A stretch of DNA of 64,000 bases, taken from Hadesarchaea archaeon (lineage in GTDB: Archaea > Hadarchaeota > Hadarchaeia > Hadarchaeales > Hadarchaeaceae). Under the pieces are notes generated by a model. The model was not told the DNA's origin. It did not search any database and saw only the letters and a program-made list of their open reading frames with translations. The position numbers were made by a program, and so were the translations under genes. The stretch covers positions 18,733-82,732 of the forward strand of contig JAPDJH010000002.1 in the NCBI GenBank assembly GCA_029259175.1, given 5' to 3'. Of the stretch, positions 1 to 64,000 are shown one piece after another (within the stretch, counting starts at the first letter, position 1; every line of letters begins with the position of its first letter).

Positions 1-2355
1 TATCATGGTGTCATCAATGTTGTTCACTTCGATCCACGACCGTTCGACCCCGAACTGAAGTTCGACAGCACTCAAGTCATTGTCCGTGATGTTCTCCTTC
101 ACGACGTTCAAGTACTTGTAAACGACGCCTTCGGTGATTGCCGGCACTTGACTTGGCACTTCAATTAGCTCCTGCACTTTTATACCTAAGCTGGTTATTT
201 CTCTAGCAGCTTTGAGTACAATTTTATTTATCGTCATGTTCTCAAACTCTATGTTCTCTTGGGCCCCCTCCGCCACGGCAGCGATTTCTATCAAAGGTGA
301 CTCCGCCGCCACAGCATTTGGTGATACAAAAAGGTTAACGCTCAGCACATAGCTGCATGTGCGCTCGCTCTCACCGACAACCCCTTTAACAGTTATTGTA
401 TAGTCACCAACGGGCACGTTCTCACCAACGCTTATCGTCATCGCCGAGTTAAAGGGAACTCTCCCCTCATCTGATTCAAAGCTTACCCAAACGCCCGAGG
501 GCAAACCACTCGCGGTCAGGCGCACGAGGTTATCAAAACCTCCGCTTGCCGTGAGGGTGACCATCGCGGTCGTTGAACCCCCTTGGTGTATGGTAGCCCT
601 CGACGGCTCTATCGAGATGCTGAAGTCCGGGATTGGCTTGGCGCCGGTGATGCTAAGCAAGTAGGTGGCAGTTCTTACTTTCCCATCACCTCCGGTGCCA
701 GTAACTGTTATTGTGTACTCGCCGCTGGGCACGTTCTCGCCAACGCTTATCGTCATCGTTGAGTTGAAGCTAGGTACGCCTGCTGCCTGCGATAAATAGA
801 CGGTAACTCCCGAAGGCTGACCGCTTACACTCAGATTCACAACGTACCCATAACCCCCGGTACCACTTACCGCAACGGAAGCGGTGCTAGAACCTCCAGC
901 TGGAATCGAACCGCTTAGCGGACGAACTGAAACAGTGAAATCCGGGGACGGCTGCGGTGACGGCTGTTCCTTTTCCGCGACATCCGGTCCGCTGTAGCTT
1001 CCGCTCCCCGGTAGCCTCGCGGTATAAACGCCATCACTGGCCTCAAAGTAATAGGTGTGGTTGTCCCCAACATCCGCGGAGGTGGGCGTCCACGAGTAAC
1101 GGTACACGGCGCCACCCGCATAGGTTCCGCTCACGTAGCTCATGCTCTTGGCCGAGCCGTCGATGTAGACCTTGACATAAGACGGTGCATCGCCGTCCGC
1201 ATCGGTGTAAATCACTTCGTAGGTGAAGGTAGCACCGGCTTGACCTGAGGTTGGGGATAGGCCCCTCGAGCTCAGGGTTGGCGGAGTATTTCCGAATAGG
1301 TAAACTTTGGAGTCCCAGCTTCCGGCGGCGATGGTGTCTCCGTTAGATGAAACTGAAACTGAGTAAACCTGACCGCCAGTTGGGTAGCTCCAGAGAAAGG
1401 TGCCGGAGGTGCGGCTGAATAGGTAGACCCTTCCATCTTTACTTCCCGCTGCCACGATAGAACCATTTTCAGAGATATCAACCGACCAAACACCGCCGCC
1501 GGTCGCATGACTCCAGAGCGGAGCATTATCAGAGCGCGAGAAGAGGTAGACCTTGTGGTCGTCGCTCCCAGCTGCTATGTACAAGCCGTCGGAGGAGATC
1601 GTGATGGACTCAACGTAACCTCCGGTCGCGTAACTCCAGAGGGGGGTGCTGGAGTCGCGGGAGAAGAGGTAGATTTTGCCACCAGCGTTGCCAGCAGCCA
1701 CGTCCGAGCCGTCCCCCGAAATGGCAACCGATGAAACCGTGTTGCCGGTCGCGTAACTCCAGAGGGGGGTGCTACTCTCCCAGCTGAATAGGTAGACCTT
1801 GCCGTCGTCGCTACCCGCAGCTATGTACGAGCCGTCTTCGGAAATCGCGACCGATAAAACCTTGCCGCCCGTTTTGTAGCTCCAGAGGGGGGTGCTGGAG
1901 TCGCGGGAGAAGAGGTAGATGTTCTCGTCCCAGCTTCCTGCAACTATGTACGAGCCGTCTTCAGAAATCGCGACCGACTCCACCCAGCCCTGGGTTTGGT
2001 AGCTCCAGAGGAGGGTGCCGTTGTTGTCAAAGAGGTGAACTTTGTAGTCGTCCGCGCCCCCGGTGACGACGTACGAGCCATTTTCCGAAACGGCAACCGA
2101 CAGGATCATGCTATCCGTCGCGTAGGACCAGAGCGGAGCATTATCAGAGCGCGAGAAGAGGTAGACCTTGTGGTCGTCGCTCCCAGCTGCTATATATGAC
2201 CCATCTGGGGAGACGGAGACCGATTCAATCCAACCTCCGGCCGTGAAACTCCAGAGGGGATGCTTCTCGAACCCGGGTGAAGACGCCGAAACGACCCAAC
2301 AACCCACCGCACTAAACAACAAGATCAAGGCACAGGCGATTAAAAAAATGACCAT
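1..2355 (-). CDS. Secreted/anchored cell-surface protein, C-terminus off-window: N-terminal hydrophobic helix, about 8 beta-propeller blade repeats, tandem Ig-like domains, PGF-pre-PGF-like domain
   Basis: Absent from the ORF track because it runs off the window. Hand translation from ATG at 2355 gives MVIFLIACALILLFSAVGCWVVSAS. Blades follow of the form PLWSYxTGGxVxSVxISxDGSYIAAGSxDxKVYLFS. Then come two units PDFxxS..GGSxTAxV...SGxPSGV...TISVGENVPxGxYTITV, then ...VYKYLNVVKENITDNDLSAVELQFGVERSWIEVNNIDD. I saw no stop in that frame down to position 1. Confidence 0.8.
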   Translation of the reverse strand, partial: MVIFLIACALILLFSAVGCWVVSASSPGFEKHPLWSFTAGGWIESVSVSPDGSYIAAGSDDHKVYLFSRSDNAPLWSYATDSMILSVAVSENGSYVVTGGADDYKVHLFDNNGTLLWSYQTQGWVESVAISEDGSYIVAGSWDENIYLFSRDSSTPLWSYKTGGKVLSVAISEDGSYIAAGSDDGKVYLFSWESSTPLWSYATGNTVSSVAISGDGSDVAAGNAGGKIYLFSRDSSTPLWSYATGGYVESITISSDGLYIAAGSDDHKVYLFSRSDNAPLWSHATGGGVWSVDISENGSIVAAGSKDGRVYLFSRTSGTFLWSYPTGGQVYSVSVSSNGDTIAAGSWDSKVYLFGNTPPTLSSRGLSPTSGQAGATFTYEVIYTDADGDAPSYVKVYIDGSAKSMSYVSGTYAGGAVYRYSWTPTSADVGDNHTYYFEASDGVYTARLPGSGSYSGPDVAEKEQPSPQPSPDFTVSVRPLSGSIPAGGSSTASVAVSGTGGYGYVVNLSVSGQPSGVTVYLSQAAGVPSFNSTMTISVGENVPSGEYTITVTGTGGDGKVRTATYLLSITGAKPIPDFSISIEPSRATIHQGGSTTAMVTLTASGGFDNLVRLTASGLPSGVWVSFESDEGRVPFNSAMTISVGENVPVGDYTITVKGVVGESERTCSYVLSVNLFVSPNAVAAESPLIEIAAVAEGAQENIEFENMTINKIVLKAAREITSLGIKVQELIEVPSQVPAITEGVVYKYLNVVKENITDNDLSAVELQFGVERSWIEVNNIDDTMI

Positions 2356-2599
2356 GCATCTAGACACTTTGAACCTCTCGCAAGCTCCGACCATCGTTAT
2401 CGTAACCACGATCCCACCGTTGTTGTTTCAACACCCACATCCTAAAGTTTTTCCTGTACGTATTTAGCTCTTTGTCCCAGCCGATGTGAGCAACCGGGTG
2501 TGGGACAAAATTTGCTTCACCCAGCCAGAATAAATTATGCCAGACCACCGTGCACAGATTAGCCGTGTCTATCCGATCCATTCTCCGCTGCGCCACGCG

Positions 2600-3402
2600 T
2601 TACCCGAACCTGCGCTCGGTCCCCGCATGGTCGCATTGCTCTTCGGAATCAAGTAGAAGAGTAATTCCCCGAATTTCTGTTCCAGATCCTAGACGCATGC
2701 CTGCGTGCTGTACAGGCGGTCGAGGCGCATGCTCTCGATCTCTATTCCGAGCTCGGACGAGCTCAACCGCCTTCCGGAACGCCTCCTCTTCGCTCTCGAA
2801 TCCCGTCCCGTAGCCCACGTACATGCGCGTGTCCAGATCCAAGATGGTGAAGGTGAACACGAACCGTCTGCGCGTGCCACGCTTTCCCCGAACGCGCTGG
2901 ATGAAGGTCGCGTAGTGCTCCTTCACCGACAGCGAGTATCCGGTACCGTCTCCGGCGCAGTGGGCACGTTTGACCCCTTTGCGCTCCAGCATCAGCGCGT
3001 GCATGTTGTACAGAACCAGGCGGACCTCTTGGTCCGAGTACAGGCGCTCCACGCTTTTGTAGCTCACCTGGATGCCTGAGAGGGCGCTGAAGAGGTGAGC
3101 ATGAGGGACATCTCGCGGTTGCTTCGTCCAATCAGGTGCTTCAGGAGGAGCAGGGTCACGCGCTACTCGACACTCAAGGCGCGTTTCTGCTCACGCCCAT
3201 TTTTGGACGGATGCTTGAGCACGGCGGCGATTTCCGCGATGAGCGGCCGGAACTCGGCCAGAGCCATCTGGACGCGCTTGGCCAAGCGCTGTTCGTAGGT
3301 TCTCCAGTCCCGCATCCGCTCGGGCGCGAGTTGTTTGTACTCCTCAACGATTTCATCGAGAAGCCTGACGGTTTCCCTGACATCTGTGGTGGTCAGCACC
3401 AT
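2600..3402 (-). pseudogene. DDE-type transposase, disrupted into at least two ORF fragments (3163-3402 and 2600-3067)
   Basis: The N-terminal fragment contains RDWRTYEQRLAKR. The second fragment contains CAGDGTGYSLSVKEHY (DDE-like D-G-T-G) and has a junk-like R/P/G-rich tail. The fragments are not in one frame. Confidence 0.5.
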
Positions 3403-3453
3403 AAGGGCCTTGAAAGGTATATAAGGTTTTCCATGGATATCCCTAATGGGAGA

Positions 3454-3648
3454 ATGGTTCTGAAACGTCGCTTGCTCGGTGGAAGTCGGGGGAGAAAGAT
3501 AGAGATCCTGGAGGGGCGCATCGTTCTGACCGACGAGGTCGAAGTGTTCTTTGAAAAGCGAGTGACCCCGGTGGGGAACAGCGCGAAAGTCGATGCCCCG
3601 CGCCGGTACATTGGCAGGAGAGCCTACGTGATCATCCTGAAAGAGTAA
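3454..3648 (+). CDS. DUF2080-like transposon-associated small protein
   Basis: MVLKRRLL...EKRVTPVGNSAKVDAPRRYIGRRAYVIILKE matches the remembered DUF2080 pattern V.P.GNSa.V..P..wIGk.v.V. It is divergent from the transposase and inside the IR pair. The upstream part of track ORF 3136-3648 is antisense to the transposase and was ignored. Confidence 0.5.
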   Translation: MVLKRRLLGGSRGRKIEILEGRIVLTDEVEVFFEKRVTPVGNSAKVDAPRRYIGRRAYVIILKE

Positions 3649-3751
3649 TCATAGGATTTTGTCCCACACCTCCGTCTCCCCTAAAACTTTTGACACACGT
3701 TTTTAACCATAACTTGAAAAATAAATACACAAGGAAGAATGGAGGGAGAAT

Positions 3752-4642
3752 GTGAAACAGATTGGGGAAGCTGATAGAGCAAAAATTACGGTGCTGGTTG
3801 AGGATTACGCTGGGTATGGGGGGTCGCTCTGGGCTGAACACGGTGTCTCGTTTTTGGTGGAGGTCGTGGCCGGGAAAACCTCCAAAACCATTTTGTTCGA
3901 TACGAGCCAGTCCTCGGCTCTAGTCTCCCACAACATGGAAATGCTGGGGATAGAGCCGAAATCGGTGGATCTCATCTTCCTGTCCCACTGTCACTACGAT
4001 CACACCGGAGGCTTGGTTGGAATGCTGAAGAAGATAAAAAAGAGGGAGATCCCGATCATTGCTCATCCGAAGTTGTTCAGGCCCAGCTTTGCTTTAAAAC
4101 CCCGCCGCAGGTGGATAGGGATGACCAAGAAAAACACCAAGGCGAACATAAAGAGGAATGGCGGACTACTGAAACTGACGGATGAACCACTTGAGCTAAT
4201 GACGGGAGTGCTCTCCACCGGGGAGATAAAAAGAACAACTGATTTCGAGAGAAGAGTCACCGTGGGGAGCTACACTATCGAGAAAGGGAAAACCGTAAAG
4301 GATCCGATGAAAGACGACATGTCCTTGGTGGTCAACATCAGAGATAAGGGTCTCTTCATAATCACTGGATGCTCGCATGCCGGGATCGTGAACATAGTCA
4401 AGCACTCGATGGCGGTGAGCGGTATAAAAAAGGTCAAGGCTGTGATTGGCGGCTTACACTTGATAGACGCAAGCGACGATAGGATCAAGAAAACGGTGAA
4501 AAGTTTGAGGGGACTCGGAGTTGAAAAGGTCTACGCGGGGCACTGCACGGGGTTCAAAGCGGAGATGGAGCTTTTCAAAGAGTTCGGGAATAACTTCCAA
4601 AAACTCCGATGTGGAAAAGTGATCGACTCGGATGAAATTTGA
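3752..4642 (+). CDS. MBL-fold metallo-hydrolase (MJ0301-like architecture)
   Basis: Has HCHYDHTGG (HxHxDH) plus later TGCSHAG and GHCTG. It is a paralog of 10848-11495. Confidence 0.8.
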   Translation: MKQIGEADRAKITVLVEDYAGYGGSLWAEHGVSFLVEVVAGKTSKTILFDTSQSSALVSHNMEMLGIEPKSVDLIFLSHCHYDHTGGLVGMLKKIKKREIPIIAHPKLFRPSFALKPRRRWIGMTKKNTKANIKRNGGLLKLTDEPLELMTGVLSTGEIKRTTDFERRVTVGSYTIEKGKTVKDPMKDDMSLVVNIRDKGLFIITGCSHAGIVNIVKHSMAVSGIKKVKAVIGGLHLIDASDDRIKKTVKSLRGLGVEKVYAGHCTGFKAEMELFKEFGNNFQKLRCGKVIDSDEI

Positions 4643-4667
4643 ATTAAGAGGGCAGTGCCTCGATTTT

Positions 4668-5246
4668 TCAAACCGAATCGAGCAACTTTCTCAGCGTTTT
4701 ATAATTTTCAACCATCTTCTCTTCGAGCGAGCTGTGGTAAAGCAGCGCTGCTGGGTGGCCCAAAGGAACGATTTTTTTGAAACCGACCGAGAAAACTTTG
4801 CCGCAAACCTTTGGGAAGTCCAGCTTGTCTTCAATTCCAAATTTCTTGAAAATGTATCTGGCAGGAAAGTAGCCCAAGGTGGCCACGATGGTTGGGTTTA
4901 CAAGGTCTAGCTCTCTGTCCAGATAGCGGGCGCAGGTTTCGATCTCGTCGGGGCGGGGTTTTCGGTTGTGGGGGAGGACACACTTGACGAGGTTTGTCAT
5001 GAATATTTCATCTCTTGAGATGGAGGCCTTCTCGAACAGCCTGTCCAGCTTCTTTCCAGAGGGACCCACAAACATCCTTCCCTCCCGGTCTTCGGTGTAG
5101 CCGGGAGCCTGCGCGATGATCATCAATTTTGAAGAGAGGCTACCCTCGCCGGGAAGCGCGTGCGTTCTGGTTTTCCACAACCTGCATTTTTTGCAATTCC
5201 TGATTTCCCAGCTCAGTTTTCTGAATTCATTTATTTTTTCATCCAT
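4668..5246 (-). CDS. udg: Uracil-DNA glycosylase, family 4
   Basis: Has CKKCRL, ALPGEG, IIAQAPG, GPSGKKL, NLVKC and a GHPAALLY-type C-terminal motif. Confidence 0.9.
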   Translation of the reverse strand: MDEKINEFRKLSWEIRNCKKCRLWKTRTHALPGEGSLSSKLMIIAQAPGYTEDREGRMFVGPSGKKLDRLFEKASISRDEIFMTNLVKCVLPHNRKPRPDEIETCARYLDRELDLVNPTIVATLGYFPARYIFKKFGIEDKLDFPKVCGKVFSVGFKKIVPLGHPAALLYHSSLEEKMVENYKTLRKLLDSV

Positions 5247-5320
5247 CTTTCATCCACCAGTTGGTCGGAAAAAGCCCCATTAAGTTTTAACGTTCCTCTT
5301 TGCTAGCTTCCTAGGGGCGC

Positions 5321-5521
5321 ATGGCTCGCAAGATCTGCAAATGGTACGAGGTCTGCCCGATGAAGAGATTTTACGATGAAGGGAAGTTGGAGGAAAAATG
5401 GATTGAGTGTTACTGCAAGGGCGATTACAAAAGTTGCGTGCGTTACCAGATGGAGGAGAGAGGAGAGCCCCATCCCGACAACATGCTGCCGAATGGTGAA
5501 ATAAGGGAAGATTTAAAGTAA
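5321..5521 (+). CDS. Small Cys-rich protein of unknown function
   Basis: The 66-aa product has five Cys (CKWYEVCP...CYCKGDYKSC) and HPDNMLPNG. It is divergent from udg. Confidence 0.55.
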   Translation: MARKICKWYEVCPMKRFYDEGKLEEKWIECYCKGDYKSCVRYQMEERGEPHPDNMLPNGEIREDLK

Positions 5522-5643
5522 GTGCTCGCTATTGCAAGATATCAAGTTTTTAAAGTATCAGAGGAATGAAGGGTTGAGGACTTGAAGGTCATGCAAGAAA
5601 TCGTATTGAAGAAGGAAAGAGTTCTTTTAGTGGGAGCGGAATT

Positions 5644-6579
5644 ATGAAAGCCTATGGGCCGGTTCCGTCTAGGCGTCTGGGGCGCAGTTTGGGAATAAAC
5701 AATATCCCTCCCAAGATATGTACCTATTCTTGTGCTTATTGTCAGCTCGGGAGAACAATAAGAATGCAGTTCGATCGTCAGGAGTTCTACAAAGTTGAGG
5801 ATATAGTCTCGGATGTCAAGGAAAAGGTGAAGAAAGCTAGGCAAAAAAAGGAAACCATTGATTACCTTAGTTTCGTGCCTGACGGAGAACCGACTTTGGA
5901 TCTCGGTCTGGGAAAGGAAATTGATCTCCTGAAACCTTTAGGAATTAAAATCGCTGTGCTTACAAATGCATCACTTCTGTGGCGCGAAGATGTAAGAGAC
6001 GATTTGTTAAAGGCCGACTGGGTTTCACTAAAAATAGATGCTCTGAGCGAAAAAATTTGGCGGAAGCTTGACAGGCCTCACAGATTCCTGAAATTCGAGA
6101 CAATTTTAGAAGGCATGGACGATTTTGCCAACACTTTCAAAGGAACGCTAGCGACCGAAACGATGCTTATTCGGAATGTCAACGATGACGAGGAAGAAAT
6201 CAGAAAAATAGCTGATTTCTTGGCAGAGTTAAAACCGGATGAGGCTTATATTGCTATCCCCACTAGGCCGCCGGCGGAAAAGTGGGCCGAGCCAGCGAGT
6301 GAGCAGAGCATCAACATGGCTTATCAAATCTTCAGCGAGAAGCTACGCAGAGTGGAGTATCTAATCGGCTACGAAGGAAACGCCTTTGCGTTCACTGGAA
6401 ATGTCGAAAACGATTTGCTTAGCATCACGGCAGTTCACCCGATGAGAGAAGAAGGCGTTAATGAGTTTTTGTCAAAGGCCAACTCCTCGTGGGATGTTAT
6501 TGAGAAGTTAGTTAAAGAGGGCAAACTCGTAGAAACGGAGTACCGAGGAAAAAAATTCTATATGAGAAAGCTATCGTAA
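5644..6579 (+). CDS. Radical SAM protein
   Basis: N-terminus GPVPSRRLGRSLGIN followed by CTYSCAYC (CxxxCxxC). Paralog of 15572-16342. Confidence 0.85.
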   Translation: MKAYGPVPSRRLGRSLGINNIPPKICTYSCAYCQLGRTIRMQFDRQEFYKVEDIVSDVKEKVKKARQKKETIDYLSFVPDGEPTLDLGLGKEIDLLKPLGIKIAVLTNASLLWREDVRDDLLKADWVSLKIDALSEKIWRKLDRPHRFLKFETILEGMDDFANTFKGTLATETMLIRNVNDDEEEIRKIADFLAELKPDEAYIAIPTRPPAEKWAEPASEQSINMAYQIFSEKLRRVEYLIGYEGNAFAFTGNVENDLLSITAVHPMREEGVNEFLSKANSSWDVIEKLVKEGKLVETEYRGKKFYMRKLS

Positions 6580-6614
6580 ATGGTTAAGCACGGGCACGAC
6601 TCGATATGAAATCT

Positions 6615-6983
6615 TCAATTAGCTAAATCCTCTTTCAACTTTTCAAGCTCTTGCAAGGTTTTTTCTGCAATGATTTTCTCGTTATTGAAATGTTTTATCA
6701 TCCTTGCCAAACATTTCTTTTTTTCTTCGATATTACCTAGATACTTTGCACAGGCTTCCATGAATTCCTTTGTTCTTTCGACATTGGATTTTACAATTTC
6801 AGGTATTTTTTCGCTGTCATGCCTGACCGCCTGTTGCGGACAAACTTCGTGGCATACACCACAGCGGATACACCCCTCCATGTTTATTCTTGCCTTACCG
6901 CTTTCCATCGATATCGCGTTCACTGGACACTTCTCCGCACATATTCCACAGCCGACGCATCTATCCTCATCAATCCATGGCGT
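6615..6983 (-). CDS. 2x[4Fe-4S] ferredoxin-domain protein with helical C-terminal extension; apparent ACG at the start position
   Basis: The track ORF starts at GTG 6923, which would cut off the first motif CVGCGICAEKCP. The frame stays open upstream to TAG at 7035-7037 with no ATG/GTG/TTG. GAAGGAGGT (6998-6990) lies 6 nt before ACG (6983-6981), giving (T)PWIDEDRCVGCGIC. Confidence 0.6.
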   Translation of the reverse strand, partial: TPWIDEDRCVGCGICAEKCPVNAISMESGKARINMEGCIRCGVCHEVCPQQAVRHDSEKIPEIVKSNVERTKEFMEACAKYLGNIEEKKKCLARMIKHFNNEKIIAEKTLQELEKLKEDLAN

Positions 6984-6989
6984 CTTAAG

Positions 6990-6998
6990 ACCTCCTTC
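6990..6998 (-). promoter_or_regulatory. Shine-Dalgarno-like GAAGGAGGT preceding the ACG codon of the ferredoxin gene
   Basis: Read directly: gaaggaggt-cttaag-ACG-cca-tgg on the minus strand. Confidence 0.55.
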
Positions 6999-7034
6999 TA
7001 AAAAGTCTCTCCAATCAATTATAAGTAGTTTGGG

Positions 7035-7200
7035 CTACGTGGCCACACATGTCCATTGAAAAGGGGAAGCTAAAACAAATGATTGTGTGATATCGTCGAT
7101 GGTTCTCGCTCATGAGTTTCGTTTGGGACTTCGTGAAGCTGTAAATGAGATCCAACCCACAAGCATTCAGAAATCAGAGGTCATCGTCCACCAGCCTCAA
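7035..7200 (-). pseudogene. Decayed 3' fragment of a paralog of gene 9848-10387
   Basis: About 165 nt aligns by eye with 9848-10015 (roughly three quarters identical). For example, gatgagatccaa(c/t)cca...agcattcagaaa(t/c)cagagg is shared. The fragment carries a 1-nt deletion, 12-nt and 3-nt deletions, and a TGG>TGA change. Confidence 0.65.
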
Positions 7201-7276
7201 ACGACGAGCGAGGTTGGTAGACAAAAACCCTTCCACATGTGACCGCACGGTGTCAGAAGCAAATAACCTTCATTCT

Positions 7277-7675
7277 CTATTTCTCAGCGGTCTGACTCAA
7301 CTTGCTTGGCCCGTAAATCGCAAGTGATTTGTCATAGAAAGAGAGCATTGCCTCGGGAGTCATCGTAAGCGCTTTCGTTGGACACCTCTCAACACACAAT
7401 CCACAAAAACAACATTTTCCCAAATGGATCTGGGGATATGTTTTGCCGTTAAATTTCACCATTTCGATAGCATTATTGGGGCAGACTCTCGAACACATTC
7501 CACAGCCCACACATTTTTCTAAATTTAAGAAATGTCTTCCTCTATAGTCCTTTACGGGTTCTAAAGATTCGCTAGGAAATTTCAGAGTCATCGGCTTTTT
7601 AAAGAGTATTCTAAAAATCACTTTGGCAGGTTTAATCAAACCCATGACGGACTTCAACAAATTCATTTCGATCAC
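7277..7675 (-). CDS. NuoI / hydrogenase 2x[4Fe-4S] subunit-like protein
   Basis: Two intact motifs, CVGCGMCSRVCP and CCFCGLCVERCP. It overlaps the upstream gene by 4 nt. Confidence 0.85.
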   Translation of the reverse strand: MIEMNLLKSVMGLIKPAKVIFRILFKKPMTLKFPSESLEPVKDYRGRHFLNLEKCVGCGMCSRVCPNNAIEMVKFNGKTYPQIHLGKCCFCGLCVERCPTKALTMTPEAMLSFYDKSLAIYGPSKLSQTAEK

Positions 7676-9225
7676 CTATCCATATCGCTCGGGCAGGGAT
7701 CTAAACTCCAGTATATTGCGGGAATGTCAGCCACTTGGGCCCCCTTGGCCAAGTATGAAAATGTCATTAATGTGTGAGAAAAACTCGGTCCCCGCACCTT
7801 TACTCGATATGGTTTGTCAGTTTCGTTGCCCACCATGTAAAAGCATGCCTCTCCCCTTGCAGCCTCGAGGCAAAAACGGGCGTCTCTTTTTGGGATCTTG
7901 CGCGGAAGCTGTTTTCTCGTTTCTCCCTTGGGTATTTTTTCCAACAATTGTTTAATGATCGAAATGCTTTCAGCGATCTCCCCTCTTCTGCACAAAACTC
8001 TGGCGTAGGAGTCCCCTTTCGTTTGTGTCACAATTTCAAAATCGACTTCCGGATATGCCTCGTAGGGTTCATCTTTTCTTATATCGGACTTTACTCCGCT
8101 TGCTCTCAGGTTGGGACCCGTAGTGCCCAGCTCTACGGCTTTTTTGGCGTCGAGTACACCCACACCTTCCGTTCTTTTGATGACCGTGGCATTTTTGAAA
8201 AACAAATCATCATAAAAAACCAGTTTCTTTTGCAAATGGTTGAGCACTCTCGAAATTTTTTCTTCAAATCCTTCAGGGAAATCCCTTCTCACACCCCCAG
8301 GAACAAAATGGCATGGATAAATTCTTCCTCCGGATGCGATCTCGATCAAACGGATAATTTTTTCCCTGTCCCCCCAAGCGATTCTATTCGCGCTCTCAAA
8401 ACCCAAAGCAAACGACATCATCCCTATCCAAGTTATGTGGCTCAGGATTCTTCCGAGCTCCGTCATGATGGTCCGTATGAACTTCGCCCTTTCAGGTGCT
8501 TCGACTCCCGCAATCTTTTCAGCCACGTTAGCATATCCCAGTTCGTAGGAGTAGGGCTCTAGAACACATATCCTGTCAACAAGCATGGCATTTTGTTCAT
8601 GGGTTCTGTATTCCATTAGCTTCTCTATTCCCCGATGGAGGTATCCAGGGTATAGCATCAGCCCGGTCACTTCTTCGCCCGCGCAGTCGATCAAAGCCCG
8701 AAAATGGCCCGAAGCTGGGTGTTGGGGACCAAAAGGCAAGAGAAAGCAGCCTCCCTCTTTTTGTTCGCTGCTGCTTTCATCATAATATTCTCTCTTCACG
8801 TATTCGCGCGTGTCGAAATCCTTTCTCAGCGGGGGAATTTCTTTCCAATCTTCGAGAAAAAGGGGAGAGGGATCCGGATGCTCTTCAAAATTTACTCCAA
8901 ACAGTTCACATATTTCTCTTTCGTGTATCTGTGCTCCCTCCCATATATTAGAGACCGACTCTATCGATGGCGATTCTCTTGGAAGCCTAATCTTGACAAC
9001 CTTCCTACATTTTTTTGCGTGCGACCAGAGGTGATAAAGTATTTCAAACTCTCTTTCATCGGGATAATCCACGCAAGTAACATCTGAAAGATGATCAAAC
9101 CCAGCATCCTTGAGCTGAGATAAAACTTTGCGGAGCTCTTCTTTTTTTACTGAGATGGTTGCGTTTTCTAGGAGCGCTCGAGGCGTCGATCCCTGGAACC
9201 CGGGCTTCAATTCTTCGCTGTTCAT
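7672..9225 (-). CDS. Fused NuoC-NuoD / group-4 [NiFe]-hydrogenase large-subunit-like protein with only half of the Ni-Fe Cys ligands
   Basis: The NuoC part has DHLSDVTCVDYP...HEREICELFG. The NuoD part has PFGPQHPASGHFR and GYLHRGIEK. RICVLEPYS replaces RICGICS, and C-terminal DPCPSDMDR replaces DPCxxCxxR. Confidence 0.85.
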   Translation of the reverse strand: MNSEELKPGFQGSTPRALLENATISVKKEELRKVLSQLKDAGFDHLSDVTCVDYPDEREFEILYHLWSHAKKCRKVVKIRLPRESPSIESVSNIWEGAQIHEREICELFGVNFEEHPDPSPLFLEDWKEIPPLRKDFDTREYVKREYYDESSSEQKEGGCFLLPFGPQHPASGHFRALIDCAGEEVTGLMLYPGYLHRGIEKLMEYRTHEQNAMLVDRICVLEPYSYELGYANVAEKIAGVEAPERAKFIRTIMTELGRILSHITWIGMMSFALGFESANRIAWGDREKIIRLIEIASGGRIYPCHFVPGGVRRDFPEGFEEKISRVLNHLQKKLVFYDDLFFKNATVIKRTEGVGVLDAKKAVELGTTGPNLRASGVKSDIRKDEPYEAYPEVDFEIVTQTKGDSYARVLCRRGEIAESISIIKQLLEKIPKGETRKQLPRKIPKRDARFCLEAARGEACFYMVGNETDKPYRVKVRGPSFSHTLMTFSYLAKGAQVADIPAIYWSLDPCPSDMDR

Positions 9226-9657
9226 CTAGTGTCCCTCGAATCCATTTTCTATTTTCTTCATGAGCATGACTAGCCCGTGACCTATGTTCTCAGGTTTTGG
9301 TGGGCATCCGGTGACCCAGACGTCCACCGGGATGTATTTATCTATGCGCTTGATTGTGGAATAAGAGTCCCAGTACATTCCTCCAGTCATGGGGCAACTC
9401 CCAAGGGCGAGAACATATTTGGGAGACGGCATTTGTTCGTAAATTCTCTTTATACGCGGAAGGGCTTTTTTTGTCACGTAACCAGCTATGATGAGCACGT
9501 CTGCATGCCGGGGGCTCCCCTTGGCCAATATCCCGAAGCGTTCCATGTCGTAACCTGATCCAACCCAAGGAAGCAGTTCTATGAATCCGCAAGCGGTGAA
9601 GTAATTGATAACCCAAAGCGAGCGAGCGCGCGTTTTGTGTTTTATACCCACGGGCAC
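9226..9657 (-). CDS. NuoB / hydrogenase small-subunit-like protein
   Basis: Has TACGFIEL (a single Cys where NuoB has CC), LGSCPMTGG and VTGCPPKPE. GAGGAGG precedes alternative GTG starts at 9657 and 9651. Confidence 0.85.
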   Translation of the reverse strand: MPVGIKHKTRARSLWVINYFTACGFIELLPWVGSGYDMERFGILAKGSPRHADVLIIAGYVTKKALPRIKRIYEQMPSPKYVLALGSCPMTGGMYWDSYSTIKRIDKYIPVDVWVTGCPPKPENIGHGLVMLMKKIENGFEGH

Positions 9658-9847
9658 GCCTCCTCAGTTTTTCATATTATGGTGGGTGAGGGTTTATAAA
9701 GGCTGGGAGCAAAAATCGAGGGTACAAATTCTGATTTTGCCTGCCCACGAGTTCCAGCACGCGCTTATCCTCTAGTTTGAGTTTCACCACTTGTGAACTT
9801 TCTCGTGCCGCCTGAGGAAGCCGAGAACAAAATTGTTATCTCCATCC

Positions 9848-10387
9848 TTACGCTGGCCACACGTGTCCGTGGCAGTGATCGATTGGAAAGGGGAAGCTGA
9901 AAACGATGATCGTGTTGATATTATCAATAGTCCCCGCCCACGAGAGTTCCCTTTCGGACTTGGTGAAGTCGTAGATGAGATCCAATCCATGAGCATTCAG
10001 AAACCAGAGGAGATCGTATGAGTTTTCCGCATATTCCTTGCCGTGAACATCGCATCTCAAAGTCGTCGTCTTGTTTTCCTCATCGAACTCAACGCTGAAG
10101 TTATCGGCAACCACATTGTATTTCTTGTTAAATTGCTCAATTTGGGCGGATTGGAAGCCACTTTGGTTTTCCATGATTTGGGAGAATTGATTTTCATCCC
10201 AGAAGAGAGTTTCCTGATAATGCAGAACCGGTCCATCCGCGACTATCTCGATGTATCTCTCTACGGCGTTTTCTCCCTGCCAAAGTGGGACTGGCTTTCG
10301 TTGGGCAACCCACCAAGCAGAAACACTGATGAGAACAACGCAGATCACTGCAACGATGATAATTTTTCCAGCCATTTTCACTTTCAC
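9848..10387 (-). CDS. Hypothetical protein with N-terminal transmembrane anchor and C-terminal HCHGH motif
   Basis: N-terminus MKVKMAGKIIIVAVICVVLISVSAWWV, C-terminus ...FSFPFPIDHCHGHVWPA. I recognise no family. Confidence 0.6.
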   Translation of the reverse strand: MKVKMAGKIIIVAVICVVLISVSAWWVAQRKPVPLWQGENAVERYIEIVADGPVLHYQETLFWDENQFSQIMENQSGFQSAQIEQFNKKYNVVADNFSVEFDEENKTTTLRCDVHGKEYAENSYDLLWFLNAHGLDLIYDFTKSERELSWAGTIDNINTIIVFSFPFPIDHCHGHVWPA

Positions 10388-10851
10388 ACCTTCCCTTCCA
10401 GCCAGCCAATTCTGACATTGTCCTTCTGGTCAAACTTTGGAACGTATGGTTTGATGTCCAAAAGAGGAGTACCATCAAGCATATCAACGCCTTTCACCTT
10501 GAGGATATTTCCTTCACGCTTTAGTAGCTCCACAATCGTGAGCCCTATTGGGTTTGGCCTGTTAGGGGATCTCGTGGCGAAAACCCCATGAAGAGCATCG
10601 TCTAGGTAAGGTTTTACCAAAAGTCCCAGCGAATCCAAGCGGTGTTCTTTTTTCACAGAGTGCTTCACCGGTTTATGGAACTCGTACAGGATTATGAGGT
10701 GAGAAAAGCCTTCTATGTCTTTCAGCCCCTCCTCATATTCCTTGAAAACCTCGATCTCCCCAATTTCCTCTGACACGTAGGCTTGATGGGGTGCCTCTCC
10801 GTCCTTTTTGTATGGCGTGTGGATTATTCCTATTGGCTTTAGTTTTATCAT
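10384..10851 (-). CDS. trmO: tRNA methyltransferase TrmO (YaeB/UPF0066 family)
   Basis: Has MIKLKPIGIIHTPY, ATRSPNRPNPIG and DGTPLLDIKPY. The ATG at 10851 overlaps the upstream stop (ATGA). Confidence 0.85.
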   Translation of the reverse strand: MIKLKPIGIIHTPYKKDGEAPHQAYVSEEIGEIEVFKEYEEGLKDIEGFSHLIILYEFHKPVKHSVKKEHRLDSLGLLVKPYLDDALHGVFATRSPNRPNPIGLTIVELLKREGNILKVKGVDMLDGTPLLDIKPYVPKFDQKDNVRIGWLEGKV

Positions 10852-11495
10852 TCTACCACAAGCCCTGCCCCACACCTCACGTATTGTTTCGGGAATGCGC
10901 GCGCCAACTCCTTTTTGTATACAGTGCAGTGGCAGGGAGAAATCAACCTAAGGCCCTTTAGAGCGTCGAAATCGCTGAACCCGTGAAAGCCTCCAACGAT
11001 ACCGTATATCTTGCCAATTTTTGATGCTGCGTTTAGGATGCTGCGCACTCCCGGATGAGAGCAGCCCGTGATCACAAACGCGCCTCTTTTGTCCAGACAA
11101 ATCAACGACTGCTCTTTAGTGTATGCGCCCAACTCACCTGTCGTGAATATCTCCTTGCGTATCTGTGTTGGCCCACGGACTTCAACCAACCTCGTTTTTG
11201 CTGGGATCTCGTTTTTTAACCACCTAGAAAACGATGCCAAGGCGTACACGGTAAGATTTGGGTTCACCTCAAGTAGCTCCGATAGCCCACCGGTGTGATC
11301 CCCATGCCCGTGCGACAATACGACAGATTTTATGTTGCTCGGATCTATGCCCAATTTTTCCATGTTATGCAATAAGGCCACACCATCGCCACCCGTGTCG
11401 AACAAGGTGTCGTTGTCGATTAAACAGGAGAAACCCCAGCCCGCTATTAGTCCTTTCTTTAACACTTCATTGTCATAAACCACTGTTATTTTCAT
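10848..11495 (-). CDS. MBL-fold metallo-hydrolase (paralog of 3752-4642)
   Basis: Has SHGHGDHTGG and TGCSHPG. I take the start at MKITVVYDN. Confidence 0.8.
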   Translation of the reverse strand: MKITVVYDNEVLKKGLIAGWGFSCLIDNDTLFDTGGDGVALLHNMEKLGIDPSNIKSVVLSHGHGDHTGGLSELLEVNPNLTVYALASFSRWLKNEIPAKTRLVEVRGPTQIRKEIFTTGELGAYTKEQSLICLDKRGAFVITGCSHPGVRSILNAASKIGKIYGIVGGFHGFSDFDALKGLRLISPCHCTVYKKELARAFPKQYVRCGAGLVVE

Positions 11496-11585
11496 CAGTA
11501 CCAGCTTCCGATTGGGAATCTTCTGTAATTTAATGAGCACAGTTAAGTTTATATGTAATTATGTGCATATGCTAATAATGGAGGA

Positions 11586-12074
11586 ATGGAAGAGATGGCT
11601 TACGGTCAAGGGGGTTGGAGAAGGGGAAGAAGAAACATGTATTACCTCACAGGCATGCCGGGATGGATGAGGTTTGGATATCCCCCGTGGTGGATGGGCG
11701 GTCCAGCAGGAACGCCGGCCGCCCAACCTCTGGTGCAGGCTGGGCAGATACCACAACCTTACTCGACGCAAGCACCAGCCCAAGGTTCGGTTCCCTCTCA
11801 CGAGAACTGCGCCAATTACAGGGATGGATTCTGCACGTTATATGGCATCCCTATAGATCCCAACACTCCTGTGTGTCCAAACTTTACGCCGAAGAATATC
11901 TCTTCAACACCACCAATGCCATCAACCTCACCCTCGTTCCAAGTCCCTGTTGGTTTTCCTCAAGCACAAATGTCCAAAGACCAAGAAGTCCAGATGTTGG
12001 AAAGTCAGGCGAGAATGGTGGAGCAACAGCTCGAGCTGATCAAGAAAAGGCTTGAAGAACTCAAAAGGAGGTGA
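11586..12074 (+). CDS. DUF5320-family protein
   Basis: The N-terminus is Gly/Pro/aromatic-rich (GWRRGRRNMYYLTGMPGWMRFGYPPWWMG). The tail is a coiled coil, DQEVQMLESQARMVEQQLELIKKRLEELKRR. Confidence 0.7.
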   Translation: MEEMAYGQGGWRRGRRNMYYLTGMPGWMRFGYPPWWMGGPAGTPAAQPLVQAGQIPQPYSTQAPAQGSVPSHENCANYRDGFCTLYGIPIDPNTPVCPNFTPKNISSTPPMPSTSPSFQVPVGFPQAQMSKDQEVQMLESQARMVEQQLELIKKRLEELKRR

Positions 12075-12079
12075 GATAG

Positions 12080-12496
12080 ATGCCGTTTGGAATGGGCCCC
12101 TATGGCTGGATGGGAATGTACGGGTATCCATACTGGGGGTGGAGATGCAGGTGGTTCCCGTGGTTGCCCAGATGGTGGTGGACTGGAATATACGGTCCCA
12201 TCACACCTTTCACGGGAGCACCATGGATGCCTTACAGCTCATATAGCTCCTACGCTCTAACGACTACACCATGGACAGCCTTCTATGCGCCCTACTACGC
12301 ATCCTCCTACAGCCCGTATGCACCGCCAATCGCGGCAATGCCGAACGTGGCGTACCCGTTCCCATATCTAGCCGGTGCAGAGGCTCCCCAAATTCCGAGG
12401 GAACAGGAAATAGAGATGCTCGAGAGCCAAGCAGCAGCGCTCCAGCAGCAATTGGATCAGATCAAGAAGAGGCTTGAGGAGCTCGGCAGAATATAG
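12080..12496 (+). CDS. DUF5320-family protein, extremely Trp/Tyr/Pro-rich variant
   Basis: N-terminus MPFGMGPYGWMGMYGYPYWGWRCRWFPWLPRWWWTGIYGP, tail EQEIEMLESQAAALQQQLDQIKKRLEELGRI. Confidence 0.7.
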   Translation: MPFGMGPYGWMGMYGYPYWGWRCRWFPWLPRWWWTGIYGPITPFTGAPWMPYSSYSSYALTTTPWTAFYAPYYASSYSPYAPPIAAMPNVAYPFPYLAGAEAPQIPREQEIEMLESQAAALQQQLDQIKKRLEELGRI

Positions 12497-12621
12497 GACT
12501 CAACGGTCGGCGCTGTTCAGGTCGCTCTTTCTCATCCCAAATCCGGCTGGTTGGGCTAGGAGATGTCATTGTTTAAATTCTTGAGTCGATAGGGGGTTAG
12601 AGAAGAGGAGGCAAGGCTAAA

Positions 12622-13989
12622 ATGAAAATCTTACTTCTTTCTCCTCCAACCACGAGTGCGGTAAAAGCAGTTGTGGGAACAACGGGTCCGCCTCTCGGTT
12701 TGGCTTATCTAGCATCCATGGTGAGAGAAGAGCATGAGGTACGTATAGTCGATTCGCTTGCCGAGGGCTATGATCACGGAGATGTGAAAAGAATAATGAA
12801 AGGGTACGATCCCGATGTGGTTGGAATAACTGCAACCACCTCGATGATGCCCGATGCCTATCGAGTCGCGAGAATGGCGAAAAGGCTCAATGAAAACGTA
12901 AAAGTAGTAATGGGTGGCCCTCATGCGACATTTTTGCCAGAAAGAACCTTTAGAGAATGTCCTTATTTGGACTTCATAGTGAGAGGAGAAGGGGAAGTCA
13001 CTTTCAAGGAACTTGTTGATGCTTTAGAGGAAAATAAGAACCCTTCCAACATTTTGGGTCTGAGTATAAACATGGATGGCAAAGTAAAGAACAATCCCTC
13101 GCGACCCCTTATAGAAAACCTCGACACAATTCCTATGCCTTCTTACGATTTGCTCCCCATGGAAAAGTATCAAGTTGACGGAGTTAGATTCGGAACTTTG
13201 ATGACGAGTAGAGGCTGCCCGTTCAGGTGTGTATTCTGCTCATCTTCTCTTCTATTCGGTAACAGATGGAGAGGGCATAGCGATTCGAGGGTGATTGAGG
13301 AGCTGAAATATCTTCGGGAAGAATACAAGATTCAGGAGATAGAGTTCTTGGACGATACCTTTACTTTAAATAAGAGAAGAGCACTGAGAATAGCTAAAAG
13401 GATTGTAAAAGAAGGGCTCGATGTTTCGTGGTCTGCCTCCTCGAGGGTCGACCTGTTCACGGATGAAGTTGCTGAAGCTATGAAAAGAGGCGGATGCCAC
13501 ACAATATATTTCGGCATTGAATCCGGTTCCTCAAAGACCCTCGAGTTCATCGACAAGAGGATAACTCCTGAGCAATCGATTTCTGCAGTGAAGAAAGCAA
13601 AAAAGCATAAACTCCAAGCCTTAGGAGCATTCATTATAGGATTTCCTGAGGAGAGTAGAGAAGACGTAGAGAAAACGATAAAATTTTCAAAAAAGGTGGG
13701 TGTGGATTACGCACAGTTCACCATAGCCACACCCTATCCGGGAACGAGGTTATGGGATTATGCTTTGTCTAAGAAACTTATACGGACTTTTGATTGGAAA
13801 AAGTACACCACATTGGATCCGGTGATGAGATTGAAAAATTTCACCACCAAGCAAATAAGGAAGCTCTTTCGGAAGACATACGTGAGCTTCTACCTGCGCC
13901 CGTCCTATGTGATTAAAGACCTGATTTTAAGAAAAGGTTTTACGTTTAGAAGGGCTATTTCAGGAATCATAAAATGGTTTAATCGATAA
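12622..13989 (+). CDS. B12-binding-domain radical SAM protein
   Basis: The N-terminus is a Rossmann-like B12-type domain (MKILLLSPP...VVGITATT...VVMGGPHAT), followed by SRGCPFRCVFC. Confidence 0.85.
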   Translation: MKILLLSPPTTSAVKAVVGTTGPPLGLAYLASMVREEHEVRIVDSLAEGYDHGDVKRIMKGYDPDVVGITATTSMMPDAYRVARMAKRLNENVKVVMGGPHATFLPERTFRECPYLDFIVRGEGEVTFKELVDALEENKNPSNILGLSINMDGKVKNNPSRPLIENLDTIPMPSYDLLPMEKYQVDGVRFGTLMTSRGCPFRCVFCSSSLLFGNRWRGHSDSRVIEELKYLREEYKIQEIEFLDDTFTLNKRRALRIAKRIVKEGLDVSWSASSRVDLFTDEVAEAMKRGGCHTIYFGIESGSSKTLEFIDKRITPEQSISAVKKAKKHKLQALGAFIIGFPEESREDVEKTIKFSKKVGVDYAQFTIATPYPGTRLWDYALSKKLIRTFDWKKYTTLDPVMRLKNFTTKQIRKLFRKTYVSFYLRPSYVIKDLILRKGFTFRRAISGIIKWFNR

Positions 13990-14139
13990 ACTGGGCTTCA
14001 AATCGAGTCTTCAGCGCAAGCGCAGATAGAGGCAAATACAGACTGGAACAATGAATTTTGCCACTCATGTGAGGTTCTCTTAAATCGACCAAGCGCATAT
14101 TTATTTTGTGCAATCGCTGAAAAGAAATTCTGAGCGAGT

Positions 14140-14976
14140 GTGAGGCGAGTGGAAGAAAAGATGAGGGAGATGCAGGAGCTGGAAAGGCGCATCAAAGCAC
14201 GGATGGCGAAAATCAAGCATAAGCTGGCGATCCTGAGCGGGAAAGGGGGCGTAGGGAAAAGCACCATCGCCGCGAACTTGGCAGTAGGGCTGGCACAGCG
14301 CGGATGCAAGGTTGGCATCTTGGACGCGGATATCCACGGGCCGAGCATACCGAAGATCCTTGATTTGGAGAATCGAGAGGTAGCTGTTGGACCGAATGGC
14401 ATGCTTCCGCTTGCCGGGCCTTTTGGGACAAAAGTTTTCTCAATTGAGTTTCTGCTCGATAGCAGGGAGACTCCAGTTATCTGGCGAGGTCCTCTAAAAA
14501 TGCGGGCGCTTCAACAGTTTCTGGCAGATGTGGAGTGGGGAGAACTCGACTGTTTTATAGTTGACCTGCCTCCCGGAACGGGCGATGAACCACTAAGTAT
14601 AATGCAGCTGATTCCTAGCATAAGCGGGGTCGTGATAGTCACCGTACCGTCGGAGGTTTCGCAGATAGTGGTGAAAAAAGCGATTACCTTCGTGAGGACG
14701 GTCAACGCGCCCCTGATCGGAGTGATTGAAAACATGAGCGGATTCGTGTGTCCGAATTGCGGTTCTGAGTTCAACATTTTGGGAGCTGGAGGGGGAAGAA
14801 AAATCTCTGAAGAAATGGGCGTTCGATTTCTGGGAAGAATTCCGATAGATCCGAATGTGTGTGAGGACTCGGACAGAGGCGTTCCCTTCATAATCGGACA
14901 TCCAGACTCGCCCGCCACCAAGGCCTTTTACCAAATAGTGGAAAAGATAGAAGAACTCTTGGACAAGGAGAGGTGA
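14140..14976 (+). CDS. Mrp/NBP35 (ApbC) family Fe-S cluster carrier ATPase
   Basis: Has SGKGGVGKST (Walker A), DLPPGTGD and CPNCG. The exact start is uncertain. Confidence 0.9.
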   Translation: MRRVEEKMREMQELERRIKARMAKIKHKLAILSGKGGVGKSTIAANLAVGLAQRGCKVGILDADIHGPSIPKILDLENREVAVGPNGMLPLAGPFGTKVFSIEFLLDSRETPVIWRGPLKMRALQQFLADVEWGELDCFIVDLPPGTGDEPLSIMQLIPSISGVVIVTVPSEVSQIVVKKAITFVRTVNAPLIGVIENMSGFVCPNCGSEFNILGAGGGRKISEEMGVRFLGRIPIDPNVCEDSDRGVPFIIGHPDSPATKAFYQIVEKIEELLDKER

Positions 14977-15575
14977 GGGGAGCGTTCATGGTCAGCTGTG
15001 CTTTCTGTGAGAAAAAATCTTGCGCGAGGGGCGAGCCGTGTCCGGTTGGTCTGCCGCTGAAGAAACATGCTGTGGGAGAATATCGAAAGAGAGCGAATTC
15101 GAGGCTTTACCGGAAGTCAAGCGCGCTTGAAATAGAAGGGTACATGAAGTACCCGCGGGTGCGTGAGCTGATCGAGCTGGCGAAGGACATGGGATGGAAG
15201 AAGCTAGGAATAGCTTTCTGCATCGGGCTCTCGGAGGAAGCGAGGAAACTTCAGGAAGTTTTGGAAACCCACGGGTTTGAGGTTCACTCGGTGGTGTGCA
15301 AGGTTGGAAGTGTTAAAAAACGCGAACTGGGCGTCTCCCGGAGGGATGATGAGACCGCGTGCAACCCGATTCTGCAGGCAATGGTTCTCAACCAGGTGAA
15401 AACCGACCTCAACATCATTGTGGGGCTCTGCTTGGGACATGACATTCTCTTCCAACGATACTCGGAAGCGCCCACCACAACGCTCGTGGTCAAGGACAGA
15501 GTGCTGGCTCACAATCCGCTCGGAGCCCTCTACTCTAGGTATCATCTCAAGAAACTGATGGGGAGGAAAAGTTGA
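14973..15575 (+). CDS. DUF1847-family Cys-rich protein
   Basis: N-terminus CAFCEKKSCARGEPCP, with later CNP...GLCLGHD. Its GTG overlaps the Mrp stop (GTGA). Confidence 0.6.
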   Translation: MRGAFMVSCAFCEKKSCARGEPCPVGLPLKKHAVGEYRKRANSRLYRKSSALEIEGYMKYPRVRELIELAKDMGWKKLGIAFCIGLSEEARKLQEVLETHGFEVHSVVCKVGSVKKRELGVSRRDDETACNPILQAMVLNQVKTDLNIIVGLCLGHDILFQRYSEAPTTTLVVKDRVLAHNPLGALYSRYHLKKLMGRKS

Positions 15576-16342
15576 GGTTCTCGGTGGTTTACGGTCCTGT
15601 TTCTTCGTGGAGGCTCGGCAGGTCCCTCGGCGTGGATCCGATATGCGCGGCCGAGAAGGTCTGCTCCTTCGATTGCGTTTACTGCTCCCTTGGCCGGACC
15701 ACCGAGAAAATTATTGAGCGCAAGATATTCGTTCCGACCGAGGCTGTGGAAAAATCGCTCGGGAAGGTTCTGCCCAAAGTCAAGCCCGATGTGATAACCT
15801 TCTCCGGAACCGGCGAACCAACGCTGGCGAAAAACTTGGGCGAGATGATAGAAAGCGTCAGGCGGCTCTCAAAGCTTCCCATTGCTGTTCTCACAAACTC
15901 TTCTCTCCAGTTCAAAAAGGAAGTCAGGCGGGATCTCGTGAAAGCGGACATCGTTAAGGGAAAACTGGACGCGTCAAACGCAGAGCTTTTTGCTCGGGTG
16001 AACCGGCCGCACAAGGGAATCGCGTTTTGGAAAGTTTTGAAGGGCTTGAAAAGGTTTCGAAACGAGTTCGCAGGAAAGTTTGCCTTGGAAGTGATGTTTG
16101 TTCCTCACAACAAGGAGCTTGCGGCCGACATCGCAGAGATGGTCAAAGAGATAGAACCAGATGAGGTTCATATCAACACGCCACTGCGGCCGAGCCCCGT
16201 AGCCCCGCTCAGCCGGGCGGAGCTGGAGGAGGTGGAAAAGAGCTTCCGCGGGCTCAACTACATATCAGTTTACAAGACCAAAAAACCTCCCAAGATTTCG
16301 AGAGTGATTGGGAAGGAGAAAATAAAGCGGCTTAAGCGGTGA
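15572..16342 (+). CDS. Radical SAM protein (paralog of 5644-6579)
   Basis: Has GPVSSWRLGRSLGVD and CSFDCVYC. Its TTG overlaps the upstream stop (TTGA). Confidence 0.85.
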   Translation: MRFSVVYGPVSSWRLGRSLGVDPICAAEKVCSFDCVYCSLGRTTEKIIERKIFVPTEAVEKSLGKVLPKVKPDVITFSGTGEPTLAKNLGEMIESVRRLSKLPIAVLTNSSLQFKKEVRRDLVKADIVKGKLDASNAELFARVNRPHKGIAFWKVLKGLKRFRNEFAGKFALEVMFVPHNKELAADIAEMVKEIEPDEVHINTPLRPSPVAPLSRAELEEVEKSFRGLNYISVYKTKKPPKISRVIGKEKIKRLKR

Positions 16343-16578
16343 GGGTGTAAAATGAAGATACAACTTGCTCACGTTCTGATTTTATTGTTGCGTGTATAGG
16401 AACAAGGTTTGCTTTGGAACCGCTTTGGATGTTTCATCACGATTCCGTTCAGTTCTGGGTTTTGACATCAATTGAGATCGGTGCTAAAATCGCAATCCTC
16501 ATTGCTTAGGGAACGATAGAACGCTAAATACGTATCACTAATCAAAGAAAAAAGGAATTCATTACAAAGGTGAACTGA

Positions 16579-16809
16579 CTATTTCAAAAGCCGCTTTATC
16601 TCTTCCACGGTCGGAACCCTTCCTGCCACTTTGACCTTTCCGTCCACCACAAGTGCAGGCGTTGAAACTATTCCTCTCCTTGCTATTTCGACGGCGTCGT
16701 ATACGTGGGACACTTCCGCCTTTATTCCCAGCTCCTTCACTGCCTTTCTGGCGTTCTCTTCCATTTTCCTGCACTTGGGGCAACCTATTCCTAATACCTC
16801 TATTTTCAT
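16579..16809 (-). CDS. Thioredoxin-fold small redox protein (MTH895/TM0996-like)
   Basis: MKIEVLGIGCPKC...TPALVVDGKV. Confidence 0.8.
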   Translation of the reverse strand: MKIEVLGIGCPKCRKMEENARKAVKELGIKAEVSHVYDAVEIARRGIVSTPALVVDGKVKVAGRVPTVEEIKRLLK

Positions 16810-17183
16810 GTTCTCACCTCCGGTCTGTATTTTTTAAAGTGTTTGACGATGCTCTTCCCAAAAGGGGTGAGAGAATATATGAAGTAATTCCCCAAACGCT
16901 CGGAGTGCACGAGGCCACCCTTCTTGAGTTTGGAAAGATGGTATGAGCATCTGGAATAAGAGCTCCCAATCACTTTTCTCAACATGCAGACGCACATCCG
17001 TTGACGTTTCAATGCATAAAGGATCTTCACCCGCTGGGGGTCCGAGAGAGTGTTCATAACCTTGGCCACCATCCTTATCTCATCTCGAGGAAGCTCCTTG
17101 ATGATTCGCTCGAACCCTCCTTTTTCCTCGACTTCCACCCTGATTTCTTCAGGAATCACGAATCTCTTTTTCACTCCCGCCAT
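16806..17183 (-). CDS. ArsR/SmtB-family transcriptional regulator
   Basis: Has LSDPQRVKILYALKRQRMCVCML and a wHTH-like region ..YHLSKLKKGGLV. It overlaps the downstream gene by 4 nt. Confidence 0.8.
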   Translation of the reverse strand: MAGVKKRFVIPEEIRVEVEEKGGFERIIKELPRDEIRMVAKVMNTLSDPQRVKILYALKRQRMCVCMLRKVIGSSYSRCSYHLSKLKKGGLVHSERLGNYFIYSLTPFGKSIVKHFKKYRPEVRT

Positions 17184-18203
17184 CTACAACCCCCCCAGCG
17201 CTAAGAAACACAAACCAGATATTATCGCCACGATCACCGCAAGAAACGCATACGTACCGACGACTCTCCATCCCACGATACGTGAAACCCCTAGCATAGA
17301 GGGAATGGAGGCCATGGGAGCACCTATCAGGAAAGCCAGGGCGGCAGCAGGGGTCATCCCTAAATCCAAGAGGGACTTGACAAAAAATACCTCTACTAGT
17401 GTGGGCGTGTAGGTGGGAACCCCTAAGGCTCCTCCCAGCACTACTCCTTTGGTTCCAGTCAACCATCTTGCCACCACATCCTCGGGGAGGTAAGCCTCGA
17501 TGTAGGAGACGAAGAACACCCCTGCCAACAAATAAGGAATGACTCGCTTAGTGAGATCCCAAGCCACCCTTCCTGCTTCCCAGCACTTTTCCTCGAACCC
17601 CATCCGTCCGATTTCCACTGCGCGCTCGGAGGCCGTCTTCCCGAACTTTTCCTCTATACTTCGACCCCACGGGGTTCGGGCCACCGCTGCTCCGATAATG
17701 ATCGCACCAACGAACGAGAATATCAATCTTGCGAGTGCGAGCTTGACGGATATTATCTCAGAAGTAAAGATTAGCGCCATGACGTTTGCAGCAGGTGCCA
17801 TCAGTAAGAAAGATATTGCAGGACCTATGCCCGCTCCCGCCATCATTATCCCACCAAAGATTGGTATCATTGCACACGAACAAACGGTAAACACAGGTGC
17901 CAAAGCCGCAGCGAGAAAATAGTTCTTTATTTTTTTGCTCGAGAAATGCTGCATCATTTTCTCTTTTGGGATGAAGGCTGAGAAGAATCCTCCGAGCATG
18001 AAAGCAAAAAGTAATGCTCCCCACGCACGAGTCATGTAGCTGAAAGTGTAAACAAGAGGAACCTCCCACACAGGATAGTTGTCTAGGTCTTCATACACGA
18101 AGACTGGTGTTAGGGTAGAGCCAGTGACTTTGGGATACACGATGATAACAAGTCCGAGAAGCAACAGGCCTATTGTTAAGAGTGCTTTCTTCATTTTTCT
18201 CAA
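17184..18203 (-). CDS. UPF0718/ArsP-like permease
   Basis: Multi-TM protein with a TVCSCAMIP motif. It sits in an operon with the ArsR and thioredoxin-like genes. Confidence 0.75.
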   Translation of the reverse strand: MRKMKKALLTIGLLLLGLVIIVYPKVTGSTLTPVFVYEDLDNYPVWEVPLVYTFSYMTRAWGALLFAFMLGGFFSAFIPKEKMMQHFSSKKIKNYFLAAALAPVFTVCSCAMIPIFGGIMMAGAGIGPAISFLLMAPAANVMALIFTSEIISVKLALARLIFSFVGAIIIGAAVARTPWGRSIEEKFGKTASERAVEIGRMGFEEKCWEAGRVAWDLTKRVIPYLLAGVFFVSYIEAYLPEDVVARWLTGTKGVVLGGALGVPTYTPTLVEVFFVKSLLDLGMTPAAALAFLIGAPMASIPSMLGVSRIVGWRVVGTYAFLAVIVAIISGLCFLALGGL

Positions 18204-18260
18204 GTATTTAAAAAATTTTTGAAATATTTAAATCTTTTGGGATAGGGGAAGAGCTGCTCA

Positions 18261-18872
18261 TCATCTTTTGCTCCCTTTGATGACGTACAGAGCTGCCCAG
18301 TCTTTTTTATCGGTTGTGAAAACATCTTCTCCACGAATTCCCAAAAAGTATTCAGCTTTTGTGTGAAAATGTTTAAAAACAAGGTTTTCAATTTCTTTCA
18401 AATTCCTATGCCGGATTTTCCTGAAGTAGGAACCTCTCCTTTTCACACGGGTTTTGAAATATTTTGACTCCGGATTCAACAGCATGAGGATAAATTTGCC
18501 ACTGGGCGTGAGAACTCTTGCCACTTCCTCCACCGCCTTCTTAGGATTTTTCAGAAACTCCAGAGTTGTGACCATAAAGGCCCCATCGAACGAGCTGTTG
18601 CGAAAAGGGAGTTCTTCCGCGCTTCCAATAACGAAATGTTTGTTGCTCCGCTTTTTCGCCTCTCTCAGCATCGCTTCTGAGATATCGAGACCGAAAACAT
18701 TCAATTCAGGTAGCGCCTGTTCGAAAACGCCGATACCGCATCCGATGTCGAGAATCTTGTTTCGCCCTTTCAGTTCCTTTCGTAGATATCTCACTTCTCG
18801 TTGTAACACCCGCTTTCCGAATCTACTCTCGTAGAACTTTTTGAACTTCCCAACTTCATTGAAGCTTGTCAA
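18261..18872 (-). CDS. Class I SAM-dependent methyltransferase
   Basis: Has ILDIGCGIG (motif I) and PSGKFILML. The start is TTG. Confidence 0.8.
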   Translation of the reverse strand: MTSFNEVGKFKKFYESRFGKRVLQREVRYLRKELKGRNKILDIGCGIGVFEQALPELNVFGLDISEAMLREAKKRSNKHFVIGSAEELPFRNSSFDGAFMVTTLEFLKNPKKAVEEVARVLTPSGKFILMLLNPESKYFKTRVKRRGSYFRKIRHRNLKEIENLVFKHFHTKAEYFLGIRGEDVFTTDKKDWAALYVIKGSKR

Positions 18873-18974
18873 ACCCGTCTCCCGGTTTAATCAGCAGGTA
18901 AATCATATATAAACCGTGCAAATGAACATAAAATAAAGATTTCAGGAAAATGGGTGTGTTGTGGGTGTGCAAAA

Positions 18975-19286
18975 ATGGCGGTGATGGAAATCAGTGTGAT
19001 CCCAATGGGAACCTCTGCCTCGGTGAGCGGTTTTGTCGCCGGGGCAGTTGAGCTCATCAAAAAAAGCGGGTTGCGATATCGGCTCACCGCCATGGGGACG
19101 ATCGTGGAGGGAGAGGTCGACCAGCTTTTGAAGCTCGCGGGAGAGGTTCACAAAAATGTGCTGGATCGAGGTGCCCCCCGCGTGGTCACTCTAATCAAAC
19201 TGGACGACCGGAAAGACAAACCTCTGTCTGCTGAGGGAAAAATTCGGTCCGTGCAATCCAAGCTGGAGGGATTGAATGCGGGCTGA
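18975..19286 (+). CDS. MTH1187/YkoF-family (DUF77) protein
   Basis: MAVMEISVIPMGT...GLRYRLTAMGTIVEG. Confidence 0.75.
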   Translation: MAVMEISVIPMGTSASVSGFVAGAVELIKKSGLRYRLTAMGTIVEGEVDQLLKLAGEVHKNVLDRGAPRVVTLIKLDDRKDKPLSAEGKIRSVQSKLEGLNAG

Positions 19287-19698
19287 GGTTCGCCACGTGG
19301 CTGGCCTAAGCTTTGTGGGGAAAGCCGATTCCAACCACTGGGTCGCGATGGACGGACCCACCGCTTGGGGGGGCGCGGAAGCCGGGTCAAAACCCATGGA
19401 ACTTATCTTGATAGCCTTGGGTGGATGCACAGGAATGGATGTGGTGAGCCTTCTCAAAAAAATGAGGGTGGCGTTCAGTGATTTCAAAGTAGAAATCTCC
19501 GCCGAAAAGAAAGAAGAGCATCCAAAAACGTTTACCAAAGTTCACATCAGATACGTCATCAAGAGCACCGCTCCCAAGCAGAAAATAGAGAAAGCTGTCG
19601 AGCTCTCACAGAAAAGATACTGTCCGGTTTCTGCGATTCTCCGACAGTCAGCTGAAGTTACCTATGAAATTGTTGTGTTGCCGCCGGGAGAAGGCTGA
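19276..19698 (+). CDS. OsmC-family peroxiredoxin-like protein
   Basis: Has PMELILIALGGCTGMDV and RYCPVSAIL. Confidence 0.85.
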   Translation: MRAEVRHVAGLSFVGKADSNHWVAMDGPTAWGGAEAGSKPMELILIALGGCTGMDVVSLLKKMRVAFSDFKVEISAEKKEEHPKTFTKVHIRYVIKSTAPKQKIEKAVELSQKRYCPVSAILRQSAEVTYEIVVLPPGEG

Positions 19699-19703
19699 GG
19701 AAG

Positions 19704-20480
19704 ATGACCACGGTAATCGAGGATCTGCTGTCCGCCGTCGGAAGAAGGAAGGAATTTATCGCCGGGCTCAAACTCTCAAAAGTTTCCGTGAGCCTGTGCT
19801 ACACCGCCGTGATGCTCAGCAATGGATACGTGGGACTCTGTCATACACCCACCGAGGATATCCCCCACGTGCACACCCGCCGGACGAGGAACTTCCACGA
19901 GATGGACGTGGAAGAGGCAGTCTCGCTTGCATCCTCCACGGATTTCTTGGAGAGGGTGGTGGGAATCGCCACCGTTAATGCGCTGTCGCAATATCTCATG
20001 GATCAGCAGAACTATCCGCGCGAGATGGAACGCGATGTTTTCGACGCTCTGGATTTGCGCGGGTGCGAGGAGGCCGTCGTCGTGGGATACATCCGACCAC
20101 TGGTTGGCAAGCTAAGAGGAAAGGTGAAAACCGTGAGGGTCTTCGAGCGCAACCCCCAGCTCCGGGGCGACGCCCTGCCTGACACACTTGCGGACCAGTT
20201 CCTTCCTCGGGCCGACGCGGTGGTCATTTCAGGTTCTGCAGTAGTAAACGGGAGCATCGATCGGTTGCTCGACCTCTCCAGGAATGCTCGAATCGTCGCG
20301 TTGGCCGGGCCCACAGCGAGTTTTGTCCCAGAACCTCTCTTCCGAAGGGGGGTCAGCGTTATAGCGGGTGTTTGGGCGAAAGGCGACGCGGCGGTGCGGG
20401 CGGTGGCGGAGGCAAAATCTTTCAGAGAAATCAAACCCTTGGTAAAAAAATACGTGATCAGAAAAAGTGGTAAAGCGTAA
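19704..20480 (+). CDS. DUF4213/DUF364 Rossmann-like protein (putative metal chelation family)
   Basis: Has GLCHTP and ADAVVISGSAVVNGSIDRLLDL...ALAGPTASF. Confidence 0.7.
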   Translation: MTTVIEDLLSAVGRRKEFIAGLKLSKVSVSLCYTAVMLSNGYVGLCHTPTEDIPHVHTRRTRNFHEMDVEEAVSLASSTDFLERVVGIATVNALSQYLMDQQNYPREMERDVFDALDLRGCEEAVVVGYIRPLVGKLRGKVKTVRVFERNPQLRGDALPDTLADQFLPRADAVVISGSAVVNGSIDRLLDLSRNARIVALAGPTASFVPEPLFRRGVSVIAGVWAKGDAAVRAVAEAKSFREIKPLVKKYVIRKSGKA

Positions 20481-20502
20481 CGTGTTGGGTTTTTGTCCAG
20501 AG

Positions 20503-21333
20503 CTAACCGAACACCAAGCTTGCTGCTATTCCAACGAGCAAACCGAAGACCACGTTGAAAATCTTCACCAGCACCGAATCCCGTATGGTGTAGGAAAGCA
20601 GCGGAAGCATGCCGTGTCCGTCCTGAACCACTGAGCTCGTCAGCAACACGGAAAACGGAATGGCTCCGTCCGCGTAGAGAAGTACGAACGGGATGTGGGG
20701 TCCGGAGCCGGGTATCAGCCCAACTACGGCAGCGGAGAAAATCAGCAGGGGGAGGGGAAGACGTGAGATGGTGGGCTCCAAGTTCGGGATGAGGCGGATC
20801 ACGAGCAGGGCCCCCAGCAACCACGCGAAGAGTTTGGGGAGGTGCTGCTTGATGATGTGGTTGAAAACGTGCTCCTTCACGAAGTGGCGGAGCTCGGTGC
20901 GCTCACGCTCGATGCGATGAACTTTGATCACGCACTTCTTGTCTCTGGTTATTCCGAATTTCCGAACGATCGAGTCCGTCAGGAAACCGCCCAAGATCCC
21001 GAGCACAAACAACAGGGCGAACAGCGCCAGCGCAGTCGCAGGAAATTTGGCCAACATCACGAACGCTTCATCCCCCGAAGTAGAAATCATGCAGGCTGTT
21101 ATTGCCCCCATGCTCAGGAATCCGTGCACGTAAAGCGAAACGCTGGCAAAAGCCCCAACACAGCCCGGAGTGGCTCCGAGGAAAGAGGCGAGGAGATACT
21201 GCCTTAGCGGTCCTCGGGTCATCCACTTGCTCATGCGCTTCTGGGTCCGGAGTTCGATGTATTCGATCACCGTCATCAGAACGAACACTATGGCTAAGAT
21301 GTGGATGGTTTCGCGCAGGACTTCGATTATCAT
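20503..21333 (-). CDS. Putative 10-TM metal transporter (ArsP_2-like)
   Basis: Polytopic membrane protein immediately downstream of, and abutting, a DtxR/MntR-type regulator gene. Confidence 0.6.
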   Translation of the reverse strand: MIIEVLRETIHILAIVFVLMTVIEYIELRTQKRMSKWMTRGPLRQYLLASFLGATPGCVGAFASVSLYVHGFLSMGAITACMISTSGDEAFVMLAKFPATALALFALLFVLGILGGFLTDSIVRKFGITRDKKCVIKVHRIERERTELRHFVKEHVFNHIIKQHLPKLFAWLLGALLVIRLIPNLEPTISRLPLPLLIFSAAVVGLIPGSGPHIPFVLLYADGAIPFSVLLTSSVVQDGHGMLPLLSYTIRDSVLVKIFNVVFGLLVGIAASLVFG

Positions 21334-21771
21334 TCACCTCACCTCTTCACACTTGGGATCCGGGAAGATCGGCTTGTTGCAGGGGCACAGGCGGGGGTGC
21401 CCATAGGCCCGGCATATGGAATTGACCAGTTCCTCCGAAACGTGGTAGTCCAGCCTGGAGGCTTCTTGGCAGGCCTTCTCCTTATCATGTCCCAAGAAGT
21501 TCGCTAGCAAGACTTCAAGGATCCGGTGCTTTCTCAGGAGCTTTTGGGTTATTTTGATACCCTTGGGGGTGAGTTCTACTCCACGATACCGGTGGTGGAT
21601 GACGAGCTTTTTCCTAGAGAGGTTCCGGAGGACCTCCGTCACGCTGGCTGGGCGAACCCCGAAGAACTTGGCTAAAGAGGTGGTTTTTACTCTTCTAGAC
21701 TCCTCATACTGCTGTCTGTAGATGAACTTGAGGTGCTTCGCCTCGTTCTCGGTCACTTCAATTTTTGTCAT
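21334..21771 (-). CDS. DtxR/MntR-family metal-dependent transcriptional regulator
   Basis: Has a wHTH region (SLAKFFGVRPASVTEVLRNLSRKKLV), KLLRKHRILEVLL, and a Cys/His-rich tail. Confidence 0.85.
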   Translation of the reverse strand: MTKIEVTENEAKHLKFIYRQQYEESRRVKTTSLAKFFGVRPASVTEVLRNLSRKKLVIHHRYRGVELTPKGIKITQKLLRKHRILEVLLANFLGHDKEKACQEASRLDYHVSEELVNSICRAYGHPRLCPCNKPIFPDPKCEEVR

Positions 21772-21778
21772 CAAAAAA

Positions 21779-21795
21779 TTTAGGTAATCCCTAAA
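21779..21795. promoter_or_regulatory. Candidate DtxR-type operator (inverted repeat TTTAGG-N5-CCTAAA) between a TATA-like box and the regulator ATG
   Basis: tttaggtaatccctaaa was read directly. On the minus strand, TTTTTATTTA (21801-21792) lies about 26 nt upstream of ATG 21771. Confidence 0.45.
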
Positions 21796-21985
21796 TAAAA
21801 AGATCCATCATGAGGGAAGGACCGACTTACACTATGGGGAGGAATGGGCGCTCTCATGGGGCGATTCCTGATCAGGCCCCGAAGCTTCACAAGAAAGTGG
21901 ACACCGAGCGGCAACGGCCTCGTTCGTTTTGTTTATAGGGAGTTCTAGTTATGAAAATGATGAAGTACTCGCCGGGGGTTGGCAG

Positions 21986-22648
21986 ATGAGAATCGAGGAG
22001 CTCCGGGCACTAATGGAGAAATATGCCAAGATGAAGGGGTACCGATTGAATCCAGATGAGGAAACGGTCATGACTGTTCTGCAGGGGCTGCTGAAGAACG
22101 AGGAAAGGTACGGGTATCGGTACTGTCCGTGCCGGCCGGTAACGGGTGACCGACAGGCCGATCTGCCGAAGATCTGTCCATGCAAGTGGCATCAGGAGGA
22201 GATAAGGCAGATGGGCCGCTGTCTCTGTGGTTTGTTTGTGAGCGGAGTGGATGAGGAGCTCGAGCGAATAAAGGAGCGCAAGCTCAAAGAATTGGAGCGG
22301 CGTTTGATCGAGCGGCGCAAGTCTCTGGCAGAACCGGCAATCCTCACGGATGCAACCTTTGATCGCTTCATCCGGGAGCACCCGGCGGCGGTCGTGGATT
22401 TCTGGGCCGAGTGGTGCATGCCGTGCAAGCTGCTGGCCCCGGTGATCGAGGAGCTGGCTAGGCGGTATGCTGGCAAGGTCGCCTTCGGGAAGCTCAACGT
22501 GGACGAACACCCGCGGACTGCCGCGCGGTTTGGTATAAGCGCCATCCCCATCTTGATCTTTTTCAAGAATGGGAGGCCGGTCGATCAAGTGGTGGGGGTC
22601 GCTCCCCGAGGCGAGCTCGAATCCAGGATCGCCAGGCTGCTCCGGTGA
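21986..22648 (+). CDS. Fusion of ferredoxin:thioredoxin reductase catalytic-subunit-like domain and thioredoxin
   Basis: The N-terminal domain has YCPCRPV, ICPCKWH and RCLCGLF. After a charged linker the C-terminal domain has FWAEWCMPCK...AIPILIFFKNG. Confidence 0.8.
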   Translation: MRIEELRALMEKYAKMKGYRLNPDEETVMTVLQGLLKNEERYGYRYCPCRPVTGDRQADLPKICPCKWHQEEIRQMGRCLCGLFVSGVDEELERIKERKLKELERRLIERRKSLAEPAILTDATFDRFIREHPAAVVDFWAEWCMPCKLLAPVIEELARRYAGKVAFGKLNVDEHPRTAARFGISAIPILIFFKNGRPVDQVVGVAPRGELESRIARLLR

Positions 22649-22657
22649 GCGGCTTGT

Positions 22658-22996
22658 TCACTGAGTTTTGAATTCCTTCAGAGCCTGAAGGGCAAACTTG
22701 GAGTATGCGAGGGAAGGTCCTCCGCCCATGACCACCGCGATGTAGCACGTTTCGACGATTTCCTGCTCCGTTGCTCCGGCTTCCAGCGCCTTTTTCACGT
22801 GGGTGGCAATGCACCACTCGCAGCCGCGCACGATTCCCCCAGCAAGCGCGATTAATCTCTTGGTTTTCGCTGAGAGGGCGCCGTCTTCAAAGGCATGTCT
22901 GAGAAATACGTTGAACTGTCCTCCCACTCGTGGGGAGCGCTTCCCAAGCTCTTCAGCCACTTCGTTCAGTTCTTTTGCCAGTTTTTCCATTTCCAC
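22658..22996 (-). CDS. Carboxymuconolactone decarboxylase (AhpD-like) family protein
   Basis: GCEWCIATH CxxC motif in a roughly 110-aa helical protein. Confidence 0.85.
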   Translation of the reverse strand: MEMEKLAKELNEVAEELGKRSPRVGGQFNVFLRHAFEDGALSAKTKRLIALAGGIVRGCEWCIATHVKKALEAGATEQEIVETCYIAVVMGGGPSLAYSKFALQALKEFKTQ

Positions 22997-23207
22997 TTTT
23001 TCACCTCTTTAACCCTTAAAACACCGTTTTTTAGCTTTACGGAATAATCCATATTCATCATAGTGTGAAGTAATCAAGCGTGGGATTTACTGTTGGGGAT
23101 AGTTAAATCTTGTTCGTCGCCGAGCGTCACCGTTTTCCCACTTCCTCTTTGGTAAGCACATCATTACGGGAACAACAACGCACTGCGCTACCAGCGGCGG
23201 TTTTTAT

Positions 23208-23777
23208 TCACCCCCAACGCCCTCGTCCCCCATGTTTTTCGGAATTCCCCGTTCGGCCGACAAACCGCGTGTAGAAAAGGTGGAAGAGGAGTCCAATCGC
23301 CGCTACGCCCGCGAAGGCGAAGAGTATCCTCACTCCCACCACGTACGCTCCGAAAACCGCCAGCCCGCAGAAGAGCTGTCCCACTTCCACCGTGGTGGTC
23401 GCAACGAGCATTGTTATCAGCGGAAGGAATTTCACCCCTCCGTCTTTGAAACCTCTGATTATCGGGTATGACACGACGGGACAGGGGGGCAGAACGGACC
23501 CCACAATGCCCGCGTTGACGACCCCGCGCGCTTCGCTTCCTCCTTTTCCGAACCACTTGCCGACCCGTTGGGGGGTGAGCAGGTTTTTTACAGCCGCTCC
23601 GACAAAAATCGCGGCGATGAGGGGCAGCATCAGCTTTTCAATTTCCTTCAGGCTTTGGGTTACTGCGCGCTGAAAAGCACCGGGATCCAGCAGAGCCATA
23701 CCTGCGTAAAGAATCACTGCTGCAAAGAGAACGGCGCGCAGCCCCCATGTTTCGCCCAGCGATCTCCACGAAATCAT
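23208..23777 (-). CDS. Permease, half of a split two-component membrane permease
   Basis: Polytopic, with a PPCPVVSYP motif. It pairs with 23782-24372. Confidence 0.65.
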   Translation of the reverse strand: MISWRSLGETWGLRAVLFAAVILYAGMALLDPGAFQRAVTQSLKEIEKLMLPLIAAIFVGAAVKNLLTPQRVGKWFGKGGSEARGVVNAGIVGSVLPPCPVVSYPIIRGFKDGGVKFLPLITMLVATTTVEVGQLFCGLAVFGAYVVGVRILFAFAGVAAIGLLFHLFYTRFVGRTGNSEKHGGRGRWG

Positions 23778-23781
23778 TGGC

Positions 23782-24372
23782 TCACCCCAGCAGGAAGTAG
23801 ACTAAGAATCCCGCCACGAGGGCTGCGAGGTAGGTGAGGGCGATTCTCAGCGCCATGATTCGGTGGTCGAAATAAGTCAGATCACAGGACAGGTAGCAGG
23901 GAAAAGCCAGGCCAGCTCCGAAGAGCATCCCCATGATTCCCGGGAAACCCGCCCCCGCCGCCCACAGCCCTGCGATCAGTGGATACGAGACAAACGGACA
24001 GGCGGGGAGCACACTCCCTATTCCGACCCCAAGCAATACCGCGATGGGCCCTGCCTGTTCTCCCAGATATCCGGCGAGGATTTCTTTGGGCACGAGAGTC
24101 ACGGCCGCTCCCGCGATGAAGAGCGCCGCGAGAATGAATGGGAAGAGTTTTTTCAGGGTCGAGAACGAGTCGCGAATGCTCTTTCTTGCCATGGTGGGGC
24201 TAGTCAGGCTCAACAGCAGATAAAGAGAAACGCCGAAAACGATCATGACGTGAATGAGGGGATTCTTTCCAAACCAGAGGGGCACAGTCCCGCGAAGGGG
24301 GCCGAGGAAGGCCCAGCTGCCAATCGCCGTGATCGCGATCACACTCATGGTTGCCGCTCTTTTTCGATTCAT
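23782..24372 (-). CDS. Permease, other half of the split two-component membrane permease
   Basis: Polytopic, with a PACPFVSYP motif. Confidence 0.65.
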   Translation of the reverse strand: MNRKRAATMSVIAITAIGSWAFLGPLRGTVPLWFGKNPLIHVMIVFGVSLYLLLSLTSPTMARKSIRDSFSTLKKLFPFILAALFIAGAAVTLVPKEILAGYLGEQAGPIAVLLGVGIGSVLPACPFVSYPLIAGLWAAGAGFPGIMGMLFGAGLAFPCYLSCDLTYFDHRIMALRIALTYLAALVAGFLVYFLLG

Positions 24373-24483
24373 GCGCTCAGTTTATTGCTGTAAATAGGTT
24401 AATTTAAGCATTTTGTTTACTAGAAGCGGTTAACAAAAATCCATATAAAGAAAAGCCGAGTGGAATGAGGGGGGCGGTTAGAG

Positions 24484-25269
24484 GTGAGTGGAGTCTCGGA
24501 CGTGTACGCCCGCGTCCGCGAGGAGTTCGAGAAGTTGGTCAGAAATCATCAGATCGGCGGCGAACCGGTCTACTGCGAGGTGCTGGCCAAGGGATTCGTC
24601 GGAAAGGCTCCGGCTAGGGATGACATGGTGTATTTCGAGATGCCGTCCTCCGATTACGCCTTGGTGAGAGGCAAGGAGGTTCTGTTGAGGTGCAGGTTCA
24701 GAGACGCGTGGGGGGATGCTTTCACGGATGAGCCGAAACGATACAGGGGCACGGTAGAGGAGGTGATCCGCTTACCTTTTACCTCCTCCTCCGCCCGAGC
24801 CGTGTTTTTCGCCACGCTCAACGCGGTCTGCAGCTCTCTGGGCTTGGTCAGCGGAGGCGTCCACTGTAAGGAGGGGGATCCGGAGCGGTGCGGCGAAAAG
24901 CTGGTCGAACACCTCCGGGCGCAGTTCGGTAAGGAGGTCACGGTTGCGCACATCGGCTACCAGCCAGGCCACGTGGGGGCGCTGGGCAAATCTTTCAAAA
25001 CGCTGGTCACCGATCTGGACCCTGAGAACATCGGAAAAGTGAAGTCGGGCGTTCCCATTCTGGATGGTGGGGAGAACGAGAGCGTGATCCAGAAAGCAGA
25101 CGTGGTTTGTATAACAGGGAGCGCTCTGGTGAACGGGACGTTTCCGGAGCTGCTCGAGTGGGCCCGCCGGTATTCGACCGCGGTGCTGGTGTATGGAGTG
25201 TCAGCGATCGGGGCCTGCCGCCTTTTGAACCTCCCTTTTTTCTGTCCTTATGTGCGAAAATCTGCTTAG
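24484..25269 (+). CDS. DUF364-like Rossmann-fold protein
   Basis: ADVVCITGSALVNGTFPELLEW resembles the DUF364 C-terminal signature. It is divergent from the split permease. Confidence 0.5.
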   Translation: MSGVSDVYARVREEFEKLVRNHQIGGEPVYCEVLAKGFVGKAPARDDMVYFEMPSSDYALVRGKEVLLRCRFRDAWGDAFTDEPKRYRGTVEEVIRLPFTSSSARAVFFATLNAVCSSLGLVSGGVHCKEGDPERCGEKLVEHLRAQFGKEVTVAHIGYQPGHVGALGKSFKTLVTDLDPENIGKVKSGVPILDGGENESVIQKADVVCITGSALVNGTFPELLEWARRYSTAVLVYGVSAIGACRLLNLPFFCPYVRKSA

Positions 25270-25324
25270 CGTTTTCGTTCTGTACAGCTTTAATTCCGCA
25301 AGAGAAAACAGAAGTGGTGCGACG

Positions 25325-25738
25325 ATGAGCTCTAGAAGGTCCTATCTCACTCCTCGCCAAATCCAAGTCCTCGAGCTCAAAATTCGGGGAAACAGCGTGT
25401 CACAGATTGCGCGAAAGTTAAGAACTAGCCGGTCCAACGTGAGCCGCCTGCTCAAAACGGCCGAAGAAAACATAGAGCGTGCGAAGAACACTCTGAAGCT
25501 TTTGGAAACTCTCGAGTGGCCGGTAAAGGTGGTGGCTCGAAAGAACGCGAACATCTATGAAGTGGCCGAACGTGTTTTTAAGTCGGCCGATCAGCGCGGG
25601 ATAAAAATCGCTCACAACTATGCCGAAGTTGTGCGAATCATAACCGAGTTCTTGGGTCGCAGGGGTTTGAGGCGGAGGAGGGCTTTGCGTTCGTTCGTTG
25701 TCGTGGTCAGCGCGGATGGAAAACTCGAGGTCATTTAG
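25325..25738 (+). CDS. tfx: Tfx-family DNA-binding protein
   Basis: LTPRQIQVLELKIRGNSVSQIARKLRTSRSNVSRLLKTAEENIERAKNTL. Confidence 0.75.
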   Translation: MSSRRSYLTPRQIQVLELKIRGNSVSQIARKLRTSRSNVSRLLKTAEENIERAKNTLKLLETLEWPVKVVARKNANIYEVAERVFKSADQRGIKIAHNYAEVVRIITEFLGRRGLRRRRALRSFVVVVSADGKLEVI

Positions 25739-25780
25739 AACCTGAAAACTTCTTTACTCGAGCAATTCCAATATTTCTGG

Positions 25781-26425
25781 ATGCGCACGATTACAGTGTC
25801 ACAGATGAAAAAAATTGAGCAGCGCGCGGAGCGGATTGGGATTTCGCCTCTGCTTCTAATGGAAAATGCGGGACGGGCAGTTGCGGAAACCGTGCTGAGT
25901 TTTCATCCGAAACGGGCTCTGGTCTTAGCTGGATCGGGAAACAATGGGGGAGATGGGTTTGTTGCCGCTCGGCATCTGCTCTCAGCTGGTGTGAAGGTTC
26001 GTGTTTGGTTACTAGGCTCGTTTTCCAAGCTGCGCACACCGGAGACGCGAATCAACGCCCAAGCGCTTCGCCGGCTCGATCGAAGCGTGATTTCTTGCTT
26101 GCGATCCACCAAGGATTTAACACGGCTCAAGCGCGATTTGTTGACCGCGGATGTCGTGATCGACGCGATGTTGGGCACCGGAATCAGGGGAGAGCTGCGA
26201 GAACCCTTTTTTACGGTCGTGCAGCTGGTCAACTCTGCACGCAAACCGGTCGTGGCCGTTGACGTGCCGACGGGGGTTGATCCCACGACCGGAGCGATTG
26301 CGGGCGCTGCTGTTCGAGCCACCATAACTGTTAGTTTTCATGCTGTCAAGCGGGGATTGCTGAAGGCCCGTGAGCACGCTGGAGAAATCCGAGTGGCGAG
26401 TATCGGGATTCCACCCAACTTGTGA
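25781..26425 (+). CDS. nnrE: NAD(P)H-hydrate epimerase (YjeF N-terminal domain only)
   Basis: Has LMENAG, AGSGNNGGDGFVAARHL and DAMLGTG. Confidence 0.85.
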   Translation: MRTITVSQMKKIEQRAERIGISPLLLMENAGRAVAETVLSFHPKRALVLAGSGNNGGDGFVAARHLLSAGVKVRVWLLGSFSKLRTPETRINAQALRRLDRSVISCLRSTKDLTRLKRDLLTADVVIDAMLGTGIRGELREPFFTVVQLVNSARKPVVAVDVPTGVDPTTGAIAGAAVRATITVSFHAVKRGLLKAREHAGEIRVASIGIPPNL

Positions 26426-26426
26426 C

Positions 26427-27074
26427 TCACCACATTCGTTTGATCGCCCACACTGCGAAAAACCCGACGAGACCGAAGAGAAATCCTAGTGAGTGGCCCA
26501 GCACATCGATTCCCGGCGCCATTCCGAAAAACTCTGCGGGGGCCAGGAGCAACCTGAGGGGGATCACGATGATGAAGCTCAGATTGAGCGCTCCACGACC
26601 TGCTGCACCCCATGCTCGCACGTTCAAACGATCTGATCTGAGCGATTGGAGCGCGCGGAGAAATCTCTCCCAGTTGCGTGCCGAGCTCAGAGACGCAACG
26701 GAATAGGTGATGCCGAGCACAGCATACACCATCCCTGAGGCACCTCGTGATGTTAGATTTGTGGTTCCTTTGAGTTCCCACATGATGAGTTCGATGGCAT
26801 TGGTCAGAAATGCAGCTCCAAAGGCGACTAGAAAGAGCATGAGAGTGATGGTTCGTCGATCTTTAGGGGGGAGAGAGCTCGTGAAAATAATGAAGAAAGC
26901 CATCCATGTGAGGAAGCCGTAGACGTTGTTTAGCAAGTGGTCTGGATTTTCGTGAACGAACACCGAAGTTATTATTCCCCACGGTCGATCGGCGGAAAGG
27001 GAGAGAGCGTCTTTCAGCTCTAGGGCCGAGCACAGGCCGAAACAAAGAAAGTTGAGCCCTAGGAAGACCAGCAC
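26427..27074 (-). CDS. Rhomboid-family intramembrane serine protease (divergent)
   Basis: Has HENPDHLLNN, GASGMVYAVLG and GHSLGFLFG. Confidence 0.7.
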   Translation of the reverse strand: MLVFLGLNFLCFGLCSALELKDALSLSADRPWGIITSVFVHENPDHLLNNVYGFLTWMAFFIIFTSSLPPKDRRTITLMLFLVAFGAAFLTNAIELIMWELKGTTNLTSRGASGMVYAVLGITYSVASLSSARNWERFLRALQSLRSDRLNVRAWGAAGRGALNLSFIIVIPLRLLLAPAEFFGMAPGIDVLGHSLGFLFGLVGFFAVWAIKRMW

Positions 27075-27131
27075 TAGCAGTAAAAGCGGCTCGTACCCTC
27101 GGATCGATTTTGTTTTGATGGTCTCACCCTT

Positions 27132-27992
27132 TCAAGGTTTTCTCGCAATGATTCCGGCGGCGACTTGTTTTTTCGTTTCAAATCCGGCTTCTTTTAGTCG
27201 TTTGTTTACTCCGGCAACCAATTTTTTCCTTCTCCATTTTCCGGGATCGCCCACATAGTGATAGAGCCATCCGCCGGGTTTGAGCACTCGGAAGAGTTCG
27301 TCGTAGAACGACTTGGAATAGAGCTCGCCGGCAAGGGCGAAACGCGGGGGGTCGTGCAGGATTCGGTGGAAGTGGTTTTTGGGCAGCTCTGGCACTAGCG
27401 TTGCTGCGTTTTCGAGCCACAGGTGGATGTGAGGGGCGGCAAGTTCGTGTGACCAGGGATTCACCTCAGCCATCTCGAGCACGTGTGGATCGATCTCCAC
27501 GGTGGTCACCTCGGCTCCCTGCCGGTACGCGATTATGGATGTGTAGCCTAGCCCGGTTCCTATGTCTAGGATCCGAGCCCCGTCGAATACGCGAAGTGCA
27601 CGGACCTTTTCCAGAGCGTCCCGCCAAGGCGTTATGTTTTCGATTCGGTGCATGTGGATGCCCGAGACTTCTAGGGTGGGTGCCCGATCCGGTCCCACAG
27701 CGAGCAGGCGATAGTAGCGCCCATTCGCGTAAAAAGCCACTTTGAACACGTTTCCTTCTTTTACCATGCACACATCGCCGGTTTTCATCTTGTCGAGGAT
27801 CTCTAGTTCCACTATCGAACCATCTGGGAACACAACACCACTTTCGTTCAGTTTCACTTCGCTTTTGGTCAGCCCCAGATCGAGGCTGATTTTGACGTTT
27901 GCTTTCTTCTCTCCCAGTGCTCGCTTGAGGACGTCGACCGTTTCGCGCACGAGCAATATGGCGGCTTTCGGGCGGAATGTGTAGCGCTTCAT
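27132..27992 (-). CDS. SAM-dependent methyltransferase with N-terminal extra domain
   Basis: Has ILDIGTGLGY and HDPPRF. The ATG at 27992 overlaps the upstream stop (ATGA). Confidence 0.7.
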   Translation of the reverse strand: MKRYTFRPKAAILLVRETVDVLKRALGEKKANVKISLDLGLTKSEVKLNESGVVFPDGSIVELEILDKMKTGDVCMVKEGNVFKVAFYANGRYYRLLAVGPDRAPTLEVSGIHMHRIENITPWRDALEKVRALRVFDGARILDIGTGLGYTSIIAYRQGAEVTTVEIDPHVLEMAEVNPWSHELAAPHIHLWLENAATLVPELPKNHFHRILHDPPRFALAGELYSKSFYDELFRVLKPGGWLYHYVGDPGKWRRKKLVAGVNKRLKEAGFETKKQVAAGIIARKP

Positions 27993-29134
27993 GCTGTCCC
28001 CACGATTTGGAGTGCCAGTTCTATGGCGCGAGTCGGAGAGGGCACGATCACAGCCCCGCACTCTGCTAGCTTTTTTTCTTGGCTGGTGCGAGAGGGGGTG
28101 TCGCCGTCGGTGCCCAGAACGGTTCCGATAACGCTCAGATATCCACCTGTGTCTTCTACGGTTTGCTTGGCCTTTCTGATGGCTTCTCCTATTATTGTTG
28201 CGGGGTTTGGGTGTCCTCCTCGCCCAAGTTCGAGGTCGAATACGATGACGGCCAATCCCAGGTCGCTCGATTCTTTTATCATTCTGGATGCCAATGGGGC
28301 CGGATCCATCAGCAACTCCTGTTCGCCCGTGAATTCGGCGGCGCTCATGTCGACGAGCGCGTGCCCCCGACTGGAGTGAGGATCCGCCAACCGGTTGCGT
28401 GGTTTCAACGGCACATTGGAGTAGGGCGTTTTTCCACGTTTTTCGAGCACGACTTGAGCTTCAGCACAGAGAAAGCGTCCCGTGTACAGCCCGCGGATGT
28501 GTCGCTGACCATAAGCGAGTTCTGCAGATTCGCGCTCTACGATTTTTTTCGCAGCCGTTTCATTGGGAAGTTGGTGGTTTAGTGCGGAAGCCATCTTTCC
28601 GGCCGTTTCGAGTAGGGTTTGAGAGATTCGCCTTGAGGGGAGGTGATCCGGCATACAAAAGAAGCAAGGTTTATCTAATGTGTTCACGGCTTCCATGATC
28701 TTTCGCTCCACCGTTGTGGCCGGAGTGAGGCCCACCACCCCTATGACCTCGACTTTAGGATCCTCGTTTAGAAATCGAAGCGCTTGGATGGTGCTGCTCC
28801 CCGCAATCCTTTGAGATAGATCGCGGGCCCCCACATAGAGAACATGTCTGATCCCCACCGGGGCCAGCAGAACAGACAAGCCTCTCAGCCCGGAAGTGGT
28901 GGTGCCGACGAGCCCGACCGGACCGGGTGGAAGGGCATTCCAGCTCCCGAACCGGAGATCTCCAACTATGGAGAAGGAGCACCTGGGCCCCAGAAGCAGT
29001 ACTTCGCGTTCACCCGCAAGCCGCTTTATCTCGCTTTCCTCTTCGATGGTTAAATCGCAGCGCAGAACCACGTGTTTTTTCGAGTTGATGGCCTCGACCG
29101 CTTGCGTGCGGCTGTGTGCTTCCGCAACTTCCAT
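27989..29134 (-). CDS. FdrA-like (succinyl-CoA-synthetase-alpha-like) protein, N-terminally short
   Basis: Has LLLGPRCSF, VGLVGTTTSG and GARDLS. The track start TTG 29206 lies inside the repeat element, so ATG 29134 is preferred. Confidence 0.65.
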   Translation of the reverse strand: MEVAEAHSRTQAVEAINSKKHVVLRCDLTIEEESEIKRLAGEREVLLLGPRCSFSIVGDLRFGSWNALPPGPVGLVGTTTSGLRGLSVLLAPVGIRHVLYVGARDLSQRIAGSSTIQALRFLNEDPKVEVIGVVGLTPATTVERKIMEAVNTLDKPCFFCMPDHLPSRRISQTLLETAGKMASALNHQLPNETAAKKIVERESAELAYGQRHIRGLYTGRFLCAEAQVVLEKRGKTPYSNVPLKPRNRLADPHSSRGHALVDMSAAEFTGEQELLMDPAPLASRMIKESSDLGLAVIVFDLELGRGGHPNPATIIGEAIRKAKQTVEDTGGYLSVIGTVLGTDGDTPSRTSQEKKLAECGAVIVPSPTRAIELALQIVGTA

Positions 29135-29177
29135 CGGATAATTGTCGGTGCGGTGGCTTTTTTTGATTTTAGGAAGG

Positions 29178-29463
29178 GGATTCTCTTCGAAACCCTTGAC
29201 TCGCAAATACTTTCGCCGGCCTCTCCCCGAAACGAGCTTAAACGGGAAGGCGGAACCGCTTTACGGAATGCCCGGGTCAGTGACTCCAGAGAGCGCTTCC
29301 CGCACCGTCCGTGGCGCTCTGCGGGAAGCAGGTCACGCGCGGATCAACAAGCCCGGAAAAGAGGTTCCCGGAGCAGCGCTCCGGGAACGGGGCCGTGCGG
29401 GTTCCGGCCCTGAAGGCGGCCTAGAGCCGCCAACTTCGGAGGTCAAGGCTTCCGAGGAGAACC
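29178..29463 (+). repeat. GC-rich ~286-bp repeat element, copy 1 (MITE-like or structured RNA)
   Basis: Aligns end to end with 40191-40478, including a 70-nt perfectly identical block (29361-29430 = 40376-40445). Termini GGATTCTCTTCG / CGAGGAGAACC are complementary. It is flanked by TAGGAAGG on both sides (29170-29177 and 29464-29471). Confidence 0.75.
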
Positions 29464-29501
29464 TAGGAAGGGTTTTAGAGTTGCAACGCTAGAAGGAATG
29501 G

Positions 29502-29939
29502 ATGACTCGGGCGGAGTACGGGAGCGGCAGAGTGATTCTTGCACGTTTGCCCCACAACGGGGTTATTCCGGAGGAGATCCAGAGGGCCGCGGAGGACTTC
29601 CAGATTCGGATGGGGGTTTTCACTTTGGTGGGGGCTCTGAAGCGGGCAAAGCTCGCGTATTATGACCAGCGACGCAGGGAATACAAGGTTCTCGAGGTGC
29701 TCGGTCCGCACGAGATAGTCAGCTGCGTGGGCAACGTGTCGCTCTACAAGCGGAAGCCCTTCGTGCACGCGCATATCGTGCTTGCTGACGAGCACGGAGG
29801 CACTAAAGGAGGACATCTGTTGCAGGGGGTTGTTTTCGCCGCCGAGCTTCACTTACACGAGTTGAGTGGACCGATTCTGGAGCGGAGACCGGATCGGACC
29901 ACAGGTCTAGCACTCTGGCAGCGCTCAAAACTCTTATGA
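29502..29939 (+). CDS. PPC/DUF296-domain protein
   Basis: GRVILARL..G..I.EEI...F.L.GA...A.L.YYD...H.H..L.D..G...GGHL pattern. Confidence 0.65.
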   Translation: MTRAEYGSGRVILARLPHNGVIPEEIQRAAEDFQIRMGVFTLVGALKRAKLAYYDQRRREYKVLEVLGPHEIVSCVGNVSLYKRKPFVHAHIVLADEHGGTKGGHLLQGVVFAAELHLHELSGPILERRPDRTTGLALWQRSKLL

Positions 29940-30092
29940 TGGACAATCGCGACCAGCACGGTTCGTCAAGCGCTGAGATTATCGAGTTCAAATCGAGGTC
30001 GAAAAAGGTCTAGTACGGCATGCTTTGAAGCCGAAAACCCTGTACATAGCTTGCACGTCGAGGGGGCCTGTTGGATTTTTCATGTTTAGTTG

Positions 30093-30142
30093 GTACAACT
30101 GGGGAGTTGTATTCCTGCGGGTTATACAACCGGGGAGTTGTA
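30093..30142. promoter_or_regulatory. Two tandem copies of a hairpin/palindromic motif TACAAC(T/C)GGGGAGTTGTA spaced 31 bp apart
   Basis: 30094-30111 tacaactggggagttgta and 30125-30142 tacaaccggggagttgta. They lie in a 390-nt intergenic region upstream of 30330. Confidence 0.45.
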
Positions 30143-30329
30143 AGCCCTTGCATCCTTTGCGCCCGGCTAGCCAGAATTGAGCATGGTGGTGTGAATCGTG
30201 AGCGCGCCAAGCTCGGAACCCGTTCGATGCATCCCGACCTCTTCCGCCACCGAGTGCTCCACCGGGTTGGAAAAAGCCTCGGAGGGTCAAACCTAAATAA
30301 CGCCTTTCATATGTTCTCGAGGTGGAAGA

Positions 30330-31565
30330 ATGGCCAGCTTCGACCTGGTGATCAAGAACGCGAGGACGAGGGCAGATCCTAAGCAAACCGTGGAGATCGC
30401 GATAAGCAACGGCAAGATCGCGCGGATTGGACACTCCGTCGGGAAGGGTGACCAGGAAATTGATGCCGGAGGCGGCTTGGTCACGGAAAGCTTTGTGAAC
30501 GCTCACCTGCACATGTGCAAAGTGTACACCTTGGAAATGATTGGGGAGGATGCGATGCGGGCATACCAAGAGGGAGGCATGGACAAAGCGATGATCGCGA
30601 TTGAGCTGGCCTCCAAGGTCAAGCGCAAGTACAAAGCGGACTGGATTTACGAGAACGCAAAACGCGCTTTGCTTCTCGGAATCAAACACGGTGTTCTGCA
30701 CTACCGCGCGTTCGTGGACACCGATACCAAAGGAAAGCTGGAGGGCATCAAAGCTCTGCTCAAGCTACGCGATGACTTCCGTGACCTGGTGGACTTGCAG
30801 GTGGTGGCGTTTCCCCAAGACGGTGTTGTTCGCGATCCGGGAAGCGAAGCGCTTGTGCGAAAGGCTGTGGAGCTCGGAGCCGATGTGGTTGGCGGTATCC
30901 CTTGGATCGAGTACACCGAGGAAGACGCCCAGCGCCATGTGGATTTGATGTTTGACATCGCGGTGGAGCACAATCGAGACATTGCCATGCTCACTGATGA
31001 CGCGGGAGATCCGGGACTGCGCACCACAGAGATGCTCGTGCGCCGAGGCATCAAAGAGGGATGGACTGGAAGGGTAGAGATCTGCCATGCTCGTGCCATG
31101 CAGCTTTATCCCGGCCCGTACTTCGAGAAGCTCGTGGCGCTGCTGAAGCGATGCGACGCGGGAGTCGTTTCCGATCCGCACACCGGACCGCTCCACGCCC
31201 GTGTTTTTGAACTGCTCCAGCACGGCGTGACAGTAGCTCTGGGTCAGGACGACATTGCCGACGCCTACTATCCCTACGGCCAGAACTCCATGCTTGAAGT
31301 GGCCTTCTTGGCCTCTCACCTGTTGTGGGCGACCACCTTTCACAAAATGGACGTTCTCTACGACATGATCACCGTGAATCCAGCCAAAATTTTGAGATTG
31401 TCGGCTTACGGGCTCAAAGAGGGTAGCCGTGCTGATCTGGTGGTGCTAGGGGCGCGCTCGGTGTATGAGGCCCTGACGTACCAAGACCCGCCGCGGTACG
31501 TGATACGAGCTGGCAGGGTGATCGCTGAAAACATCGCTGAGACCAAGTACGGGTTCTCCCTTTAG
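30330..31565 (+). CDS. Amidohydrolase-superfamily protein (cytosine deaminase/AtzC-like)
   Basis: Has FVNAHLHMCK (HxH), AFPQDG and later conserved H/D positions. Confidence 0.8.
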   Translation: MASFDLVIKNARTRADPKQTVEIAISNGKIARIGHSVGKGDQEIDAGGGLVTESFVNAHLHMCKVYTLEMIGEDAMRAYQEGGMDKAMIAIELASKVKRKYKADWIYENAKRALLLGIKHGVLHYRAFVDTDTKGKLEGIKALLKLRDDFRDLVDLQVVAFPQDGVVRDPGSEALVRKAVELGADVVGGIPWIEYTEEDAQRHVDLMFDIAVEHNRDIAMLTDDAGDPGLRTTEMLVRRGIKEGWTGRVEICHARAMQLYPGPYFEKLVALLKRCDAGVVSDPHTGPLHARVFELLQHGVTVALGQDDIADAYYPYGQNSMLEVAFLASHLLWATTFHKMDVLYDMITVNPAKILRLSAYGLKEGSRADLVVLGARSVYEALTYQDPPRYVIRAGRVIAENIAETKYGFSL

Positions 31566-32755
31566 AGCCATCCACGACTGCGCATGGTCTCGACCAAATT
31601 CTGTGTTGCCAATGCCAGAGCAGCCGTGCGCATGGAGACCTTGTGTTCGTCCGCAAACTCTAGCACGTGGTCGAAGGTCTCAGAGAGAATGGATCGGATG
31701 GTGTCAAAGGTTTCCTCCCGTTTGGTTCGCGTGCCGGACTTGCCCTTTCTCCACTCGTCGTAACTGGCGATAACACCTCCAGCGTTTGCCAAGATGTCCG
31801 GAACGACGGGGATTCGCCTTTTCGTCAGGATTTTGTCCCCTTCCGGAGTCGTGGGTGCGTTCGCGGCCTCGATCACCAGCCGGGCCCTGACCTCGGGCGC
31901 ACTCTTAGTGTTGAGCACCGCACCTACAGCGGCTGGGATGAGCACGTCAACGTCTAGGCTTAAGAGCTGCTCGTTGGAAATCCGCTGGGCCTCGAATCCT
32001 TGCACACTGCCCGTTTGTTGCGCATGTTTTCTCAGTTCGACGATGTTCAAACCATTGGGATCGTACAGGCCTCCGCTTACATCTGAGACGCCCACGATCC
32101 GCGCCCCCCACTCCGAAAGAAACGTGCACAACCACGACCCGACGTTTCCGAATCCCTGCACCGCCACGGTGGTTTCTGACAGTTCCTTTTTCAGAAACTC
32201 GCGCACTGCACGCGCGGTGATGACGGCCACTCCGTACCCCGTGGCCTCGAGACGTCCCGGAAGCCCGCCGATCCCAACGGGTTTTCCTGTCACGCTTTCT
32301 CGGATGTGTGTTTCTGAGAAGATGTCGGCCATCTCGGAGGGCCCCGTTCCTAGGTCGGGCCCGGGCACAAAGTTCCCAGAAGTCAGTTCGTACCGGAGTT
32401 CGTGGGCAAAGCCGTGCATGATCATTGATTTCGCTTCGCGTGACAATGTGCTTTCTGCGGCTATCCCGGCCTTGGCTCCACCGAAGGGCAAGTCCATGAG
32501 TGCGTTTTTGTAGGTCATGAGCTCCGCTAGCTGGATGGTCTCTTCCAGGGTCACGTGAGAACTCATTCGAACGCCCCCCTTGTAGGGAGGACCGCGCGCC
32601 GTGTTGTGATACACCACGAATACGTGCACAACGTGGTGTCCGGGCGGCAGATAGCGGCGGATCCGGAAGTGAATTACGCGGTCCGGTTCGCTTAACAGCT
32701 CGAGGGTTCGCTCTGGAGCGCCTATGAGATCGAGGATCTGAGAGTTGATGAGCAT
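31562..32755 (-). CDS. gdhA: Glu/Leu/Phe/Val dehydrogenase (glutamate dehydrogenase-like)
   Basis: Has KGGVRM, PFGGAKAG, VQGFGNVG and ANAGGV. Confidence 0.9.
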   Translation of the reverse strand: MLINSQILDLIGAPERTLELLSEPDRVIHFRIRRYLPPGHHVVHVFVVYHNTARGPPYKGGVRMSSHVTLEETIQLAELMTYKNALMDLPFGGAKAGIAAESTLSREAKSMIMHGFAHELRYELTSGNFVPGPDLGTGPSEMADIFSETHIRESVTGKPVGIGGLPGRLEATGYGVAVITARAVREFLKKELSETTVAVQGFGNVGSWLCTFLSEWGARIVGVSDVSGGLYDPNGLNIVELRKHAQQTGSVQGFEAQRISNEQLLSLDVDVLIPAAVGAVLNTKSAPEVRARLVIEAANAPTTPEGDKILTKRRIPVVPDILANAGGVIASYDEWRKGKSGTRTKREETFDTIRSILSETFDHVLEFADEHKVSMRTAALALATQNLVETMRSRGWL

Positions 32756-32842
32756 CAGTTCTGTATGGGTGAGTGTGACAAAATAAAGGTGGCGGTGTAC
32801 ACGCCAGTCAGATTTTTAGGCGGTTGGTCGAGGTTATTGTGC

Positions 32843-33670
32843 ATGGAGCGAGTTGCGGATCTGCATGTCCACACCACCTACTCCGACAGCATTTATTCGC
32901 CAGAGCAGGTTCTCAGGGTAGCGAAGGAGCGCGGTCTTGCGGCCATCGGGATCTGTGATCACGACTCGGTCAGCGGGATTGAAGAGGCGCTGGAGCTCGA
33001 GAGCCGATACGGGGTCGAAGTGGTTCCAGGGATTGAGTTGAGCACCGAATACCGCAACATGGAGGTTCACATCTTGGGATACTTCATGGATTGGAATGAT
33101 TTGCAGTTTCAGGCACTCTTGAAGACCATTCAGGAGGTGCGAAAGTGGAGGGCGGAGCTCATGGTCACCAAACTCCGACAGCTGGGATTCAATCTGGAGT
33201 TCGAGGAGGTGCTGGCCGAGTCGGACAAGGGCGCGGTGGGCAGACCACACATCGCGAGGCTCATGGTCAAGAAGGGCTATGTGGCGACGATGGATGAGGT
33301 GTTCGAGAAGTACTTGAAGTACGGGGGGCCCGCTTACGTTCCGAAGTACAACATGCTGCCGGAGGAGGCGGTGCGGCTGGTGCGAAAGCTGAGGGGCATT
33401 CCGGTGCTGGCCCACCCGAAGTTTTCTCCTCTGAGTGAGGAAGAGATCGAGTACTTGATAAGCCAGGGGCTGAGGGGGATCGAGGCCTATCACGCACGGC
33501 ACACTCCAGAGGAGGCACAGCAGTACGTGGCGCTCGCGGAAAAGTACGGATTGCTCATCACGGGGGGCAGCGACAGTCACGGAGAAGAGGATCCAATCGG
33601 GTGTGTGCGCCTGCCGTACGAGCACGTGCGCAGATTGAAGGAGGAGCGAAAGCGGATGGTGTTCGAGTGA
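32843..33670 (+). CDS. PHP-domain phosphoesterase
   Basis: Has DLHVHTTYSD, ICDHD, GIEL and GGSDSHG. Confidence 0.85.
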   Translation: MERVADLHVHTTYSDSIYSPEQVLRVAKERGLAAIGICDHDSVSGIEEALELESRYGVEVVPGIELSTEYRNMEVHILGYFMDWNDLQFQALLKTIQEVRKWRAELMVTKLRQLGFNLEFEEVLAESDKGAVGRPHIARLMVKKGYVATMDEVFEKYLKYGGPAYVPKYNMLPEEAVRLVRKLRGIPVLAHPKFSPLSEEEIEYLISQGLRGIEAYHARHTPEEAQQYVALAEKYGLLITGGSDSHGEEDPIGCVRLPYEHVRRLKEERKRMVFE

Positions 33671-34362
33671 GGGTACGGGCGAGGGCCGCCATTTTCGACC
33701 TCGACTGCACTCTGGTCGACACTCTGGAAAGATTTTTTGAGGTGTTCAACGAGTGTCTGAAGCGCAGGGGGCGCGGGGAGCTCGGCTGGGACGAGTTCTT
33801 CAAGCACTATGTGGACGATACCCTCGACGATGTGGTCGCCCCCTCGGGCACTTCAGACCGGGACCGCGTCCTCCACGAGTTCTGGATGGAGTTCCTGTGG
33901 AAATACCGGGAGGGGGATCCAAAGGCCAGGCTTATTCCCGGAGTACGGGAGGTTTTCGAGGAGCTCTGTCGTCGCGGTGTCCCCATAGCCGTTATCACGA
34001 GTTGCATTGTTCCGTTCGGGAAGGTGCGGGAGGAGCTGGACGCCCACGGAATTGGTGAGTTCGTTAAAGTCGTGGTTACGGCTCACGATGTGGTGCAGGA
34101 GCTCGAGCGCGGTCATCACTTCTCCAAGGTCGAGATTTTTCAGCTGGCTGCCGAGCGGCTTGGGGTGAGGCCCCAAGAGTGTGTGGTGGTGGGCGATTAC
34201 TGGAATGACATCCGCGACGGGAAAAGGGTGGGTGCGCGCACGGTGGCGGTTCTCACGGGGCTGATGAGGCGTGAGCTGCTCGAGCGCTACGGGCCGGACG
34301 CAATAATTCCCTCAGTTAAAGAGCTGTTTGATGTGGTTCAGTTCGAGCCACCACAAGAGTAA
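33667..34362 (+). CDS. HAD-superfamily hydrolase
   Basis: Has AIFDLDCTLVD, ITSC and VGDYWNDI. Its GTG overlaps the upstream stop (GTGA). Confidence 0.85.
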   Translation: MRVRARAAIFDLDCTLVDTLERFFEVFNECLKRRGRGELGWDEFFKHYVDDTLDDVVAPSGTSDRDRVLHEFWMEFLWKYREGDPKARLIPGVREVFEELCRRGVPIAVITSCIVPFGKVREELDAHGIGEFVKVVVTAHDVVQELERGHHFSKVEIFQLAAERLGVRPQECVVVGDYWNDIRDGKRVGARTVAVLTGLMRRELLERYGPDAIIPSVKELFDVVQFEPPQE

Positions 34363-34390
34363 AAACTAGTGGAGTTCTTCTGGTGAATGG

Positions 34391-34729
34391 ATGCACATAG
34401 ATGGCACGAGTTTCGGATCGATTACAATCGACGGAACCGTATACAATCACGATGTCTGGATTCGTGTAGACGGATCAGTGAAAAGGCGCGACCGCAATCA
34501 CGAGTTCACGCTGGACGAGGCGTGGGAGCTGCTCGAGGGGGATCCGGAAATCATCGTGGTGGGCACGGGACAAGCCGGGCGTGTTCGGATCGAGGATGCG
34601 GTTGTTGAGGAGCTGCGAAAGCGTGGGGTTGAATTGGTGGCAGCTGAAACGCCCAAGGCCATCCTGTTTTTCAACGACGCGGTCCGGAAGGGAAGACGAG
34701 TTGCCGCAGCGCTTCACGTCACTTGCTGA
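34391..34729 (+). CDS. Mth938-like (DUF498) domain protein
   Basis: FGSITIDGTVYNHDV....PEIIVVGTGQ. Confidence 0.65.
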   Translation: MHIDGTSFGSITIDGTVYNHDVWIRVDGSVKRRDRNHEFTLDEAWELLEGDPEIIVVGTGQAGRVRIEDAVVEELRKRGVELVAAETPKAILFFNDAVRKGRRVAAALHVTC

Positions 34730-34764
34730 ATTTCTCGATATTTAGAAAACGGCGGACTTACGCG

Positions 34765-35361
34765 CTACTTCGAAAGCGCTTTCATCCCCAGCTCAAACGC
34801 CCTCGCGTTGGCATCGATGGTTTTCGGCGGGACGTTTTCCTTTATAGCCTCCTTCAGGACCTCGGCTGGAAACGGAAGCTTTCCCGTCGCCGCCAGAGCT
34901 CCGAGCATCACCGTGTTCGCAGTCCGAACATTGCCCGCCTCCTGCGCCAGCTTGGTGGCATCCAGCTTGATCAGCTTCCCCTTCAGCTTGCTGATCGCCT
35001 GCTCGATCTCCTCCATGCTCGGATACCGCGCCCTCCCTATGTTTACGTCCATCGGATACCACGGATGGATGTTCGTTATCACCAACCCCCCGGGCTTCAG
35101 GAACTTCACAGCGTTCCGCAGCCCCTCCAGCGGCTCAACAGCCACTATGACGTCCGCCCCGTCGCACGGCACCAGCGGCCCTTCAACCGTTTTACCAATC
35201 CGCACATGGCTCGCCACCGCTCCTCCTCGCATAGCCGCCCCAAAGGTTTCTCCAACCCTGGCCCGCAGCCCTGCCTTGATGGCAGCGATCGCCACGATGT
35301 GTGAAGCCAGAATGCTTCCCTGACCTCCGACCCCCGCAATGATCAGGTTCAGCTCGCTCAC
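34765..35361 (-). CDS. iorB: Indolepyruvate:ferredoxin oxidoreductase subunit beta
   Basis: Has NLIIAGVGGQG. Its GTG overlaps the iorA stop (GTGA). Confidence 0.9.
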   Translation of the reverse strand: MSELNLIIAGVGGQGSILASHIVAIAAIKAGLRARVGETFGAAMRGGAVASHVRIGKTVEGPLVPCDGADVIVAVEPLEGLRNAVKFLKPGGLVITNIHPWYPMDVNIGRARYPSMEEIEQAISKLKGKLIKLDATKLAQEAGNVRTANTVMLGALAATGKLPFPAEVLKEAIKENVPPKTIDANARAFELGMKALSK

Positions 35362-37334
35362 TCCTTCACCTCCTCGATCGCCCCGAACGGGCACACCTGT
35401 TTGCACATCCCGCAGTTCACGCACAGAATCGGATCGATCCCCGCCTTCTTCCGCTCAGTGTCGAAGGTCGTAGCGGGACATCCAAAGCTCACACACAGCA
35501 TACAGCCCGTGCACTTTTCCTCGTTGACCCGGGTCTGCTTAGCCCTCGGCTTGTACTGTTTCAGTCTCAGTGCCTGCAGAGTGCACACGCGCCTGCTCAC
35601 CACTATCGCGAACTTGCCGCTTTGGATCGCCCGCTCAATGGTTTGCTGCGTGGCTTTCAGATCGTATGGATCCGTCACCTCCACGAACTCCACTCCGATG
35701 GCTTGCGCTATCCCCTCGATGCTCAGCTTCGCAGCCTCCTCCCCTGTGGCGGTGACCCCCGTGCACGGATCCGGCTGGTGACCCGTCATCGCAGTCCAGT
35801 GGTTGTCCATCACCACGAACACGCCCTTCGCCTTATTGTACACCGCATTCACGATGGCTGGCAAGCACGCATGGAAGTACGTGGAGTCTCCAGCTACAGC
35901 CACGAGCGCACCGTCTTTGTATCCCGCGTGGTGTTGCCCCTGCATGAGCCCGATACCTCCCCCCATGATGTAGTTGGTGTCCAGCGTCTCATACGGCGCT
36001 TGGATGGGATAGGCCTTCGACTCGCTGGAATCGCTCGGCTCGTAGCGTTTTCCCGCAATGCCGTACCCTCCCTGTTCGTAACACCCGATATCCCCGTTTA
36101 CTATGGGAACTTTTCCGCCAACCCGCTTCAGCGCCTGTTTCAGCGCCCAGTAGGTGCCCAGGTGCGGACAACCGGCGCATAGTGTTGAGGACCGGGGCGC
36201 CACGAGCTTCTGGATCTCCTCCTTGATTTTTTCCCGTTCTTCGTCCTTCTCGAGTTCCATCCCGAGAGCCTTCGCTATGGATTGCTTGGCTATATCCGGG
36301 TTGAGCTCCCCCACCCGCGGGACGTGCCCGGTAAACCTCCCGAGCAACTCCACCCCCGGTGCCACATCTTTTGCCAGCGCCTTGACCTGCAGCTCGATCA
36401 CGGGCTCGCCTTCTTCCACGACCAGCACGCGCTTCACCGATTTCAGGAGCTTGGACGTGAGCTGCTTGGCGACGGGCACCGGAGCCGCCAGTTTGAGAAA
36501 AGCAACTTTGTCTTCCACCCCCAGCAGCCGGAGAGCGTCTTTCGCAAAACTGGCAGCAATCCCGCTGGCGATTATCCCGAGCTCAGCCCCCTCGACCAGC
36601 TTGAGCTCGTTCCAGGGGAGTTTCTCGACGGCCTGCTCGATCTCAGCTTGTTTGGAGTGCAACCACCGGTGCTTCTCCACTGGGCCCGGCGGACCGTAGA
36701 CGTTCCATCGCCACGCCATCCGCCAGTGCTTGTCAAAGACCGGTCGCCGCTCCGGGGCCTTGATGGGCCCAAGCTCGACATCACCGGATGCGTGCGATAT
36801 CCGTGTGACCGACCTCAGAAAGACCGGAAGCTCCAGCTGCTCCGAGAGTTCGAACGCATACTTGCACATGTCTTTCGCTTCCTGAGCATTGGAAGGCTCC
36901 AAACACGGGATCTCTCCATAGAACGCGGCGAAGCGGGTGTCCTGCTCGTTGGACGAGTAGTGCGCATCGGGATCATCAGCCACCGCTATTACAAACCCTC
37001 CCCGCACCCCTCCGTACACGAGCGTCATAAACATGTCCATCACCCAGTTGAGCCCAGCGTTCTTCATCGAGGTTATCGCCCGCACTCCCGTTATGGCGGC
37101 CCCAGCAGCGACCTCGAATGCAACTTTTTCATTGGTCGACCATTCCGCGTGAAAGCCCAGCTTCTGTGCCGCATCTGCGAGGGTTTCGAGAATCTCAGAT
37201 GCTGGAGTCCCGGGATAGGAGGCGGCAACTTGGACTCCAGCCTCGATCGCGCCCCTCGCGATCGCTTGATTACCCATCAGCAAAACGCGTTTTCCCGGAG
37301 CATCTTGCGTTATGAAGTCCGTGAGTTTGCCCAT
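35358..37334 (-). CDS. iorA: Indolepyruvate:ferredoxin oxidoreductase subunit alpha
   Basis: Has TPP-domain motifs (GDIGCY, AGDSTYFH) and C-terminal 2x[4Fe-4S] motifs CTGCMLCV...CP and CVNCGMCKQVCP. Confidence 0.95.
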   Translation of the reverse strand: MGKLTDFITQDAPGKRVLLMGNQAIARGAIEAGVQVAASYPGTPASEILETLADAAQKLGFHAEWSTNEKVAFEVAAGAAITGVRAITSMKNAGLNWVMDMFMTLVYGGVRGGFVIAVADDPDAHYSSNEQDTRFAAFYGEIPCLEPSNAQEAKDMCKYAFELSEQLELPVFLRSVTRISHASGDVELGPIKAPERRPVFDKHWRMAWRWNVYGPPGPVEKHRWLHSKQAEIEQAVEKLPWNELKLVEGAELGIIASGIAASFAKDALRLLGVEDKVAFLKLAAPVPVAKQLTSKLLKSVKRVLVVEEGEPVIELQVKALAKDVAPGVELLGRFTGHVPRVGELNPDIAKQSIAKALGMELEKDEEREKIKEEIQKLVAPRSSTLCAGCPHLGTYWALKQALKRVGGKVPIVNGDIGCYEQGGYGIAGKRYEPSDSSESKAYPIQAPYETLDTNYIMGGGIGLMQGQHHAGYKDGALVAVAGDSTYFHACLPAIVNAVYNKAKGVFVVMDNHWTAMTGHQPDPCTGVTATGEEAAKLSIEGIAQAIGVEFVEVTDPYDLKATQQTIERAIQSGKFAIVVSRRVCTLQALRLKQYKPRAKQTRVNEEKCTGCMLCVSFGCPATTFDTERKKAGIDPILCVNCGMCKQVCPFGAIEEVKE

Positions 37335-37354
37335 CGGCTCACCTTTTCATCATT

Positions 37355-38704
37355 TCATTGCTGGTTTAAATTTTTGCGTTTTGCGTACCGGTACATGGCG
37401 GCCAGAGCCTTTGCCCCGCGCACCGGATCGGAAAACACTGGTATGCGCTTTTCCGCGAGCTTTCTTTTTTCCTCCTCTTCTGCTCTGCCACCGCCCAGCA
37501 TTACCGCGATCACCGGCTTTCCCTTCTTCAAGTGTTTTTCCACCACCTCTGCGATCCCGGGCATCGGATCTCCCACAATCGCCAGAACCGAGTCGACCCC
37601 CTCCTCCCCCAGCAGGATTTCGAGAGCATCGTCGTACATCTGAGTCGTGGCGCTCCCAGTGAGATCCAGCGGATTCTTGAAAATGCACTGCGGCGGCAGC
37701 TTCTCTTTGAGCCTGTCGACGGTGGCGGACGAGAGATCCACGACTTCGAGCCCGCTCTCCTCGCACGTGTCCGTTGCCAGGATTCCGCATCCGCCGGAGC
37801 TTGTTATGATCACCGTCCGCGGCCCTCGTGGCAGCGGCAACATGGCCAGTGCTTTGCAGTAATCGTAGAGTTCCTCCACCGAGTACGCCCTTATCAGACC
37901 CGCTTGCTTGAACGCGGTGTCGAACACCTGATCCAGCCCCGCCAGCGTGCGCGTGTGCGACTGGGCCGCTTCCGCCCCCTTCTCCGTCCGCCCGCCTTTC
38001 AGCACAACCACCGGCTTGTTTTGTGCAACCTTGCCTGCAGCTTCCAGAAATCTTCGGCCATCACGCACGCCCTCAATGTAGAGGGCGACAACCTTCGTTT
38101 GGTCGTCGTCCGCGAAGTACTCCAGCAGCTCCGTTTCGTCCACATCGCATTTGTTCCCGAGGGCCACTTGTTTCGACGTCCCTATTCCTTCGTCTTCAGC
38201 CCAACACCCGAGCGCAGCGAAGACAGTCCCGCTTTGAGAAACCACCGAGATCGGGCCGGAGAGCTTGACCAGAGGCCAGCTGGCGCACAGCCTGGCAGGC
38301 ATGCTGTTTATCCCCTGACAGTTGGGCCCAATCACTCTGACATTCGACTTTTTCGCCGTCTTCACGAGCTCCTGCTCCAGTTTTTCCCCATCCGGCCCGA
38401 CCTCTCTGAACCCGCCGGAAATAATCACAGCAGCTTTGATCCCCTTCTGCCCGCACTCTTCTATCACCCTGTTCACAAACTTGGCGGGGACGACGATGAT
38501 TGCCAGATCCACTTCCCCCGGGATCTGAGTAACCGAGGGATAGCATTTCAGCCCGAGGACTTCGTCGGCCTTTGGATTGATCGGATAGATCCCGCCCTCA
38601 AAACCCGCATCGATGATGTTGCGCAAAATCTCATGCCCCAGCTTGCCCGGCTCACGGGACGCGCCCACTACCGCAACTCCTCGTGGCTGGAAGAACTCCT
38701 TCAT
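37355..38704 (-). CDS. ADP-forming acetyl/acyl-CoA synthetase, alpha subunit
   Basis: Has PRGVAVVGAS, GPNCQGI, SQSGT and QSHTRTLAG (phosphohistidine loop). Confidence 0.9.
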   Translation of the reverse strand: MKEFFQPRGVAVVGASREPGKLGHEILRNIIDAGFEGGIYPINPKADEVLGLKCYPSVTQIPGEVDLAIIVVPAKFVNRVIEECGQKGIKAAVIISGGFREVGPDGEKLEQELVKTAKKSNVRVIGPNCQGINSMPARLCASWPLVKLSGPISVVSQSGTVFAALGCWAEDEGIGTSKQVALGNKCDVDETELLEYFADDDQTKVVALYIEGVRDGRRFLEAAGKVAQNKPVVVLKGGRTEKGAEAAQSHTRTLAGLDQVFDTAFKQAGLIRAYSVEELYDYCKALAMLPLPRGPRTVIITSSGGCGILATDTCEESGLEVVDLSSATVDRLKEKLPPQCIFKNPLDLTGSATTQMYDDALEILLGEEGVDSVLAIVGDPMPGIAEVVEKHLKKGKPVIAVMLGGGRAEEEEKRKLAEKRIPVFSDPVRGAKALAAMYRYAKRKNLNQQ

Positions 38705-40104
38705 TCGATCACCGGCCAGTTGGGCCCGATTCTCAGTCCGCGTCTCGCATCGACTTCCGGCCCTACTCTGGAGGCCTCCTCGATCACTTTTTCCTCGTCT
38801 ATGGTGAGTATTTTTCTTTTTTCCATCACGACTCGCCCGTCGATTATTACCGTTTCTACATCGCTCCCGTTTGCCGCGTATACCAGGGTGGACACCGGGT
38901 TGCGAACCGGCACGAGGTGCGATTTCCGCATGTTTACCACTATGACGTCGGCAAGCTTTCCGGGCTCGATCGATCCCAGCTCATCGCCCCAAAGCGTGGC
39001 TTTCGCCCCGTTGACGGTGGCCATCTCCAACACGCGCTCGGCGGGCATGACGATGGGGTTCAACAAGCGAGCTTTGTGAATTATGGCTGCCAGCTTCATC
39101 TCTCGGATCATGTCGTAGCAGTCGTTGCTCGGACCCCCGTCGCACCCAAGCGCAACATTCACTCCCGCGTCCAGCATCTCGGGAATCGGGGCGAAGCCGG
39201 ATGCCAGCTTCAAATTGGAGGCCGGACAGTGGCACACGGTGCCCCCCGTTTCACGCAAGATGGGGAAGTCTTCCGGTGGCATCCACACGCAGTGCACGTA
39301 GATCACCTTCACATCTGGACCCACCAAGTTGCAGTGTTTCATGAACTGCATGGGGGTCATACCAAACTCGTTGCGCATGTAGCGGATATCGTCCTGGACT
39401 TCTGCGAGGTGCAGCGTTATCCCCGTCTGGTACTTGCGGGCGTTTTCTCCGATCTCACGATAGTACTCCACCGTGGCTCCCCCCGGGGTGCGCGGCCCGA
39501 ACCAGATGTGAATGCGATTGTTGGCCTTCCCGTGCCACCGTTTGATCATCTGGATGCACTGACGCATCGCCGTCTCTCCGTCCTCCCGCATGTCCGGATG
39601 GATCGCCTCCGGGAAGTCCGCGTATCCAGGGAGGTTCATGAGCTTCTTGCTTATGGCCCCCCTCATTCCCACTTCCTCCACGGCTCGAGGTACCTCGTCC
39701 AGACCGTACTTCCAGTGAAGACTGCTCTCCACGAAGCAAGTGGTACCGGATTTGATCATCTCGATGCAGCACAGCTTGGCGCTCAGCTCGCCCTCGCGGG
39801 GGGTGTAGCTTCCCTGGAGCGGGTGCACCCGCTTGGTCAGCCAATCGACAAGCGAGAGATCGTCCGCACACCCCCGCAACAAAGCTTGGGCGAGGTGGAC
39901 GTGACAGTCCACGAAGCCCGGCAGGATCAAGCGATGGGTACAATTGTATTCACGATCCGCGCGCGGATACTCCTTCACGATGTCAGAGGTTTTTCCGACA
40001 GCGACTATGCGGTTTCCATCGATGGCGACTGCGCCGTCCTTGATGATTTCGCGCCGTTCGTTCATGGTGATTACGGTACCGTGCTTGAGCAAGATGGAAA
40101 CCAT
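38701..40104 (-). CDS. ATZ/TRZ-type amidohydrolase (MTA/SAH- or guanine-deaminase-like)
   Basis: Has PGFVDCHVHLAQ, HLAE, HCVW and GCDGG. It overlaps the ACS gene by 4 nt. Confidence 0.85.
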   Translation of the reverse strand: MVSILLKHGTVITMNERREIIKDGAVAIDGNRIVAVGKTSDIVKEYPRADREYNCTHRLILPGFVDCHVHLAQALLRGCADDLSLVDWLTKRVHPLQGSYTPREGELSAKLCCIEMIKSGTTCFVESSLHWKYGLDEVPRAVEEVGMRGAISKKLMNLPGYADFPEAIHPDMREDGETAMRQCIQMIKRWHGKANNRIHIWFGPRTPGGATVEYYREIGENARKYQTGITLHLAEVQDDIRYMRNEFGMTPMQFMKHCNLVGPDVKVIYVHCVWMPPEDFPILRETGGTVCHCPASNLKLASGFAPIPEMLDAGVNVALGCDGGPSNDCYDMIREMKLAAIIHKARLLNPIVMPAERVLEMATVNGAKATLWGDELGSIEPGKLADVIVVNMRKSHLVPVRNPVSTLVYAANGSDVETVIIDGRVVMEKRKILTIDEEKVIEEASRVGPEVDARRGLRIGPNWPVIE

Positions 40105-40190
40105 ATCAACCCCGTTAATAGACGAATCTCGCTTTAAAAAACTCTCGCCCCAAGTCCCGCGCGCTTCTGAAAATATTTCTAGATCTAGAG

Positions 40191-40478
40191 GGGTTCTCTT
40201 CGAAACTTTGACCCGCAGATACTTTCGCCTACCCCTCTCCCCGAAACGGGCTTAAAGAGAGAGGTGGAACCGCTTTACGGGATGCCCCGGGGCCAGTGAC
40301 TCCAGTGCGCGCTTCTCGCACCGTCCGTGGCGCTCTGCGGGAAGCGGGATTGCGCGGGTCGACAGGCCCGGGGAAGAGGTTCCCGGAGCAGCGCTCCGGG
40401 AACGGGGCCGTGCGGGTTCCGGCCCTGAAGGCGGCCTAGAGCCGCTAACTTCGGAGGTCAGGGCTTCCGAAGAGAACC
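40191..40478 (+). repeat. GC-rich ~288-bp repeat element, copy 2
   Basis: Termini GGGTTCTCTTCG / CGAAGAGAACC(C) are a perfect inverted pair. It is flanked by CTAGAG on both sides (40185-40190 and 40479-40484) and has the same orientation as copy 1. Confidence 0.75.
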
Positions 40479-40510
40479 CTAGAGAGAACACCGGAAATTG
40501 ATGGGGTCAA

Positions 40511-41119
40511 ATGGAGCTCGTGCTCGTGGGCCGTTCCAACGTGGGCAAGTCCAGCCTGATCAGACGATTAACCGGCCTGCGCGTCCGAGTGGGAAAACGT
40601 CCGGGCGTTACGCGCAGGACGAGACGATACCGATTGGATGGATTGGAAGTGGTGGACCTCCCCGGCTTTGGCTTCATGTCCGGCGTTCCAAGGGGGATCC
40701 AAGAAAGGATTAAAACTCAGCTTATCCGTTATCTCGAAAGTCACAGCAAGCGCATTGGAGTGGCAATAGAGGTCATCGACGCCCGCTCGTTCCCAGAGAT
40801 AGTCGAGCGCTGGGAGCGCCGGGCCCAGATCCCTGTCGATGTGGAGTTCTTCCATTTTTTGAAAGACCTGCGCCTGGATCCGATCATAGCCGTGAACAAA
40901 ATCGATTTGATATATCCGGACGAGCGCGACGATCTCTTGGACTTCATTTGTGAGCGAATGGACATGCTGCCTCCCTGGAGACAGTGGCTTGACGTGGTCG
41001 CGCCGGTGTCAGCGCGCACGGGTGAGGGGATTGCCCATCTCCGCCGGCTGATCGAAAAGAGGCTGCGAAAAAAGAAAATGGAGCACCTCATGAGGGTCTT
41101 CCGCAAGCGTAGCGGATAG
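40511..41119 (+). CDS. engB: GTP-binding protein EngB/YsxC-like
   Basis: Has GRSNVGKSSLI (G1), DLPGFG (G3) and NKID (G4). Confidence 0.85.
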   Translation: MELVLVGRSNVGKSSLIRRLTGLRVRVGKRPGVTRRTRRYRLDGLEVVDLPGFGFMSGVPRGIQERIKTQLIRYLESHSKRIGVAIEVIDARSFPEIVERWERRAQIPVDVEFFHFLKDLRLDPIIAVNKIDLIYPDERDDLLDFICERMDMLPPWRQWLDVVAPVSARTGEGIAHLRRLIEKRLRKKKMEHLMRVFRKRSG

Positions 41120-41123
41120 CGAA

Positions 41124-42014
41124 CTATTTCAGTTCAGAACGAGCGGGTGACGTGACGAGTTTTCTGATGACTTTCCAGAGATCGATGTCCGGGGTCTTCC
41201 CGCGCCGGAGGTCGTCAACGGCTACGAGCGTGTCGAGCCCGATTTTGATCATGTCCTCTTCCAGTTTTTTCTTGTCCACCTTGCTGACATCGATCTCTCC
41301 CTCCGCCGCTGGCGATGCCAGTATTGCGAGCAGTTCACACGTGAGGATTTTACCGGGGCGTTGGCCTTCATAGAAGTCCCGGATTATGCAGTACACGGAG
41401 AACTCCATCGAGCTGGCCATCACTCCCATTCGCTTGTATGATTCGAGCTTGGGCTCCATGAACTCGCGCAGCGGTGAAAAGTGTGGTGTTTCCACGAAGT
41501 AGAGATCGTCTTTGACGTGCGTGATCCCCACCCATAGATTCTCCAGCAGCTCGTACCCGTGTTTTTCTGCCACTCCCGCCACGATGGGGATCAGCTCCGG
41601 ATTCGCCATGGCTGGATACTCGGCTCCCACAACGGCTCTGGTCGTCCCCTCGTCTCGCACGCAGCCGGCGCTTATCACGAGGTCTCCAACGCGGATAAAC
41701 GTCTGGAGCGCCCCCGCGGTCCCGAGTCTGAGCAGCGTTACGGGGCCCTCGGTGGCTTCGATGGCCTCGGGAAGAACTATTGCGGTGCTAGCGGGCCCCA
41801 TGCCTGTGGGGAAGGCAGAGACTGGAATGCCTCGGTACTCGCCGCTGACAACCGTGTGCCCCCGATCCCCCTCCACCATCTCAACGTTTTTCAGGTATTT
41901 CGCAATTTTTTTCACCCGCCCGGGAGAACCTGCCGTGAGGATGTTGGGATGGAGTTTGTCGATCTCTAGGTGATAGGCTTTCCCCGTTGCGGTTTTGAAA
42001 GTTATGGACACCAT
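41124..42014 (-). CDS. Nucleoside phosphorylase (PNP/UDP family 1)
   Basis: Has GSPGRV, TGMGPAS, RLGTAGAL and SMEFS. The start is taken at MVSITFK. Confidence 0.8.
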   Translation of the reverse strand: MVSITFKTATGKAYHLEIDKLHPNILTAGSPGRVKKIAKYLKNVEMVEGDRGHTVVSGEYRGIPVSAFPTGMGPASTAIVLPEAIEATEGPVTLLRLGTAGALQTFIRVGDLVISAGCVRDEGTTRAVVGAEYPAMANPELIPIVAGVAEKHGYELLENLWVGITHVKDDLYFVETPHFSPLREFMEPKLESYKRMGVMASSMEFSVYCIIRDFYEGQRPGKILTCELLAILASPAAEGEIDVSKVDKKKLEEDMIKIGLDTLVAVDDLRRGKTPDIDLWKVIRKLVTSPARSELK

Positions 42015-42170
42015 GGGCACACCTTGTTTTAGTCGCAGCCCCGGATTAAAAACATAATGGGCTTTGGGAGTTTGTGTCTGTTTTGAGAAGTCTGTATGAG
42101 CCACTCGCTTGTCCGGCCTGGGCAAAGGTTTCTGAACCTTCTTTAGCACGTATGTCGCATCCTTATAACC

Positions 42171-42443
42171 TCAGGTGTGCACACGTGTGCAGTGCCAGCC
42201 CTCGATCCTAAACTTGAACCACTTGAGTTCGGGTCCCTCAAAAGACCTCAAGAACTCAGCGAACTCCACCGAGTGTTTTTCTTCAACAATGTAGACGGAA
42301 CCACCGATCTTCCTCCAGCTCCCGGCCGGAAGGTCGTTCAAGAGCCGCTGAAGCCTTGCGTAGAACCACCGCCTTTTCTTTGTCCCCCTCCTCAGATCCC
42401 AAGTGAAGAGGATCCAGCGCTCTGTGTGTGCACACGTGTGCAT
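42171..42443 (-). CDS. Small basic protein with predicted beta-alpha-beta-beta-alpha-beta (Cas2-like) pattern
   Basis: WILFTWDLRRGTKKRRWFYARLQRLL..W.KIGGSVYIVE..HSVEFAEFL....LKWFKFRIE resembles the Cas2 layout (..YDI..kRrrkv.k.L...G.r.Q.SVF). The assignment is from pattern memory only. ATG 42443 lies about 29 nt downstream of a TATA-like CTTTATAA. Confidence 0.4.
   Translation of the reverse strand: MHTCAHTERWILFTWDLRRGTKKRRWFYARLQRLLNDLPAGSWRKIGGSVYIVEEKHSVEFAEFLRSFEGPELKWFKFRIEGWHCTRVHT
42178..42191. promoter_or_regulatory. Perfect 14-bp palindrome TGCACACGTGTGCA overlapping the stop region of the small ORF
   Basis: Read directly. The 17-mer GTGTGCACACGTGTGCA (42175-42191) is identical to 42426-42442. 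Confidence 0.5.
42429..42442. promoter_or_regulatory. Second copy of palindrome TGCACACGTGTGCA, abutting the start codon / predicted TSS of the small ORF
   Basis: Read directly. It lies between the TATA-like box (42472-42479, minus strand) and the coding region. Confidence 0.5.
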
Positions 42444-42604
42444 TCCCGTTCCCCATTCACGTGGAGGCCGCTTATAAAGGGAAAAAAACCCCAATTGAGC
42501 ATGGTGGGATGCTTACGCTACGGAGTTTCTTCTAGATCCGCGTCCACCAATCGTTTTCCGCCGAGCATCCGCAAAGTTTGTATCAGCCGAGCCCCGACCG
42601 CAAT

Positions 42605-43291
42605 TCAGAACTGCCCGTGGTTCAAGCGGAGATGCAGCCGCAGGTGTTCTATGGCCAGCAGGCCGAAGTATAGGGGGAGGGTCCCCTCCGCCGCCGTCCG
42701 AGCGCCTCCCCACACAGGGCACAGAATCCAACTCCCGAGCGCGAACACGCCCGTTCCAGCACATGCTAGGCCTATTTTTCGCTCCAGCGGATCTGCCAGC
42801 TCCCACACAAAGAGCTGAGGCGCGAGAACCGCTACTGCCGCGAGGGGGGCCAAAACGAGGGTTATGAGCGCACCACCACCCACACCCAGTGCGGCGCCGA
42901 GCGCGAACACTATCCATGCGTAAGCTAGGCCTGCCGGAACGGACCAGCTGCCGATCCGGAGGAGCTTGCTTCGCTCCGAGTCCCTTTTCCCCCACAGCAG
43001 AGCCCATGCCGAGAGCCACAGAACCAACACCGCCAGCCCGAAGTGCAGGCTCAAGATGCGGGGAAATCTCCCGAAAACCGAGTAGAGATAGTAAAAGGGG
43101 GCGTCGGGCGATAGAGCAAGGGTTGGGAAGAAAAAGGTGGTGAACATGTAAAATCCGATATAGGAGGCGATGAAGAGCCGGAAGGCCCATCTCACTTGGT
43201 TCTTTGTCCGTCCGCGATAGAGCCAGCGGGTTCGCACACGCTCTATTTGGGCTCTCCGAGTTATAAATCTGAACTTTTTATCAATGTACAA
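42605..43291 (-). CDS. Hypothetical polytopic membrane protein
   Basis: Has several hydrophobic helices (FRLFIASYIGFYMFTTFFF, LAVLVLWLSAWALLW, ...). The start is uncertain because the first ATG sits in the trp promoter region. Confidence 0.5.
   Translation of the reverse strand: MYIDKKFRFITRRAQIERVRTRWLYRGRTKNQVRWAFRLFIASYIGFYMFTTFFFPTLALSPDAPFYYLYSVFGRFPRILSLHFGLAVLVLWLSAWALLWGKRDSERSKLLRIGSWSVPAGLAYAWIVFALGAALGVGGGALITLVLAPLAAVAVLAPQLFVWELADPLERKIGLACAGTGVFALGSWILCPVWGGARTAAEGTLPLYFGLLAIEHLRLHLRLNHGQF
43261..43268 (+). promoter_or_regulatory. TATA-box-like TTATAAAT upstream of trpE
   Basis: AT-rich octamer about 70 nt upstream of the trpE ATG. A GGGAGG SD lies just before the ATG at 43339. 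Confidence 0.4.
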
Positions 43292-43320
43292 AAGTGTACA
43301 CTAAAGTATTAAATAGTACA
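43285..43320. promoter_or_regulatory. Three phased TGTACA / GTACA boxes (TRP-box-like) between TATA box and trpE
   Basis: TGTACA at 43285-43290 and 43295-43300, aGTACA at 43315-43320. The spacings are 10 and 20 bp. Confidence 0.45.
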
Positions 43321-43338
43321 TTGGACAAAGATGGGAGG

Positions 43339-44769
43339 ATGACGAAACTGGAATCACGTGCCGGTGGTGCCCAGCGCGCCTTAAGGCTCTCCATCCGGAC
43401 GAGCGAGGGGGAAAGAGACCCGGCGTTGCTTTACTTTGGGATCCAGCAACTGGGCAAGCCCTCGTTCCTGTTGCAGTCGGCCGCCGGTCCGGGTGAGAGC
43501 GCTCGCTACTCGGTAATAGGTTTTGACCCCTTGCTCTACATCCGGATTCAGCGTGGAAAAGTCGTCTTGGACGGAGATCCGGATTTCGTTGAGTTCGCGG
43601 AGAACCGAGTGGGCGACGGTGACTCCCTCTCCAAGCTTCAACGCGCCATGGGATTCGGAGAACTGCTGACCCCTTCCCCCGATCCCCGGTACGCCCTTTC
43701 CTGTGTCGGATACATCAGCTACGATTTTATCCGGGAGCTTGTGGATGTGGGCGACACGGCAGTGGATGACACCGCTCACCCCGTATTGGAGTTCATGCTC
43801 CCCTCACGCGTGATAGTGATAGACCACCTCTCGCACAAGACCCACTGGGTGCGCGTGGGTTTTGGAGATCAGAACGTGTCCGGTGGCTTGGACGAGATGG
43901 GCGCTTTCCAGCCGGTCTCACCCGGTGAGGTGTCCAGTCAGGGGTCTGTCAAACAGACGAACATAGGGCGTCGCGATTTCGAATCGGCAGTCCAGCGAGC
44001 CAAGGAGTACATACGGGCGGGCGATGTTATCCAAGTGGTTCTCTCCCGCCGCATCGAGCTGTCTCCCATGCCTGATCTGAGATATTTCTATTTGAACCTC
44101 ATCCGGATCAACCCCTCTCCGTACATGTTCTTCCTTGACTTTCCCGCGGCCCGCGTGGTCGGATCCAGTCCCGAGATTCTGGTGAGAGTGAAAGACCGAG
44201 AGGTGATCACACGCCCCATCGCTGGAACGCGGAGGCGGGGTAGAGACCCGGCGGACGAACACGCGATGGAGACGGATCTGCTCTCAGACGAGAAAGAAAA
44301 AGCTGAACACGTGATGCTGGTGGATCTCGGCCGCAACGACATCGGAAGAGTGTCAGAGTTCAACTCGGTGCGGGTAACGGAGTTCATGCGGGTGGAAAAA
44401 TACAGCCACGTGCAACACTTGGTGAGCAACGTGGTCGGACGCTTGCGTCCGGAATGCGACGCGTTCGATGCCTTGCGCGCAACATTTCCTGCTGGCACAG
44501 TTACCGGCGCACCCAAGGTTCGCGCAATGGAGATAATTGAGGAGCTGGAGCCAACGCGACGTGGCATTTATGCGGGGGCGGTCGGCTCCTTCAGCTACGG
44601 TGGCGACGCCGACCTTGCCATCACCATTCGAACCCTGGTGGCCGACGAAAGACGAGCCTTTATCCAGGCAGGCGCTGGCGTGGTGGCCGATTCGGTACCC
44701 TGGAAGGAGTACTATGAAACCGAAAACAAAGCTAGAGCGCTGCTCGTCGCTGCGGGGGTGGAGGAATGA
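43339..44769 (+). CDS. trpE: Anthranilate synthase component I
   Basis: Has LLSDEKEKAEHVMLVDLGRND, GTVTGAPK and GIYAGAVG. Confidence 0.95.
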   Translation: MTKLESRAGGAQRALRLSIRTSEGERDPALLYFGIQQLGKPSFLLQSAAGPGESARYSVIGFDPLLYIRIQRGKVVLDGDPDFVEFAENRVGDGDSLSKLQRAMGFGELLTPSPDPRYALSCVGYISYDFIRELVDVGDTAVDDTAHPVLEFMLPSRVIVIDHLSHKTHWVRVGFGDQNVSGGLDEMGAFQPVSPGEVSSQGSVKQTNIGRRDFESAVQRAKEYIRAGDVIQVVLSRRIELSPMPDLRYFYLNLIRINPSPYMFFLDFPAARVVGSSPEILVRVKDREVITRPIAGTRRRGRDPADEHAMETDLLSDEKEKAEHVMLVDLGRNDIGRVSEFNSVRVTEFMRVEKYSHVQHLVSNVVGRLRPECDAFDALRATFPAGTVTGAPKVRAMEIIEELEPTRRGIYAGAVGSFSYGGDADLAITIRTLVADERRAFIQAGAGVVADSVPWKEYYETENKARALLVAAGVEE

Positions 44770-45341
44770 GAGTGGTAGTGATAGACAACATAGACAGTTT
44801 CGTGTACAATTTGGTTCACTACCTTGGCGAACTCGGGGCACAGCCGGTGGTGTTTACCAATCGAGCCTCGTTGAAACAGATCGAGAAAGCGAAGCCGGAG
44901 CGAATAGTCATCTCTCCAGGGCCCAAGCGACCGGAAGACGCCAGGGTCTCTTTGGAGGTGGTCAGACGATTTGCTGGAGAGATCCCGATTTTGGGCGTCT
45001 GTTTAGGTCACCAAGTAATCGCATATGTATTTGGCGGACGCGTGGTTCAGGCCAAGCGTCTGATCCATGGCAAGGTCTCCAAGATCCGGCACAACGGCGA
45101 CCCCCTCTTCCGCAGCATCCCCAGCCCCTTCGAGGCCACTCGGTATCACTCTCTCGCTGTGGAGCGGAAGAGTCTTCCGCCAGAGCTCGAGATTATAGCC
45201 GAAACCGATGACGCCGATCGAGAGGTGATGGCCATCCGGCACCGCGCGTACCCCGTATTCGGCGTGCAGTTCCATCCCGAGTCAATTCTGACGAAGCACG
45301 GAAAACAGCTCCTTCGCAACTTCTTGGAGGTGAGCCGATGA
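44766..45341 (+). CDS. trpG: Anthranilate synthase component II (glutamine amidotransferase)
   Basis: Has GVCLGHQ and FGVQFHPES. Confidence 0.95.
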
Positions 45342-46393
45342 GCGAGTTCAAACCGATACTGGAGAAGATACTCACCCATCAAGATCTGTCAGAGCGGGAA
45401 GCGGCTTCTGCTATGCGTTTGCTGATGTCCGGCAAGCTCGAGCCCGTTCAGATAGCCGCTTTTCTCACAGCCATGCGGATGAAGGGCGAAACGATCGAGG
45501 AAATCACCGCATTCGCCAAGGTCATGCGGGAGTTTGCGTTACCTGTCCGCCCCAAGGTTCAGGGGGCGCTGGTGGACGTGTGCGGAACGGGAGGCGATTC
45601 TCTCAAAACTTTCAACATCAGCACGGCCGCGATGTTCGTGGCAGCAGGAGCGGGCGTGCGCATTGCCAAGCACGGAAACCGTTCGGTGACCAGCAAGAGC
45701 GGCAGTGCCGATGTGCTGGAGGCCCTTGGAGTGGTTATAGATCTTCCTCCTGCAGAGGTCGAGCGTTGCATCGAGAGCGTAGGGATAGGTTTCATGTTCG
45801 CTCCCCGGTATCACCCGGCGATGAAATACGCGACGCCCGTGCGCCGGCAAATCGGGATTCGGACGGTATTCAATATTCTGGGCCCTTTGACGAATCCTGC
45901 GGGAGCCACCGCTCAACTCATGGGAGTTTTTGATGGCGCACTCACAGAAAAACTAGCCTGGGTGCTGCACCGACTGGGCTGTGCGCGCGCCATGGTGGTC
46001 CACGGGCTCGACGGTTTGGACGAGCTGTCAACGATTGGAAAAACGCAGATCTCAGAACTGCGAGACGGCGAAGTGTCCACGCACGTGCTCAGACCCGAAG
46101 ATGTGGGCCTAAGCACGGCTTCCCCATCTCAGCTCGCGGGAGGAGACGCTCGCGAAAACGCCCGGCTGATACTCAAGGTGTTTCGGGGCGAACGTGGACC
46201 CAAACGAGATATCGTGGTCCTCAATGCAGCGGCTGCTATCTGCGTGGGAGGGCGAGCACAGGATTTGCGCGAAGGACTCGAGATAGCACAGGAGTCCATC
46301 GATTCAGGCGCGGCTTATCAAAAGCTTCGCGATTTTATCAAGGCAACGGGCGGCGATTTCGCCAAACTTCAGCAACTGGAGGATCAGCTATGA
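45338..46393 (+). CDS. trpD: Anthranilate phosphoribosyltransferase
   Basis: Has [26 protein letters not shown] and [10 protein letters not shown]. Confidence 0.95.
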
Positions 46394-47154
46394 ATATTTT
46401 GGACAGAATTGTGCGTGATGTTGAGCAGGAAGTGAAGAGAAGACTGGAGACACGCCCTTACGAGCACATAAGGCCACCGCGCCCTAAACTTAAGCTCTCT
46501 CGAGCCATTTCTGAGTCTCCCATTCTTATTGCCGAGGTCAAGCGGGCCTCACCATCGCTCGGGGGTATCCGGCCGAACGCCGATCCTCTCTCGCTGGCTG
46601 CGGAAATGGTGGACGGCGGTGCTGGAGCGCTCTCAGTTTTGACGGAGCGGATTCACTTCCAGGGGGACCCGCTGTTTCTTCACCGTCTTGCCAAGCACGT
46701 ACAGGTCCCTTTGTTGATGAAGGATTTCGTGATCCACCCGTACCAGCTCGAGGAGGCCTATCGCTTGGGAGCGGATGCTGTGTTGCTCATAGCGAGGGTT
46801 CTGGACGACCGTTTACCGGAGTTTGTGGACCGAACTCTCGAACTCGGGATGGAACCATTGGTGGAAGTGTTTGATGAGGCCGAGCTTCGTCGGGCCCTGC
46901 AGACGAGGGCGCAGCTCATCGGAATAAATAACCGCGACTTGGCGACCATGAGAATCGATCTCGGCAGGACCGAGCGTCTCGCCCCTCTGGTTCCCCAGGA
47001 CAGAGCGGTGATAAGCGAGAGCGGTATTGCGACTCCTGCAGATGTCAAGCGGGTGCTGCGTGCTGGGGCGAGAGCGGTTCTGGTGGGAACCGCTATAATG
47101 CGGGCCCCCGATATCAGGTTGAAAGTGCGAGAACTGGTGGAGGCGATTTCGTGA
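46390..47154 (+). CDS. trpC: Indole-3-glycerol phosphate synthase
   Basis: Has [26 protein letters not shown] and ISESGI. Confidence 0.95.
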
Positions 47155-47795
47155 TCATCAAGGTGTGTGGTTTCACACGATCCAGAGACGTCGAAAAAGC
47201 TTGTGAGCTGGGCGTCGACATGATCGGTGTGATCTTGGTGGAGGGATCGAAACGCCAAGTCGATGTGGATCAAGCGAGAAATCTTTTGTCGAGTGCAACA
47301 GCGAAAAAAGTTGTTGTCTGCAAGCCATCGAGCGTTGAAAATCTGCTGCTGCTGGAGCGGACGTTAGAGCCCGATTATTTTCAGCTCCATCCGAGCCTAT
47401 CAGTTCAGGAGCTCCAACGCGCTCGCGAGTCCCTTGACGCCGGGCTCATTCTTGTAGTTCCAGTCCCACCAGCTGGAGCCGAAGCGGAGCAACTGGTTGA
47501 GCAGGCAAAGGAGCTGGAGCCCTTGGCCGACTATCTGTTGATAGACACGAAAGGCCCTCATGGAGGCGGGACGGGGATCACGCACGATTGGTCCGTGAGC
47601 AGGCGGATCGTGGAGAGGTGTGACACGCCCGTTTTGCTTGCCGGGGGTCTGAACCCCTTCAACGTTGAGCAGGCGATCCGTACAGTCAGACCGGCGGGCG
47701 TAGATGTGGCGAGCGGGGTCGAGCAAGCACCCGGAATCAAAGACGAAGAACTCATGCGGGAGTTTGTTGAAAAAGCGCGTAAGGTGAGCGCGTGA
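47151..47795 (+). CDS. trpF: Phosphoribosylanthranilate isomerase
   Basis: Has IKVCGFT, QLHP, GGTG and LAGGL. Confidence 0.9.
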   Translation: MIIKVCGFTRSRDVEKACELGVDMIGVILVEGSKRQVDVDQARNLLSSATAKKVVVCKPSSVENLLLLERTLEPDYFQLHPSLSVQELQRARESLDAGLILVVPVPPAGAEAEQLVEQAKELEPLADYLLIDTKGPHGGGTGITHDWSVSRRIVERCDTPVLLAGGLNPFNVEQAIRTVRPAGVDVASGVEQAPGIKDEELMREFVEKARKVSA

Positions 47796-48961
47796 GGGGA
47801 CGGTACGGTCGTTTCGGTGGCCGCTATGTGAGCGAAGTGCTGATCCATGTGCTGGAGGAATTGGAGGAGGCATTTGAGCGCATTTATCCAACTCCAGAGT
47901 TTCAACAGGAATTTCACCATTTGCTGCGTACCTACGCTGGACGTCCAACGCCCCTTTACTATGCCCGAAGGCTAAGCGAGCGAACGGGACTCAAAATTTA
48001 CTTGAAAAGGGAGGACTTGGTCACGGGAGGATCCCACAAGCTCAACAACTCACTGGGTCAGGCCTTGCTGGCCAAGCGAATGGGCAAGCGAAGGATAATC
48101 ACCGAAACAGCGGCTGGACAGCACGGTCTTTCCGCCGCAATGGCCGGCAACGTGGTGGGCTTGGAGGTGGAGATCTTCATGGGTGTCAAGGACATGGAGC
48201 GGCAGGCTAGCAATGTCAAGCGGATGCGTCTGCTGGGGGCCAAGGTGACACCGGTGACCACGGGCACTGGCGTGTTGAAAGATGCGGTTTCGGACACCCT
48301 GCGGGAGTGGGCCAAGACGAGCCGTACAACGCACTACTTGATGGGCTCCGCTGTTGGCCCCGCCCCGTTCCCGGAGATAGTGGCGACCTTTCAGAGCGTT
48401 ATAGGGGAAGAGCTGAGACGCCAGATATTGGAGTTCGAGGGGCGCCTTCCGGATGCAATAGTTGCTTGTGGGAGCGGGGGGAGTAACGCCATAGGCGCCT
48501 TTCGCCCGTTCTTGTCGGATTCAGATGTGCGCCTCTACTTCATCGAGGGCGGCGGTGAGTCGCTGGATGCGGATAACAGTGCGGCGGCCTTTGTTCTCGG
48601 AAGACCCGGTGTTTTGCACGGGGCTCTGATGCAGATCATGCAAGACGAGGACGGACAGATAAAACCCTCCAAGACACGTGCAGCTGGGTTGAACTATCCA
48701 GGCCGTGGCCCGGAGATCTCGTACTTATGCGAAACGGGGAGGGTGAAGCCGGGGTACGCCTTTGATCGGGAGGTGTTCGAGGCTGTGAAGACCACCGCCG
48801 AGTGTGAGGGTCTGATTCCAGCACTCGAGACGGCGCACGCGATAGCGTACGTGCTGAATCACCCAGAAGAGTTCGATCGCGGCGAACTGGTGGTGATAAA
48901 CTTCTCGGGGCGCGGAGACAAGGACTTGGACGCTATCATGAGGTACTTCTATGAGGATTGA
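47792..48961 (+). CDS. trpB: Tryptophan synthase beta chain
   Basis: Has YLKREDL..GGSHKLNN, ETAAGQHG and GSGGSNAIG. Confidence 0.95.
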   Translation: MRGRYGRFGGRYVSEVLIHVLEELEEAFERIYPTPEFQQEFHHLLRTYAGRPTPLYYARRLSERTGLKIYLKREDLVTGGSHKLNNSLGQALLAKRMGKRRIITETAAGQHGLSAAMAGNVVGLEVEIFMGVKDMERQASNVKRMRLLGAKVTPVTTGTGVLKDAVSDTLREWAKTSRTTHYLMGSAVGPAPFPEIVATFQSVIGEELRRQILEFEGRLPDAIVACGSGGSNAIGAFRPFLSDSDVRLYFIEGGGESLDADNSAAAFVLGRPGVLHGALMQIMQDEDGQIKPSKTRAAGLNYPGRGPEISYLCETGRVKPGYAFDREVFEAVKTTAECEGLIPALETAHAIAYVLNHPEEFDRGELVVINFSGRGDKDLDAIMRYFYED

Positions 48962-49778
48962 ACGAAAGCTGCGACAGCTTCGGGAGCGCAGGGAAGGGGC
49001 TCTCATGCCCCACGTGTATTACGGCGATCCCACGCCAGAGTTCTCTTTCGAGCTTGTGCGAACTCTGGCCGCGAGCGGTGCGGATCTGCTGGAGGTGGGA
49101 GTACCGTTTTCGGATCCCATTGCCGACGGACCGGTGTTCACGGCGGCTTGTGAGCGGGCCCTTTCCAGAGGGATAAAACCACGCATGTGTATCGCAGCCA
49201 TAGAACGGCTGAGATCCGAGGGTATAGACCTGCCCGTGGTTGTGACCGCCTACTACAATATCGTGTACAACTGGGGAGTTGTGAGGTTCTGTGCAGATCT
49301 CCAAGCGGCTGGAGCGGACGGGATCATAGTGCCCGACCTGCCGGTGGAGGAATCGGAAGAGCTTTTGGAGGCTGCGAAAGACCGGGATCTCGACTTGATT
49401 TTTCAAGTGGCCCCCACAACTTCTGAGAGCCGGATCGACAAGGTGCTGAGAAAGGCTTCGGGCTTTGTCTATGTGATAAACGTCGAGGGGGTGACCGGCC
49501 CGCGCGGCGACATAGTCCCTTCCACTCTCCAGCTCATCAGCCGCGTGCGGGAGAGGACGTCGCTACCGCTGCTAGCTGGTTTTGGTGTTTCGTCCGCTGA
49601 TCACGCCCGGCTTTTGGTGGCCAACGGTGCAGACGGTGTGGTGGTCGGAAGCGCCATTGCCGAGATTTACTCAAAGAATCTCCGGAATCCGCACTCCACT
49701 CTAGAGCGAATCAGAAGCTTCGTATCGGAGTTGAAGGCCGCCTGTGTTCAAGGCATGCGCGAGCGAAAGAGGATATAA
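48951..49778 (+). CDS. trpA: Tryptophan synthase alpha chain
   Basis: Has LEVGVPFSDPIADGP and GFGVS...GADGVVVGSA. Confidence 0.95.
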   Translation: MRIERKLRQLRERREGALMPHVYYGDPTPEFSFELVRTLAASGADLLEVGVPFSDPIADGPVFTAACERALSRGIKPRMCIAAIERLRSEGIDLPVVVTAYYNIVYNWGVVRFCADLQAAGADGIIVPDLPVEESEELLEAAKDRDLDLIFQVAPTTSESRIDKVLRKASGFVYVINVEGVTGPRGDIVPSTLQLISRVRERTSLPLLAGFGVSSADHARLLVANGADGVVVGSAIAEIYSKNLRNPHSTLERIRSFVSELKAACVQGMRERKRI

Positions 49779-49786
49779 GCCGGCAG

Positions 49787-51334
49787 GTGTCCAGTATACT
49801 CGTGAAGCGCATCCGTTTGAGACTTAGACCCCTGGACATGGAAACCGGCCGCCACATAGTAGTGCTCCACGAGCGGGACTCCCAGCAGCTGGGCCACATG
49901 CCGGGAAGCCGGATCAGGATAGGAGCCAATGGAAGAGAGTACGTGATGATCGCCAACGTTAGCGGTCGTTTGGTCGAACCCGGGGAGCTGGGCACGTTCA
50001 TTGAGGCCACAGAGATTCTGGGATTGAAGCAGGGAGCGGAAGTGGAGGTCTCGCTTGCTCCGCAACCCGCTTCCATTTCAGCGATAAAGAAGAAGTTGCG
50101 CGGGGAAAGCCTCTCCGCCGAGGAAATTGGAACTATCGTCCGCGATATTGTTTCCAACAATCTTACGACTACCGAGCTAACGGCTTTTATCGTTGCACAG
50201 TACACCCGTGGAATGTCGATGGAGGAAATAGTTGCTCTAACACGGCACATGGTAGAAACCGGCGAGAAACTGGAGTTCGACACGAAACCCATTCTGGACG
50301 TCCACAGCATCGGCGGCGTTCCCGGAAACAAGTATGCCCTGCTGACCGTGCCCATTGTTTCAGCCGCCGGACTCAAAGTGCCGAAGACCAGCAGCAGGGC
50401 CATTACGAGCGCTGCGGGCACGGCGGATGTGATGGAGGTCTTGGCCCCCGTGGATCTGTCGCTGGAGGAAATCAAGCGAATAGTGAATCGTGTAGGGGCA
50501 GTGCTCGCGTGGGGGGGCGCCGTGCGACTTGCCCCCGCAGACGATATAATAATTCAGGTTGAACGCCATCTCGGCATAGACCCTCGTTGCCAGCTCTTGG
50601 CTAGCGTCATGTCCAAAAAATTGGCCGTGGGTGCTGATCGGGTCGTCATCGACATCCCCACAGGTCTCGGGGCCAAAGTCTGTACGCGCGAAGAAGCCCG
50701 CGAGCTTGCCCACGACTTCATCGAGCTGGCCCGACGCGTGGACGTGCAGATGGAGGTGGCGGTGACCTATGGCGGACAGCCCGTGGGCTACGCCGTGGGT
50801 CCAGCTCTCGAAGCAAAGGAAGCCCTCGAGGCGTTAAAAGGAGAGGGCCCGGGAAGTCTGATTGAGAAGGCCACGAGCCTCGCAGGCTTGATGCTTGAAC
50901 TCGGCGAGGTGGCCCCACCCGGGCTGGGCAAGCAAATGGCCAAGGACATCTTGAGATCAGGACGTGCTCTGGAGCAGTTGCGAAAAATTATCGAGGCCCA
51001 GGGCGGGGATCCAAAGATCGATTCAGGTGATCTCCCGATAGGACAGTACAAGCAAGTGATAGAATCTCCAGCCTCCGGATATGTGAAACGCGTCTACAAT
51101 GAGCGCATCAACGCCATAGCCCGAGCCGCTGGAGCGCCCATTGACAAAGGCGCAGGTGTTCGCATTCTCCTAAAAGAGGGGCGGAAGGTGGAACGCGGAG
51201 AACCTCTAGTAGAAATCTATGCCGAGCACGAGAACAAACTCGATGAGGCGATCGCGGTTGCCAAGCAAAACTTCCCGGTTCTGATCGAGGGGATGCTTTT
51301 GGAAAAACTCGCGCACCGCCCGCACCTAGAATGA
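49787..51334 (+). CDS. AMP phosphorylase (archaeal thymidine-phosphorylase-family enzyme with N-terminal extension)
   Basis: Has an N-terminal about 85-aa extension, then DVHSIGGVPGNK, TSSRAITSAAGTAD and SKKLA. Confidence 0.85.
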   Translation: MSSILVKRIRLRLRPLDMETGRHIVVLHERDSQQLGHMPGSRIRIGANGREYVMIANVSGRLVEPGELGTFIEATEILGLKQGAEVEVSLAPQPASISAIKKKLRGESLSAEEIGTIVRDIVSNNLTTTELTAFIVAQYTRGMSMEEIVALTRHMVETGEKLEFDTKPILDVHSIGGVPGNKYALLTVPIVSAAGLKVPKTSSRAITSAAGTADVMEVLAPVDLSLEEIKRIVNRVGAVLAWGGAVRLAPADDIIIQVERHLGIDPRCQLLASVMSKKLAVGADRVVIDIPTGLGAKVCTREEARELAHDFIELARRVDVQMEVAVTYGGQPVGYAVGPALEAKEALEALKGEGPGSLIEKATSLAGLMLELGEVAPPGLGKQMAKDILRSGRALEQLRKIIEAQGGDPKIDSGDLPIGQYKQVIESPASGYVKRVYNERINAIARAAGAPIDKGAGVRILLKEGRKVERGEPLVEIYAEHENKLDEAIAVAKQNFPVLIEGMLLEKLAHRPHLE

Positions 51335-51880
51335 TCAGAGAATGAAGACCGCAGCGGCCACGACGGTCGTCCACATCCCTTCCTTCACGAGCGCCGTCTG
51401 GGTGATGTTGGTAGTTCTGACTATCTTTCCCGAGATCTTCCATATCTGCTTTCTCTCATCCCAGCTTTTGTTTGGATCGAAGGGGAGCCCCAAGGAGCTC
51501 GCCAACATGGATGCTGCCAGATCCTCCGCGTACTCGCCCGCTTCCTTGGCTGTCTGACCGTATGCGTGGTGCTCACTGATGTAGCCAATGGTCTTCTTGT
51601 CGGCCGGTAGAGCACACCCGATGCTCGCCGATATCAGCCTTCGCCGCTCGTTGCTCGCACACCGCGACATCACCAAGAACACTATCTGACCATCGGACAG
51701 CATGGAGAGCGCTCTTTTTCTGGAGATGACCTTGCACCCCGGCGGCACTATGCTGGAGACCGGGACCAAGTTGAATCGGGCTATCCCGGCGTCCTCCAAG
51801 GCGTTCTCGAAAGATCTCAACATCTCTCTGTCGTGTCCCACACCCTTCGTTAGGAATAGATACTTGGGAACGAGGTTCAT
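51335..51880 (-). CDS. pdaD: Pyruvoyl-dependent arginine decarboxylase
   Basis: MNLVPKYLFLTKGVGH...NLVPVSSIVPP (the SS cleavage site region). Confidence 0.9.
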   Translation of the reverse strand: MNLVPKYLFLTKGVGHDREMLRSFENALEDAGIARFNLVPVSSIVPPGCKVISRKRALSMLSDGQIVFLVMSRCASNERRRLISASIGCALPADKKTIGYISEHHAYGQTAKEAGEYAEDLAASMLASSLGLPFDPNKSWDERKQIWKISGKIVRTTNITQTALVKEGMWTTVVAAAVFIL

Positions 51881-51889
51881 GCGAGTCCC

Positions 51890-53542
51890 TTATTCCTCTT
51901 CGCCGCCGCCCTCCTCTCCTCCGGGGGTCTCAGGGGACTTCGGGCCCTTCTCCTCCTTCTTGCTGGCCGCGATCACATCATCAATCCTCAGGATCATGAT
52001 GGCAGCTTCGCTGGCGGACTTGATGGCCTGCGTTTTGGTTCTTAGCGGCTCAAGAACTCCGAGCTTCTTCATGTCCACAATTTTTCCGTTGTACACGTCG
52101 ATTCCGTATGTCTTCCCATCCGGCTTTTCGTGCTTCGCCCTCAGCTCCACGAGCACATCGATCGCGTCTAGACCCGCGTTTTCCGCCAGAGTTTTCGGAA
52201 TGACCTCCACCGCGTTGGCGAAGGCGTTGATGGCCAGCGCTTCCTTACCGCCAACCTTCTGGGCGTAGTTTCTAAGCTCCTTTGCGAGCTCCACTTCCGG
52301 AGCTCCACCTCCCATCACTATCTTCCCGTCCTCGATGGCTGCGGCCACTACCGAGAGCGCATCGTGAAGCGCGCGCTCGACCTCGTCCACCACGTGCTCG
52401 CTCCCACCGCGAACGAGGATTCCAACCGCCTTGGGGTTCTTGCACTTTCTCACGAAAGTCATTTTGTCCTCTCCAATCCTCACTTCCTCCACAAGCCCGG
52501 CGGATCCCAAGTCCTCAGCAGTGAGCTCCTCCAAGTTGTTGACTATGCGCCCCCCGGTGGCTCTGGCCAGCTTCTCCATATCGGATTTCTTCGCCCGCCT
52601 CACCGCATAGATTCCGGCTTTTGCCAAGTAGTGCTGTGCGATGTCATCGATCCCCTTCTGGCAGATTACGACATTCGCTCCGGTGCTCACGATCTTGTCC
52701 ACCATTTCTTTCAGGATCTTTTCTTCTTCCTCGATGAACGCGCGGAGTTGAGAAGGATCAGAAATTCGGATCTCCGCATCGGTTTCCGTCTTTTTGATTT
52801 CGAGCGGAGCGTCGATCAACGCAATCTTAGCGTCCTTCACTCGCTTGGGCATACCCGGGTGCACGCGCTCTTTGTCGACGATCACTCCCTCTACGAGTTC
52901 CGAATCAAAAGTGCTCTTGCCCGGTTTTTTCTCCACACCGATATAGTCGATGTCTATCACATAGCGGTCTCCCACTTTGTCGGCGATCTGCTTGACCGCC
53001 TTCACCGCCAGCTCCGCCAAGTATTCGCGGGCGCTTTCGGCCTTCTTTCCCGTCATGGCTGTCATGGCGATTTGCTTGAGGGTTTCCTCGTCCTCGATAC
53101 TCACAGGGATAGCGACCTTGTTCAGAGTCTCCTGAGCCTTCTCGGCGGCCATCCGGTATCCAATCGCGATTATAGTGGGGTGAATGGCCTGATCGAGCAG
53201 TTTCTCGGCTTCCTTTAGGAGCTCCCCGCCGATCACCACCGCGGTTGTGGTTCCATCACCCACCAGATCATCCTGAGTTTTGGCAACCTCCACCATCATT
53301 TTTGCGGCTGGATGCTCTACCTCCATTTCCTTCAGAATGGTCACGCCGTCGTTTGTCACTATTACATCTCCCAGCGTGTCGACCAGCATCTTATCCATTC
53401 CACGGGGGCCGAGGGTGGTGCGAACAGCTTCGGCTATCACCCGGGCCGCCATGATGTTCATCCGCTGAGCATCACGCCCCACGGTCCGCCTCGTTCCCTC
53501 GGGCAGGATTAGAACTGGGCGTCCACCGAGTGTTGCACTCAT
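51890..53542 (-). CDS. ths: Thermosome subunit (group II chaperonin)
   Basis: Has [27 protein letters not shown] and VMGGGAPE, with a [10 protein letters not shown] tail. Confidence 0.97.
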
Positions 53543-53589
53543 AGAAATTCACCTCTATTTGTGAAGATTTGGTCTCAGCCTTTTAAACT

Positions 53590-56043
53590 TTACGCTTGTT
53601 TTATTTCTGCGACTATCCTTCTCGCCGCTCTTTCTGGATTGCTGGTGTTGTATATCGCGCTCCCGGCTATACAGATATCTGCACCGGCCCTCACAACCTC
53701 TTTTGCCACACCCTCTTTGATGCCGCCAGCGACGGCCAGCAGGAAGGGCCGGCACCGCTTTTTCGCTTCAGCGATGAGCGTGGTAGAATCGTAGATCCCT
53801 CTCCCCCTGAGTTGCTCGCTTATTCCTCGGTGCAGGCAGAATATCACGTGGTTTTCCCTTCCCTCAAATTGTCTGGCGAGTTCTTCTATCAAGGCGATCG
53901 GGTCGGGACAATCGATGAAGTCGATGAGTATCGCTCTGTTCCACCTGATCGCCTCGCTGAGAGCTTCGAATATTTTGGTTCGTCCTCCGATGCCTAGAAC
54001 GGCCGCTATGTCGGCTCCGGCCCTGAACGCGATCTTGGCCTCCAGATTTCCAACATCCATGGTTTTCAGATCCGCGACTATCAGCGCGTCTGGAGCCACC
54101 TTGCGGAGTTCTGGAATCAGACGATCGGTTCCGTGGCGTTTGAGGGCGGGCGTTCCCGCTTCAACGATTTGAGCTCCGCCGCGATAAGCCGCGCGTGCTA
54201 TCCTGACCACGGTTTTCAAATCCGCGTCTAGATCGAGGGCCACCTGAAGCGCCGGGCATCTGAGACGTTCGATTGGAGTGATCCCCACCGGAATCTCTTT
54301 TGCCCGCTTGGGTGTCTTTAACTTGAGCATTCTGCTCGGCACACCTCTCTTGCCCCATCCTCTGAGCTTGTAGTATCTTTGAAGCATTTGAGTGAGATCG
54401 AGCCCGAACTCCGCGGGTAGACGATCTTGGGCTGGTTCGAATCCCTCTCGCACGTTGAATCTCCGCTCTACGTCGTAGATACGCGCTCCCACCTCTCTCA
54501 GGTGTTTTTCCGTCCACATGACTCCAGTCAAAGCAGTGAGGAGCTCCGCGAAATCGTAGAGTTCGAAGTCCAAGGTGGAGAAGAGCGCCAGCGAATGATA
54601 TTTGCACACGACCAGAGAATCGTAAACTGCCGACGCGTCTTGCAGTCGCTTCACCAGCTCGGGCTTGCCGTCTTCCGTTTGTGGATCCACGAACTCCGGA
54701 TGGCCTAGAATCTCGGGGTCTATCGTGTACGCCCGCAGATGACATCCGCCGCGATTCGAAGTGGCGTAGGCGAGCGCTATTCCCTTTGCACCGCGGGGGT
54801 CATAAGCCGGGAGTTCTAGCTTTTTGCAATGAGGAACGAAGACCTTCAGCTTGAGCTTCTTTGCTGCTGCGACGGTTCCGAGAGAAAACGGAGACTTGCC
54901 GCGCCCGATGTCGTTCACCAGCCGAACCGCATCTTCAAAATTTCTGCAAATTCCAGCCTTCCTCGCCACTCCGAGCGCAACACCCATCGATATGGTGTCG
55001 AGCCCCAGTTCATCGCAGATGGCGCTGAGCTTGGCAATCTGCTGGTAATCGAAGAAGCCGGCGTTGGGCCCAAGCATGACGATGCTTTCATATTCCGGTC
55101 CCTTTCCTTCCCAATTCTTGACCCGCACCCAGCGCCCGCAGCCAGTGGGACAGCCGAAGCAGGCGATTTTTTTGACCAGGTATCGTTCGCGCACCGTTTC
55201 GCCTGAGAACGGATCCACATCTTCGAAGCTCAGTTCCTTTCCGGAAAAATTCCAGGCTGGCAGCAATCCGCCCGCTGTGATGCGGTGGACGAGCATCGCG
55301 GTTCCGAAGCGAGCCAGGGTGCCATCTGTTCCCGTTATCGGATTGGTTTCTATGACTTTTCGCACCCGAGTGAGAATTTTCTGAAATTCGGGTGGATGAG
55401 CCACAGGCACGCGCTTGGTACCCCGCACGACAACGGCTTTGAGGTTTTTGGAACCCATCACGGCTCCCCCTCCGCATCGCCCGGCCACCCCCATCCGCCC
55501 TTCCCGGTTTCCCGTGACTACACACGCCATTCGGGCTAGGTTTTCACCTGCTGGTCCAATGGTTGCGATAGAGAACTGCGGGTAACGGTCAAGCAGCTCC
55601 TCGATGGTCTCCAAAGTCGACTTGCCCCAGAGTTCCGTGGCGTCGTGTAGGGTGACTTTGTCGTCATCGATTTCAATATAGACCGGTTTTTTGCTTCTTC
55701 CCTGAACGATCAGCCCGTCGAAACCCGCCCGTTTGAGCCAAGCTCCGAAGAAGCCGCCCATGGACGAATCAGCTATGGTACCCGTTAGCGGGGACTTGAA
55801 AACCACAGCTGTTCGTCCGCTTCCGGGAAAGGGTGTTCCGGTCAGCGGGCCCGTCATGAAAATCAAGCGATTAGCGGGTCCGAGTGGACCGGTTCCTCGT
55901 TTTAGCTCACGGTAAAGAATCCATGCGCCGTACCCTCTGCCACCCAAAAAATTGAACGCGATTTTCGGATCGAGCAGTTCCGTGTTTATGGTTCCTGAAT
56001 TCAAATCCACTCTCAGGAGTTTCCCGGCATAGCCACCCTTCAT
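53590..56043 (-). CDS. Fusion protein: aldehyde:ferredoxin oxidoreductase (AOR) family domain + 3-hexulose-6-phosphate synthase-like (OMPDC-fold) domain
   Basis: Residues 1 to about 600 have YAGKLLRVDLNSG, IGPAGENL, GSKNLKAVVV, CFGCPTGCGRW, GLDTIS and NRGGCHLRAY. Residues about 610-817 have LQVALDL, VEAGTP, ADLKTMDVG, AVAGGI and IAGSAIY. It is a single uninterrupted frame. Confidence 0.9.
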   Translation of the reverse strand: MKGGYAGKLLRVDLNSGTINTELLDPKIAFNFLGGRGYGAWILYRELKRGTGPLGPANRLIFMTGPLTGTPFPGSGRTAVVFKSPLTGTIADSSMGGFFGAWLKRAGFDGLIVQGRSKKPVYIEIDDDKVTLHDATELWGKSTLETIEELLDRYPQFSIATIGPAGENLARMACVVTGNREGRMGVAGRCGGGAVMGSKNLKAVVVRGTKRVPVAHPPEFQKILTRVRKVIETNPITGTDGTLARFGTAMLVHRITAGGLLPAWNFSGKELSFEDVDPFSGETVRERYLVKKIACFGCPTGCGRWVRVKNWEGKGPEYESIVMLGPNAGFFDYQQIAKLSAICDELGLDTISMGVALGVARKAGICRNFEDAVRLVNDIGRGKSPFSLGTVAAAKKLKLKVFVPHCKKLELPAYDPRGAKGIALAYATSNRGGCHLRAYTIDPEILGHPEFVDPQTEDGKPELVKRLQDASAVYDSLVVCKYHSLALFSTLDFELYDFAELLTALTGVMWTEKHLREVGARIYDVERRFNVREGFEPAQDRLPAEFGLDLTQMLQRYYKLRGWGKRGVPSRMLKLKTPKRAKEIPVGITPIERLRCPALQVALDLDADLKTVVRIARAAYRGGAQIVEAGTPALKRHGTDRLIPELRKVAPDALIVADLKTMDVGNLEAKIAFRAGADIAAVLGIGGRTKIFEALSEAIRWNRAILIDFIDCPDPIALIEELARQFEGRENHVIFCLHRGISEQLRGRGIYDSTTLIAEAKKRCRPFLLAVAGGIKEGVAKEVVRAGADICIAGSAIYNTSNPERAARRIVAEIKQA

Positions 56044-56110
56044 TTAACCATATGGTTATCACCGTTATCTAAAAAGACATTTGCAGACGGAGTAGTGTTG
56101 GTGGCCAGCA

Positions 56111-57211
56111 GTGGAGGAATTTTTGAGAAAAGCGCGAGTTCTTCTTCGCGAAACCAAGCGGGTGTTCGCTGATTGCGCGACCAAGAGTGGCGGGATCCTG
56201 GCAGCCAATCCAGCCAAGCCGTATTATCCGAGAGGGGCTGCGAACTACGGGTATGTGTGGGTACGGGACGCGTCTTTTGTTTGTGTCGCTGCGGACGTGT
56301 TGGAGTTGGGAATTCAGGAAAAGTTCTTTGAGTGGTGCATGCGGGCTGAGCGCTTTCCGGGAACCACACTCTTTTGTCGCCGCTATCACCCGGATGGAAC
56401 GGCTCTGGCCGCGGGCGAGGGCCTCGGAGGCGAAATCGAGAACCAGCTCCAGCCGGATCAGGCGGGGGCCCTGTTGTGGGCGCTGTGGCACCACTTCAGG
56501 GAGGATCCGTCAGAGGCGAGGGACTTCCGGCCGCTGATTCGCGAAGTTGCGGATGGGTTGTGCGAACTCTGGAAAAAGAACAGGTTTGACATGGTGGTGT
56601 TCGATGTGTGGGAGGAGCAGGCTGCCTTTCCAGACCTCGATGAGTTTTTTTCTTACACACTCGCGGCCTGTGCTGGTGGTCTCAGATATGCAGGCGCTCT
56701 GTTTCCGAATCCGCGCTGGCAAAAAACAGCGGATCAAATGGTCTCGGTTTTAAGAAGAACTCCCGGAAAGCGGTTTTTCCGAAGTTATGGGCGGATACCC
56801 GATCCGGAGGTGGACGCCTCTCTGCTTGGGTTGGTGTTCCCGTTTGAGGTTTTCTCACATGCTCATCCGAAAATCCGAAGGACGATTGCCGATATCGAGA
56901 AGGAGCTAGTGATCGGCGGAGGGCTTCATCGCTACCCCGGCGATAGATACGATGGCTGGGTGTACGAGGGAAAGATGTTGAGGCAGAAGGGCGGGGGCGC
57001 GTGGCCGCTGCTCAACTTTTGGCTGAGCGTGTGCCACGCGCGGGCAGGGAACAAGAGGAGGGCTCTTCGGTATGCGCGGTGGGTGCTTCGGCGCGTGAAC
57101 AGACACATTCCGGAGCAGATTTTCCCTAATCGGTTGCAGGTTTCTCCATCTCCTCTGGCTTGGGCGCACGCCATGTTTGTGCTGGCCATGCGAGAACTCA
57201 GGATCGTGTGA
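56111..57211 (+). CDS. Glycoside hydrolase family 15-like (glucoamylase catalytic-domain-only) protein
   Basis: Has YGYVWVRDASF, QLQPDQAG, FDVWEE and LHRYPGDRYDG. Confidence 0.75.
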   Translation: MEEFLRKARVLLRETKRVFADCATKSGGILAANPAKPYYPRGAANYGYVWVRDASFVCVAADVLELGIQEKFFEWCMRAERFPGTTLFCRRYHPDGTALAAGEGLGGEIENQLQPDQAGALLWALWHHFREDPSEARDFRPLIREVADGLCELWKKNRFDMVVFDVWEEQAAFPDLDEFFSYTLAACAGGLRYAGALFPNPRWQKTADQMVSVLRRTPGKRFFRSYGRIPDPEVDASLLGLVFPFEVFSHAHPKIRRTIADIEKELVIGGGLHRYPGDRYDGWVYEGKMLRQKGGGAWPLLNFWLSVCHARAGNKRRALRYARWVLRRVNRHIPEQIFPNRLQVSPSPLAWAHAMFVLAMRELRIV

Positions 57212-57251
57212 GCGGAAAAAACTTATGAATGGTGCCAGAATTCTTTATCGG

Positions 57252-57329
57252 GCGGCAGTAGTCTAGCCTGGTCTAGGACACCAGCCTGCCACGCTGGTGG
57301 CGCGGGTTCGAATCCCGCCTGCCGCACCA
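57252..57329 (+). tRNA. tRNA-Gly (anticodon GCC), CCA encoded
   Basis: Hand-folded cloverleaf. The acceptor stem is GCGGCAG/CTGCCGC. The anticodon stem is CCAGC/GCTGG with loop CTGCCAC. The T arm is GCGGG-TTCGAAT-CCCGC. Discriminator A and CCA follow. Confidence 0.9.
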
Positions 57330-57476
57330 TTTTGGAAGAGAACGCAATTGAATCACAAAGTTTATTATTATGTGCACTCGATGCATCGAGTTGCTGGCAA
57401 CCAGTGACGAACTGCTTGAGGGGTTTCGACTAACAGGGGACTCCCAGCCTCCAGTTGTGCTTGTTCATCTCCTCTC

Positions 57477-58157
57477 TTACCACTCCCATCGAATCACGTA
57501 CTGATAGCGCCGAGATTTCAACCTCCGCCACACAGGATAGATCAGCAACACACCCGCTATGAAACCTCCAACGTGCGCCAAGTAGGCAACCCCCGATTGA
57601 ACTCCGAGCACCCACGTGAACGACGCAGAGAGCACCTGAAGCACAAACCAGAAACCGATGAGAAACAGCGCCGGGACTGCCACAATCTGAATGATGTAGA
57701 AAAACACCACGGCGGTGTGGACCCGAGCCCATGGATATAGAATCAGATACGCCCCTAGCACCCCCGAAATCGCTCCAGAAGCTCCTATGGTGGGGATCTG
57801 GGAACTCGGGTTCGCGATCGCGTGTACCAAGCTCGCCGCCAGTCCACACACCACATAAAACAGAATGAATCTGCGCTTGCCCAACACATCCTCCACATTA
57901 TCCCCAAAGATCCACAGGTACCACATGTTGCCTACCACGTGCAGAATCCCGCCGTGCAGAAACATGGAGGTGAGGAGCGTGTGCAGCTCCCTCCCCGCCA
58001 GGATTTCCCGGGGACGCATCCCGTAGAGGTTCACGAGTTCGTCTAGCCGTCCCGCCAGCCAGCTCCCGAAAAATATTCCGAGGTTGATCGCAATCAGAGC
58101 GGCGGTCACCACGGGCCGGCTCCGGGTGGGGTTTTCATCCTTCAGCGGGAACACCAA
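57477..58157 (-). CDS. Rhomboid-family intramembrane serine protease
   Basis: Has FLHGGILHVVGNMWYLWIFG, GASGAISGVLGAY and AHVGGFIAG. Confidence 0.9.
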   Translation of the reverse strand: MVFPLKDENPTRSRPVVTAALIAINLGIFFGSWLAGRLDELVNLYGMRPREILAGRELHTLLTSMFLHGGILHVVGNMWYLWIFGDNVEDVLGKRRFILFYVVCGLAASLVHAIANPSSQIPTIGASGAISGVLGAYLILYPWARVHTAVVFFYIIQIVAVPALFLIGFWFVLQVLSASFTWVLGVQSGVAYLAHVGGFIAGVLLIYPVWRRLKSRRYQYVIRWEW

Positions 58158-58321
58158 GTCACCTCGATTGCTTTCTTCCGGCTTCTAGCTGGGTCTTTCC
58201 CTCGAGCATCTGAGGGGGCAAGAACCCCTGCTGATTGGAGAGTCCTTGTTCCTGCACGGTCACAGCCCCAGCTTCTCCACAACACTTCGCTCACGATAAA
58301 TAATATCATAACTGAGGAGTA

Positions 58322-58993
58322 GTGATGCTTCACCTCGTTCTGGCCGACTCGGAACTGGAACAGGTCCCTGCTGAGATCGCTACGCACAAGGTGATTCGCT
58401 ATCTGGCGAGAAAACGCGGGCGCAAGCCAACCGAGCTTATTTTGAACTCGAGCCGGCATCACCCTGCCATGCGCAAGCTGCCGCAGGCCGAGCGGCGCGG
58501 CCGTCCGGATATCGCTCACTTCGCCCTTCTGCAGGCGCTCGACTCTCCGGCCAATCTGGTGGGGGAGCTCCGGGTTTACGTTCACACACGCCACAACCGA
58601 GTGATTCGAGTAGATCCCCGCACCAGACTGCCACGGGCGTATGAGCGCTTTGAGGGTCTGATGGAACAGCTTTTCCTGACAGGAGCCGTACCGCCGGACA
58701 ACCCCTTGTTGCTCCTAGAGGCGAAGACGTTAGAACAACTGGTTCAGGAGATCGCTCCCGACCGCGTGGTGGCGATGGCGGAGAGGGGAAAGCGAAAAAA
58801 ACTCGCTGAGCTGTTTACAAGAGCTGACTCAAACGTGTGTGTGGTTATTGGCGGATTTTCGCACGGAGATTTTCTGTCTCCTGTGAACCGGATCGCCGAC
58901 GAACTCGTAAGCCTGTTTCCGCAGCCACTCACGGCCCCGCTGGTTGTTTCTAGGGTCCTTTCTGCGTATGAGCAGGCCAAGGGGATTCTATGA
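58322..58993 (+). CDS. nep1: rRNA small-subunit pseudouridine methyltransferase Nep1
   Basis: Has LVLADSELE, RGRPDIAHFALL and VVIGGFSHGDF. Confidence 0.85.
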   Translation: MMLHLVLADSELEQVPAEIATHKVIRYLARKRGRKPTELILNSSRHHPAMRKLPQAERRGRPDIAHFALLQALDSPANLVGELRVYVHTRHNRVIRVDPRTRLPRAYERFEGLMEQLFLTGAVPPDNPLLLLEAKTLEQLVQEIAPDRVVAMAERGKRKKLAELFTRADSNVCVVIGGFSHGDFLSPVNRIADELVSLFPQPLTAPLVVSRVLSAYEQAKGIL

Positions 58994-59298
58994 GTCGCAC
59001 ACGGCACCGAGCGAGGGAGAGAGCAATGGAGTGCGCGATAAAACTCCTAGATCTCGCTGACAAGAGGTGGTCATCGGACCCCTCGCTCTCGAGAAGATAC
59101 GTGGAGCTGGCTTGGAGGCTGAAGACCAAGTTCAACCTCCGTTTTTCCCGTGAAGTGAAGATGCACTTCTGCAAGCGGTGCTTTACCATCTGGCGCCCCG
59201 GTGAGACGTGCAGGGTGCGTATCCGTGACGGAGTGCTGACCGTGACCTGCCTGAATTGCAACCGCGTCTACCGGCTACCCCTTCCAGCAAAACGTTAA
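58990..59298 (+). CDS. rnp4: RNase P protein component 4 (Rpp21)
   Basis: Has FCKRC....CRVRI......VTCLNC, a zinc ribbon preceded by a helical region. Confidence 0.85.
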   Translation: MSRTRHRARERAMECAIKLLDLADKRWSSDPSLSRRYVELAWRLKTKFNLRFSREVKMHFCKRCFTIWRPGETCRVRIRDGVLTVTCLNCNRVYRLPLPAKR

Positions 59299-59325
59299 TA
59301 TCGGGTAAAAAGAGAGATTTAAAGC

Positions 59326-59754
59326 GTGTCGATGAAAGTGACAAGCGTCCCGGCTGACAAGCTCATCGGGCGTTTGAAGGAAGAACTAAAAAAATACAAG
59401 GAGCTAGAGCCCCCGCACTGGGCCCACTTCGTGAAAACGGGTGCGCACCGCGAACGCCCTCCGGATCAGCCCGATTGGTGGTACATCCGGGCTGCATCCA
59501 TGCTCCGCAGGCTGTATTTGGACGGCCCGGTAGGGGTCTCTCGGCTCCGCACATACTACGGGGGAAGGCAGAACCGAGGCCAAGCTCCTGAGCACTTTCG
59601 CAAGGGGAGCGGCAAGATAGTCCGCACTATCCTTCAACAGCTGGAGAAGGCGGGGCTAGTCATCAAGCTCGATAAGAAAGGACGGAAGCCAAGCAAAAAA
59701 GGAGTGGAACTGCTCGAGCGCTTGGCAAGCGAGGTGGGTGGTATAAGTGGATGA
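59326..59754 (+). CDS. rps19e: 30S ribosomal protein S19e
   Basis: PDWWYIRAASMLRRLYLDGPVGV..LR..YGG. Confidence 0.95.
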   Translation: MSMKVTSVPADKLIGRLKEELKKYKELEPPHWAHFVKTGAHRERPPDQPDWWYIRAASMLRRLYLDGPVGVSRLRTYYGGRQNRGQAPEHFRKGSGKIVRTILQQLEKAGLVIKLDKKGRKPSKKGVELLERLASEVGGISG

Positions 59755-60076
59755 AGCAGAACTCGAGGAGCTTAGGAGAAGAAAAATGCTGGAGCTCCAA
59801 GCAAGATTGCAAGAACAGCAGAGACAGGAAGAACTCCGCAGACAGTTGGAGTACCAGAAGCGTGCCGTGCTCCAGCAAATCTTGACACCTGAAGCACGCA
59901 GCAGACTTGCCAACATCCGGATGGCAAAGCCGGAATTTGCCGAACAACTGGAGCTGCAACTCTTGCAACTCGCACAGAGCGGCCGTATAACTTCGAAGAT
60001 CACCGATGAGCAACTGAAGAAGATTTTGGATCGGATAGTTTCCAGCCGCCGTGAAATAAGAATCAAGAGGTTGTGA
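59747..60076 (+). CDS. PDCD5-like dsDNA-binding protein
   Basis: ILTPEARSRLANIRMAKPEFAEQLELQLLQLAQSGRI. Confidence 0.85.
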   Translation: MDEAELEELRRRKMLELQARLQEQQRQEELRRQLEYQKRAVLQQILTPEARSRLANIRMAKPEFAEQLELQLLQLAQSGRITSKITDEQLKKILDRIVSSRREIRIKRL

Positions 60077-60077
60077 G

Positions 60078-60233
60078 ATGGCGCGGAACAAGCCGTTTCC
60101 CAAGAAAAAGAGGCTCATCAAAGCGGGCAGACGAACGAGACGCGCACCTATGTGGGTAATAGTAAAAACACGCGGCAAGATAAGGGCCAGCATGAAGCAG
60201 CGCCATTGGAGACGCCAGCGTATTAAGCCGTGA
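60078..60233 (+). CDS. rpl39e: 50S ribosomal protein L39e
   Basis: Below the ORF-track size cutoff. Hand translation gives MARNKPFPKKKRLIKAGRRTRRAPMWVIVKTRGKIRASMKQRHWRRQRIKP. Confidence 0.9.
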   Translation: MARNKPFPKKKRLIKAGRRTRRAPMWVIVKTRGKIRASMKQRHWRRQRIKP

Positions 60234-60244
60234 GGTGAACGACT

Positions 60245-60496
60245 GTGGTGGAGGAGCGCATTTACGTGGTGCCCCTACGCCGTGCAAAGCTGGCTGCCCG
60301 TTACAAGCGCACACCACGTGCGGTGCGCATTCTGCGCGAGTTCATAGCTAGGCACATGAAATCGGAGAACGTGAAAATCGATGCGGCCCTCAACCAGCAT
60401 CTCTGGGAGCGAGGAGCGAGGAAGCCTCCTTCTCGCGTTCGCGTTAAGGCCGTGAAACAAGACGATGGAACGGTTGTAGTTTCTTTAGCCGAATAG
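60245..60496 (+). CDS. rpl31e: 50S ribosomal protein L31e
   Basis: ERIYVVPLRRA......R.PRAVRILREFI..H. Confidence 0.95.
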   Translation: MVEERIYVVPLRRAKLAARYKRTPRAVRILREFIARHMKSENVKIDAALNQHLWERGARKPPSRVRVKAVKQDDGTVVVSLAE

Positions 60497-60504
60497 GTGT
60501 CTTC

Positions 60505-61155
60505 ATGCCAGTGCGTCGGATGGATTTCAATCGAATCCCGTTTATAGGAGCGTATTCCCTATGTACCGACAAGCTGTGTTTAATTCCCGAGCACGTTCAC
60601 TTACGCCCCGACAACACTCATGTTCTTGGCGTGCCCGTTATTCGGGCTTCCGTGTCCGATAGCCCTTTGCTCGGAATCTTGCTTGCTGGCAATTCCCAGT
60701 GTTTACTGTGCTCGGATCTTTTCGAAGTCCAGCTCCCATCCGATCTGGACGTGGACGTGGAATACCTGCCGGGAAAGCATACTGCGTTGGGCAACTTGGT
60801 ATTGGCCAACGACAAGGGAGCGATCGTCAGTCCAGAGCTCTCGTCCTCCGTGGTGCGTATGATCGCTGATGGTCTTGGAGTAGAAGTTGAGCGCGGCACC
60901 ATTGCGGGTCACTCCACCGTGGGTGCTGTTGCGGTCGTGACCAACCGCGGGGCGTTGCTTCACCCAGATGTGAGCGAGTCGGAGGCAAAGCTCGTGGAGG
61001 AAATCCTCAAGGTTCCGGTGGATGTGGGCACGGCATGCGGTGGCGTAAGCTTCTTAGGGCTGTGTGTGATTGCAAATTCGAATGGGGCTCTCACGGGCTC
61101 CACAACCACCGGACCCGAGCTGGGGAGGATTGAGAGTTCGTTGGACCTGGTGTGA
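60505..61155 (+). CDS. eif6: Translation initiation factor 6 (aIF6)
   Basis: Has repeated pentein-fold units and GNLVLANDKGAIVSP. Confidence 0.95.
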   Translation: MPVRRMDFNRIPFIGAYSLCTDKLCLIPEHVHLRPDNTHVLGVPVIRASVSDSPLLGILLAGNSQCLLCSDLFEVQLPSDLDVDVEYLPGKHTALGNLVLANDKGAIVSPELSSSVVRMIADGLGVEVERGTIAGHSTVGAVAVVTNRGALLHPDVSESEAKLVEEILKVPVDVGTACGGVSFLGLCVIANSNGALTGSTTTGPELGRIESSLDLV

Positions 61156-61164
61156 GGTGGGCGC

Positions 61165-61392
61165 ATGAAAAAAGTGTACAGAATTCGAGGATGGTTCAAG
61201 CAGGGATTGTGGAAACAGGTATTCACTAAAGAACTCGTGGCATTGAGTGAGCGGCAAGCCCTTGAGCGATTGTTGTCCGACGTGGGAAGCAAGCACAAGG
61301 TCAAACGCAACATGGTGCGAATCGAAGAAATCCGGGAGATCCGACCCGAGGAGGTTAAAGACCCTCGGGTCTTAAGGATGTTGGAGGCGTAA
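61165..61392 (+). CDS. rplX: 50S ribosomal protein LX (L18Ae/L20e)
   Basis: MKKVYRIRGWF.......F.KE..A.SE..A.E...S..GS.H. Confidence 0.85.
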   Translation: MKKVYRIRGWFKQGLWKQVFTKELVALSERQALERLLSDVGSKHKVKRNMVRIEEIREIRPEEVKDPRVLRMLEA

Positions 61393-61393
61393 C

Positions 61394-61828
61394 ATGGCGG
61401 AGAGATCGTCACAAGACAAACTCCAAAGCTTATTAACACAGATCGGAAGCTACAGAGAGCTCATTCGCGTGCTCCAGCAACAGATTTCGAACTTAGTCGA
61501 GGCCCGTTCGGAGCTGTCGATGACCCTGAATTTCCTCAAGAACATGCGCCAGCTCAAACCAGATACAGAAGTTTTAATTCCGGTGGGCTCGGGGGCCTTG
61601 GTTCCGGGACGGCTGACGACTGTTGAGAAAGTGCTCGTTGAAATCGGATCCGGAGTGGTAGTCGAGAAGAGCGCAGAGGAGGCCGTCCAAGTCATCGAGA
61701 ACCGGATAAAGGAGGTTGACGAAACGGTTGGCCGCTTGCAAAAGGACATCGCCGATATCCAAGAAAAAATAGAGGCAATCAGGCCTGAAGCCGAGCAGCT
61801 GATGAAGCAGCTAGAGAGGGAATCCTGA
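61394..61828 (+). CDS. pfdA: Prefoldin alpha subunit
   Basis: Coiled coil, then beta hairpins (LIPVGSGALV...VLVEIGSGVVVE), then coiled coil. Confidence 0.9.
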   Translation: MAERSSQDKLQSLLTQIGSYRELIRVLQQQISNLVEARSELSMTLNFLKNMRQLKPDTEVLIPVGSGALVPGRLTTVEKVLVEIGSGVVVEKSAEEAVQVIENRIKEVDETVGRLQKDIADIQEKIEAIRPEAEQLMKQLERES

Positions 61829-61830
61829 AA

Positions 61831-62985
61831 ATGTTTGGTGCACTTAAAAAGAAACTGAGCAAGTTCAAGGAGCGCATAGTCGAGGCTATAAGCAAAAGAG
61901 AAGCGGAGGAAGTCGTCGAGCCTGCTCCGCAGACGGTTCGCGGGGAGGAGAGAGAAGTTCCTCCGGCTCCCATTCCGCCTCCGAAACCGGAAAAAGAAGC
62001 GAAGATCCCAGAACAAAAAGTGGAGGGAACTGTTGCGGAGCAGACCACTCCTCAGCCCACCGAGGTGTTCTTGCCTTCTCCCGAAAAGCCCAAGCGAGTA
62101 GTCAAGCGAGCTATAAAGCGGTTACTTGTTAAGAGGCTTTCTCCGCAGGACGTGGACGACATCATGTGGGATCTCGAGGTGGCCCTGTTGGAAAGCGATG
62201 TGGCTCTCCCAGTGGCAAACCACATTCTCGAAAAAGTGAGGAGCGAACTCACGGCGAGAAAGATAAGCATCCGCGACGATCCCCGCAAGATCGCCGACGA
62301 GATTTTGCGCTCGGCTCTTCACGATGTTTTGACCCCAAGCTCGCGCGTGGACCTCCTCAGCGTGATCCGGTCCAAAAAATCGCGCAACGAACCAGCAGTT
62401 CTCGTGTTCGTAGGGATCAACGGACACGGCAAAACCACAACCATCGCCAAACTTGCCAAGTATTTGAAGGACCGTGGATTCAAAGTGGTGCTGGCAGCCG
62501 GAGACACCTTCAGAGCCGCCGCGATAGAGCAGCTCGAAATCCACGCACAGCGACTGAACGTTCCCCTCATTAAGCAGAAAAGAGGGGCCGACTCAGCCGC
62601 GGTGGCATATGACGCCATCGCTTTCGCCAAAGCTCGGGGATACGATGTGGTTCTGGTGGACACAGCTGGCCGTATGCAGACCAATAGGAACCTCATGGAC
62701 GAGATGCGAAAGATCGTCAGGGTTGCCAAGCCAGACTTGGTGTTGTTTGTTGGGGACGCGCTGACAGGGAATGACGCTGTCGAGCAGGCAAAGGCGTTCG
62801 ATGAGGCAGTGGGAATTCATGGGTCGATTCTCTGCAAGATGGACGCGGATGCCCGTGGCGGTGCGGCCCTTTCTATCTCATACGTGACGGGCAAGCCCAT
62901 CTTGTTCTTGGGAACTGGGCAGGGATATGACGACCTCGTGGAATTTAAACCCGAGTTAGTCATAAATTCATTACTGGGGGACTAG
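61831..62985 (+). CDS. ftsY: Signal recognition particle receptor FtsY
   Basis: Has VGINGHGKTTT, DTAGR, KMDADARGG and a charged N-terminal region. Confidence 0.95.
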   Translation: MFGALKKKLSKFKERIVEAISKREAEEVVEPAPQTVRGEEREVPPAPIPPPKPEKEAKIPEQKVEGTVAEQTTPQPTEVFLPSPEKPKRVVKRAIKRLLVKRLSPQDVDDIMWDLEVALLESDVALPVANHILEKVRSELTARKISIRDDPRKIADEILRSALHDVLTPSSRVDLLSVIRSKKSRNEPAVLVFVGINGHGKTTTIAKLAKYLKDRGFKVVLAAGDTFRAAAIEQLEIHAQRLNVPLIKQKRGADSAAVAYDAIAFAKARGYDVVLVDTAGRMQTNRNLMDEMRKIVRVAKPDLVLFVGDALTGNDAVEQAKAFDEAVGIHGSILCKMDADARGGAALSISYVTGKPILFLGTGQGYDDLVEFKPELVINSLLGD

Positions 62986-62987
62986 GC

Positions 62988-64000
<1,013 letters not shown>

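Follow-up and report, generated by a model that had tools for sequence, protein, structure and literature searches.

The window that we analysed is a 64-kb stretch of DNA from a Hadarchaeota archaeon, and the locus of interest consists of three tightly packed minus-strand genes at 9657-7277, which code for a NuoB-like protein, a fused NuoC-NuoD-like protein and a NuoI-like protein (Table 1). The first pair of genes abuts and the second pair overlaps by 4 nt. The ORF coordinates and the family matches bear out the original prediction of abutting or overlapping genes for a small subunit, a fused NuoC-NuoD and a 2x[4Fe-4S] subunit. The TATA-like box that had been proposed for the module was confirmed as well: the element TTTATAAA lies 36 nt upstream of the GTG, occurs as a single copy in the 64-kb window (0.36 expected by chance) and is followed by a GAGGAGG Shine-Dalgarno sequence. 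Because of the spacing from this Shine-Dalgarno sequence and the 141-aa length of an orthologue, translation of the NuoB-like protein likely starts at GTG 9651 rather than at GTG 9657.

Table 1. The three-gene module and its neighbours (positions in the window).
Feature	Position	Strand	Remarks
2x[4Fe-4S] ferredoxin-like protein, helical C-terminal tail	6615..6983	-	candidate redox partner; ACG where homologues start with ATG
Decayed duplicate of the 3' end of the TM-protein gene	7037..7190	-	directly downstream of nuoI; repeat families D1, D4
NuoI/MbsN-like subunit	7277..7675	-	132 aa; two CxxCxxCxxxCP motifs (predicted medial and distal [4Fe-4S] clusters)
Fused NuoC-NuoD (MbsK-MbsL-like) large subunit	7672..9225	-	517 aa; PF00329 and PF00346, 6u8y_L
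NuoB/MbsJ-like small subunit	9226..9657	-	143 aa from GTG 9657, more likely 141 aa from GTG 9651; PF01058, NF005012, 6u8y_J
Promoter region of the module	9658..9700	-	TTTATAAA at 9693-9700 and GAGGAGG Shine-Dalgarno
TM protein, 179 aa, one N-terminal TM helix	9848..10387	-	no Pfam family; the repeat derives from its 3' end
TrmO_N-domain protein and MBL-fold protein	10384..11540	-	upstream of the module here, downstream in L095/L096

The large subunit combines the Pfam families Complex1_30kDa (PF00329) and Complex1_49kDa (PF00346) in a single 517-aa chain, with the C domain at about residues 24-142 and the D domain at about residues 161-517, and this fusion is common only to the module and to two related loci, L095 and L096. 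The best PDB match is MbsL (6u8y_L, 2e-88), which aligns over the full length to the C-terminus, and the C domain matches MbsK (6u8y_K, 1.2e-16). Both are subunits of MBS (formerly MBX), the membrane-bound sulfane sulfur reductase of P. furiosus (PDB 6U8Y; Yu et al., 2020; PMC7684303). The AlphaFold model, in which the D domain is confident, was compared with 6u8y_L by Foldseek and gave a TM score of 0.90 at 42% identity; the input alignment contained no C domains, so that the model cannot be relied on for the NuoC part (pLDDT about 30), which was left unused.

The motifs of the large subunit are GPQHPASGHF, DRICVLEP (with C220) and DPCPSDMDR (with C511), the last of which is followed directly by the stop codon, without a C-terminal extension. 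The two cysteine motifs align to RICVPEP and CPPDIDR of MbsL, to RMDYLH and DPVMGDVDR of Nqo4 and to RICGIC and DPCxxC of the hydrogenases from related loci; therefore a misalignment is ruled out, and the earlier observation that only the first cysteine of each hydrogenase motif is kept holds. Two of the four [NiFe] cysteines are retained, C220 and C511 being equivalent to C85 and C385 of MbsL, and the chain ends at ...DR with no extension to be cleaved off, so that the large subunit is of the Mbx/Mbs type, with which the loss of [NiFe] cysteines had been compared at the outset. The Glu and Asp noted at the positions of the second cysteines are indeed present, but they are not specific to this locus: they form a family-wide MbsL signature, and the Asp is found in complex I too. 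What had appeared to be a half-degenerate site (RICVLEP and CPSDMDR) is thus, judging by the sequence, the MbsL signature.

The small subunit matches PF01058 (Oxidored_q6/NuoB, 2.8e-25) in Pfam and NF005012 (1.8e-57) in NCBIfam, and its best PDB match is MbsJ (6u8y_J, 6.5e-47). It has three cysteines in total, C23, C88 and C118, which fall on C28, C93 and C123 of MbsJ in the HMMER alignment, while F20 occupies the position of the non-ligand C25 of MbsJ and G24 that of the second cysteine in the CC pair of NuoB/NdhK. The ACGFIE motif with three of the four canonical cysteines, which had been recognised before, accordingly matches the ligand set of MbsJ, and the three-cysteine small subunit is a trait shared with membrane-linked relatives of the module. 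The proximal [4Fe-4S] cluster is predicted to be site-differentiated, with three cysteine ligands; in MBS the three-cysteine cluster is the catalyst (PMC7684303). The NuoI-like subunit is matched by Fer4 families in Pfam and by NuoI models in NCBIfam (1e-28 to 1e-30, under the trusted cut-offs), carries the two [4Fe-4S] motifs of an MbsN-type subunit and keeps an N-terminal amphipathic stretch. With the MbsK (NuoC-like) part also present, the module can be classed as a complete MBS-type peripheral arm, that is, MbsJ, an MbsK-MbsL fusion and MbsN equivalents. The two remaining [NiFe] cysteines of the large subunit and the three-cysteine proximal cluster point to a non-NiFe active site, as the original prediction had it.

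A true group 4 [NiFe] hydrogenase has four cysteines in the large subunit and a CxxC in the small subunit. The module reads RICVLE, DPCPSD and ACGF where true hydrogenases of related loci read RICGIC, DPCxxC and CNGCD in the same alignments, and it has no cleavable C-terminal extension, although weak Pfam NiFeSe_Hases matches (6.2e-06) would point towards such an enzyme. A gene for the HycI protease, which adjoins the orphan set in L002, was considered as a sign of hydrogenase maturation and rejected: in other loci HycI goes with true [NiFe] complexes, and the large subunit here is extension-free. With the Q-module of complex I (NDH-1) the module shares the fold, the subunit set (NuoB, C, D, I) and the Asp at the last [NiFe] position; a NuoCD fusion also occurs in complex I of E. 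coli and Aquifex. The NCBIfam models for NuoB (NF005012, 193.5, cut-off 116) and NuoD (NF004739, 380, cut-off 360) were both passed, but these models do not discriminate Mbs-type from Nuo proteins, and at the quinone site Nqo4 Tyr87 aligns to Val221, Nqo4 His38 lies within an alignment gap with a clade-specific His two residues later, and the tandem CC of NuoB is replaced by CG. The FpoD score of 327 bits might speak for an F420-linked complex, but it is far from the cut-off of 600, and the other exception-level Fpo models failed as well (FpoC 82, cut-off 220; FpoI 74, cut-off 180). We therefore regard a true hydrogenase, or a quinone- or F420-linked Q-module of the Nuo/Fpo kind, as extremely improbable. 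The MbsL signature and the exact set of three MbsJ ligand cysteines indicate that the module is neither a hydrogenase nor a quinone reductase. A group-4-related large subunit that has lost its [NiFe] cysteine ligands also recalls the Ehr (energy-converting hydrogenase related) complexes, the definition of which by Marreiros and co-workers in 2013 reportedly includes the membrane subunits. Here the membrane subunits are absent, and the module matches Mbs best, rather than an unclassified group.

The resemblance to MBS extends to all of the peripheral J, K, L and N equivalents, which are present here, to the first-cysteine-only motifs, the three-cysteine cluster and the missing Tyr87 equivalent, and both the sequence and the fold searches place MBS on top. 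There are also differences. In P. furiosus the 13 genes form a contiguous operon, whereas no mbsA-H' and M genes (Mrp-like and NuoH-like) are found near the module; K and L are fused here; the small subunit lacks even the non-ligand C25; and the beta1-beta2 loop reads ASGHF, with the clade-specific His, instead of ATENF. The membrane-linked relatives of the module differ from MBS as well, since their arm is of a simpler, Nuo-like build, with A, H, J, K and a pair of antiporter-like subunits.

The absence of membrane genes within about 10 kb, which was part of the original prediction, was confirmed and its range widened to about -10/+64 kb. HMMs for NuoH, L, M/N, K, J and A were built from the operons of relatives, and public contigs were used to extend the window. 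No NuoH/A/J/K/L/M/N or Mrp-like genes were found in the 64-kb window or in the 10-kb extension on each side (about 85 kb of genome inspected); the extensions thus also lack the membrane operon that, as had been pointed out, might lie just beyond the window. A hydrophobicity scan of all ORFs in the window yielded only ArsP-type permeases and rhomboids. Hence neither an MbsM/NuoH anchor nor an Mrp/antiporter-like part is co-encoded with the module over this range. As weak evidence in the same sense, no close NuoH on a contig matching that of the window in size was among the best 120 matches listed in a profile search.

The one membrane protein next to the module is encoded at 9848-10387, and it had been brought up as a potential anchor. 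This role is unlikely: the protein has no Pfam family, it evolves fast (dN/dS 0.18), and its synteny with the module is limited to the two closest relatives, with 60% identity in one and no homologue detected in the other; all other orphan loci lack it. The 3' end of its gene was duplicated, and the copies at 7037-7190 and 9865-10017 form a direct repeat that brackets the module (81-82% identity, spacing about 2830 nt); in a pairwise alignment the downstream remnant contains frame-breaking indels. The decayed duplication, together with an order of the MBL, TrmO and TM genes unlike that in the closest relatives, indicates that the locus was rearranged. A mobile cassette, with the direct repeat as its insertion signature, was considered and rejected, as in L095/L096 the same neighbours surround the module in a locally reshuffled order.

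One might argue that such a rearranged locus, with the module bracketed by a decayed duplication and displaced relative to MBL-TrmO-TM, is a non-functional relic, a fragment left from a former mbs/nuo operon. However, the three ORFs are intact, every Fe-S ligand is present and the module has a promoter-like element of its own, and the orphan arrangement is retained across divergent lineages. Additionally, the dN/dS values of the module against its two closest orphan relatives are 0.05-0.13 at dS of about 0.7-1.0 (1.85 for NuoI against L096). The module is under purifying selection, and these values largely refute the idea of a relic, which we consider very improbable.

An orphan layout is not confined to the window. 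Of 53 related loci that could be assessed, that is, with at least 4 kb of flank on each side, 23 have no membrane genes; these comprise 14 of the 41 split loci and nine of the 12 fused loci. In the clade of the window (the window, L010, L011, L095 and L096), which includes the two closest relatives, all five members are orphans. Four further loci (L083, L089, L091 and L094) each have an operon in which orphan B-C-D-I genes precede an HdrA-MvhD fusion, HdrC and HdrB, an architecture that, by its gene content, should be cytoplasmic. These loci recall MvhAGD-HdrABC, the cytoplasmic hydrogenase-heterodisulfide reductase complex of methanogens, in that a redox module is wired via MvhD to Hdr; they differ from it in that the module is a group-4/complex-I-type arm without [NiFe] and not a group 3c hydrogenase, and the window itself has no Hdr genes within reach. 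Our literature search, incomplete in its coverage, found nothing relevant on natural orphan Mbs/Nuo B-C-D-I modules or on Hdr-linked ones.

The main alternative to a soluble enzyme is that the module is the peripheral arm of an ordinary MBS/MBX-like ferredoxin-oxidising ion pump, the membrane arm of which (a NuoH/MbsM anchor, NuoA/J/K-like and antiporter-like subunits) is encoded elsewhere and perhaps shared with another complex. We consider this only slightly less probable than a soluble enzyme. Complex-I-type genes are scattered in some genomes, for example the ndh genes of cyanobacteria, and other organisms are known to have split nuo/ndh gene sets. Complete J-K-L-N-A-B-C-D-I-H operons harbour relatives of about 60% identity (62-63% by BLASTP) in L004, L007, L019, L022 and L026, and NuoH lies 2.4 kb from the module in L023, whose genome is labelled Hadarchaeota. 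In L002 a complete hydrogenase-type complex is encoded 3.5 kb from the orphan set, and the otherwise orphan module of L088 has membrane-type genes beginning about 9 kb away. Moreover, no residues or regions that discriminate orphan from membrane-linked relatives were found (nine against six sequences, all four subunits), a comparison that cannot decide solubility; within the near clade, orphan and membrane-linked members are alike in length and run parallel in their conservation profiles, and because the two groups are indistinguishable in sequence a docked arm has to be kept in consideration. The beta1-beta2 loop, PFGPQHPASGHF, is conserved alike in both groups and invariant. In a module no longer tied to the membrane, one might expect this loop to drift, and no drift is seen; the retained N-terminal amphipathic segment of the NuoI-like subunit would likewise count against solubility. 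In MBS and complex I the beta1-beta2 loop contacts the membrane anchor. On the other hand, an arm encoded elsewhere is opposed by the absence of membrane genes over -10/+64 kb, by the recurrence of the orphan layout throughout the clade and in 23 of 53 assessable loci, and by the Hdr-linked operons, in which this type of module is used in complexes of a cytoplasmic kind. No "headless" membrane arm was found among the fetched loci, where all arms seen carry B/C/D/I genes of their own.

The reading that we tentatively put forward, at somewhat less than an even chance, is that the module works in the cytoplasm as an Fe-S enzyme that reduces sulfane or disulfide sulfur with electrons from ferredoxin. 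It would then be a natural counterpart of C-MBS, the engineered soluble MbsJKLN subcomplex, which was obtained from the 100,000 g supernatant and reduces dimethyl trisulfide with an artificial donor (PMC7684303). C-MBS has the same subunit set minus the membrane subunits and would, by analogy, be a functional precedent for the product of the natural locus; it is, however, a laboratory construct in a host that also makes the full complex, whereas the module is natural, conserved and under purifying selection. A soluble enzyme is suggested because the best structure matches are MbsL, MbsJ and MbsK with a closely similar fold, because the three MbsJ ligand cysteines are kept and C-MBS is active when soluble, and because no membrane genes were found near the module. 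It is further favoured by the recurrence of orphan loci, some of them Hdr-linked, by selection on the module while the flanking remnant of the TM-protein gene decayed over a comparable period, and by the TATA-like box and the Shine-Dalgarno sequence. We infer the solubility, the ferredoxin donor and the sulfane sulfur substrate, the last being extrapolated from a protein of 42% identity.

The module would most likely be expressed from its own promoter and, with no ion-pumping membrane arm dedicated to it, work in the cytoplasm. Reduced ferredoxin, which IOR and AOR encoded in the same window could supply, would reduce the pair of [4Fe-4S] clusters in the NuoI-like subunit, possibly with participation of the adjacent ferredoxin-like protein, homologues of which directly adjoin the module in L047 and L088. 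From there the electrons would reach the proximal [4Fe-4S] cluster of the NuoB-like subunit, where three cysteine ligands should leave one Fe free. This site-differentiated cluster, with the conserved C220 and C511 of the large subunit beside it, may reduce the S-S bond of a polysulfide, an organic tri- or polysulfide, a persulfide or a related disulfide, as in MBS of P. furiosus. Such a reaction would dispose of electrons or take part in sulfur handling, without conserving energy by itself. In a variant of this scheme, the module may associate with a different Hdr-like or GltD-like partner in the cytoplasm, the gene for which lies elsewhere, as is seen in relatives.

MBS, MBH and complex I are the textbook cases of redox chemistry coupled to ion pumping, and "NuoBCDI" matches are routinely taken as a sign of a respiratory complex. 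It could be, though we consider it unlikely, that MBS-type arms make up a widespread and as yet undescribed group of enzymes that are soluble by nature and occur in Hadarchaeota, Bathyarchaeia, Thermoplasmata-like and Asgard archaea. These would be cytoplasmic [4Fe-4S] polysulfide/disulfide reductases, free-standing as B-C(D)-I, fused into single I-B-D chains, or built into MvhD-wired, electron-bifurcating HdrABC complexes in place of the hydrogenase. Such enzymes would either have left the membrane secondarily or still represent the soluble redox module at the origin of the complex I lineage. The current evolutionary model has such a module fusing with an Mrp antiporter (PMC8165549). If the free-standing MBS-type head is real, its conservation would show that the redox module is viable alone, a case that the Hdr-linked and single-chain versions would strengthen, and it would offer a small, soluble and expressible system for S-S reduction by a site-differentiated [4Fe-4S] cluster. 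If many NuoBCDI sets are cytoplasmic, energy conservation is over-predicted in reconstructions of subsurface archaea; if the membrane arm is merely encoded elsewhere, the finding is an ordinary one.

The module lies within a stretch of lower GC content at about 3.6-19.8 kb (roughly 0.47 vs 0.57), for which a horizontal-transfer island was considered; no tRNA, integrase or terminal repeats were found bounding this stretch. In L100 the GC content is low further to the left, too.

The module is a complete peripheral arm of the MBS type, and its proximal cluster is of the three-Cys catalytic type, as in the membrane-bound sulfane sulfur reductase of Pyrococcus furiosus. In a sequence search of the structure database its best matches were MbsL (2e-88), MbsJ (6.5e-47) and MbsK (1.2e-16), all from 6u8y, which outrank complex I, NDH-1, MBH and FHL. 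DRICVLEP of the large subunit aligns to RICVPEP of MbsL and DPCPSDMDR to DNCPPDIDR; as in MbsL, the first Cys of both hydrogenase motifs is retained and Glu and Asp occupy the second positions. When 103 large subunits of related loci were aligned together, true hydrogenases showed RICGIC and DPCxxC, and one bacterial clade was without any Cys. Both alignments therefore indicate that the half-degenerate [NiFe] motifs (RICVLE and DPCPSDMDR) reported in the original prediction are genuine and were not misaligned. The AlphaFold model of the large subunit, confident in its D domain, superposes on MbsL with a TM of 0.90 at 42% identity; the suggested Mbx/Mbs-type assignment holds and can be made more precise.

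The small subunit has three Cys in all (C23, C88 and C118), which align one-to-one with MbsJ C28, C93 and C123 and bear out the claim that it keeps three of the four canonical Cys. It differs from MbsJ by a Phe in place of the non-ligand C25 and from complex I by a Gly in place of the second Cys of the CC pair. In MBS the three MbsJ residues ligate the proximal [4Fe-4S] cluster, the fourth, non-Cys-ligated Fe of which is the proposed site of polysulfide reduction; activity does not need MbsJ C25 or MbsL C85/C385, and C-MBS, a soluble subcomplex of MbsJKLN, shows activity towards dimethyl trisulfide (PMC7684303).

The NuoB and NuoC-NuoD ORFs abut, while NuoC-NuoD and NuoI overlap by 4 nt. The predicted TATA-like box of the module's own was found again as TTTATAAA at 9693-9700, its sole copy in the 64-kb window, with a GAGGAGG Shine-Dalgarno sequence between it and the NuoB start. 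Judged by the spacing of this Shine-Dalgarno sequence and by a 141-aa orthologue, GTG 9651 is a likelier start of translation than 9657. The public NuoB call (9680-10000 of the matching contig L001, window 9226-9546) comprises 106 aa and lacks the first cluster ligand C23, therefore automated annotation would under-report the Fe-S site of this subunit.

Genes of the module, the adjacent ferredoxin-like gene and the products encoded after B-C-D-I in the Hdr-linked relatives
Feature	Locus	Position	Strand	Characteristics
NuoB-family ORF	window	9657->9226	minus	PF01058 2.8e-25; NF005012 1.8e-57
NuoC-NuoD single chain, 517 aa	window	9225->7672	minus	PF00329 (residues 24-142) and PF00346
NuoI-type ORF	window	7675->7277	minus	two CxxCxxCxxxCP motifs
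Small ferredoxin-like gene	window	6615-6983	minus	2x[4Fe-4S], helical tail
HdrA-like flavoprotein fused to MvhD (FlpD) domain, about 780 aa	L083, L089, L091, L094 operons
HdrC-like protein	L083, L089, L091, L094 operons
CCG-domain HdrB-like protein	L083, L089, L091, L094 operons

The expectation that no membrane subunits are encoded near the module held over the window and 10 kb on each side. Scanning every ORF of the window for hydrophobicity revealed no large polytopic proteins except ArsP-type permeases and rhomboids, and HMMs for NuoH, NuoL, NuoM/N, NuoK, NuoJ and NuoA, built from the operons of relatives, had no match in the window or in the 10-kb extensions taken from public contigs of the same organism. 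One extension encodes a WD40 protein and unknowns; the other carries ribosomal genes and genes for histidine biosynthesis. A search with the NuoH profile of the near clade (relatives close to the window's large subunit) gave no match attributable to the window's contig among the 120 matches listed, which is weak evidence.

It is unusual that such an arm is encoded, conserved and selected with no membrane arm close by, and also that this state is common among related archaeal loci, some of them Hdr-wired. We collected large-subunit homologues with their contigs, together with 80 loci drawn from species-representative genomes, and marked the genes for B, C, D and I and for the membrane families in every locus. 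Loci with the MBS-type two-Cys signature were counted, a split-gene locus being scored as orphan (without membrane-subunit genes nearby) only if each of its flanks reached at least 4 kb. NuoH or antiporter-like genes lie within 10 kb in 27 split-gene loci, typically in the order J-K-L-N-A-B-C-D-I-H, and membrane genes are absent from 14. In a neighbour-joining tree the orphan state is scattered over the family, P. furiosus MbsL is nested within it, and the window's subclade (the window, L010 and L011) is entirely orphan. C and D are fused in the two closest relatives too (84% and 79% identity), both of them orphan on 4.7-kb contigs. Between these relatives and the window dN/dS is 0.05-0.07 for B, 0.10-0.13 for CD and 0.07-0.13 for I (dS about 0.7-1.0; 1.85 for NuoI against L096), thus the module genes are maintained by selection.

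Single-chain NuoI-NuoB-NuoD fusions (~660 aa, no NuoC) lack membrane genes in 9 of 12 assessable loci and have them in 3. They occur at L032 9131-11122 and about 20 other loci (P0070-P0117), in MAGs labelled Bathyarchaeia or Asgard, and most combine a complex-I-type CC motif with an MbsL-type two-Cys large-subunit part. Many MAG titles (Dehalococcoidales, Eubacteriales, Thermotogae and Saccharibacteria) stand on loci with archaeal-closest genes (L016-L093), and the organism labels of such bins are untrustworthy.

In another orphan clade (L083, L089, L091 and L094) B-C-D-I is followed by three Hdr-type proteins in the same operon (L083 8376-14639) and these loci contain no membrane subunits. 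The layout parallels that of MvhAGD-HdrABC, with the MBS-type non-NiFe module in the hydrogenase's place. Judged by gene content, these operons count as evidence that this type of module may be used in the cytoplasm. A GltD/SudA-like NAD(P)H-linked subunit accompanies the orphan locus L021 and many membrane-linked loci. The ferredoxin-like gene lies just downstream of the window's module, and its homologues adjoin the module directly in L047 and L088. Named FtsY homologues, at up to 76% identity, place the host within Hadarchaeota as a divergent member. The window also encodes a thermosome, an indolepyruvate:ferredoxin oxidoreductase, an AOR and an ADP-forming acyl-CoA synthetase; from such enzymes it follows that the organism can make reduced ferredoxin. 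Tentatively, the module would most likely serve as a cytoplasmic Fe-S reductase that is fed by ferredoxin and acts on sulfane or disulfide sulfur.

A rival reading, which we regard as nearly as plausible, is that the module is a peripheral arm and docks to a membrane arm whose genes lie elsewhere. Within the near clade, orphan and membrane-linked members match in subunit length, their conservation profiles run parallel, no group-specific residues were found between them, and both share the three-Cys small-subunit motif F-T-A-C-G-F-x-E. The beta1-beta2 loop, which in MBS, MBH and complex I is one of three loops that make up the coupling element at the membrane anchor (PMC7684303), does not vary in either group. 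It reads ASGHF (His) in the window's clade, SGNF (Asn) in other clades and ATENF (Glu) in MbsL; the position of Nqo4 His38 is an alignment gap, the window's clade conserving a His two positions later (GPQHPASGHF), and that of Nqo4 Tyr87 is Val. In L002 a complete true [NiFe] hydrogenase-type complex is encoded 3.5 kb from the orphan set, and in L088 membrane-type genes start about 9 kb from the module. Scattered complex-I genes are well known in genomes elsewhere. The two groups do differ at the first large-subunit Cys (RIC), which is Asn or Asp in 4 of 6 near-clade membrane-linked loci (L007, L022, L023 and L026), whereas all 12 orphan or short-flank loci retain it; this difference is possibly telling, in a small and phylogenetically dependent sample.

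A direct repeat brackets the module: the final ~150 nt (some 50 codons) of the gene for the single-helix TM protein, 9865-10017, have a second copy at 7037-7190, just after nuoI. Identity between the copies is about 80%, indels break the reading frame, and 7037-7190 is a pseudogene fragment derived from the 3' part of the gene for the TM protein. The closest relatives L095 and L096 have the order [DUF5320 intergenic]-B-CD-I-MBL-TrmO-TM and the window has [DUF5320 intergenic]-MBL-TrmO-TM-B-CD-I-TM remnant, a difference most simply explained by tandem duplication of the unit and subsequent deletions. Arrival of the module as a foreign cassette was rejected, because the same neighbours are locally reshuffled relative to the closest relatives. 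GC is about 0.41-0.53 in the stretch 3600-19800 around the module, compared to about 0.55-0.60 in most of the rest; a search of this stretch for a tRNA, an integrase or bounding repeats was negative, and GC is low further left too, in L100.

Several minor observations concern the surroundings. Homologues of the ferredoxin-like gene start with MPW..., the ATG of which is ACG in the window behind a well-spaced GGAGG, and the first canonical start, GTG 6923, would cost the protein its first cluster motif; the gene either uses a non-canonical start or has been inactivated. An 817-aa protein (53590-56043, minus strand) joins AFOR_N and AFOR_C, a full aldehyde:ferredoxin oxidoreductase, to a C-terminal OMP-decarboxylase/HUMPS-family domain. 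The Hadarchaeota relatives L010 (1050-5055) and L011 (960-4992) carry a second membrane-free cluster of a Fer4_11 protein, a 221-aa NuoC-like protein, a CCG (HdrB-like) protein, a NuoB+Fer4 fusion and a true four-Cys [NiFe] large subunit (ERICGFCS, DRCISC), by its motifs a predicted group-4-like hydrogenase that is soluble and includes an Hdr-type subunit. Genes that recur next to orphan modules (11586-16342 and L011/L012) include DUF5320, ParA/CbiA-type ATPases with Fer4 domains, Nitro_FeMo-Co (NifX-like), DUF134, DUF1847 and radical SAM / B12-radical SAM genes; the set is suggestive of metallocluster handling and may instead reflect lineage synteny. Further on, 16560-24400 holds a metal/arsenic-resistance-like cluster of thioredoxin_3, an ArsR-type HTH protein, ArsP_1 and ArsP_2 permeases, a SAM methyltransferase, an Fe-dependent repressor and a thioredoxin-domain protein, a second ArsP_1 gene being split into two ORFs (23208-23777 and 23782-24372).

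Follow-up and report, generated by a model that had tools for sequence, protein, structure and literature searches.

Among archaea, MITEs are known from Sulfolobus (SM1 to SM4), Haloquadratum and Halobacterium, thermophiles included, where they are non-autonomous and IS-dependent, the transposases of resident IS elements presumably mobilising them in trans. The repeat family described here comes from a different host lineage and is unrelated to these elements in sequence, and its mobility is seen in the polymorphism of metagenomic strains and not through the comparison of isolate genomes. Prokaryotic MITEs in general are shorter than 500 bp, have terminal inverted repeats (TIRs) and target duplications that fade with age, occur in multiple copies, encode no transposase and depend on an IS in trans, and they are typically AT-rich; archaeal MITEs are also found in the published list (PMC10969869). 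In a census of bacteria and archaea from 2024, MITEs were present in about 20% of the archaeal genomes, and only 1.6% of all the MITEs found resembled earlier-described ones (PMC11602168).

Here, we analyzed a 64-kb stretch of archaeal DNA (referred to below as the window) and find that a 285- to 287-bp repeat within it is very likely a non-coding, recently mobile MITE family in an uncultivated archaeon of hydrothermal sediment. The repeat is shorter than about 500 bp, lacks a conserved ORF, has TIRs and a copy-specific target duplication and is multicopy, and both filled and empty alleles of its insertion sites are present among related strains. The activity of a MITE is thereby displayed at the population level in an uncultivated organism, archaeal MITEs being comparatively little studied. 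As in other prokaryotic MITEs, the copies are intergenic, the TIRs span about 11 to 23 bp, the 9-bp duplication is sharp when young and decayed when old, and the predicted structure is strong. Close points of reference are QMITE2 of Coxiella, with a length of about 190 bp, TIRs of 23 to 29 bp and direct repeats of 7 to 9 bp, and Chunjie of Geobacter, with a length of 235 bp. In contrast to the typical MITE, the family is GC-rich, 10 points above its genome, although AT-richness is typical of MITEs and not a defining trait. It also differs from a plain decaying MITE in that the most conserved parts are internal hairpins and not the subterminal repeats, a pattern that one would not expect from such decay. 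The Correia elements (NEMIS) of Neisseria insert directly upstream of genes and are either co-transcribed with them or give them a promoter, and copies 2 and 3 of our family are similarly placed. However, Correia elements make a TA duplication, are about 100 to 155 bp long and have promoters, IHF sites and RNase III processing that have been shown experimentally, whereas the present element is known from its sequence and the promoters of archaea differ.

Structure and copies of the repeat

Two copies of the repeat lie in the window in the same orientation. A preliminary description of this DNA had reported that 29178-29463 matches 40191-40478 over the full length, and this was confirmed by BLASTN with 87.9% identity over 290 columns; the long identical block that it reported is also present but comprises 72 nt (29359-29430 = 40374-40445) and not 70 nt. 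Copy 1 occupies positions 29179 to 29463 of the plus strand (285 bp, 63.5% GC), and copy 2 occupies positions 40192 to 40478 of the plus strand (287 bp, 65.5% GC), whereas the window has a GC content of 54.2% and the intergenic DNA that serves as the target one of 44%. No further copy was found in the 64-kb window by a repeat scan. A third full-length copy (copy 3, L001:9912-10196, 285 bp) was found by a protein search with the translated open frame of copy 1, which led to the 87-amino-acid spurious ORF P0002 and to contigs with L001, and it is 91% identical to copy 1. Since the assembly ERZ25515408 holds copy 3 together with the loci of copies 1 and 2, with identical proteins, copy 3 belongs to the same population as the window. 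Three full-length copies were thus available for alignment.

The ends of the repeat are complementary, as had been noted before, and form a TIR that is perfect over 11 to 12 bp in copy 2 (GGTTCTCTTCG / CGAAGAGAACC), has one mismatch in copy 3 and has two mismatches in copy 1 (GATTCTCTTCG / CGAGGAGAACC). The similarity between the ends runs on imperfectly to about 23 bp, and in copies 1 and 3 about 19 to 20 of the 23 positions of this longer repeat are paired. In copy 1, the 5' TIR (29179 to 29201, plus strand, GATTCTCTTCGAAACCCTTGACT) matches the reverse complement of the 3' TIR (29441 to 29463, minus strand, reverse complement GGTTCTCCTCGGAAGCCTTGACC) at 19 of 23 positions. The ends of the family can be written as GGTTCTCTTCG(R)AA...TTCCGAAGAGAACC, and copy 1 carries a G-to-A change at position 2 relative to the family start GGTTCTC and begins GATTCTC. 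The ends of the inverted repeats coincide exactly with the boundaries of the insertions as set by the empty sites described below.

A frame of 116 codons (frame +1) is open in copy 1 but is broken in copy 2 by indels of 1 to 2 nt, which shows that the element is non-coding and agrees with the earlier statement that neither copy holds a credible ORF. The two ORFs called inside the element, P0001 and P0002, have no Pfam domain and no relatives, and a protein search with the minus-strand frame of the element returned nothing.

Filled and empty alleles at the insertion sites

Empty sites in related strains, which the preliminary description had proposed to look for, were reached through further proteins in the 90%-identity clusters to which the neighboring proteins belong. 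The site of copy 1 is filled in the window and in L005 and empty in L011, L012 and L014 to L017, which are six contigs, each of another sample. The intergenic region measures 366 nt in the filled allele and 72 nt in the empty one, giving an insertion of 294 nt, that is, the 285 nt of the element plus 9 nt. The empty allele reads GATTT-TAGGAAGGG-TTTTAGAG, with TAGGAAAAG instead in three of the six contigs. In the filled allele, the 9-bp word TAGGAAGGG stands on the left of the element at 29170 to 29178 and, in identical form, on its right at 29464 to 29472, while it occurs once in each of the six empty alleles, those of L015 to L017 among them. At the site of copy 3, L027 and L028 (two samples) lack the element, and the sequence there reads CTTTTT CATCCCATC GAGATT with the word again single; the filled allele is CATCCCATC-GGTTCTC...GAGAACC-CATCCCATC and is longer by 294 nt, which again equals 285 + 9. 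Empty sites with a single 9-bp word show insertion with a 9-bp target-site duplication.

The tabulation of flanks gave three perfect 9-bp pairs, those of copies 1 and 3 and that of a longer relative of about 1.2 kb (TAACTAGCC, discussed below), which are alike within a copy and different between copies, the probability of each such match by chance being about 4e-6. The interpretation of such flanks as target-site duplications, put forward in the preliminary description, is thereby upheld, with some changes in detail. The 8-bp word TAGGAAGG that it placed on both sides of copy 1 is indeed there, but the repeat is really 9 bp long, and the element starts at 29179. For copy 2, the word CTAGAG is present on both sides as reported (40185 to 40190 and 40479 to 40484), but the left word is separated from the element by one G while the right one directly abuts it. 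With this offset of 1 nt, the flanking 9-mers ATCTAGAGG and CTAGAGAGA differ and match poorly, and the pair is best described as the two halves of a decayed or imperfect duplication.

The strains in which the sites are empty are very close to those in which they are filled. L011, L012 and L014 are 99.4 to 99.5% identical to the filled strains, L015 to L017 about 98.6% and L027 and L028 about 98%, and the presence or absence of copies 1 and 3 among strains with 97.7 to 99.5% identity overall means that the family has moved recently. Copy 1 is a recent insertion that is polymorphic in the population. All close strains with sequence across the site of copy 2 (L008, L009, L018 and L019), on the other hand, have the element there with 100% identity, and since the duplication of copy 2 is also imperfect, this copy is probably older and apparently fixed. 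An exact empty site for copy 2 did not emerge, as the close strains are filled and the element-free relative, with 71 to 76% identity, is too diverged for an alignment of the target. In about 54 kb sampled from this distant relative (L031 to L034), there is no copy of the element, and the intergenic regions at the positions of copies 1 and 2 are short; for copy 2, it is L032 to L034 whose homologous intergenic region is short and lacks the element.

One could argue that the polymorphism reflects loss and that an ancestral element was excised in some strains by recombination between the 9-bp flanks. Exact excision across short direct repeats can occur, and old copies can persist, as copy 2 shows. 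However, the 9-bp repeats themselves presuppose an earlier insertion, the distant relative is without the element at the sites of both copy 1 and copy 2, and two clusters of strains (99.5% and 98.6%) lack copy 1 and only the cluster of the window has it, for which a single recent gain is the simplest explanation. We therefore find loss highly improbable. The GC-rich, highly structured and intergenic nature of the repeat, with a fold closed by a terminal helix, would also suit paralogous copies of a stationary noncoding RNA gene or a host repeat of the REP/PATE type, the flanking repeats then being coincidental or part of the unit. This explanation has next to no probability, since presence/absence alleles with exact, locus-specific 9-bp duplications are incompatible with a stationary gene and no Rfam family was matched, and since REP/PATE units mobilised by IS200/IS605 make no target duplication, have no TIRs and insert beside a short specific motif; the 9-bp duplications together with the TIRs rule out an IS200/IS605-dependent element of that kind. 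The view of the preliminary description, that this is a non-autonomous mobile element, is instead borne out by the further copies, the empty sites and the copy-specific duplications.

Conserved hairpin cores

Within this mobile MITE family, the differences between the three full-length copies are not spread evenly. Alignment columns 121 to 156 and 186 to 256 are almost invariant, whereas in the remainder, the subterminal repeat included, about 1 in 4 columns is variable. For the 3' portion (columns 186 to 291), the probability of so few variable columns under an even spread is about 0.001, a post hoc value that is based on three copies. The first of the two conserved parts, core A (CGCACCGTCCGTGGCGCTCTGCGGGAAGC, plus strand, 29301 to 29329 in copy 1 with its counterpart at 40317 to 40345 in copy 2), makes up the 3' half and the loop of a GC hairpin of 9 to 11 bp and is identical in three of three full copies. 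In the metagenome X1, no variant at a frequency of 10% or more was seen in core A among all copies, at a depth of up to about 822 compared to 33 to 42 for single-copy sequence. Core B (plus strand, 29359 to 29429 in copy 1 and 40374 to 40444 in copy 2) consists of three consecutive GC-rich hairpins, one with an 11-bp stem and a 3-nt loop and two with 6-bp stems, and only 1 of its 71 columns is variable among the three copies; it also lies within the part that is common to the longer relative. Copies 1 and 3 are both recent insertions and yet are 10% different, and the differences must consequently have arisen in source copies that stayed mobile. It follows that the invariant cores mark either what a mobile lineage must keep or what some other selection keeps. 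It is plausible that the cores act in cis, as subterminal sites for the transposase or a host factor or as the promoter and leader of the partner element, and the invariant hairpins are in this respect a lead on the cis requirements of a putative archaeal transposase.

The possibility that the element is mobile but not passive, and that selection preserves the cores for a function as a structured RNA or as a regulatory module that travels with the element, such as an outward promoter, a structured 5' leader or protein-binding palindromes, draws on the same observations. The variation is non-uniform with both cores almost invariant, core A is without variants among the copies in X1, the GC content of 64% exceeds that of the genome (54%) and of the target (44%), and the genes next to copies 2 and 3 must be expressed through or from the element. 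In addition, both strands fold better than shuffled sequences (z values of -3.2 and -3.7), although this is expected of a sequence that is built from palindromes. Metatranscriptome contigs, sparse and of low depth, are found over the element and run across the 5' junction of copy 1, but once the copy number is allowed for, the element has no greater RNA depth than the neighboring genes. The depth is also similar to that in the DNA library of the same sample, and carry-over of DNA is possible. A search against Rfam 15 at the gathering threshold found only a tRNA-Gly elsewhere in the window, and a permissive scan of copy 1 gave matches at the level of chance (E > 1). Nor did we find covariation among the three copies with RNAalifold (covariation terms of -0.09 and +1.03 kcal/mol), and there was no strand bias in G:U-compatible changes. 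In the consensus fold of the three copies, 14 pairs of the plus strand are preserved by wobble pairing, 10 are broken and 2 are compensated, with 13, 13 and 1, respectively, on the minus strand, meaning that broken pairs outnumber compensated ones on both strands and are about as frequent as those kept by wobble pairing; three sequences have little power in such a comparison. Furthermore, cis requirements for transposition explain the conservation of the cores equally well. On balance, we regard a functional role of the cores beyond transposition as unlikely, and the more specific proposal that the element serves, in a thermophilic archaeon, to carry a structured RNA or a regulatory cassette with a function of its own, the cores and not the TIRs being the selected part, as quite unlikely. 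If it were true, the cores would act either as an RNA, for example a regulatory or guide-like one that is encoded by the transposon and common to the MITE and its 1.2-kb partner, or as a mobile promoter or leader by which downstream genes are rewired.

Neighboring genes, probable partner and distribution

The recent movement of the MITE has consequences for the genes around it. Both copies in the window are in divergent intergenic regions, as first described, and the element inserts into short, AT-rich intergenic promoter regions. Copy 1 is located between an FdrA-like CoA-ligase gene (27989 to 29134, minus strand) and a PCC-domain gene on the plus strand. The neighbors of copy 2 are an amidohydrolase/deaminase gene on the minus strand and EngB on the plus strand, and those of copy 3 are a purine-type phosphoribosyltransferase gene on the minus strand and a Toprim-domain gene on the plus strand. 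The insertion point of copy 1 falls exactly between two TATA-like boxes, of which CTAAAAT would belong to the FdrA-like gene and TTTTAGAG to the PCC-domain gene, and both are still in place. The preliminary description had noticed that the FdrA-like ORF takes its first in-frame start from copy 1, and a TTG at 29206 is in fact in that position. It is, however, a spurious start and an artefact of the insertion and not a new N terminus, since the gene is called from the ATG at 29134, its true start, in the empty-site strains. The FdrA-like protein accordingly has 381 amino acids in the empty alleles and 405 in the filled ones.

The duplication at copy 3 contains the start codon of the phosphoribosyltransferase gene (CAT at L001:9903-9905), and all of the sequence upstream of this gene is therefore element. 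The sole AT-rich patch at that end of copy 3 is AAAGTATTT, which precedes the ATG by about 37 nt on the minus strand; it is conserved in copies 1 and 3, with AAAGTATCT in copy 2, and could be a TATA box for the phosphoribosyltransferase gene. Copy 2 separates a TATA-like box (AAAATATTT, 40171 to 40179) from the start of EngB, and because of this arrangement EngB is probably transcribed through the element. Copies 2 and 3 may thus part a gene from its old promoter, after which the element would either be transcribed as a structured leader or supply an outward promoter. Insertions at a start codon, or between a TATA box and its gene, provide a natural test of how archaeal promoters deal with a structured, GC-rich insert of 285 bp. 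On a more practical level, the family breaks short-read assemblies of this lineage, offers convenient strain markers and seeds spurious gene calls. These are P0001 and P0002 within the element itself, 24 extra N-terminal codons in the FdrA-like gene and 98 extra codons in the phosphoribosyltransferase gene, which is called with 245 instead of 147 amino acids.

As the preliminary description had held, no autonomous partner lies in the window, in which the terminal repeat has no further occurrence. An IS remnant at 2497-3670 was considered for this role and rejected, as its ends are unrelated (GGTGTGGGACAAAAT), in line with what had been said of them, and it has a DUF2080 accessory ORF. A better candidate is a longer relative seen in two metagenomes. 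Contigs of 25.4 kb (25,429 nt, X1) and 55.9 kb (55,930 nt, X3) carry CCTT TAACTAGCC followed directly by GGTTCTCTTCGGAACTC, a junction that is also given as TAACTAGCC followed by GGTTCTCTTCGG and as CCTTTAACTAGCC followed by GGTTCTCTTCGGAACTC. After about 50 to 60 nt of the 5' end of the element, they switch at CCCCGAAAC to an unrelated, more AT-rich sequence (CCTCATAATTGGATAGAACG), which continues for another ~1,050 nt (about 1,053 nt) to the end of the contig. Other contigs lead from CGCGGACCTGAACGGTGCCGCAAACCTCGG into AAGAGGTTCCCGG and the last ~105 nt of the element and then leave it through GAGAACC, followed by TAACTAGCC CATC; this 3' side also reads GAGAACC followed by TAACTAGCCCATC. The chance of finding the same 9-bp word on both outer sides is about 4e-4 with about ten candidate ends per side, and the two junctions can for this reason be assigned to one family member of about 1.15 to 1.2 kb. 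A stop codon is present on its minus strand some 65 nt in from the 5' end. A second occurrence of the terminal repeat was seen neither in the window nor in the 34 fetched loci, and the 30-nt words from the interior and the flanks of the longer relative did not turn up in them either.

Reading 30 nt at each inner edge, we consider this ~1.2-kb relative, which has the form expected of an autonomous parent IS, to be the probable autonomous partner. The MITE would be moved by a transposase that acts in trans and makes 9-bp staggered cuts by DDE-type chemistry, and the enzyme would most likely be encoded by the longer relative; the MITE and this relative have in common the first 50 to 60 nt, the final 105 nt or more and the 9-bp duplication. 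In archaea, 8- to 9-bp duplications and ends that start with GG are found in IS256, ISA1214, ISM1 and the IS903 group of IS5. These families resemble our element in the 9-bp duplication and the GG ends, the presumed partner having about 1.2 kb, and several of them fit in a comparison that is made without a transposase sequence.

The copy count that had been proposed as a check yielded, besides copy 3, element unitigs at 10 to 20 times the single-copy depth in two metagenomes. In X1, the flanks have a unitig depth of 33 to 42, while the shared unitigs of the element reach 480 to 590 in core B and 822 in core A; in X3, the flanks have a depth of 12 to 17 compared to 137 to 241 for the shared element unitigs. 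Contigs in both X1 and X3 break within the element and lead to many distinct flanks. From the unitig depths, there are roughly 10 to 20 copies per genome equivalent, to which other members of the community may contribute.

Outside this population, the family is without detectable relatives in the plasmid, phage, GTDB-representative, JGI metagenome and IMG/VR collections searched. There were no matches to 70-mer and 26-mer patterns in the GTDB representative genomes or to three patterns in IMG/VR, and BLASTN in distant mode gave no match among plasmids and phages. Patterns of 24 and 21 nt gave no matches in JGI metagenome contigs apart from a single one (L010), which was dismissed as a chance match in an unrelated context of high GC content. 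Such a lack of relatives is the usual situation for MITEs. The sequence occurs in sequencing runs from metagenomes of hydrothermal vents and marine sediments, and one JGI sample with the population is from the Guaymas Basin ("Guay17"). The window has an archaeal-type tRNA-Gly, and the related loci encode an archaeal FBP aldolase/phosphatase, NAC and CarS.

Insertion sites and neighbouring genes

The unoccupied target of copy 1 of the MITE (window 29179-29463) varies by strain cluster among the metagenome loci that lack the element at this site, reading TAGGAAAAG in the 99.5% cluster (L011/L012/L014) and TAGGAAGGG in the 98.6% cluster (L015-L017). The filled allele of copy 1 is therefore derived from a TAGGAAGGG-type site, which is its ancestor.

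Copy 2 (window 40192-40478) lies between a TATA-like AAAATATTT (window 40171-40179) and the EngB start codon (40511), and the spacing between these two would be ~36 nt without the element. Because copy 2 splits the TATA-like sequence from the start in this way, the EngB transcript probably carries the entire copy as a structured leader of ~320 nt. In the distant relative (71-76% identity), L032-L034 retain EngB with a divergent intergenic region of 53 nt, and in L031 (JGI 3300033156, 9022-11395) the interval from the nucleoside phosphorylase gene to the amidohydrolase gene lacks EngB.

The third full copy in the population (L001:9912-10196) is flanked by a 9-bp duplication, CATCCCATC, at L001:9903-9911 and 10197-10205. 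The ATG of a phosphoribosyltransferase gene (CAT on the plus strand) is contained within this duplication, and the whole upstream region of the gene has thus been replaced by the MITE. In the L026 assembly, the phosphoribosyltransferase open reading frame (ORF) was called right across copy 3, resulting in 245 aa versus 147 aa.

Gene-calling artefacts

The MITE gives rise to gene-calling artefacts at window 29142-29492 on the plus strand, at window 29206 on the minus strand and at L001:10001-10264. The ORFs called within the element were 74 aa (P0001) and 87 aa (P0002) long, and a TTG at window 29206 on the minus strand lengthens the FdrA-like gene by 24 codons, an extension confined to the filled alleles.

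Divergent members of the family

The MITE family includes older or divergent members, found at contig ends in runs X1, X3 and X5, and these contig ends also revealed a subfamily with the 5' end GGGTCCCCTCGAAAACCCTGACCC. One such copy was assembled within a 15-kb contig; its version of the internal hairpin region that is near-invariant in the full copies, core B, is only ~75% similar (GTGGCCGTGTGAGTTCCGGCCCTAGAAACA...), and the end of this copy reads ...GAGAGCC|TTATCCCAAGCC.

Other repeats and features of the window

An IS remnant of ~1.17 kb (window 2497-3670) has 15-bp terminal inverted repeats (GGTGTGGGACAAAAT ... ATTTTGTCCCACACC) that are unrelated to the MITE termini, and no obvious flanking duplication was seen around it. 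Its plus-strand 170-aa ORF (window 3136-3648) has a DUF2080 "transposase-associated" domain at the C-terminus, and its opposite-strand ORFs are fragmentary and without a family match. A tandem array at window 1294-2259, with a period of 123 nt and at least 6-8 units that are 60-83% identical, probably corresponds to a protein repeat of 41 residues, encoded by a gene extending past the window start. Two direct repeats of ~80% identity (window 7052-7187 and 9879-10017), 2.83 kb apart, probably represent paralogous segments of genes within or close to a hydrogenase/Nuo-like cluster. The sole Rfam match at the gathering threshold in the whole window was a tRNA-Gly(GCC) at 57252-57326, with 68% GC and a D-loop of archaeal type.

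Follow-up and report, generated by a model that had tools for sequence, protein, structure and literature searches.

In the window analysed here, a 64-kb stretch of Hadarchaeia DNA, a single gene joins a predicted aldehyde:ferredoxin oxidoreductase (AOR) to a domain of the HPS (3-hexulose-6-phosphate synthase) type, which raises the question of what function would bring the two together in one protein. Most archaea lack a classical pentose-phosphate pathway and obtain ribulose-5-phosphate by running HPS and PHI backwards, with the release of toxic formaldehyde. Methanogens handle the formaldehyde from this reverse RuMP pathway through Fae-HPS. To our knowledge, its fate in non-methanogenic archaea has so far only been guessed at, with oxidation by an AOR offered in metagenome papers. 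A separate AOR is proposed in such papers as the sink for RuMP formaldehyde (PMC8065059; PMC9723716).

The fused gene and its two halves

The fusion gene occupies positions 53590..56043 on the minus strand. The ORF list and translation give one uninterrupted frame of 817 codons, as the first-pass annotation (which named no strand) had described it; the frame runs from an ATG start to a stop at 53590-53592. The encoded protein runs from AFOR_N and AFOR_C (residues 7-571) through a 26-residue basic linker into an OMPDC-fold domain (residues 598-817). All three Pfam domains score far above their gathering thresholds, so the matches are not due to chance. The motifs listed in that annotation (CFGCPTGCGRW, GSKNLKAVVV, NRGGCHLRAY, KLKTPKRAKEIPVGITPIERL, LQVALDL, VEAGTP, ADLKTMDVG, AVAGGI and AGSAIY) are all present in the translation, and the junction does lie in the region of ~54,200-54,260 where it had been placed: the linker (MLKLKTPKRAKEIPVGITPIERLRCP, residues 572-597) spans 54253..54330 on the minus strand, between AFOR_C and the HPS domain, which begins at nucleotide 54252.

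The AFOR_N domain (residues 7-209; 55417..56025, minus strand; Pfam PF02730, 270 bits, E 1e-80, cut-off 29.8) aligns from residue 4 to the AORs in PDB entries 9mqx, 1aor and 9g7j, and is followed by AFOR_C domains 2 and 3 (residues 223-571; 54331..55377, minus strand; PF01314, 312 bits, E 8e-93, cut-off 27). Alignment to P. furiosus (Pf) AOR places a C-x2-C-x3-C iron-sulfur motif (C295-C302, CFGCPTGC; 55138..55161, minus strand) on C288/C291/C295. Residue by residue against 1aor, the [4Fe-4S] ligands C295/C298/C302/C480 align with Pf C288/C291/C295/C494, and E319 and H435 are the equivalents of the catalytic-site residues E313 and H448. The pterin motifs of AFOR_C are CDELGLD (D344/D349) and D475. 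Among 85 aligned homologues of the fusion protein, which share 42-76% identity and are unbroken across the AOR/HPS junction, C295, C298, C302, C480, E317, E319, H435, D349 and D475 are invariant. Foldseek comparison recovers the three-domain AOR fold, with TMt of 0.85-0.89 and rmsd of 1.9-2.6 Å to 9mqx, 9g7j, 1aor, 8c0z and 1b25. The AOR-family identity first assigned to the initial ~600 residues is thus borne out by AFOR_N and AFOR_C and by the Fe-S, pterin and catalytic residues. Judged by its sequence, the AOR half is a predicted tungsto/molybdopterin [4Fe-4S] aldehyde oxidoreductase in which all of these residues are intact. Indirect support comes from a MoaD-family gene that adjoins the fusion in all eight of eight TACK/Asgard-type loci, as expected for a predicted pterin enzyme.

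Membership of the FOR subfamily was considered for the N-terminal part and rejected. The AOR half scores 424 bits against 9mqx, 403 against 1aor and 392 against 9g7j, compared with 299 against 1b25 (P. furiosus FOR), and in structure comparison its identity to FOR is 35%, against 39-42% to other AORs. In sequence it is nearer to broad-specificity AORs (403-424 bits) than to FOR, and its clade gives no indication of formaldehyde specificity.

The HPS-like domain (residues 598-817; 53593..54252, minus strand) matches Pfam PF00215 (OMPdecase) over residues 598-810 with 88 bits (E 1e-24). Its NCBIfam scores are 137 bits against TIGR03128 (HPS), which is below the equivalog cut-off of 200, 142-146 against HPS fusion models, 60 against KGPDC and 46 against PyrF. 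Its PDB matches are 114 bits to the HPS 9lj9 and 101 bits to the HPS 3ajx, with 32 bits to KGPDC. Residues were mapped with UlaD (sequence identical to 1kv8_A) and M. gastri HPS as references. The UlaD catalytic and Mg-binding positions (KGPDC D11, E33, D62, K64, D67 and H136) correspond to D604, E628, D658, K660, D663 and H738, each present in 85 of the 85 homologues and including the catalytic motif D658-x-K660-x-x-D663. The KGPDC-to-HPS switch positions, E112D, R139V (also L/I) and T169A, are those given in the entry titles for PDB 1xbx/1xbz; the corresponding D708 (85/85), I741 (81 Ile, 4 Val) and A772 (85/85) are all in the HPS state. A KGPDC or PyrF identity was rejected on the lower NCBIfam scores and on these residues, and the domain scores as HPS, in agreement with the first-pass annotation. 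It is a divergent HPS-type sequence.

The linker between the halves is the least conserved part of the protein (mean column conservation 0.37, against 0.61-0.66 in the domains), and its length in the family falls into two classes of about 30 and 19 residues. In an AlphaFold model it is mostly ordered, with 10-residue-block mean pLDDT of 79-94 over residues 571-600. The model of the full chain has a pLDDT of 93.4 and a pTM of 0.89, which implies a defined arrangement of the two halves, at least as predicted.

Proposed release and oxidation of formaldehyde in one protein

We consider it fairly probable that this is a bifunctional reverse-RuMP enzyme, which cleaves hexulose-6-phosphate to ribulose-5-phosphate and formaldehyde and oxidises the latter in situ to formate with reduction of ferredoxin. 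A separately encoded PHI would convert fructose-6-phosphate to D-arabino-3-hexulose-6-phosphate, which the C-terminal HPS domain would split to yield ribulose-5-phosphate plus formaldehyde. Oxidation of this formaldehyde to formate, with two electrons passed to ferredoxin, would fall to the tungsto/molybdopterin [4Fe-4S] AOR module at the N-terminus. The net reaction would be F6P + H2O + 2 Fd(ox) -> Ru5P + formate + 2 Fd(red). Fusion would keep free formaldehyde low and pull the unfavourable cleavage forward. The window also encodes a group-4 hydrogenase-like module and further ferredoxin-dependent oxidoreductases, and the hydrogenase-like module is one example of where Fd(red) might be used. 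Here we infer that the AOR acts on formaldehyde, in which direction flux runs, that there is channelling, that ferredoxin is the acceptor, and that energy is conserved through the use of Fd(red).

The catalytic and cofactor residues, intact in each half, the HPS state of the specificity positions, a co-evolving clade, a natural split form and the adjacency of PHI genes all point to this oxidative function. Contrary points are the AOR-like rather than FOR-like N-terminal half, the sub-cut-off HPS score, the existence of AOR relics, and a search of the 64-kb window that turned up neither PHI nor Fae nor any gene for handling formate. The PHI gene that the first-pass annotation suggested looking for has no match in the window, but one is found in three relatives from two phyla: a tandem PHI-like gene (two SIS domains; TIGR03127, 122-143 bits) directly adjoins the fusion in Hadarchaeia locus L007 and in the Asgard loci L089 and L092. 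In L089 and L092, PFK and glycogen phosphorylase genes also lie near the fusion.

A close parallel is Fae-HPS of methanogens and their relatives (NF009833), in which HPS is likewise joined to the formaldehyde-disposing enzyme of the reverse RuMP pathway, with immediate capture as the rationale: Fae 'might immediately capture formaldehyde' (PMC5241800). In both proteins the partner is N-terminal to HPS. They differ in that Fae is small, whereas the partner in AOR-HPS is a W/Mo-pterin Fe-S oxidoreductase of about 575 residues, and in that condensation with H4MPT in Fae-HPS would be replaced by a presumed irreversible oxidation to formate with ferredoxin. A Pfam scan found no Fae domain in the fusion protein, and NF009833 is matched through the HPS half only, which scores 140-142 bits over model positions 155-381 where the cut-off is 274. 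HPS-PHI of the Thermococcales and others (NF041755; PDB 9lj9) is also an archaeal HPS fused to a neighbouring enzyme of its pathway, and among solved structures 9lj9 matches the C-terminal domain best, with 114 bits, 34% identity and an rmsd of 2.2 Å. The AOR-HPS partner, however, would handle the C1 product rather than the C6 substrate, and PHI is a separate gene; the Pfam scan found no SIS/PHI domain in the fusion protein, and NF041755 is matched at model positions 4-210 only, with 139-143 bits where 500 would be needed. The top NCBIfam score of the C-terminal domain, 146 bits, is to another natural HPS fusion, HPS-MenG/RraA-like (NF005442; Mhun0647, PMC5241800), whose partner domain is unrelated; an RraA/MenG domain is absent from AOR-HPS by Pfam scan.

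With tungsten AORs (1aor from P. furiosus, 9g7j from C. autoethanogenum, 9mqx_D, the catalytic subunit of an electron-bifurcating AOR, and the FOR 1b25) the fusion shares the three-domain fold, Fe-S ligands, pterin motifs and Glu/His pair at 35-42% identity; these enzymes lack an extra catalytic domain, and AOR-HPS forms a clade of its own. If the proposed function holds, a further likeness is to the oxidative pentose-phosphate pathway, in which G6P dehydrogenase and 6-phosphogluconate dehydrogenase also turn a hexose phosphate into ribulose-5-phosphate, a C1 unit and two reducing equivalents. The enzymes are unrelated, and AOR-HPS would give formate rather than CO2 and use ferredoxin rather than NADP+; it may thus be a ferredoxin-linked, formate-releasing counterpart of that pathway by functional analogy only.

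Possible alternatives: independent halves, opposite flux and other substrates

The two halves might instead be catalytically independent, the AOR acting on ordinary fermentation aldehydes from 2-oxoacid metabolism and the fusion being kept for dimerisation, stability or co-expression, with no hand-over of formaldehyde. Aldehyde oxidation is the role commonly assumed for AORs in peptide fermenters, and the organism's peptide-fermenter gene content (IOR, ADP-forming ACS and GDH) would suit such a protein, as would the nearness of its AOR part to broad-specificity AORs. In some relatives the HPS is intact while the AOR joined to it is an eroded relic that has lost the catalytic Glu/His and the pterin motifs; the relic N-terminal regions gave no match to the AOR profile in a plain HMM search and match AOR in profile-profile comparison only. 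AOR chemistry is therefore not needed for the HPS half to persist, and the continued fusion of these probably non-catalytic relics speaks for a structural contribution, so that the N-terminal part may have a structural role as well. We nevertheless regard full independence as unlikely. In a neighbour-joining tree all fused AOR domains fall into a single clade, and the unfused AORs found in these lineages (L020, L023 and L086), Hadarchaeia among them, lie outside it. Conservation is about the same in the AOR half as in the HPS half, and the divergences of the two are correlated (r = 0.94), so that by this measure of sequence the halves co-evolve tightly. In a natural split variant the two genes still abut, and an in-frame TGA there precedes a GTG. 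Moreover, the fusion partner is the one aldehyde-releasing enzyme of the RuMP pathway, and the confident fixed geometry of the model (pTM 0.89) exceeds the needs of a tether.

Flux might also run in the opposite direction, very low-potential Fd(red) from the oxidation of CO, H2 or 2-oxoacids letting the AOR half reduce formate to formaldehyde, which the HPS half would at once condense with ribulose-5-phosphate to hexulose-6-phosphate. Formate assimilation would then have a new natural route, and subsurface archaea (Hadarchaeota, Bathyarchaeia and Asgard) would have a ferredoxin-dependent path from formate to hexose that we otherwise know from synthetic-biology designs alone. Such a formate-to-hexose module might, in Hadarchaeia, work with nearby type III RuBisCO and pentose-bisphosphate genes. 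Ferredoxin-driven reduction of formate is, however, an uphill reaction in thermodynamic terms under standard conditions; at none of the loci was a formate transporter, an FDH or a CO dehydrogenase seen beside the fusion; and the fusion neighbourhoods are of a housekeeping or carbohydrate/pentose type, as expected for anabolic pentose supply. In its favour, interconversion of acids and aldehydes is under discussion for enzymes of the AOR family (PMC9723716) and the HPS and PHI reactions are reversible according to Kono et al. (PMC5241800), and a fusion would be even more useful in this direction because free formaldehyde would be kept extremely low. The PHI and PFK genes by the Asgard fusions would supply the next steps of the assimilatory RuMP cycle, and they are equally compatible with formaldehyde assimilation and with its release. 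The carriers nonetheless include heterotrophs for which reverse RuMP is an accepted pentose route (PMC5241800; PMC10547907), and taking these points together we judge the assimilatory direction to be quite unlikely.

It is more doubtful still that the C-terminal domain is some other aldolase or decarboxylase of the OMPDC suprafamily acting on another phosphosugar, with a different aldehyde or acid product, such as glycolaldehyde or a sugar-acid phosphate, passing to the AOR half. The shortfall of its score against the HPS equivalog cut-off (137 against 200 bits) would fit such a divergence. So would the group-I HPS domains, a distinct high-scoring subgroup (182-268 bits) separated by a gap from ordinary HPS (133 bits or less) and carrying, in the alignment, a small insertion ahead of the catalytic His. 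Yet the metal, catalytic and specificity residues are all HPS-type in 85 of 85 homologues, its top matches, by structure as well as by sequence, are to bona fide HPS, and PHI-like genes adjoin the fusion in three loci.

An assembly or frameshift artefact joining two separate genes, for which one could cite the naturally split form in some relatives and a frameshift within the HPS part of relative L008, is almost certainly not the explanation: the 817-residue protein is identical on three contigs (including ENA ERZ25515360, 200 kb, and Logan SRR22064147, 17 kb), the architecture recurs in more than 100 protein clusters at 90% identity (JGI, ENA, NCBI and Logan), and among the 85 homologues the frame is continuous and the linker alignable. 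As far as sequence data go, the mis-assembly that the first-pass annotation had entertained is rejected and the junction is genuine.

Distribution, annotation and neighbouring genes

The fusion is of single origin and is spread across at least six archaeal phyla or classes, its carriers being Hadarchaeota, Bathyarchaeia, Nezhaarchaeales, Methanomethylicia/Methanosuratincola, Aenigmatarchaeota and Asgard archaea. A profile search of genome contigs with the family alignment gave at least eight fused loci, with unfused AORs dominating the matches listed. Whether the architecture was already common and characterised had been left as a question; it proves to be common, but a full-text literature search found no description of an AOR-HPS fusion, though most subscription-journal papers lie beyond its reach and absence is no proof. 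The conserved fusion is thus apparently undescribed. In databases these proteins are named only 'aldehyde:ferredoxin oxidoreductase', 'OMP decarboxylase/HUMPS family' or '3-hexulose-6-phosphate synthase'. Because pipelines label the genes as plain AOR, OMP decarboxylase or HPS, the AOR/HPS link has been missed in metabolic reconstructions of Hadarchaeota, Bathyarchaeia, Nezhaarchaeales, Methanomethylicia and Asgard archaea, and the annotation is corrected here.

AOR-HPS probably disposes of the toxic formaldehyde where it arises, with recovery of its electrons, and a conserved fusion of AOR with HPS is strong comparative evidence for the oxidation of RuMP formaldehyde by AOR. It provides a concrete protein for testing, and its carriers include Methanosuratincola, a genus for which a cultured isolate now exists.

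Type III RuBisCO genes occur near some of the fusions. In L007 RuBisCO III abuts the fusion; in L008 it lies ~7.7 kb away with housekeeping genes between, and a search around these two RuBisCO III neighbourhoods found no PRK. A RuBisCO/RHP link was set aside as part of the mechanism and kept as a loose association. In the window an AMP phosphorylase gene of the pentose-bisphosphate (NMP) shunt (49787..51334, plus strand, positioned by tblastn; TIGR03327, 688 bits against a cut-off of 535) lies two genes away from the fusion, an equally loose association that we give as context only, and comparable pentose-bisphosphate genes are found near the fusion in L007, L008 and L087.

A fused AOR-HPS protein and its proposed reaction

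The gene at 53590..56043 (-) of the window is a single unbroken ORF in the ORF listing, with an ATG start and a product of 817 residues. Its aldehyde:ferredoxin oxidoreductase (AOR) part comprises AFOR_N (residues 7-209, 270 bits) and AFOR_C (residues 223-571, 312 bits), and an inter-domain linker (residues 572-597, nt 54253-54330) joins this to an OMPdecase domain (residues 598-810, 88 bits) resembling HPS (3-hexulose-6-phosphate synthase). All four features are encoded on the (-) strand, and all three Pfam matches are far over threshold. The single-ORF AOR-HPS fusion claimed in the first-pass annotation was thus borne out, with every motif it quoted present in the translation. Both domain families have been described before, as have proteins that join HPS to pathway partners (Fae-HPS, with the formaldehyde-activating enzyme, HPS-PHI, with 6-phospho-3-hexuloisomerase, and HPS-MenG-like). 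Full-text literature searches found no description of an AOR-HPS fusion, and the architecture is absent from solved structures, where the best whole-chain match covers the AOR part only (TMq 0.66). The same annotation had left in doubt whether the architecture was already described or common. It is common: a search of 5.8 billion proteins gave more than 100 clusters (90% identity) with the same three domains, 800-840 residues long and 41-76% identical, and the many database copies carry generic names. The fusion is therefore widespread in uncultured archaea, uncharacterised and open to direct testing.

The most economical reading, and also that of the first-pass annotation, is that HPS cleavage of hexulose-6-phosphate is combined with AOR oxidation of formaldehyde and reduction of ferredoxin, and we think this probably correct. 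Fructose-6-phosphate would be converted to hexulose-6-phosphate by PHI, the HPS domain would release ribulose-5-phosphate and formaldehyde, and the AOR module would oxidise formaldehyde, its putative substrate, to formate with reduction of ferredoxin, the putative acceptor. Archaea in general produce ribulose-5-phosphate via the reverse ribulose-monophosphate (RuMP) route; the HPS equilibrium lies on the condensation side, and the affinity of characterised AOR and formaldehyde-type (FOR) enzymes for formaldehyde is poor. Fusion of the two activities, perhaps with channelling, would assist in pulling cleavage and holding free formaldehyde low. HPS and PHI are reversible enzymes, and in the Fae-HPS fusion Fae may trap formaldehyde as soon as it is released (PMC5241800); a separate AOR has been proposed in metagenome papers as a sink for RuMP formaldehyde (PMC8065059; PMC9723716). 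An AlphaFold model of the protein (pLDDT 93.4) matches AOR-family structures with TMt 0.85-0.89, and the inter-domain geometry is predicted as fixed because the whole-chain pTM of 0.89 exceeds expectation for a free-floating HPS domain of 220 residues.

Joint evolution, split forms and erosion of the two halves

In the family alignment, mean column conservation is 0.63-0.66 for the AOR half and 0.61 for the HPS half, against 0.37 for the linker, and over 84 homologues the identities of the two halves to the window protein are correlated with r = 0.94. A neighbour-joining tree, which carries no support values, groups all fused AOR domains in a single clade, separate from 9mqx and from 20 unfused AORs, among which are those of Hadarchaeia. 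By these sequence comparisons the fusion evolves as a single unit. The linker is basic and ~30 residues long in the Hadarchaeia-type subgroup, to which the window protein belongs, and 19 residues long in the TACK/Asgard type.

Nested within the Hadarchaeia-type clade are four clusters in which the two halves are separate proteins (P0062, P0063, P0064 and P0073). The AOR end ...RGWI is common to three of these and is replaced by ...RGGWIG in P0063. At a locus of this split form (L093, 6001-8523, junction 7687-7692), a TGA (7687-7689) closes the AOR gene, and a GTG-initiated HPS gene (277 aa) begins directly after it in the same frame; the product of this second gene shares 51% identity with the window protein over residues 567-816. 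Either the gene has been split and its parts are translationally coupled, or the TGA is read through.

When the HPS domain alone was searched against 1.84 billion representatives, a high-scoring subgroup (182-268 bits) stood apart, and there were unexpected architectures. Four proteins (P0244, P0246, P0247 and P0248; 600-666 aa) have an intact HPS domain, with invariant catalytic residues, following ~380 residues that have no Pfam match. These N-terminal regions align with an AOR profile over 345 columns (hhalign probability 93.8%, E 1.7e-7; reversed control E 0.74), keeping the four Fe-S cysteines and having lost the segments with the catalytic Glu/His and the pterin motifs. On this profile evidence the AOR half is eroded in some lineages while still fused to HPS, so that HPS function would not strictly require the AOR reaction, and the N-terminal region may serve structurally as well. 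That the two halves of the intact protein are catalytically independent we regard as unlikely.

Larger assemblies were also seen. P0251 (992 aa) has AFOR_N, AFOR_C and two HPS domains, comparable to an Aenigmatarchaeota locus (L022, 362-3346) with two HPS matches after the AOR part, and P0249 (968 aa) carries a SIS/PHI domain behind three HPS-like stretches.

Gene neighbourhoods and direction of the pathway

A PHI gene, sought as the partner of the fusion, is lacking from the 64-kb window, as are genes for Fae, a second HPS and MoaD; PHI-like genes do stand beside the fusion at three loci of relatives. Each encodes two PHI-like SIS domains in tandem (381-399 aa; L007 3235-4434, L089 4626-5771, L092 8599-9768). 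At the Hadarchaeia MAG locus L007 the fusion stands between the 3' end of a type III RuBisCO gene and the tandem PHI-like gene (122 bits), and genes for an e2b2/MtnA-family isomerase and a ribose-1-phosphate-kinase-like protein occur within 7 kb. At L089 and L092 (Asgard) the genes run fusion, MoaD-family gene, two-SIS protein, with PFK and glycogen phosphorylase nearby, and the best family of the two-SIS protein is 6-phospho-3-hexuloisomerase (TIGR03127, 143 and 131 bits). Because PHI activity in M. hungatei required two PHI paralogues together (Kono et al., PMC5241800), the tandem gene may, by analogy, be a fused PHI-a/PHI-b. PHI and PFK beside the fusion would fit equally well with operation in the reverse direction, by formate reduction and formaldehyde fixation; this is distinctly unlikely on thermodynamic grounds, and formate-related genes are absent from the neighbourhoods.

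A MoaD/SAMP-family gene (92-95 aa) lies directly beside the fusion in all eight TACK/Asgard-type loci with enough flank, upstream and divergent in L009, L010, L011, L012, L088 and L090 and downstream in L089 and L092, but in none of six Hadarchaeia-type loci, the window included. The Hodarchaeota locus L089 also has a separate HPS-like gene (3964-4620, 218 aa) between the MoaD and PHI genes; its product has its best match in the HPS half of Fae-HPS (147 bits) and shares only ~24-29% identity with the HPS domains of the fusions.

Genes of the pentose-bisphosphate/NMP shunt occur within 10 kb of the fusion in 4/6 Hadarchaeia-type loci and in no TACK/Asgard-type loci. The window has an AMP phosphorylase (49787-51334, +; 688 bits against a cut-off of 535) two genes from the fusion, and the relatives have type III RuBisCO, e2b2/MtnA-family isomerase and ribose-1-phosphate-kinase-like genes (L007 7-387, 7648-8685 and 8688-9653; L008 960-2261; L087 7280-8296). 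Their arrangement is operon-like only in L007 (RuBisCO, fusion, PHI), and no PRK was seen in these loci. The gene set is similar to that in the scheme by Kono et al. (2017), which combines RHP with the pentose-bisphosphate pathway, except that AOR replaces Fae.

Divergent from the window fusion, on its upstream side, is a GH15-like gene (56111-57211, +; 366 aa) with a weak match to oligosaccharide amylase and trehalase-related proteins, an arrangement repeated in a second assembly (L002); on the downstream side are genes for the thermosome and arginine decarboxylase. Elsewhere in the window there are genes for glutamate dehydrogenase, for indolepyruvate:ferredoxin oxidoreductase (IOR)-like subunits with an ADP-forming acetyl-CoA synthetase, and for a group-4 [NiFe]-hydrogenase-like module with a fused Complex1 30-kDa/49-kDa subunit, a small subunit and two ferredoxin-like genes; the intervals ~7.6-9.3 kb (ORF 7672-9225, -) and ~35.3-37.3 kb jointly cover this module and the IOR-like and acetyl-CoA synthetase genes. 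The module, the IOR-like subunits and the synthetase could plausibly take up or supply reduced ferredoxin, and the gene content of the window fits an anaerobic, ferredoxin-based heterotroph.

Identity of the two halves, junction and distribution

Over its full length the N-terminal part can be aligned with AORs of solved structure (9mqx_D 424 bits, 1aor 403, 9g7j 392, 8c0z 346, FOR 1b25 299). In P. furiosus AOR the counterparts of C295/C298/C302/C480 are C288/C291/C295/C494, which ligate the [4Fe-4S] cluster, and those of E319 and H435 are E313 and H448; the two pterin-binding motifs hold D344/D349 and D475. The four cysteines, E317, E319, H435, D349 and D475 are invariant in 85 fused proteins. 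Judged by these residues, the N-terminal part retains the full catalytic module of the AOR family. Membership of the FOR subfamily was rejected, since the module is nearer to broad-specificity AORs (299 bits for 1b25 against 392-424).

With NCBIfam HPS models the C-terminal domain reaches 137-146 bits, short of the equivalog cut-off (200); the models for KGPDC and OMP decarboxylase give 60 and 46. Among solved structures it most closely matches two, HPS-PHI 9lj9 and the HPS of M. gastri (3ajx). In an alignment with these two and E. coli UlaD (sequence identical to 1kv8_A), UlaD D11, E33, D62, K64, D67 and H136 correspond to D604, E628, D658, K660, D663 and H738, each conserved in 85/85; D663 is contributed to the HPS active site by the partner subunit. 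The mutations E112D/R139V/T169A, taken from the structure titles of 1xbx/1xbz, convert KGPDC towards HPS; the equivalent positions are D708 (85/85), I741 (81 I, 4 V) and A772 (85/85). Profile scores and HPS-type residues thus uphold the earlier assignment over KGPDC or PyrF, and by homology the domain is HPS-type; a non-HPS aldolase or decarboxylase is highly improbable. An assembly or frameshift artefact joining two genes, for which the junction was checked, is effectively ruled out by the identical 817-residue protein on three contigs (among them one of 200 kb from ENA and one of 17 kb from Logan) and by an alignment of 85 of the >100 fusion clusters that is continuous through the junction.

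In one Hadarchaeota MAG the fusion gene (L008, 9992-12480) is frameshifted within the HPS domain, giving ORFs 9992-12031 and 12001-12480; the gene may have decayed to a pseudogene, or the assembly is at fault.

From named sources and genome records, the carriers include at least Hadarchaeota, Bathyarchaeia, Nezhaarchaeales, Methanomethylicales/Methanosuratincola, 'Thermoprotei', Aenigmatarchaeota, Hodarchaeota and Promethearchaeota. The best named matches of the thermosome adjoining the window fusion (75-79% identical) are all from Hadarchaeota (Hadarchaeum, Hadarchaeales, Hadesarchaea) except P0168 (77%), labelled Hodarchaeota/Hodarchaeaceae (Asgard) by NCBI. The same label is carried by P0010, a Hadarchaeia-type fusion protein 65% identical to that of the window, which suggests either that a MAG was wrongly binned or labelled or that genes were transferred laterally.
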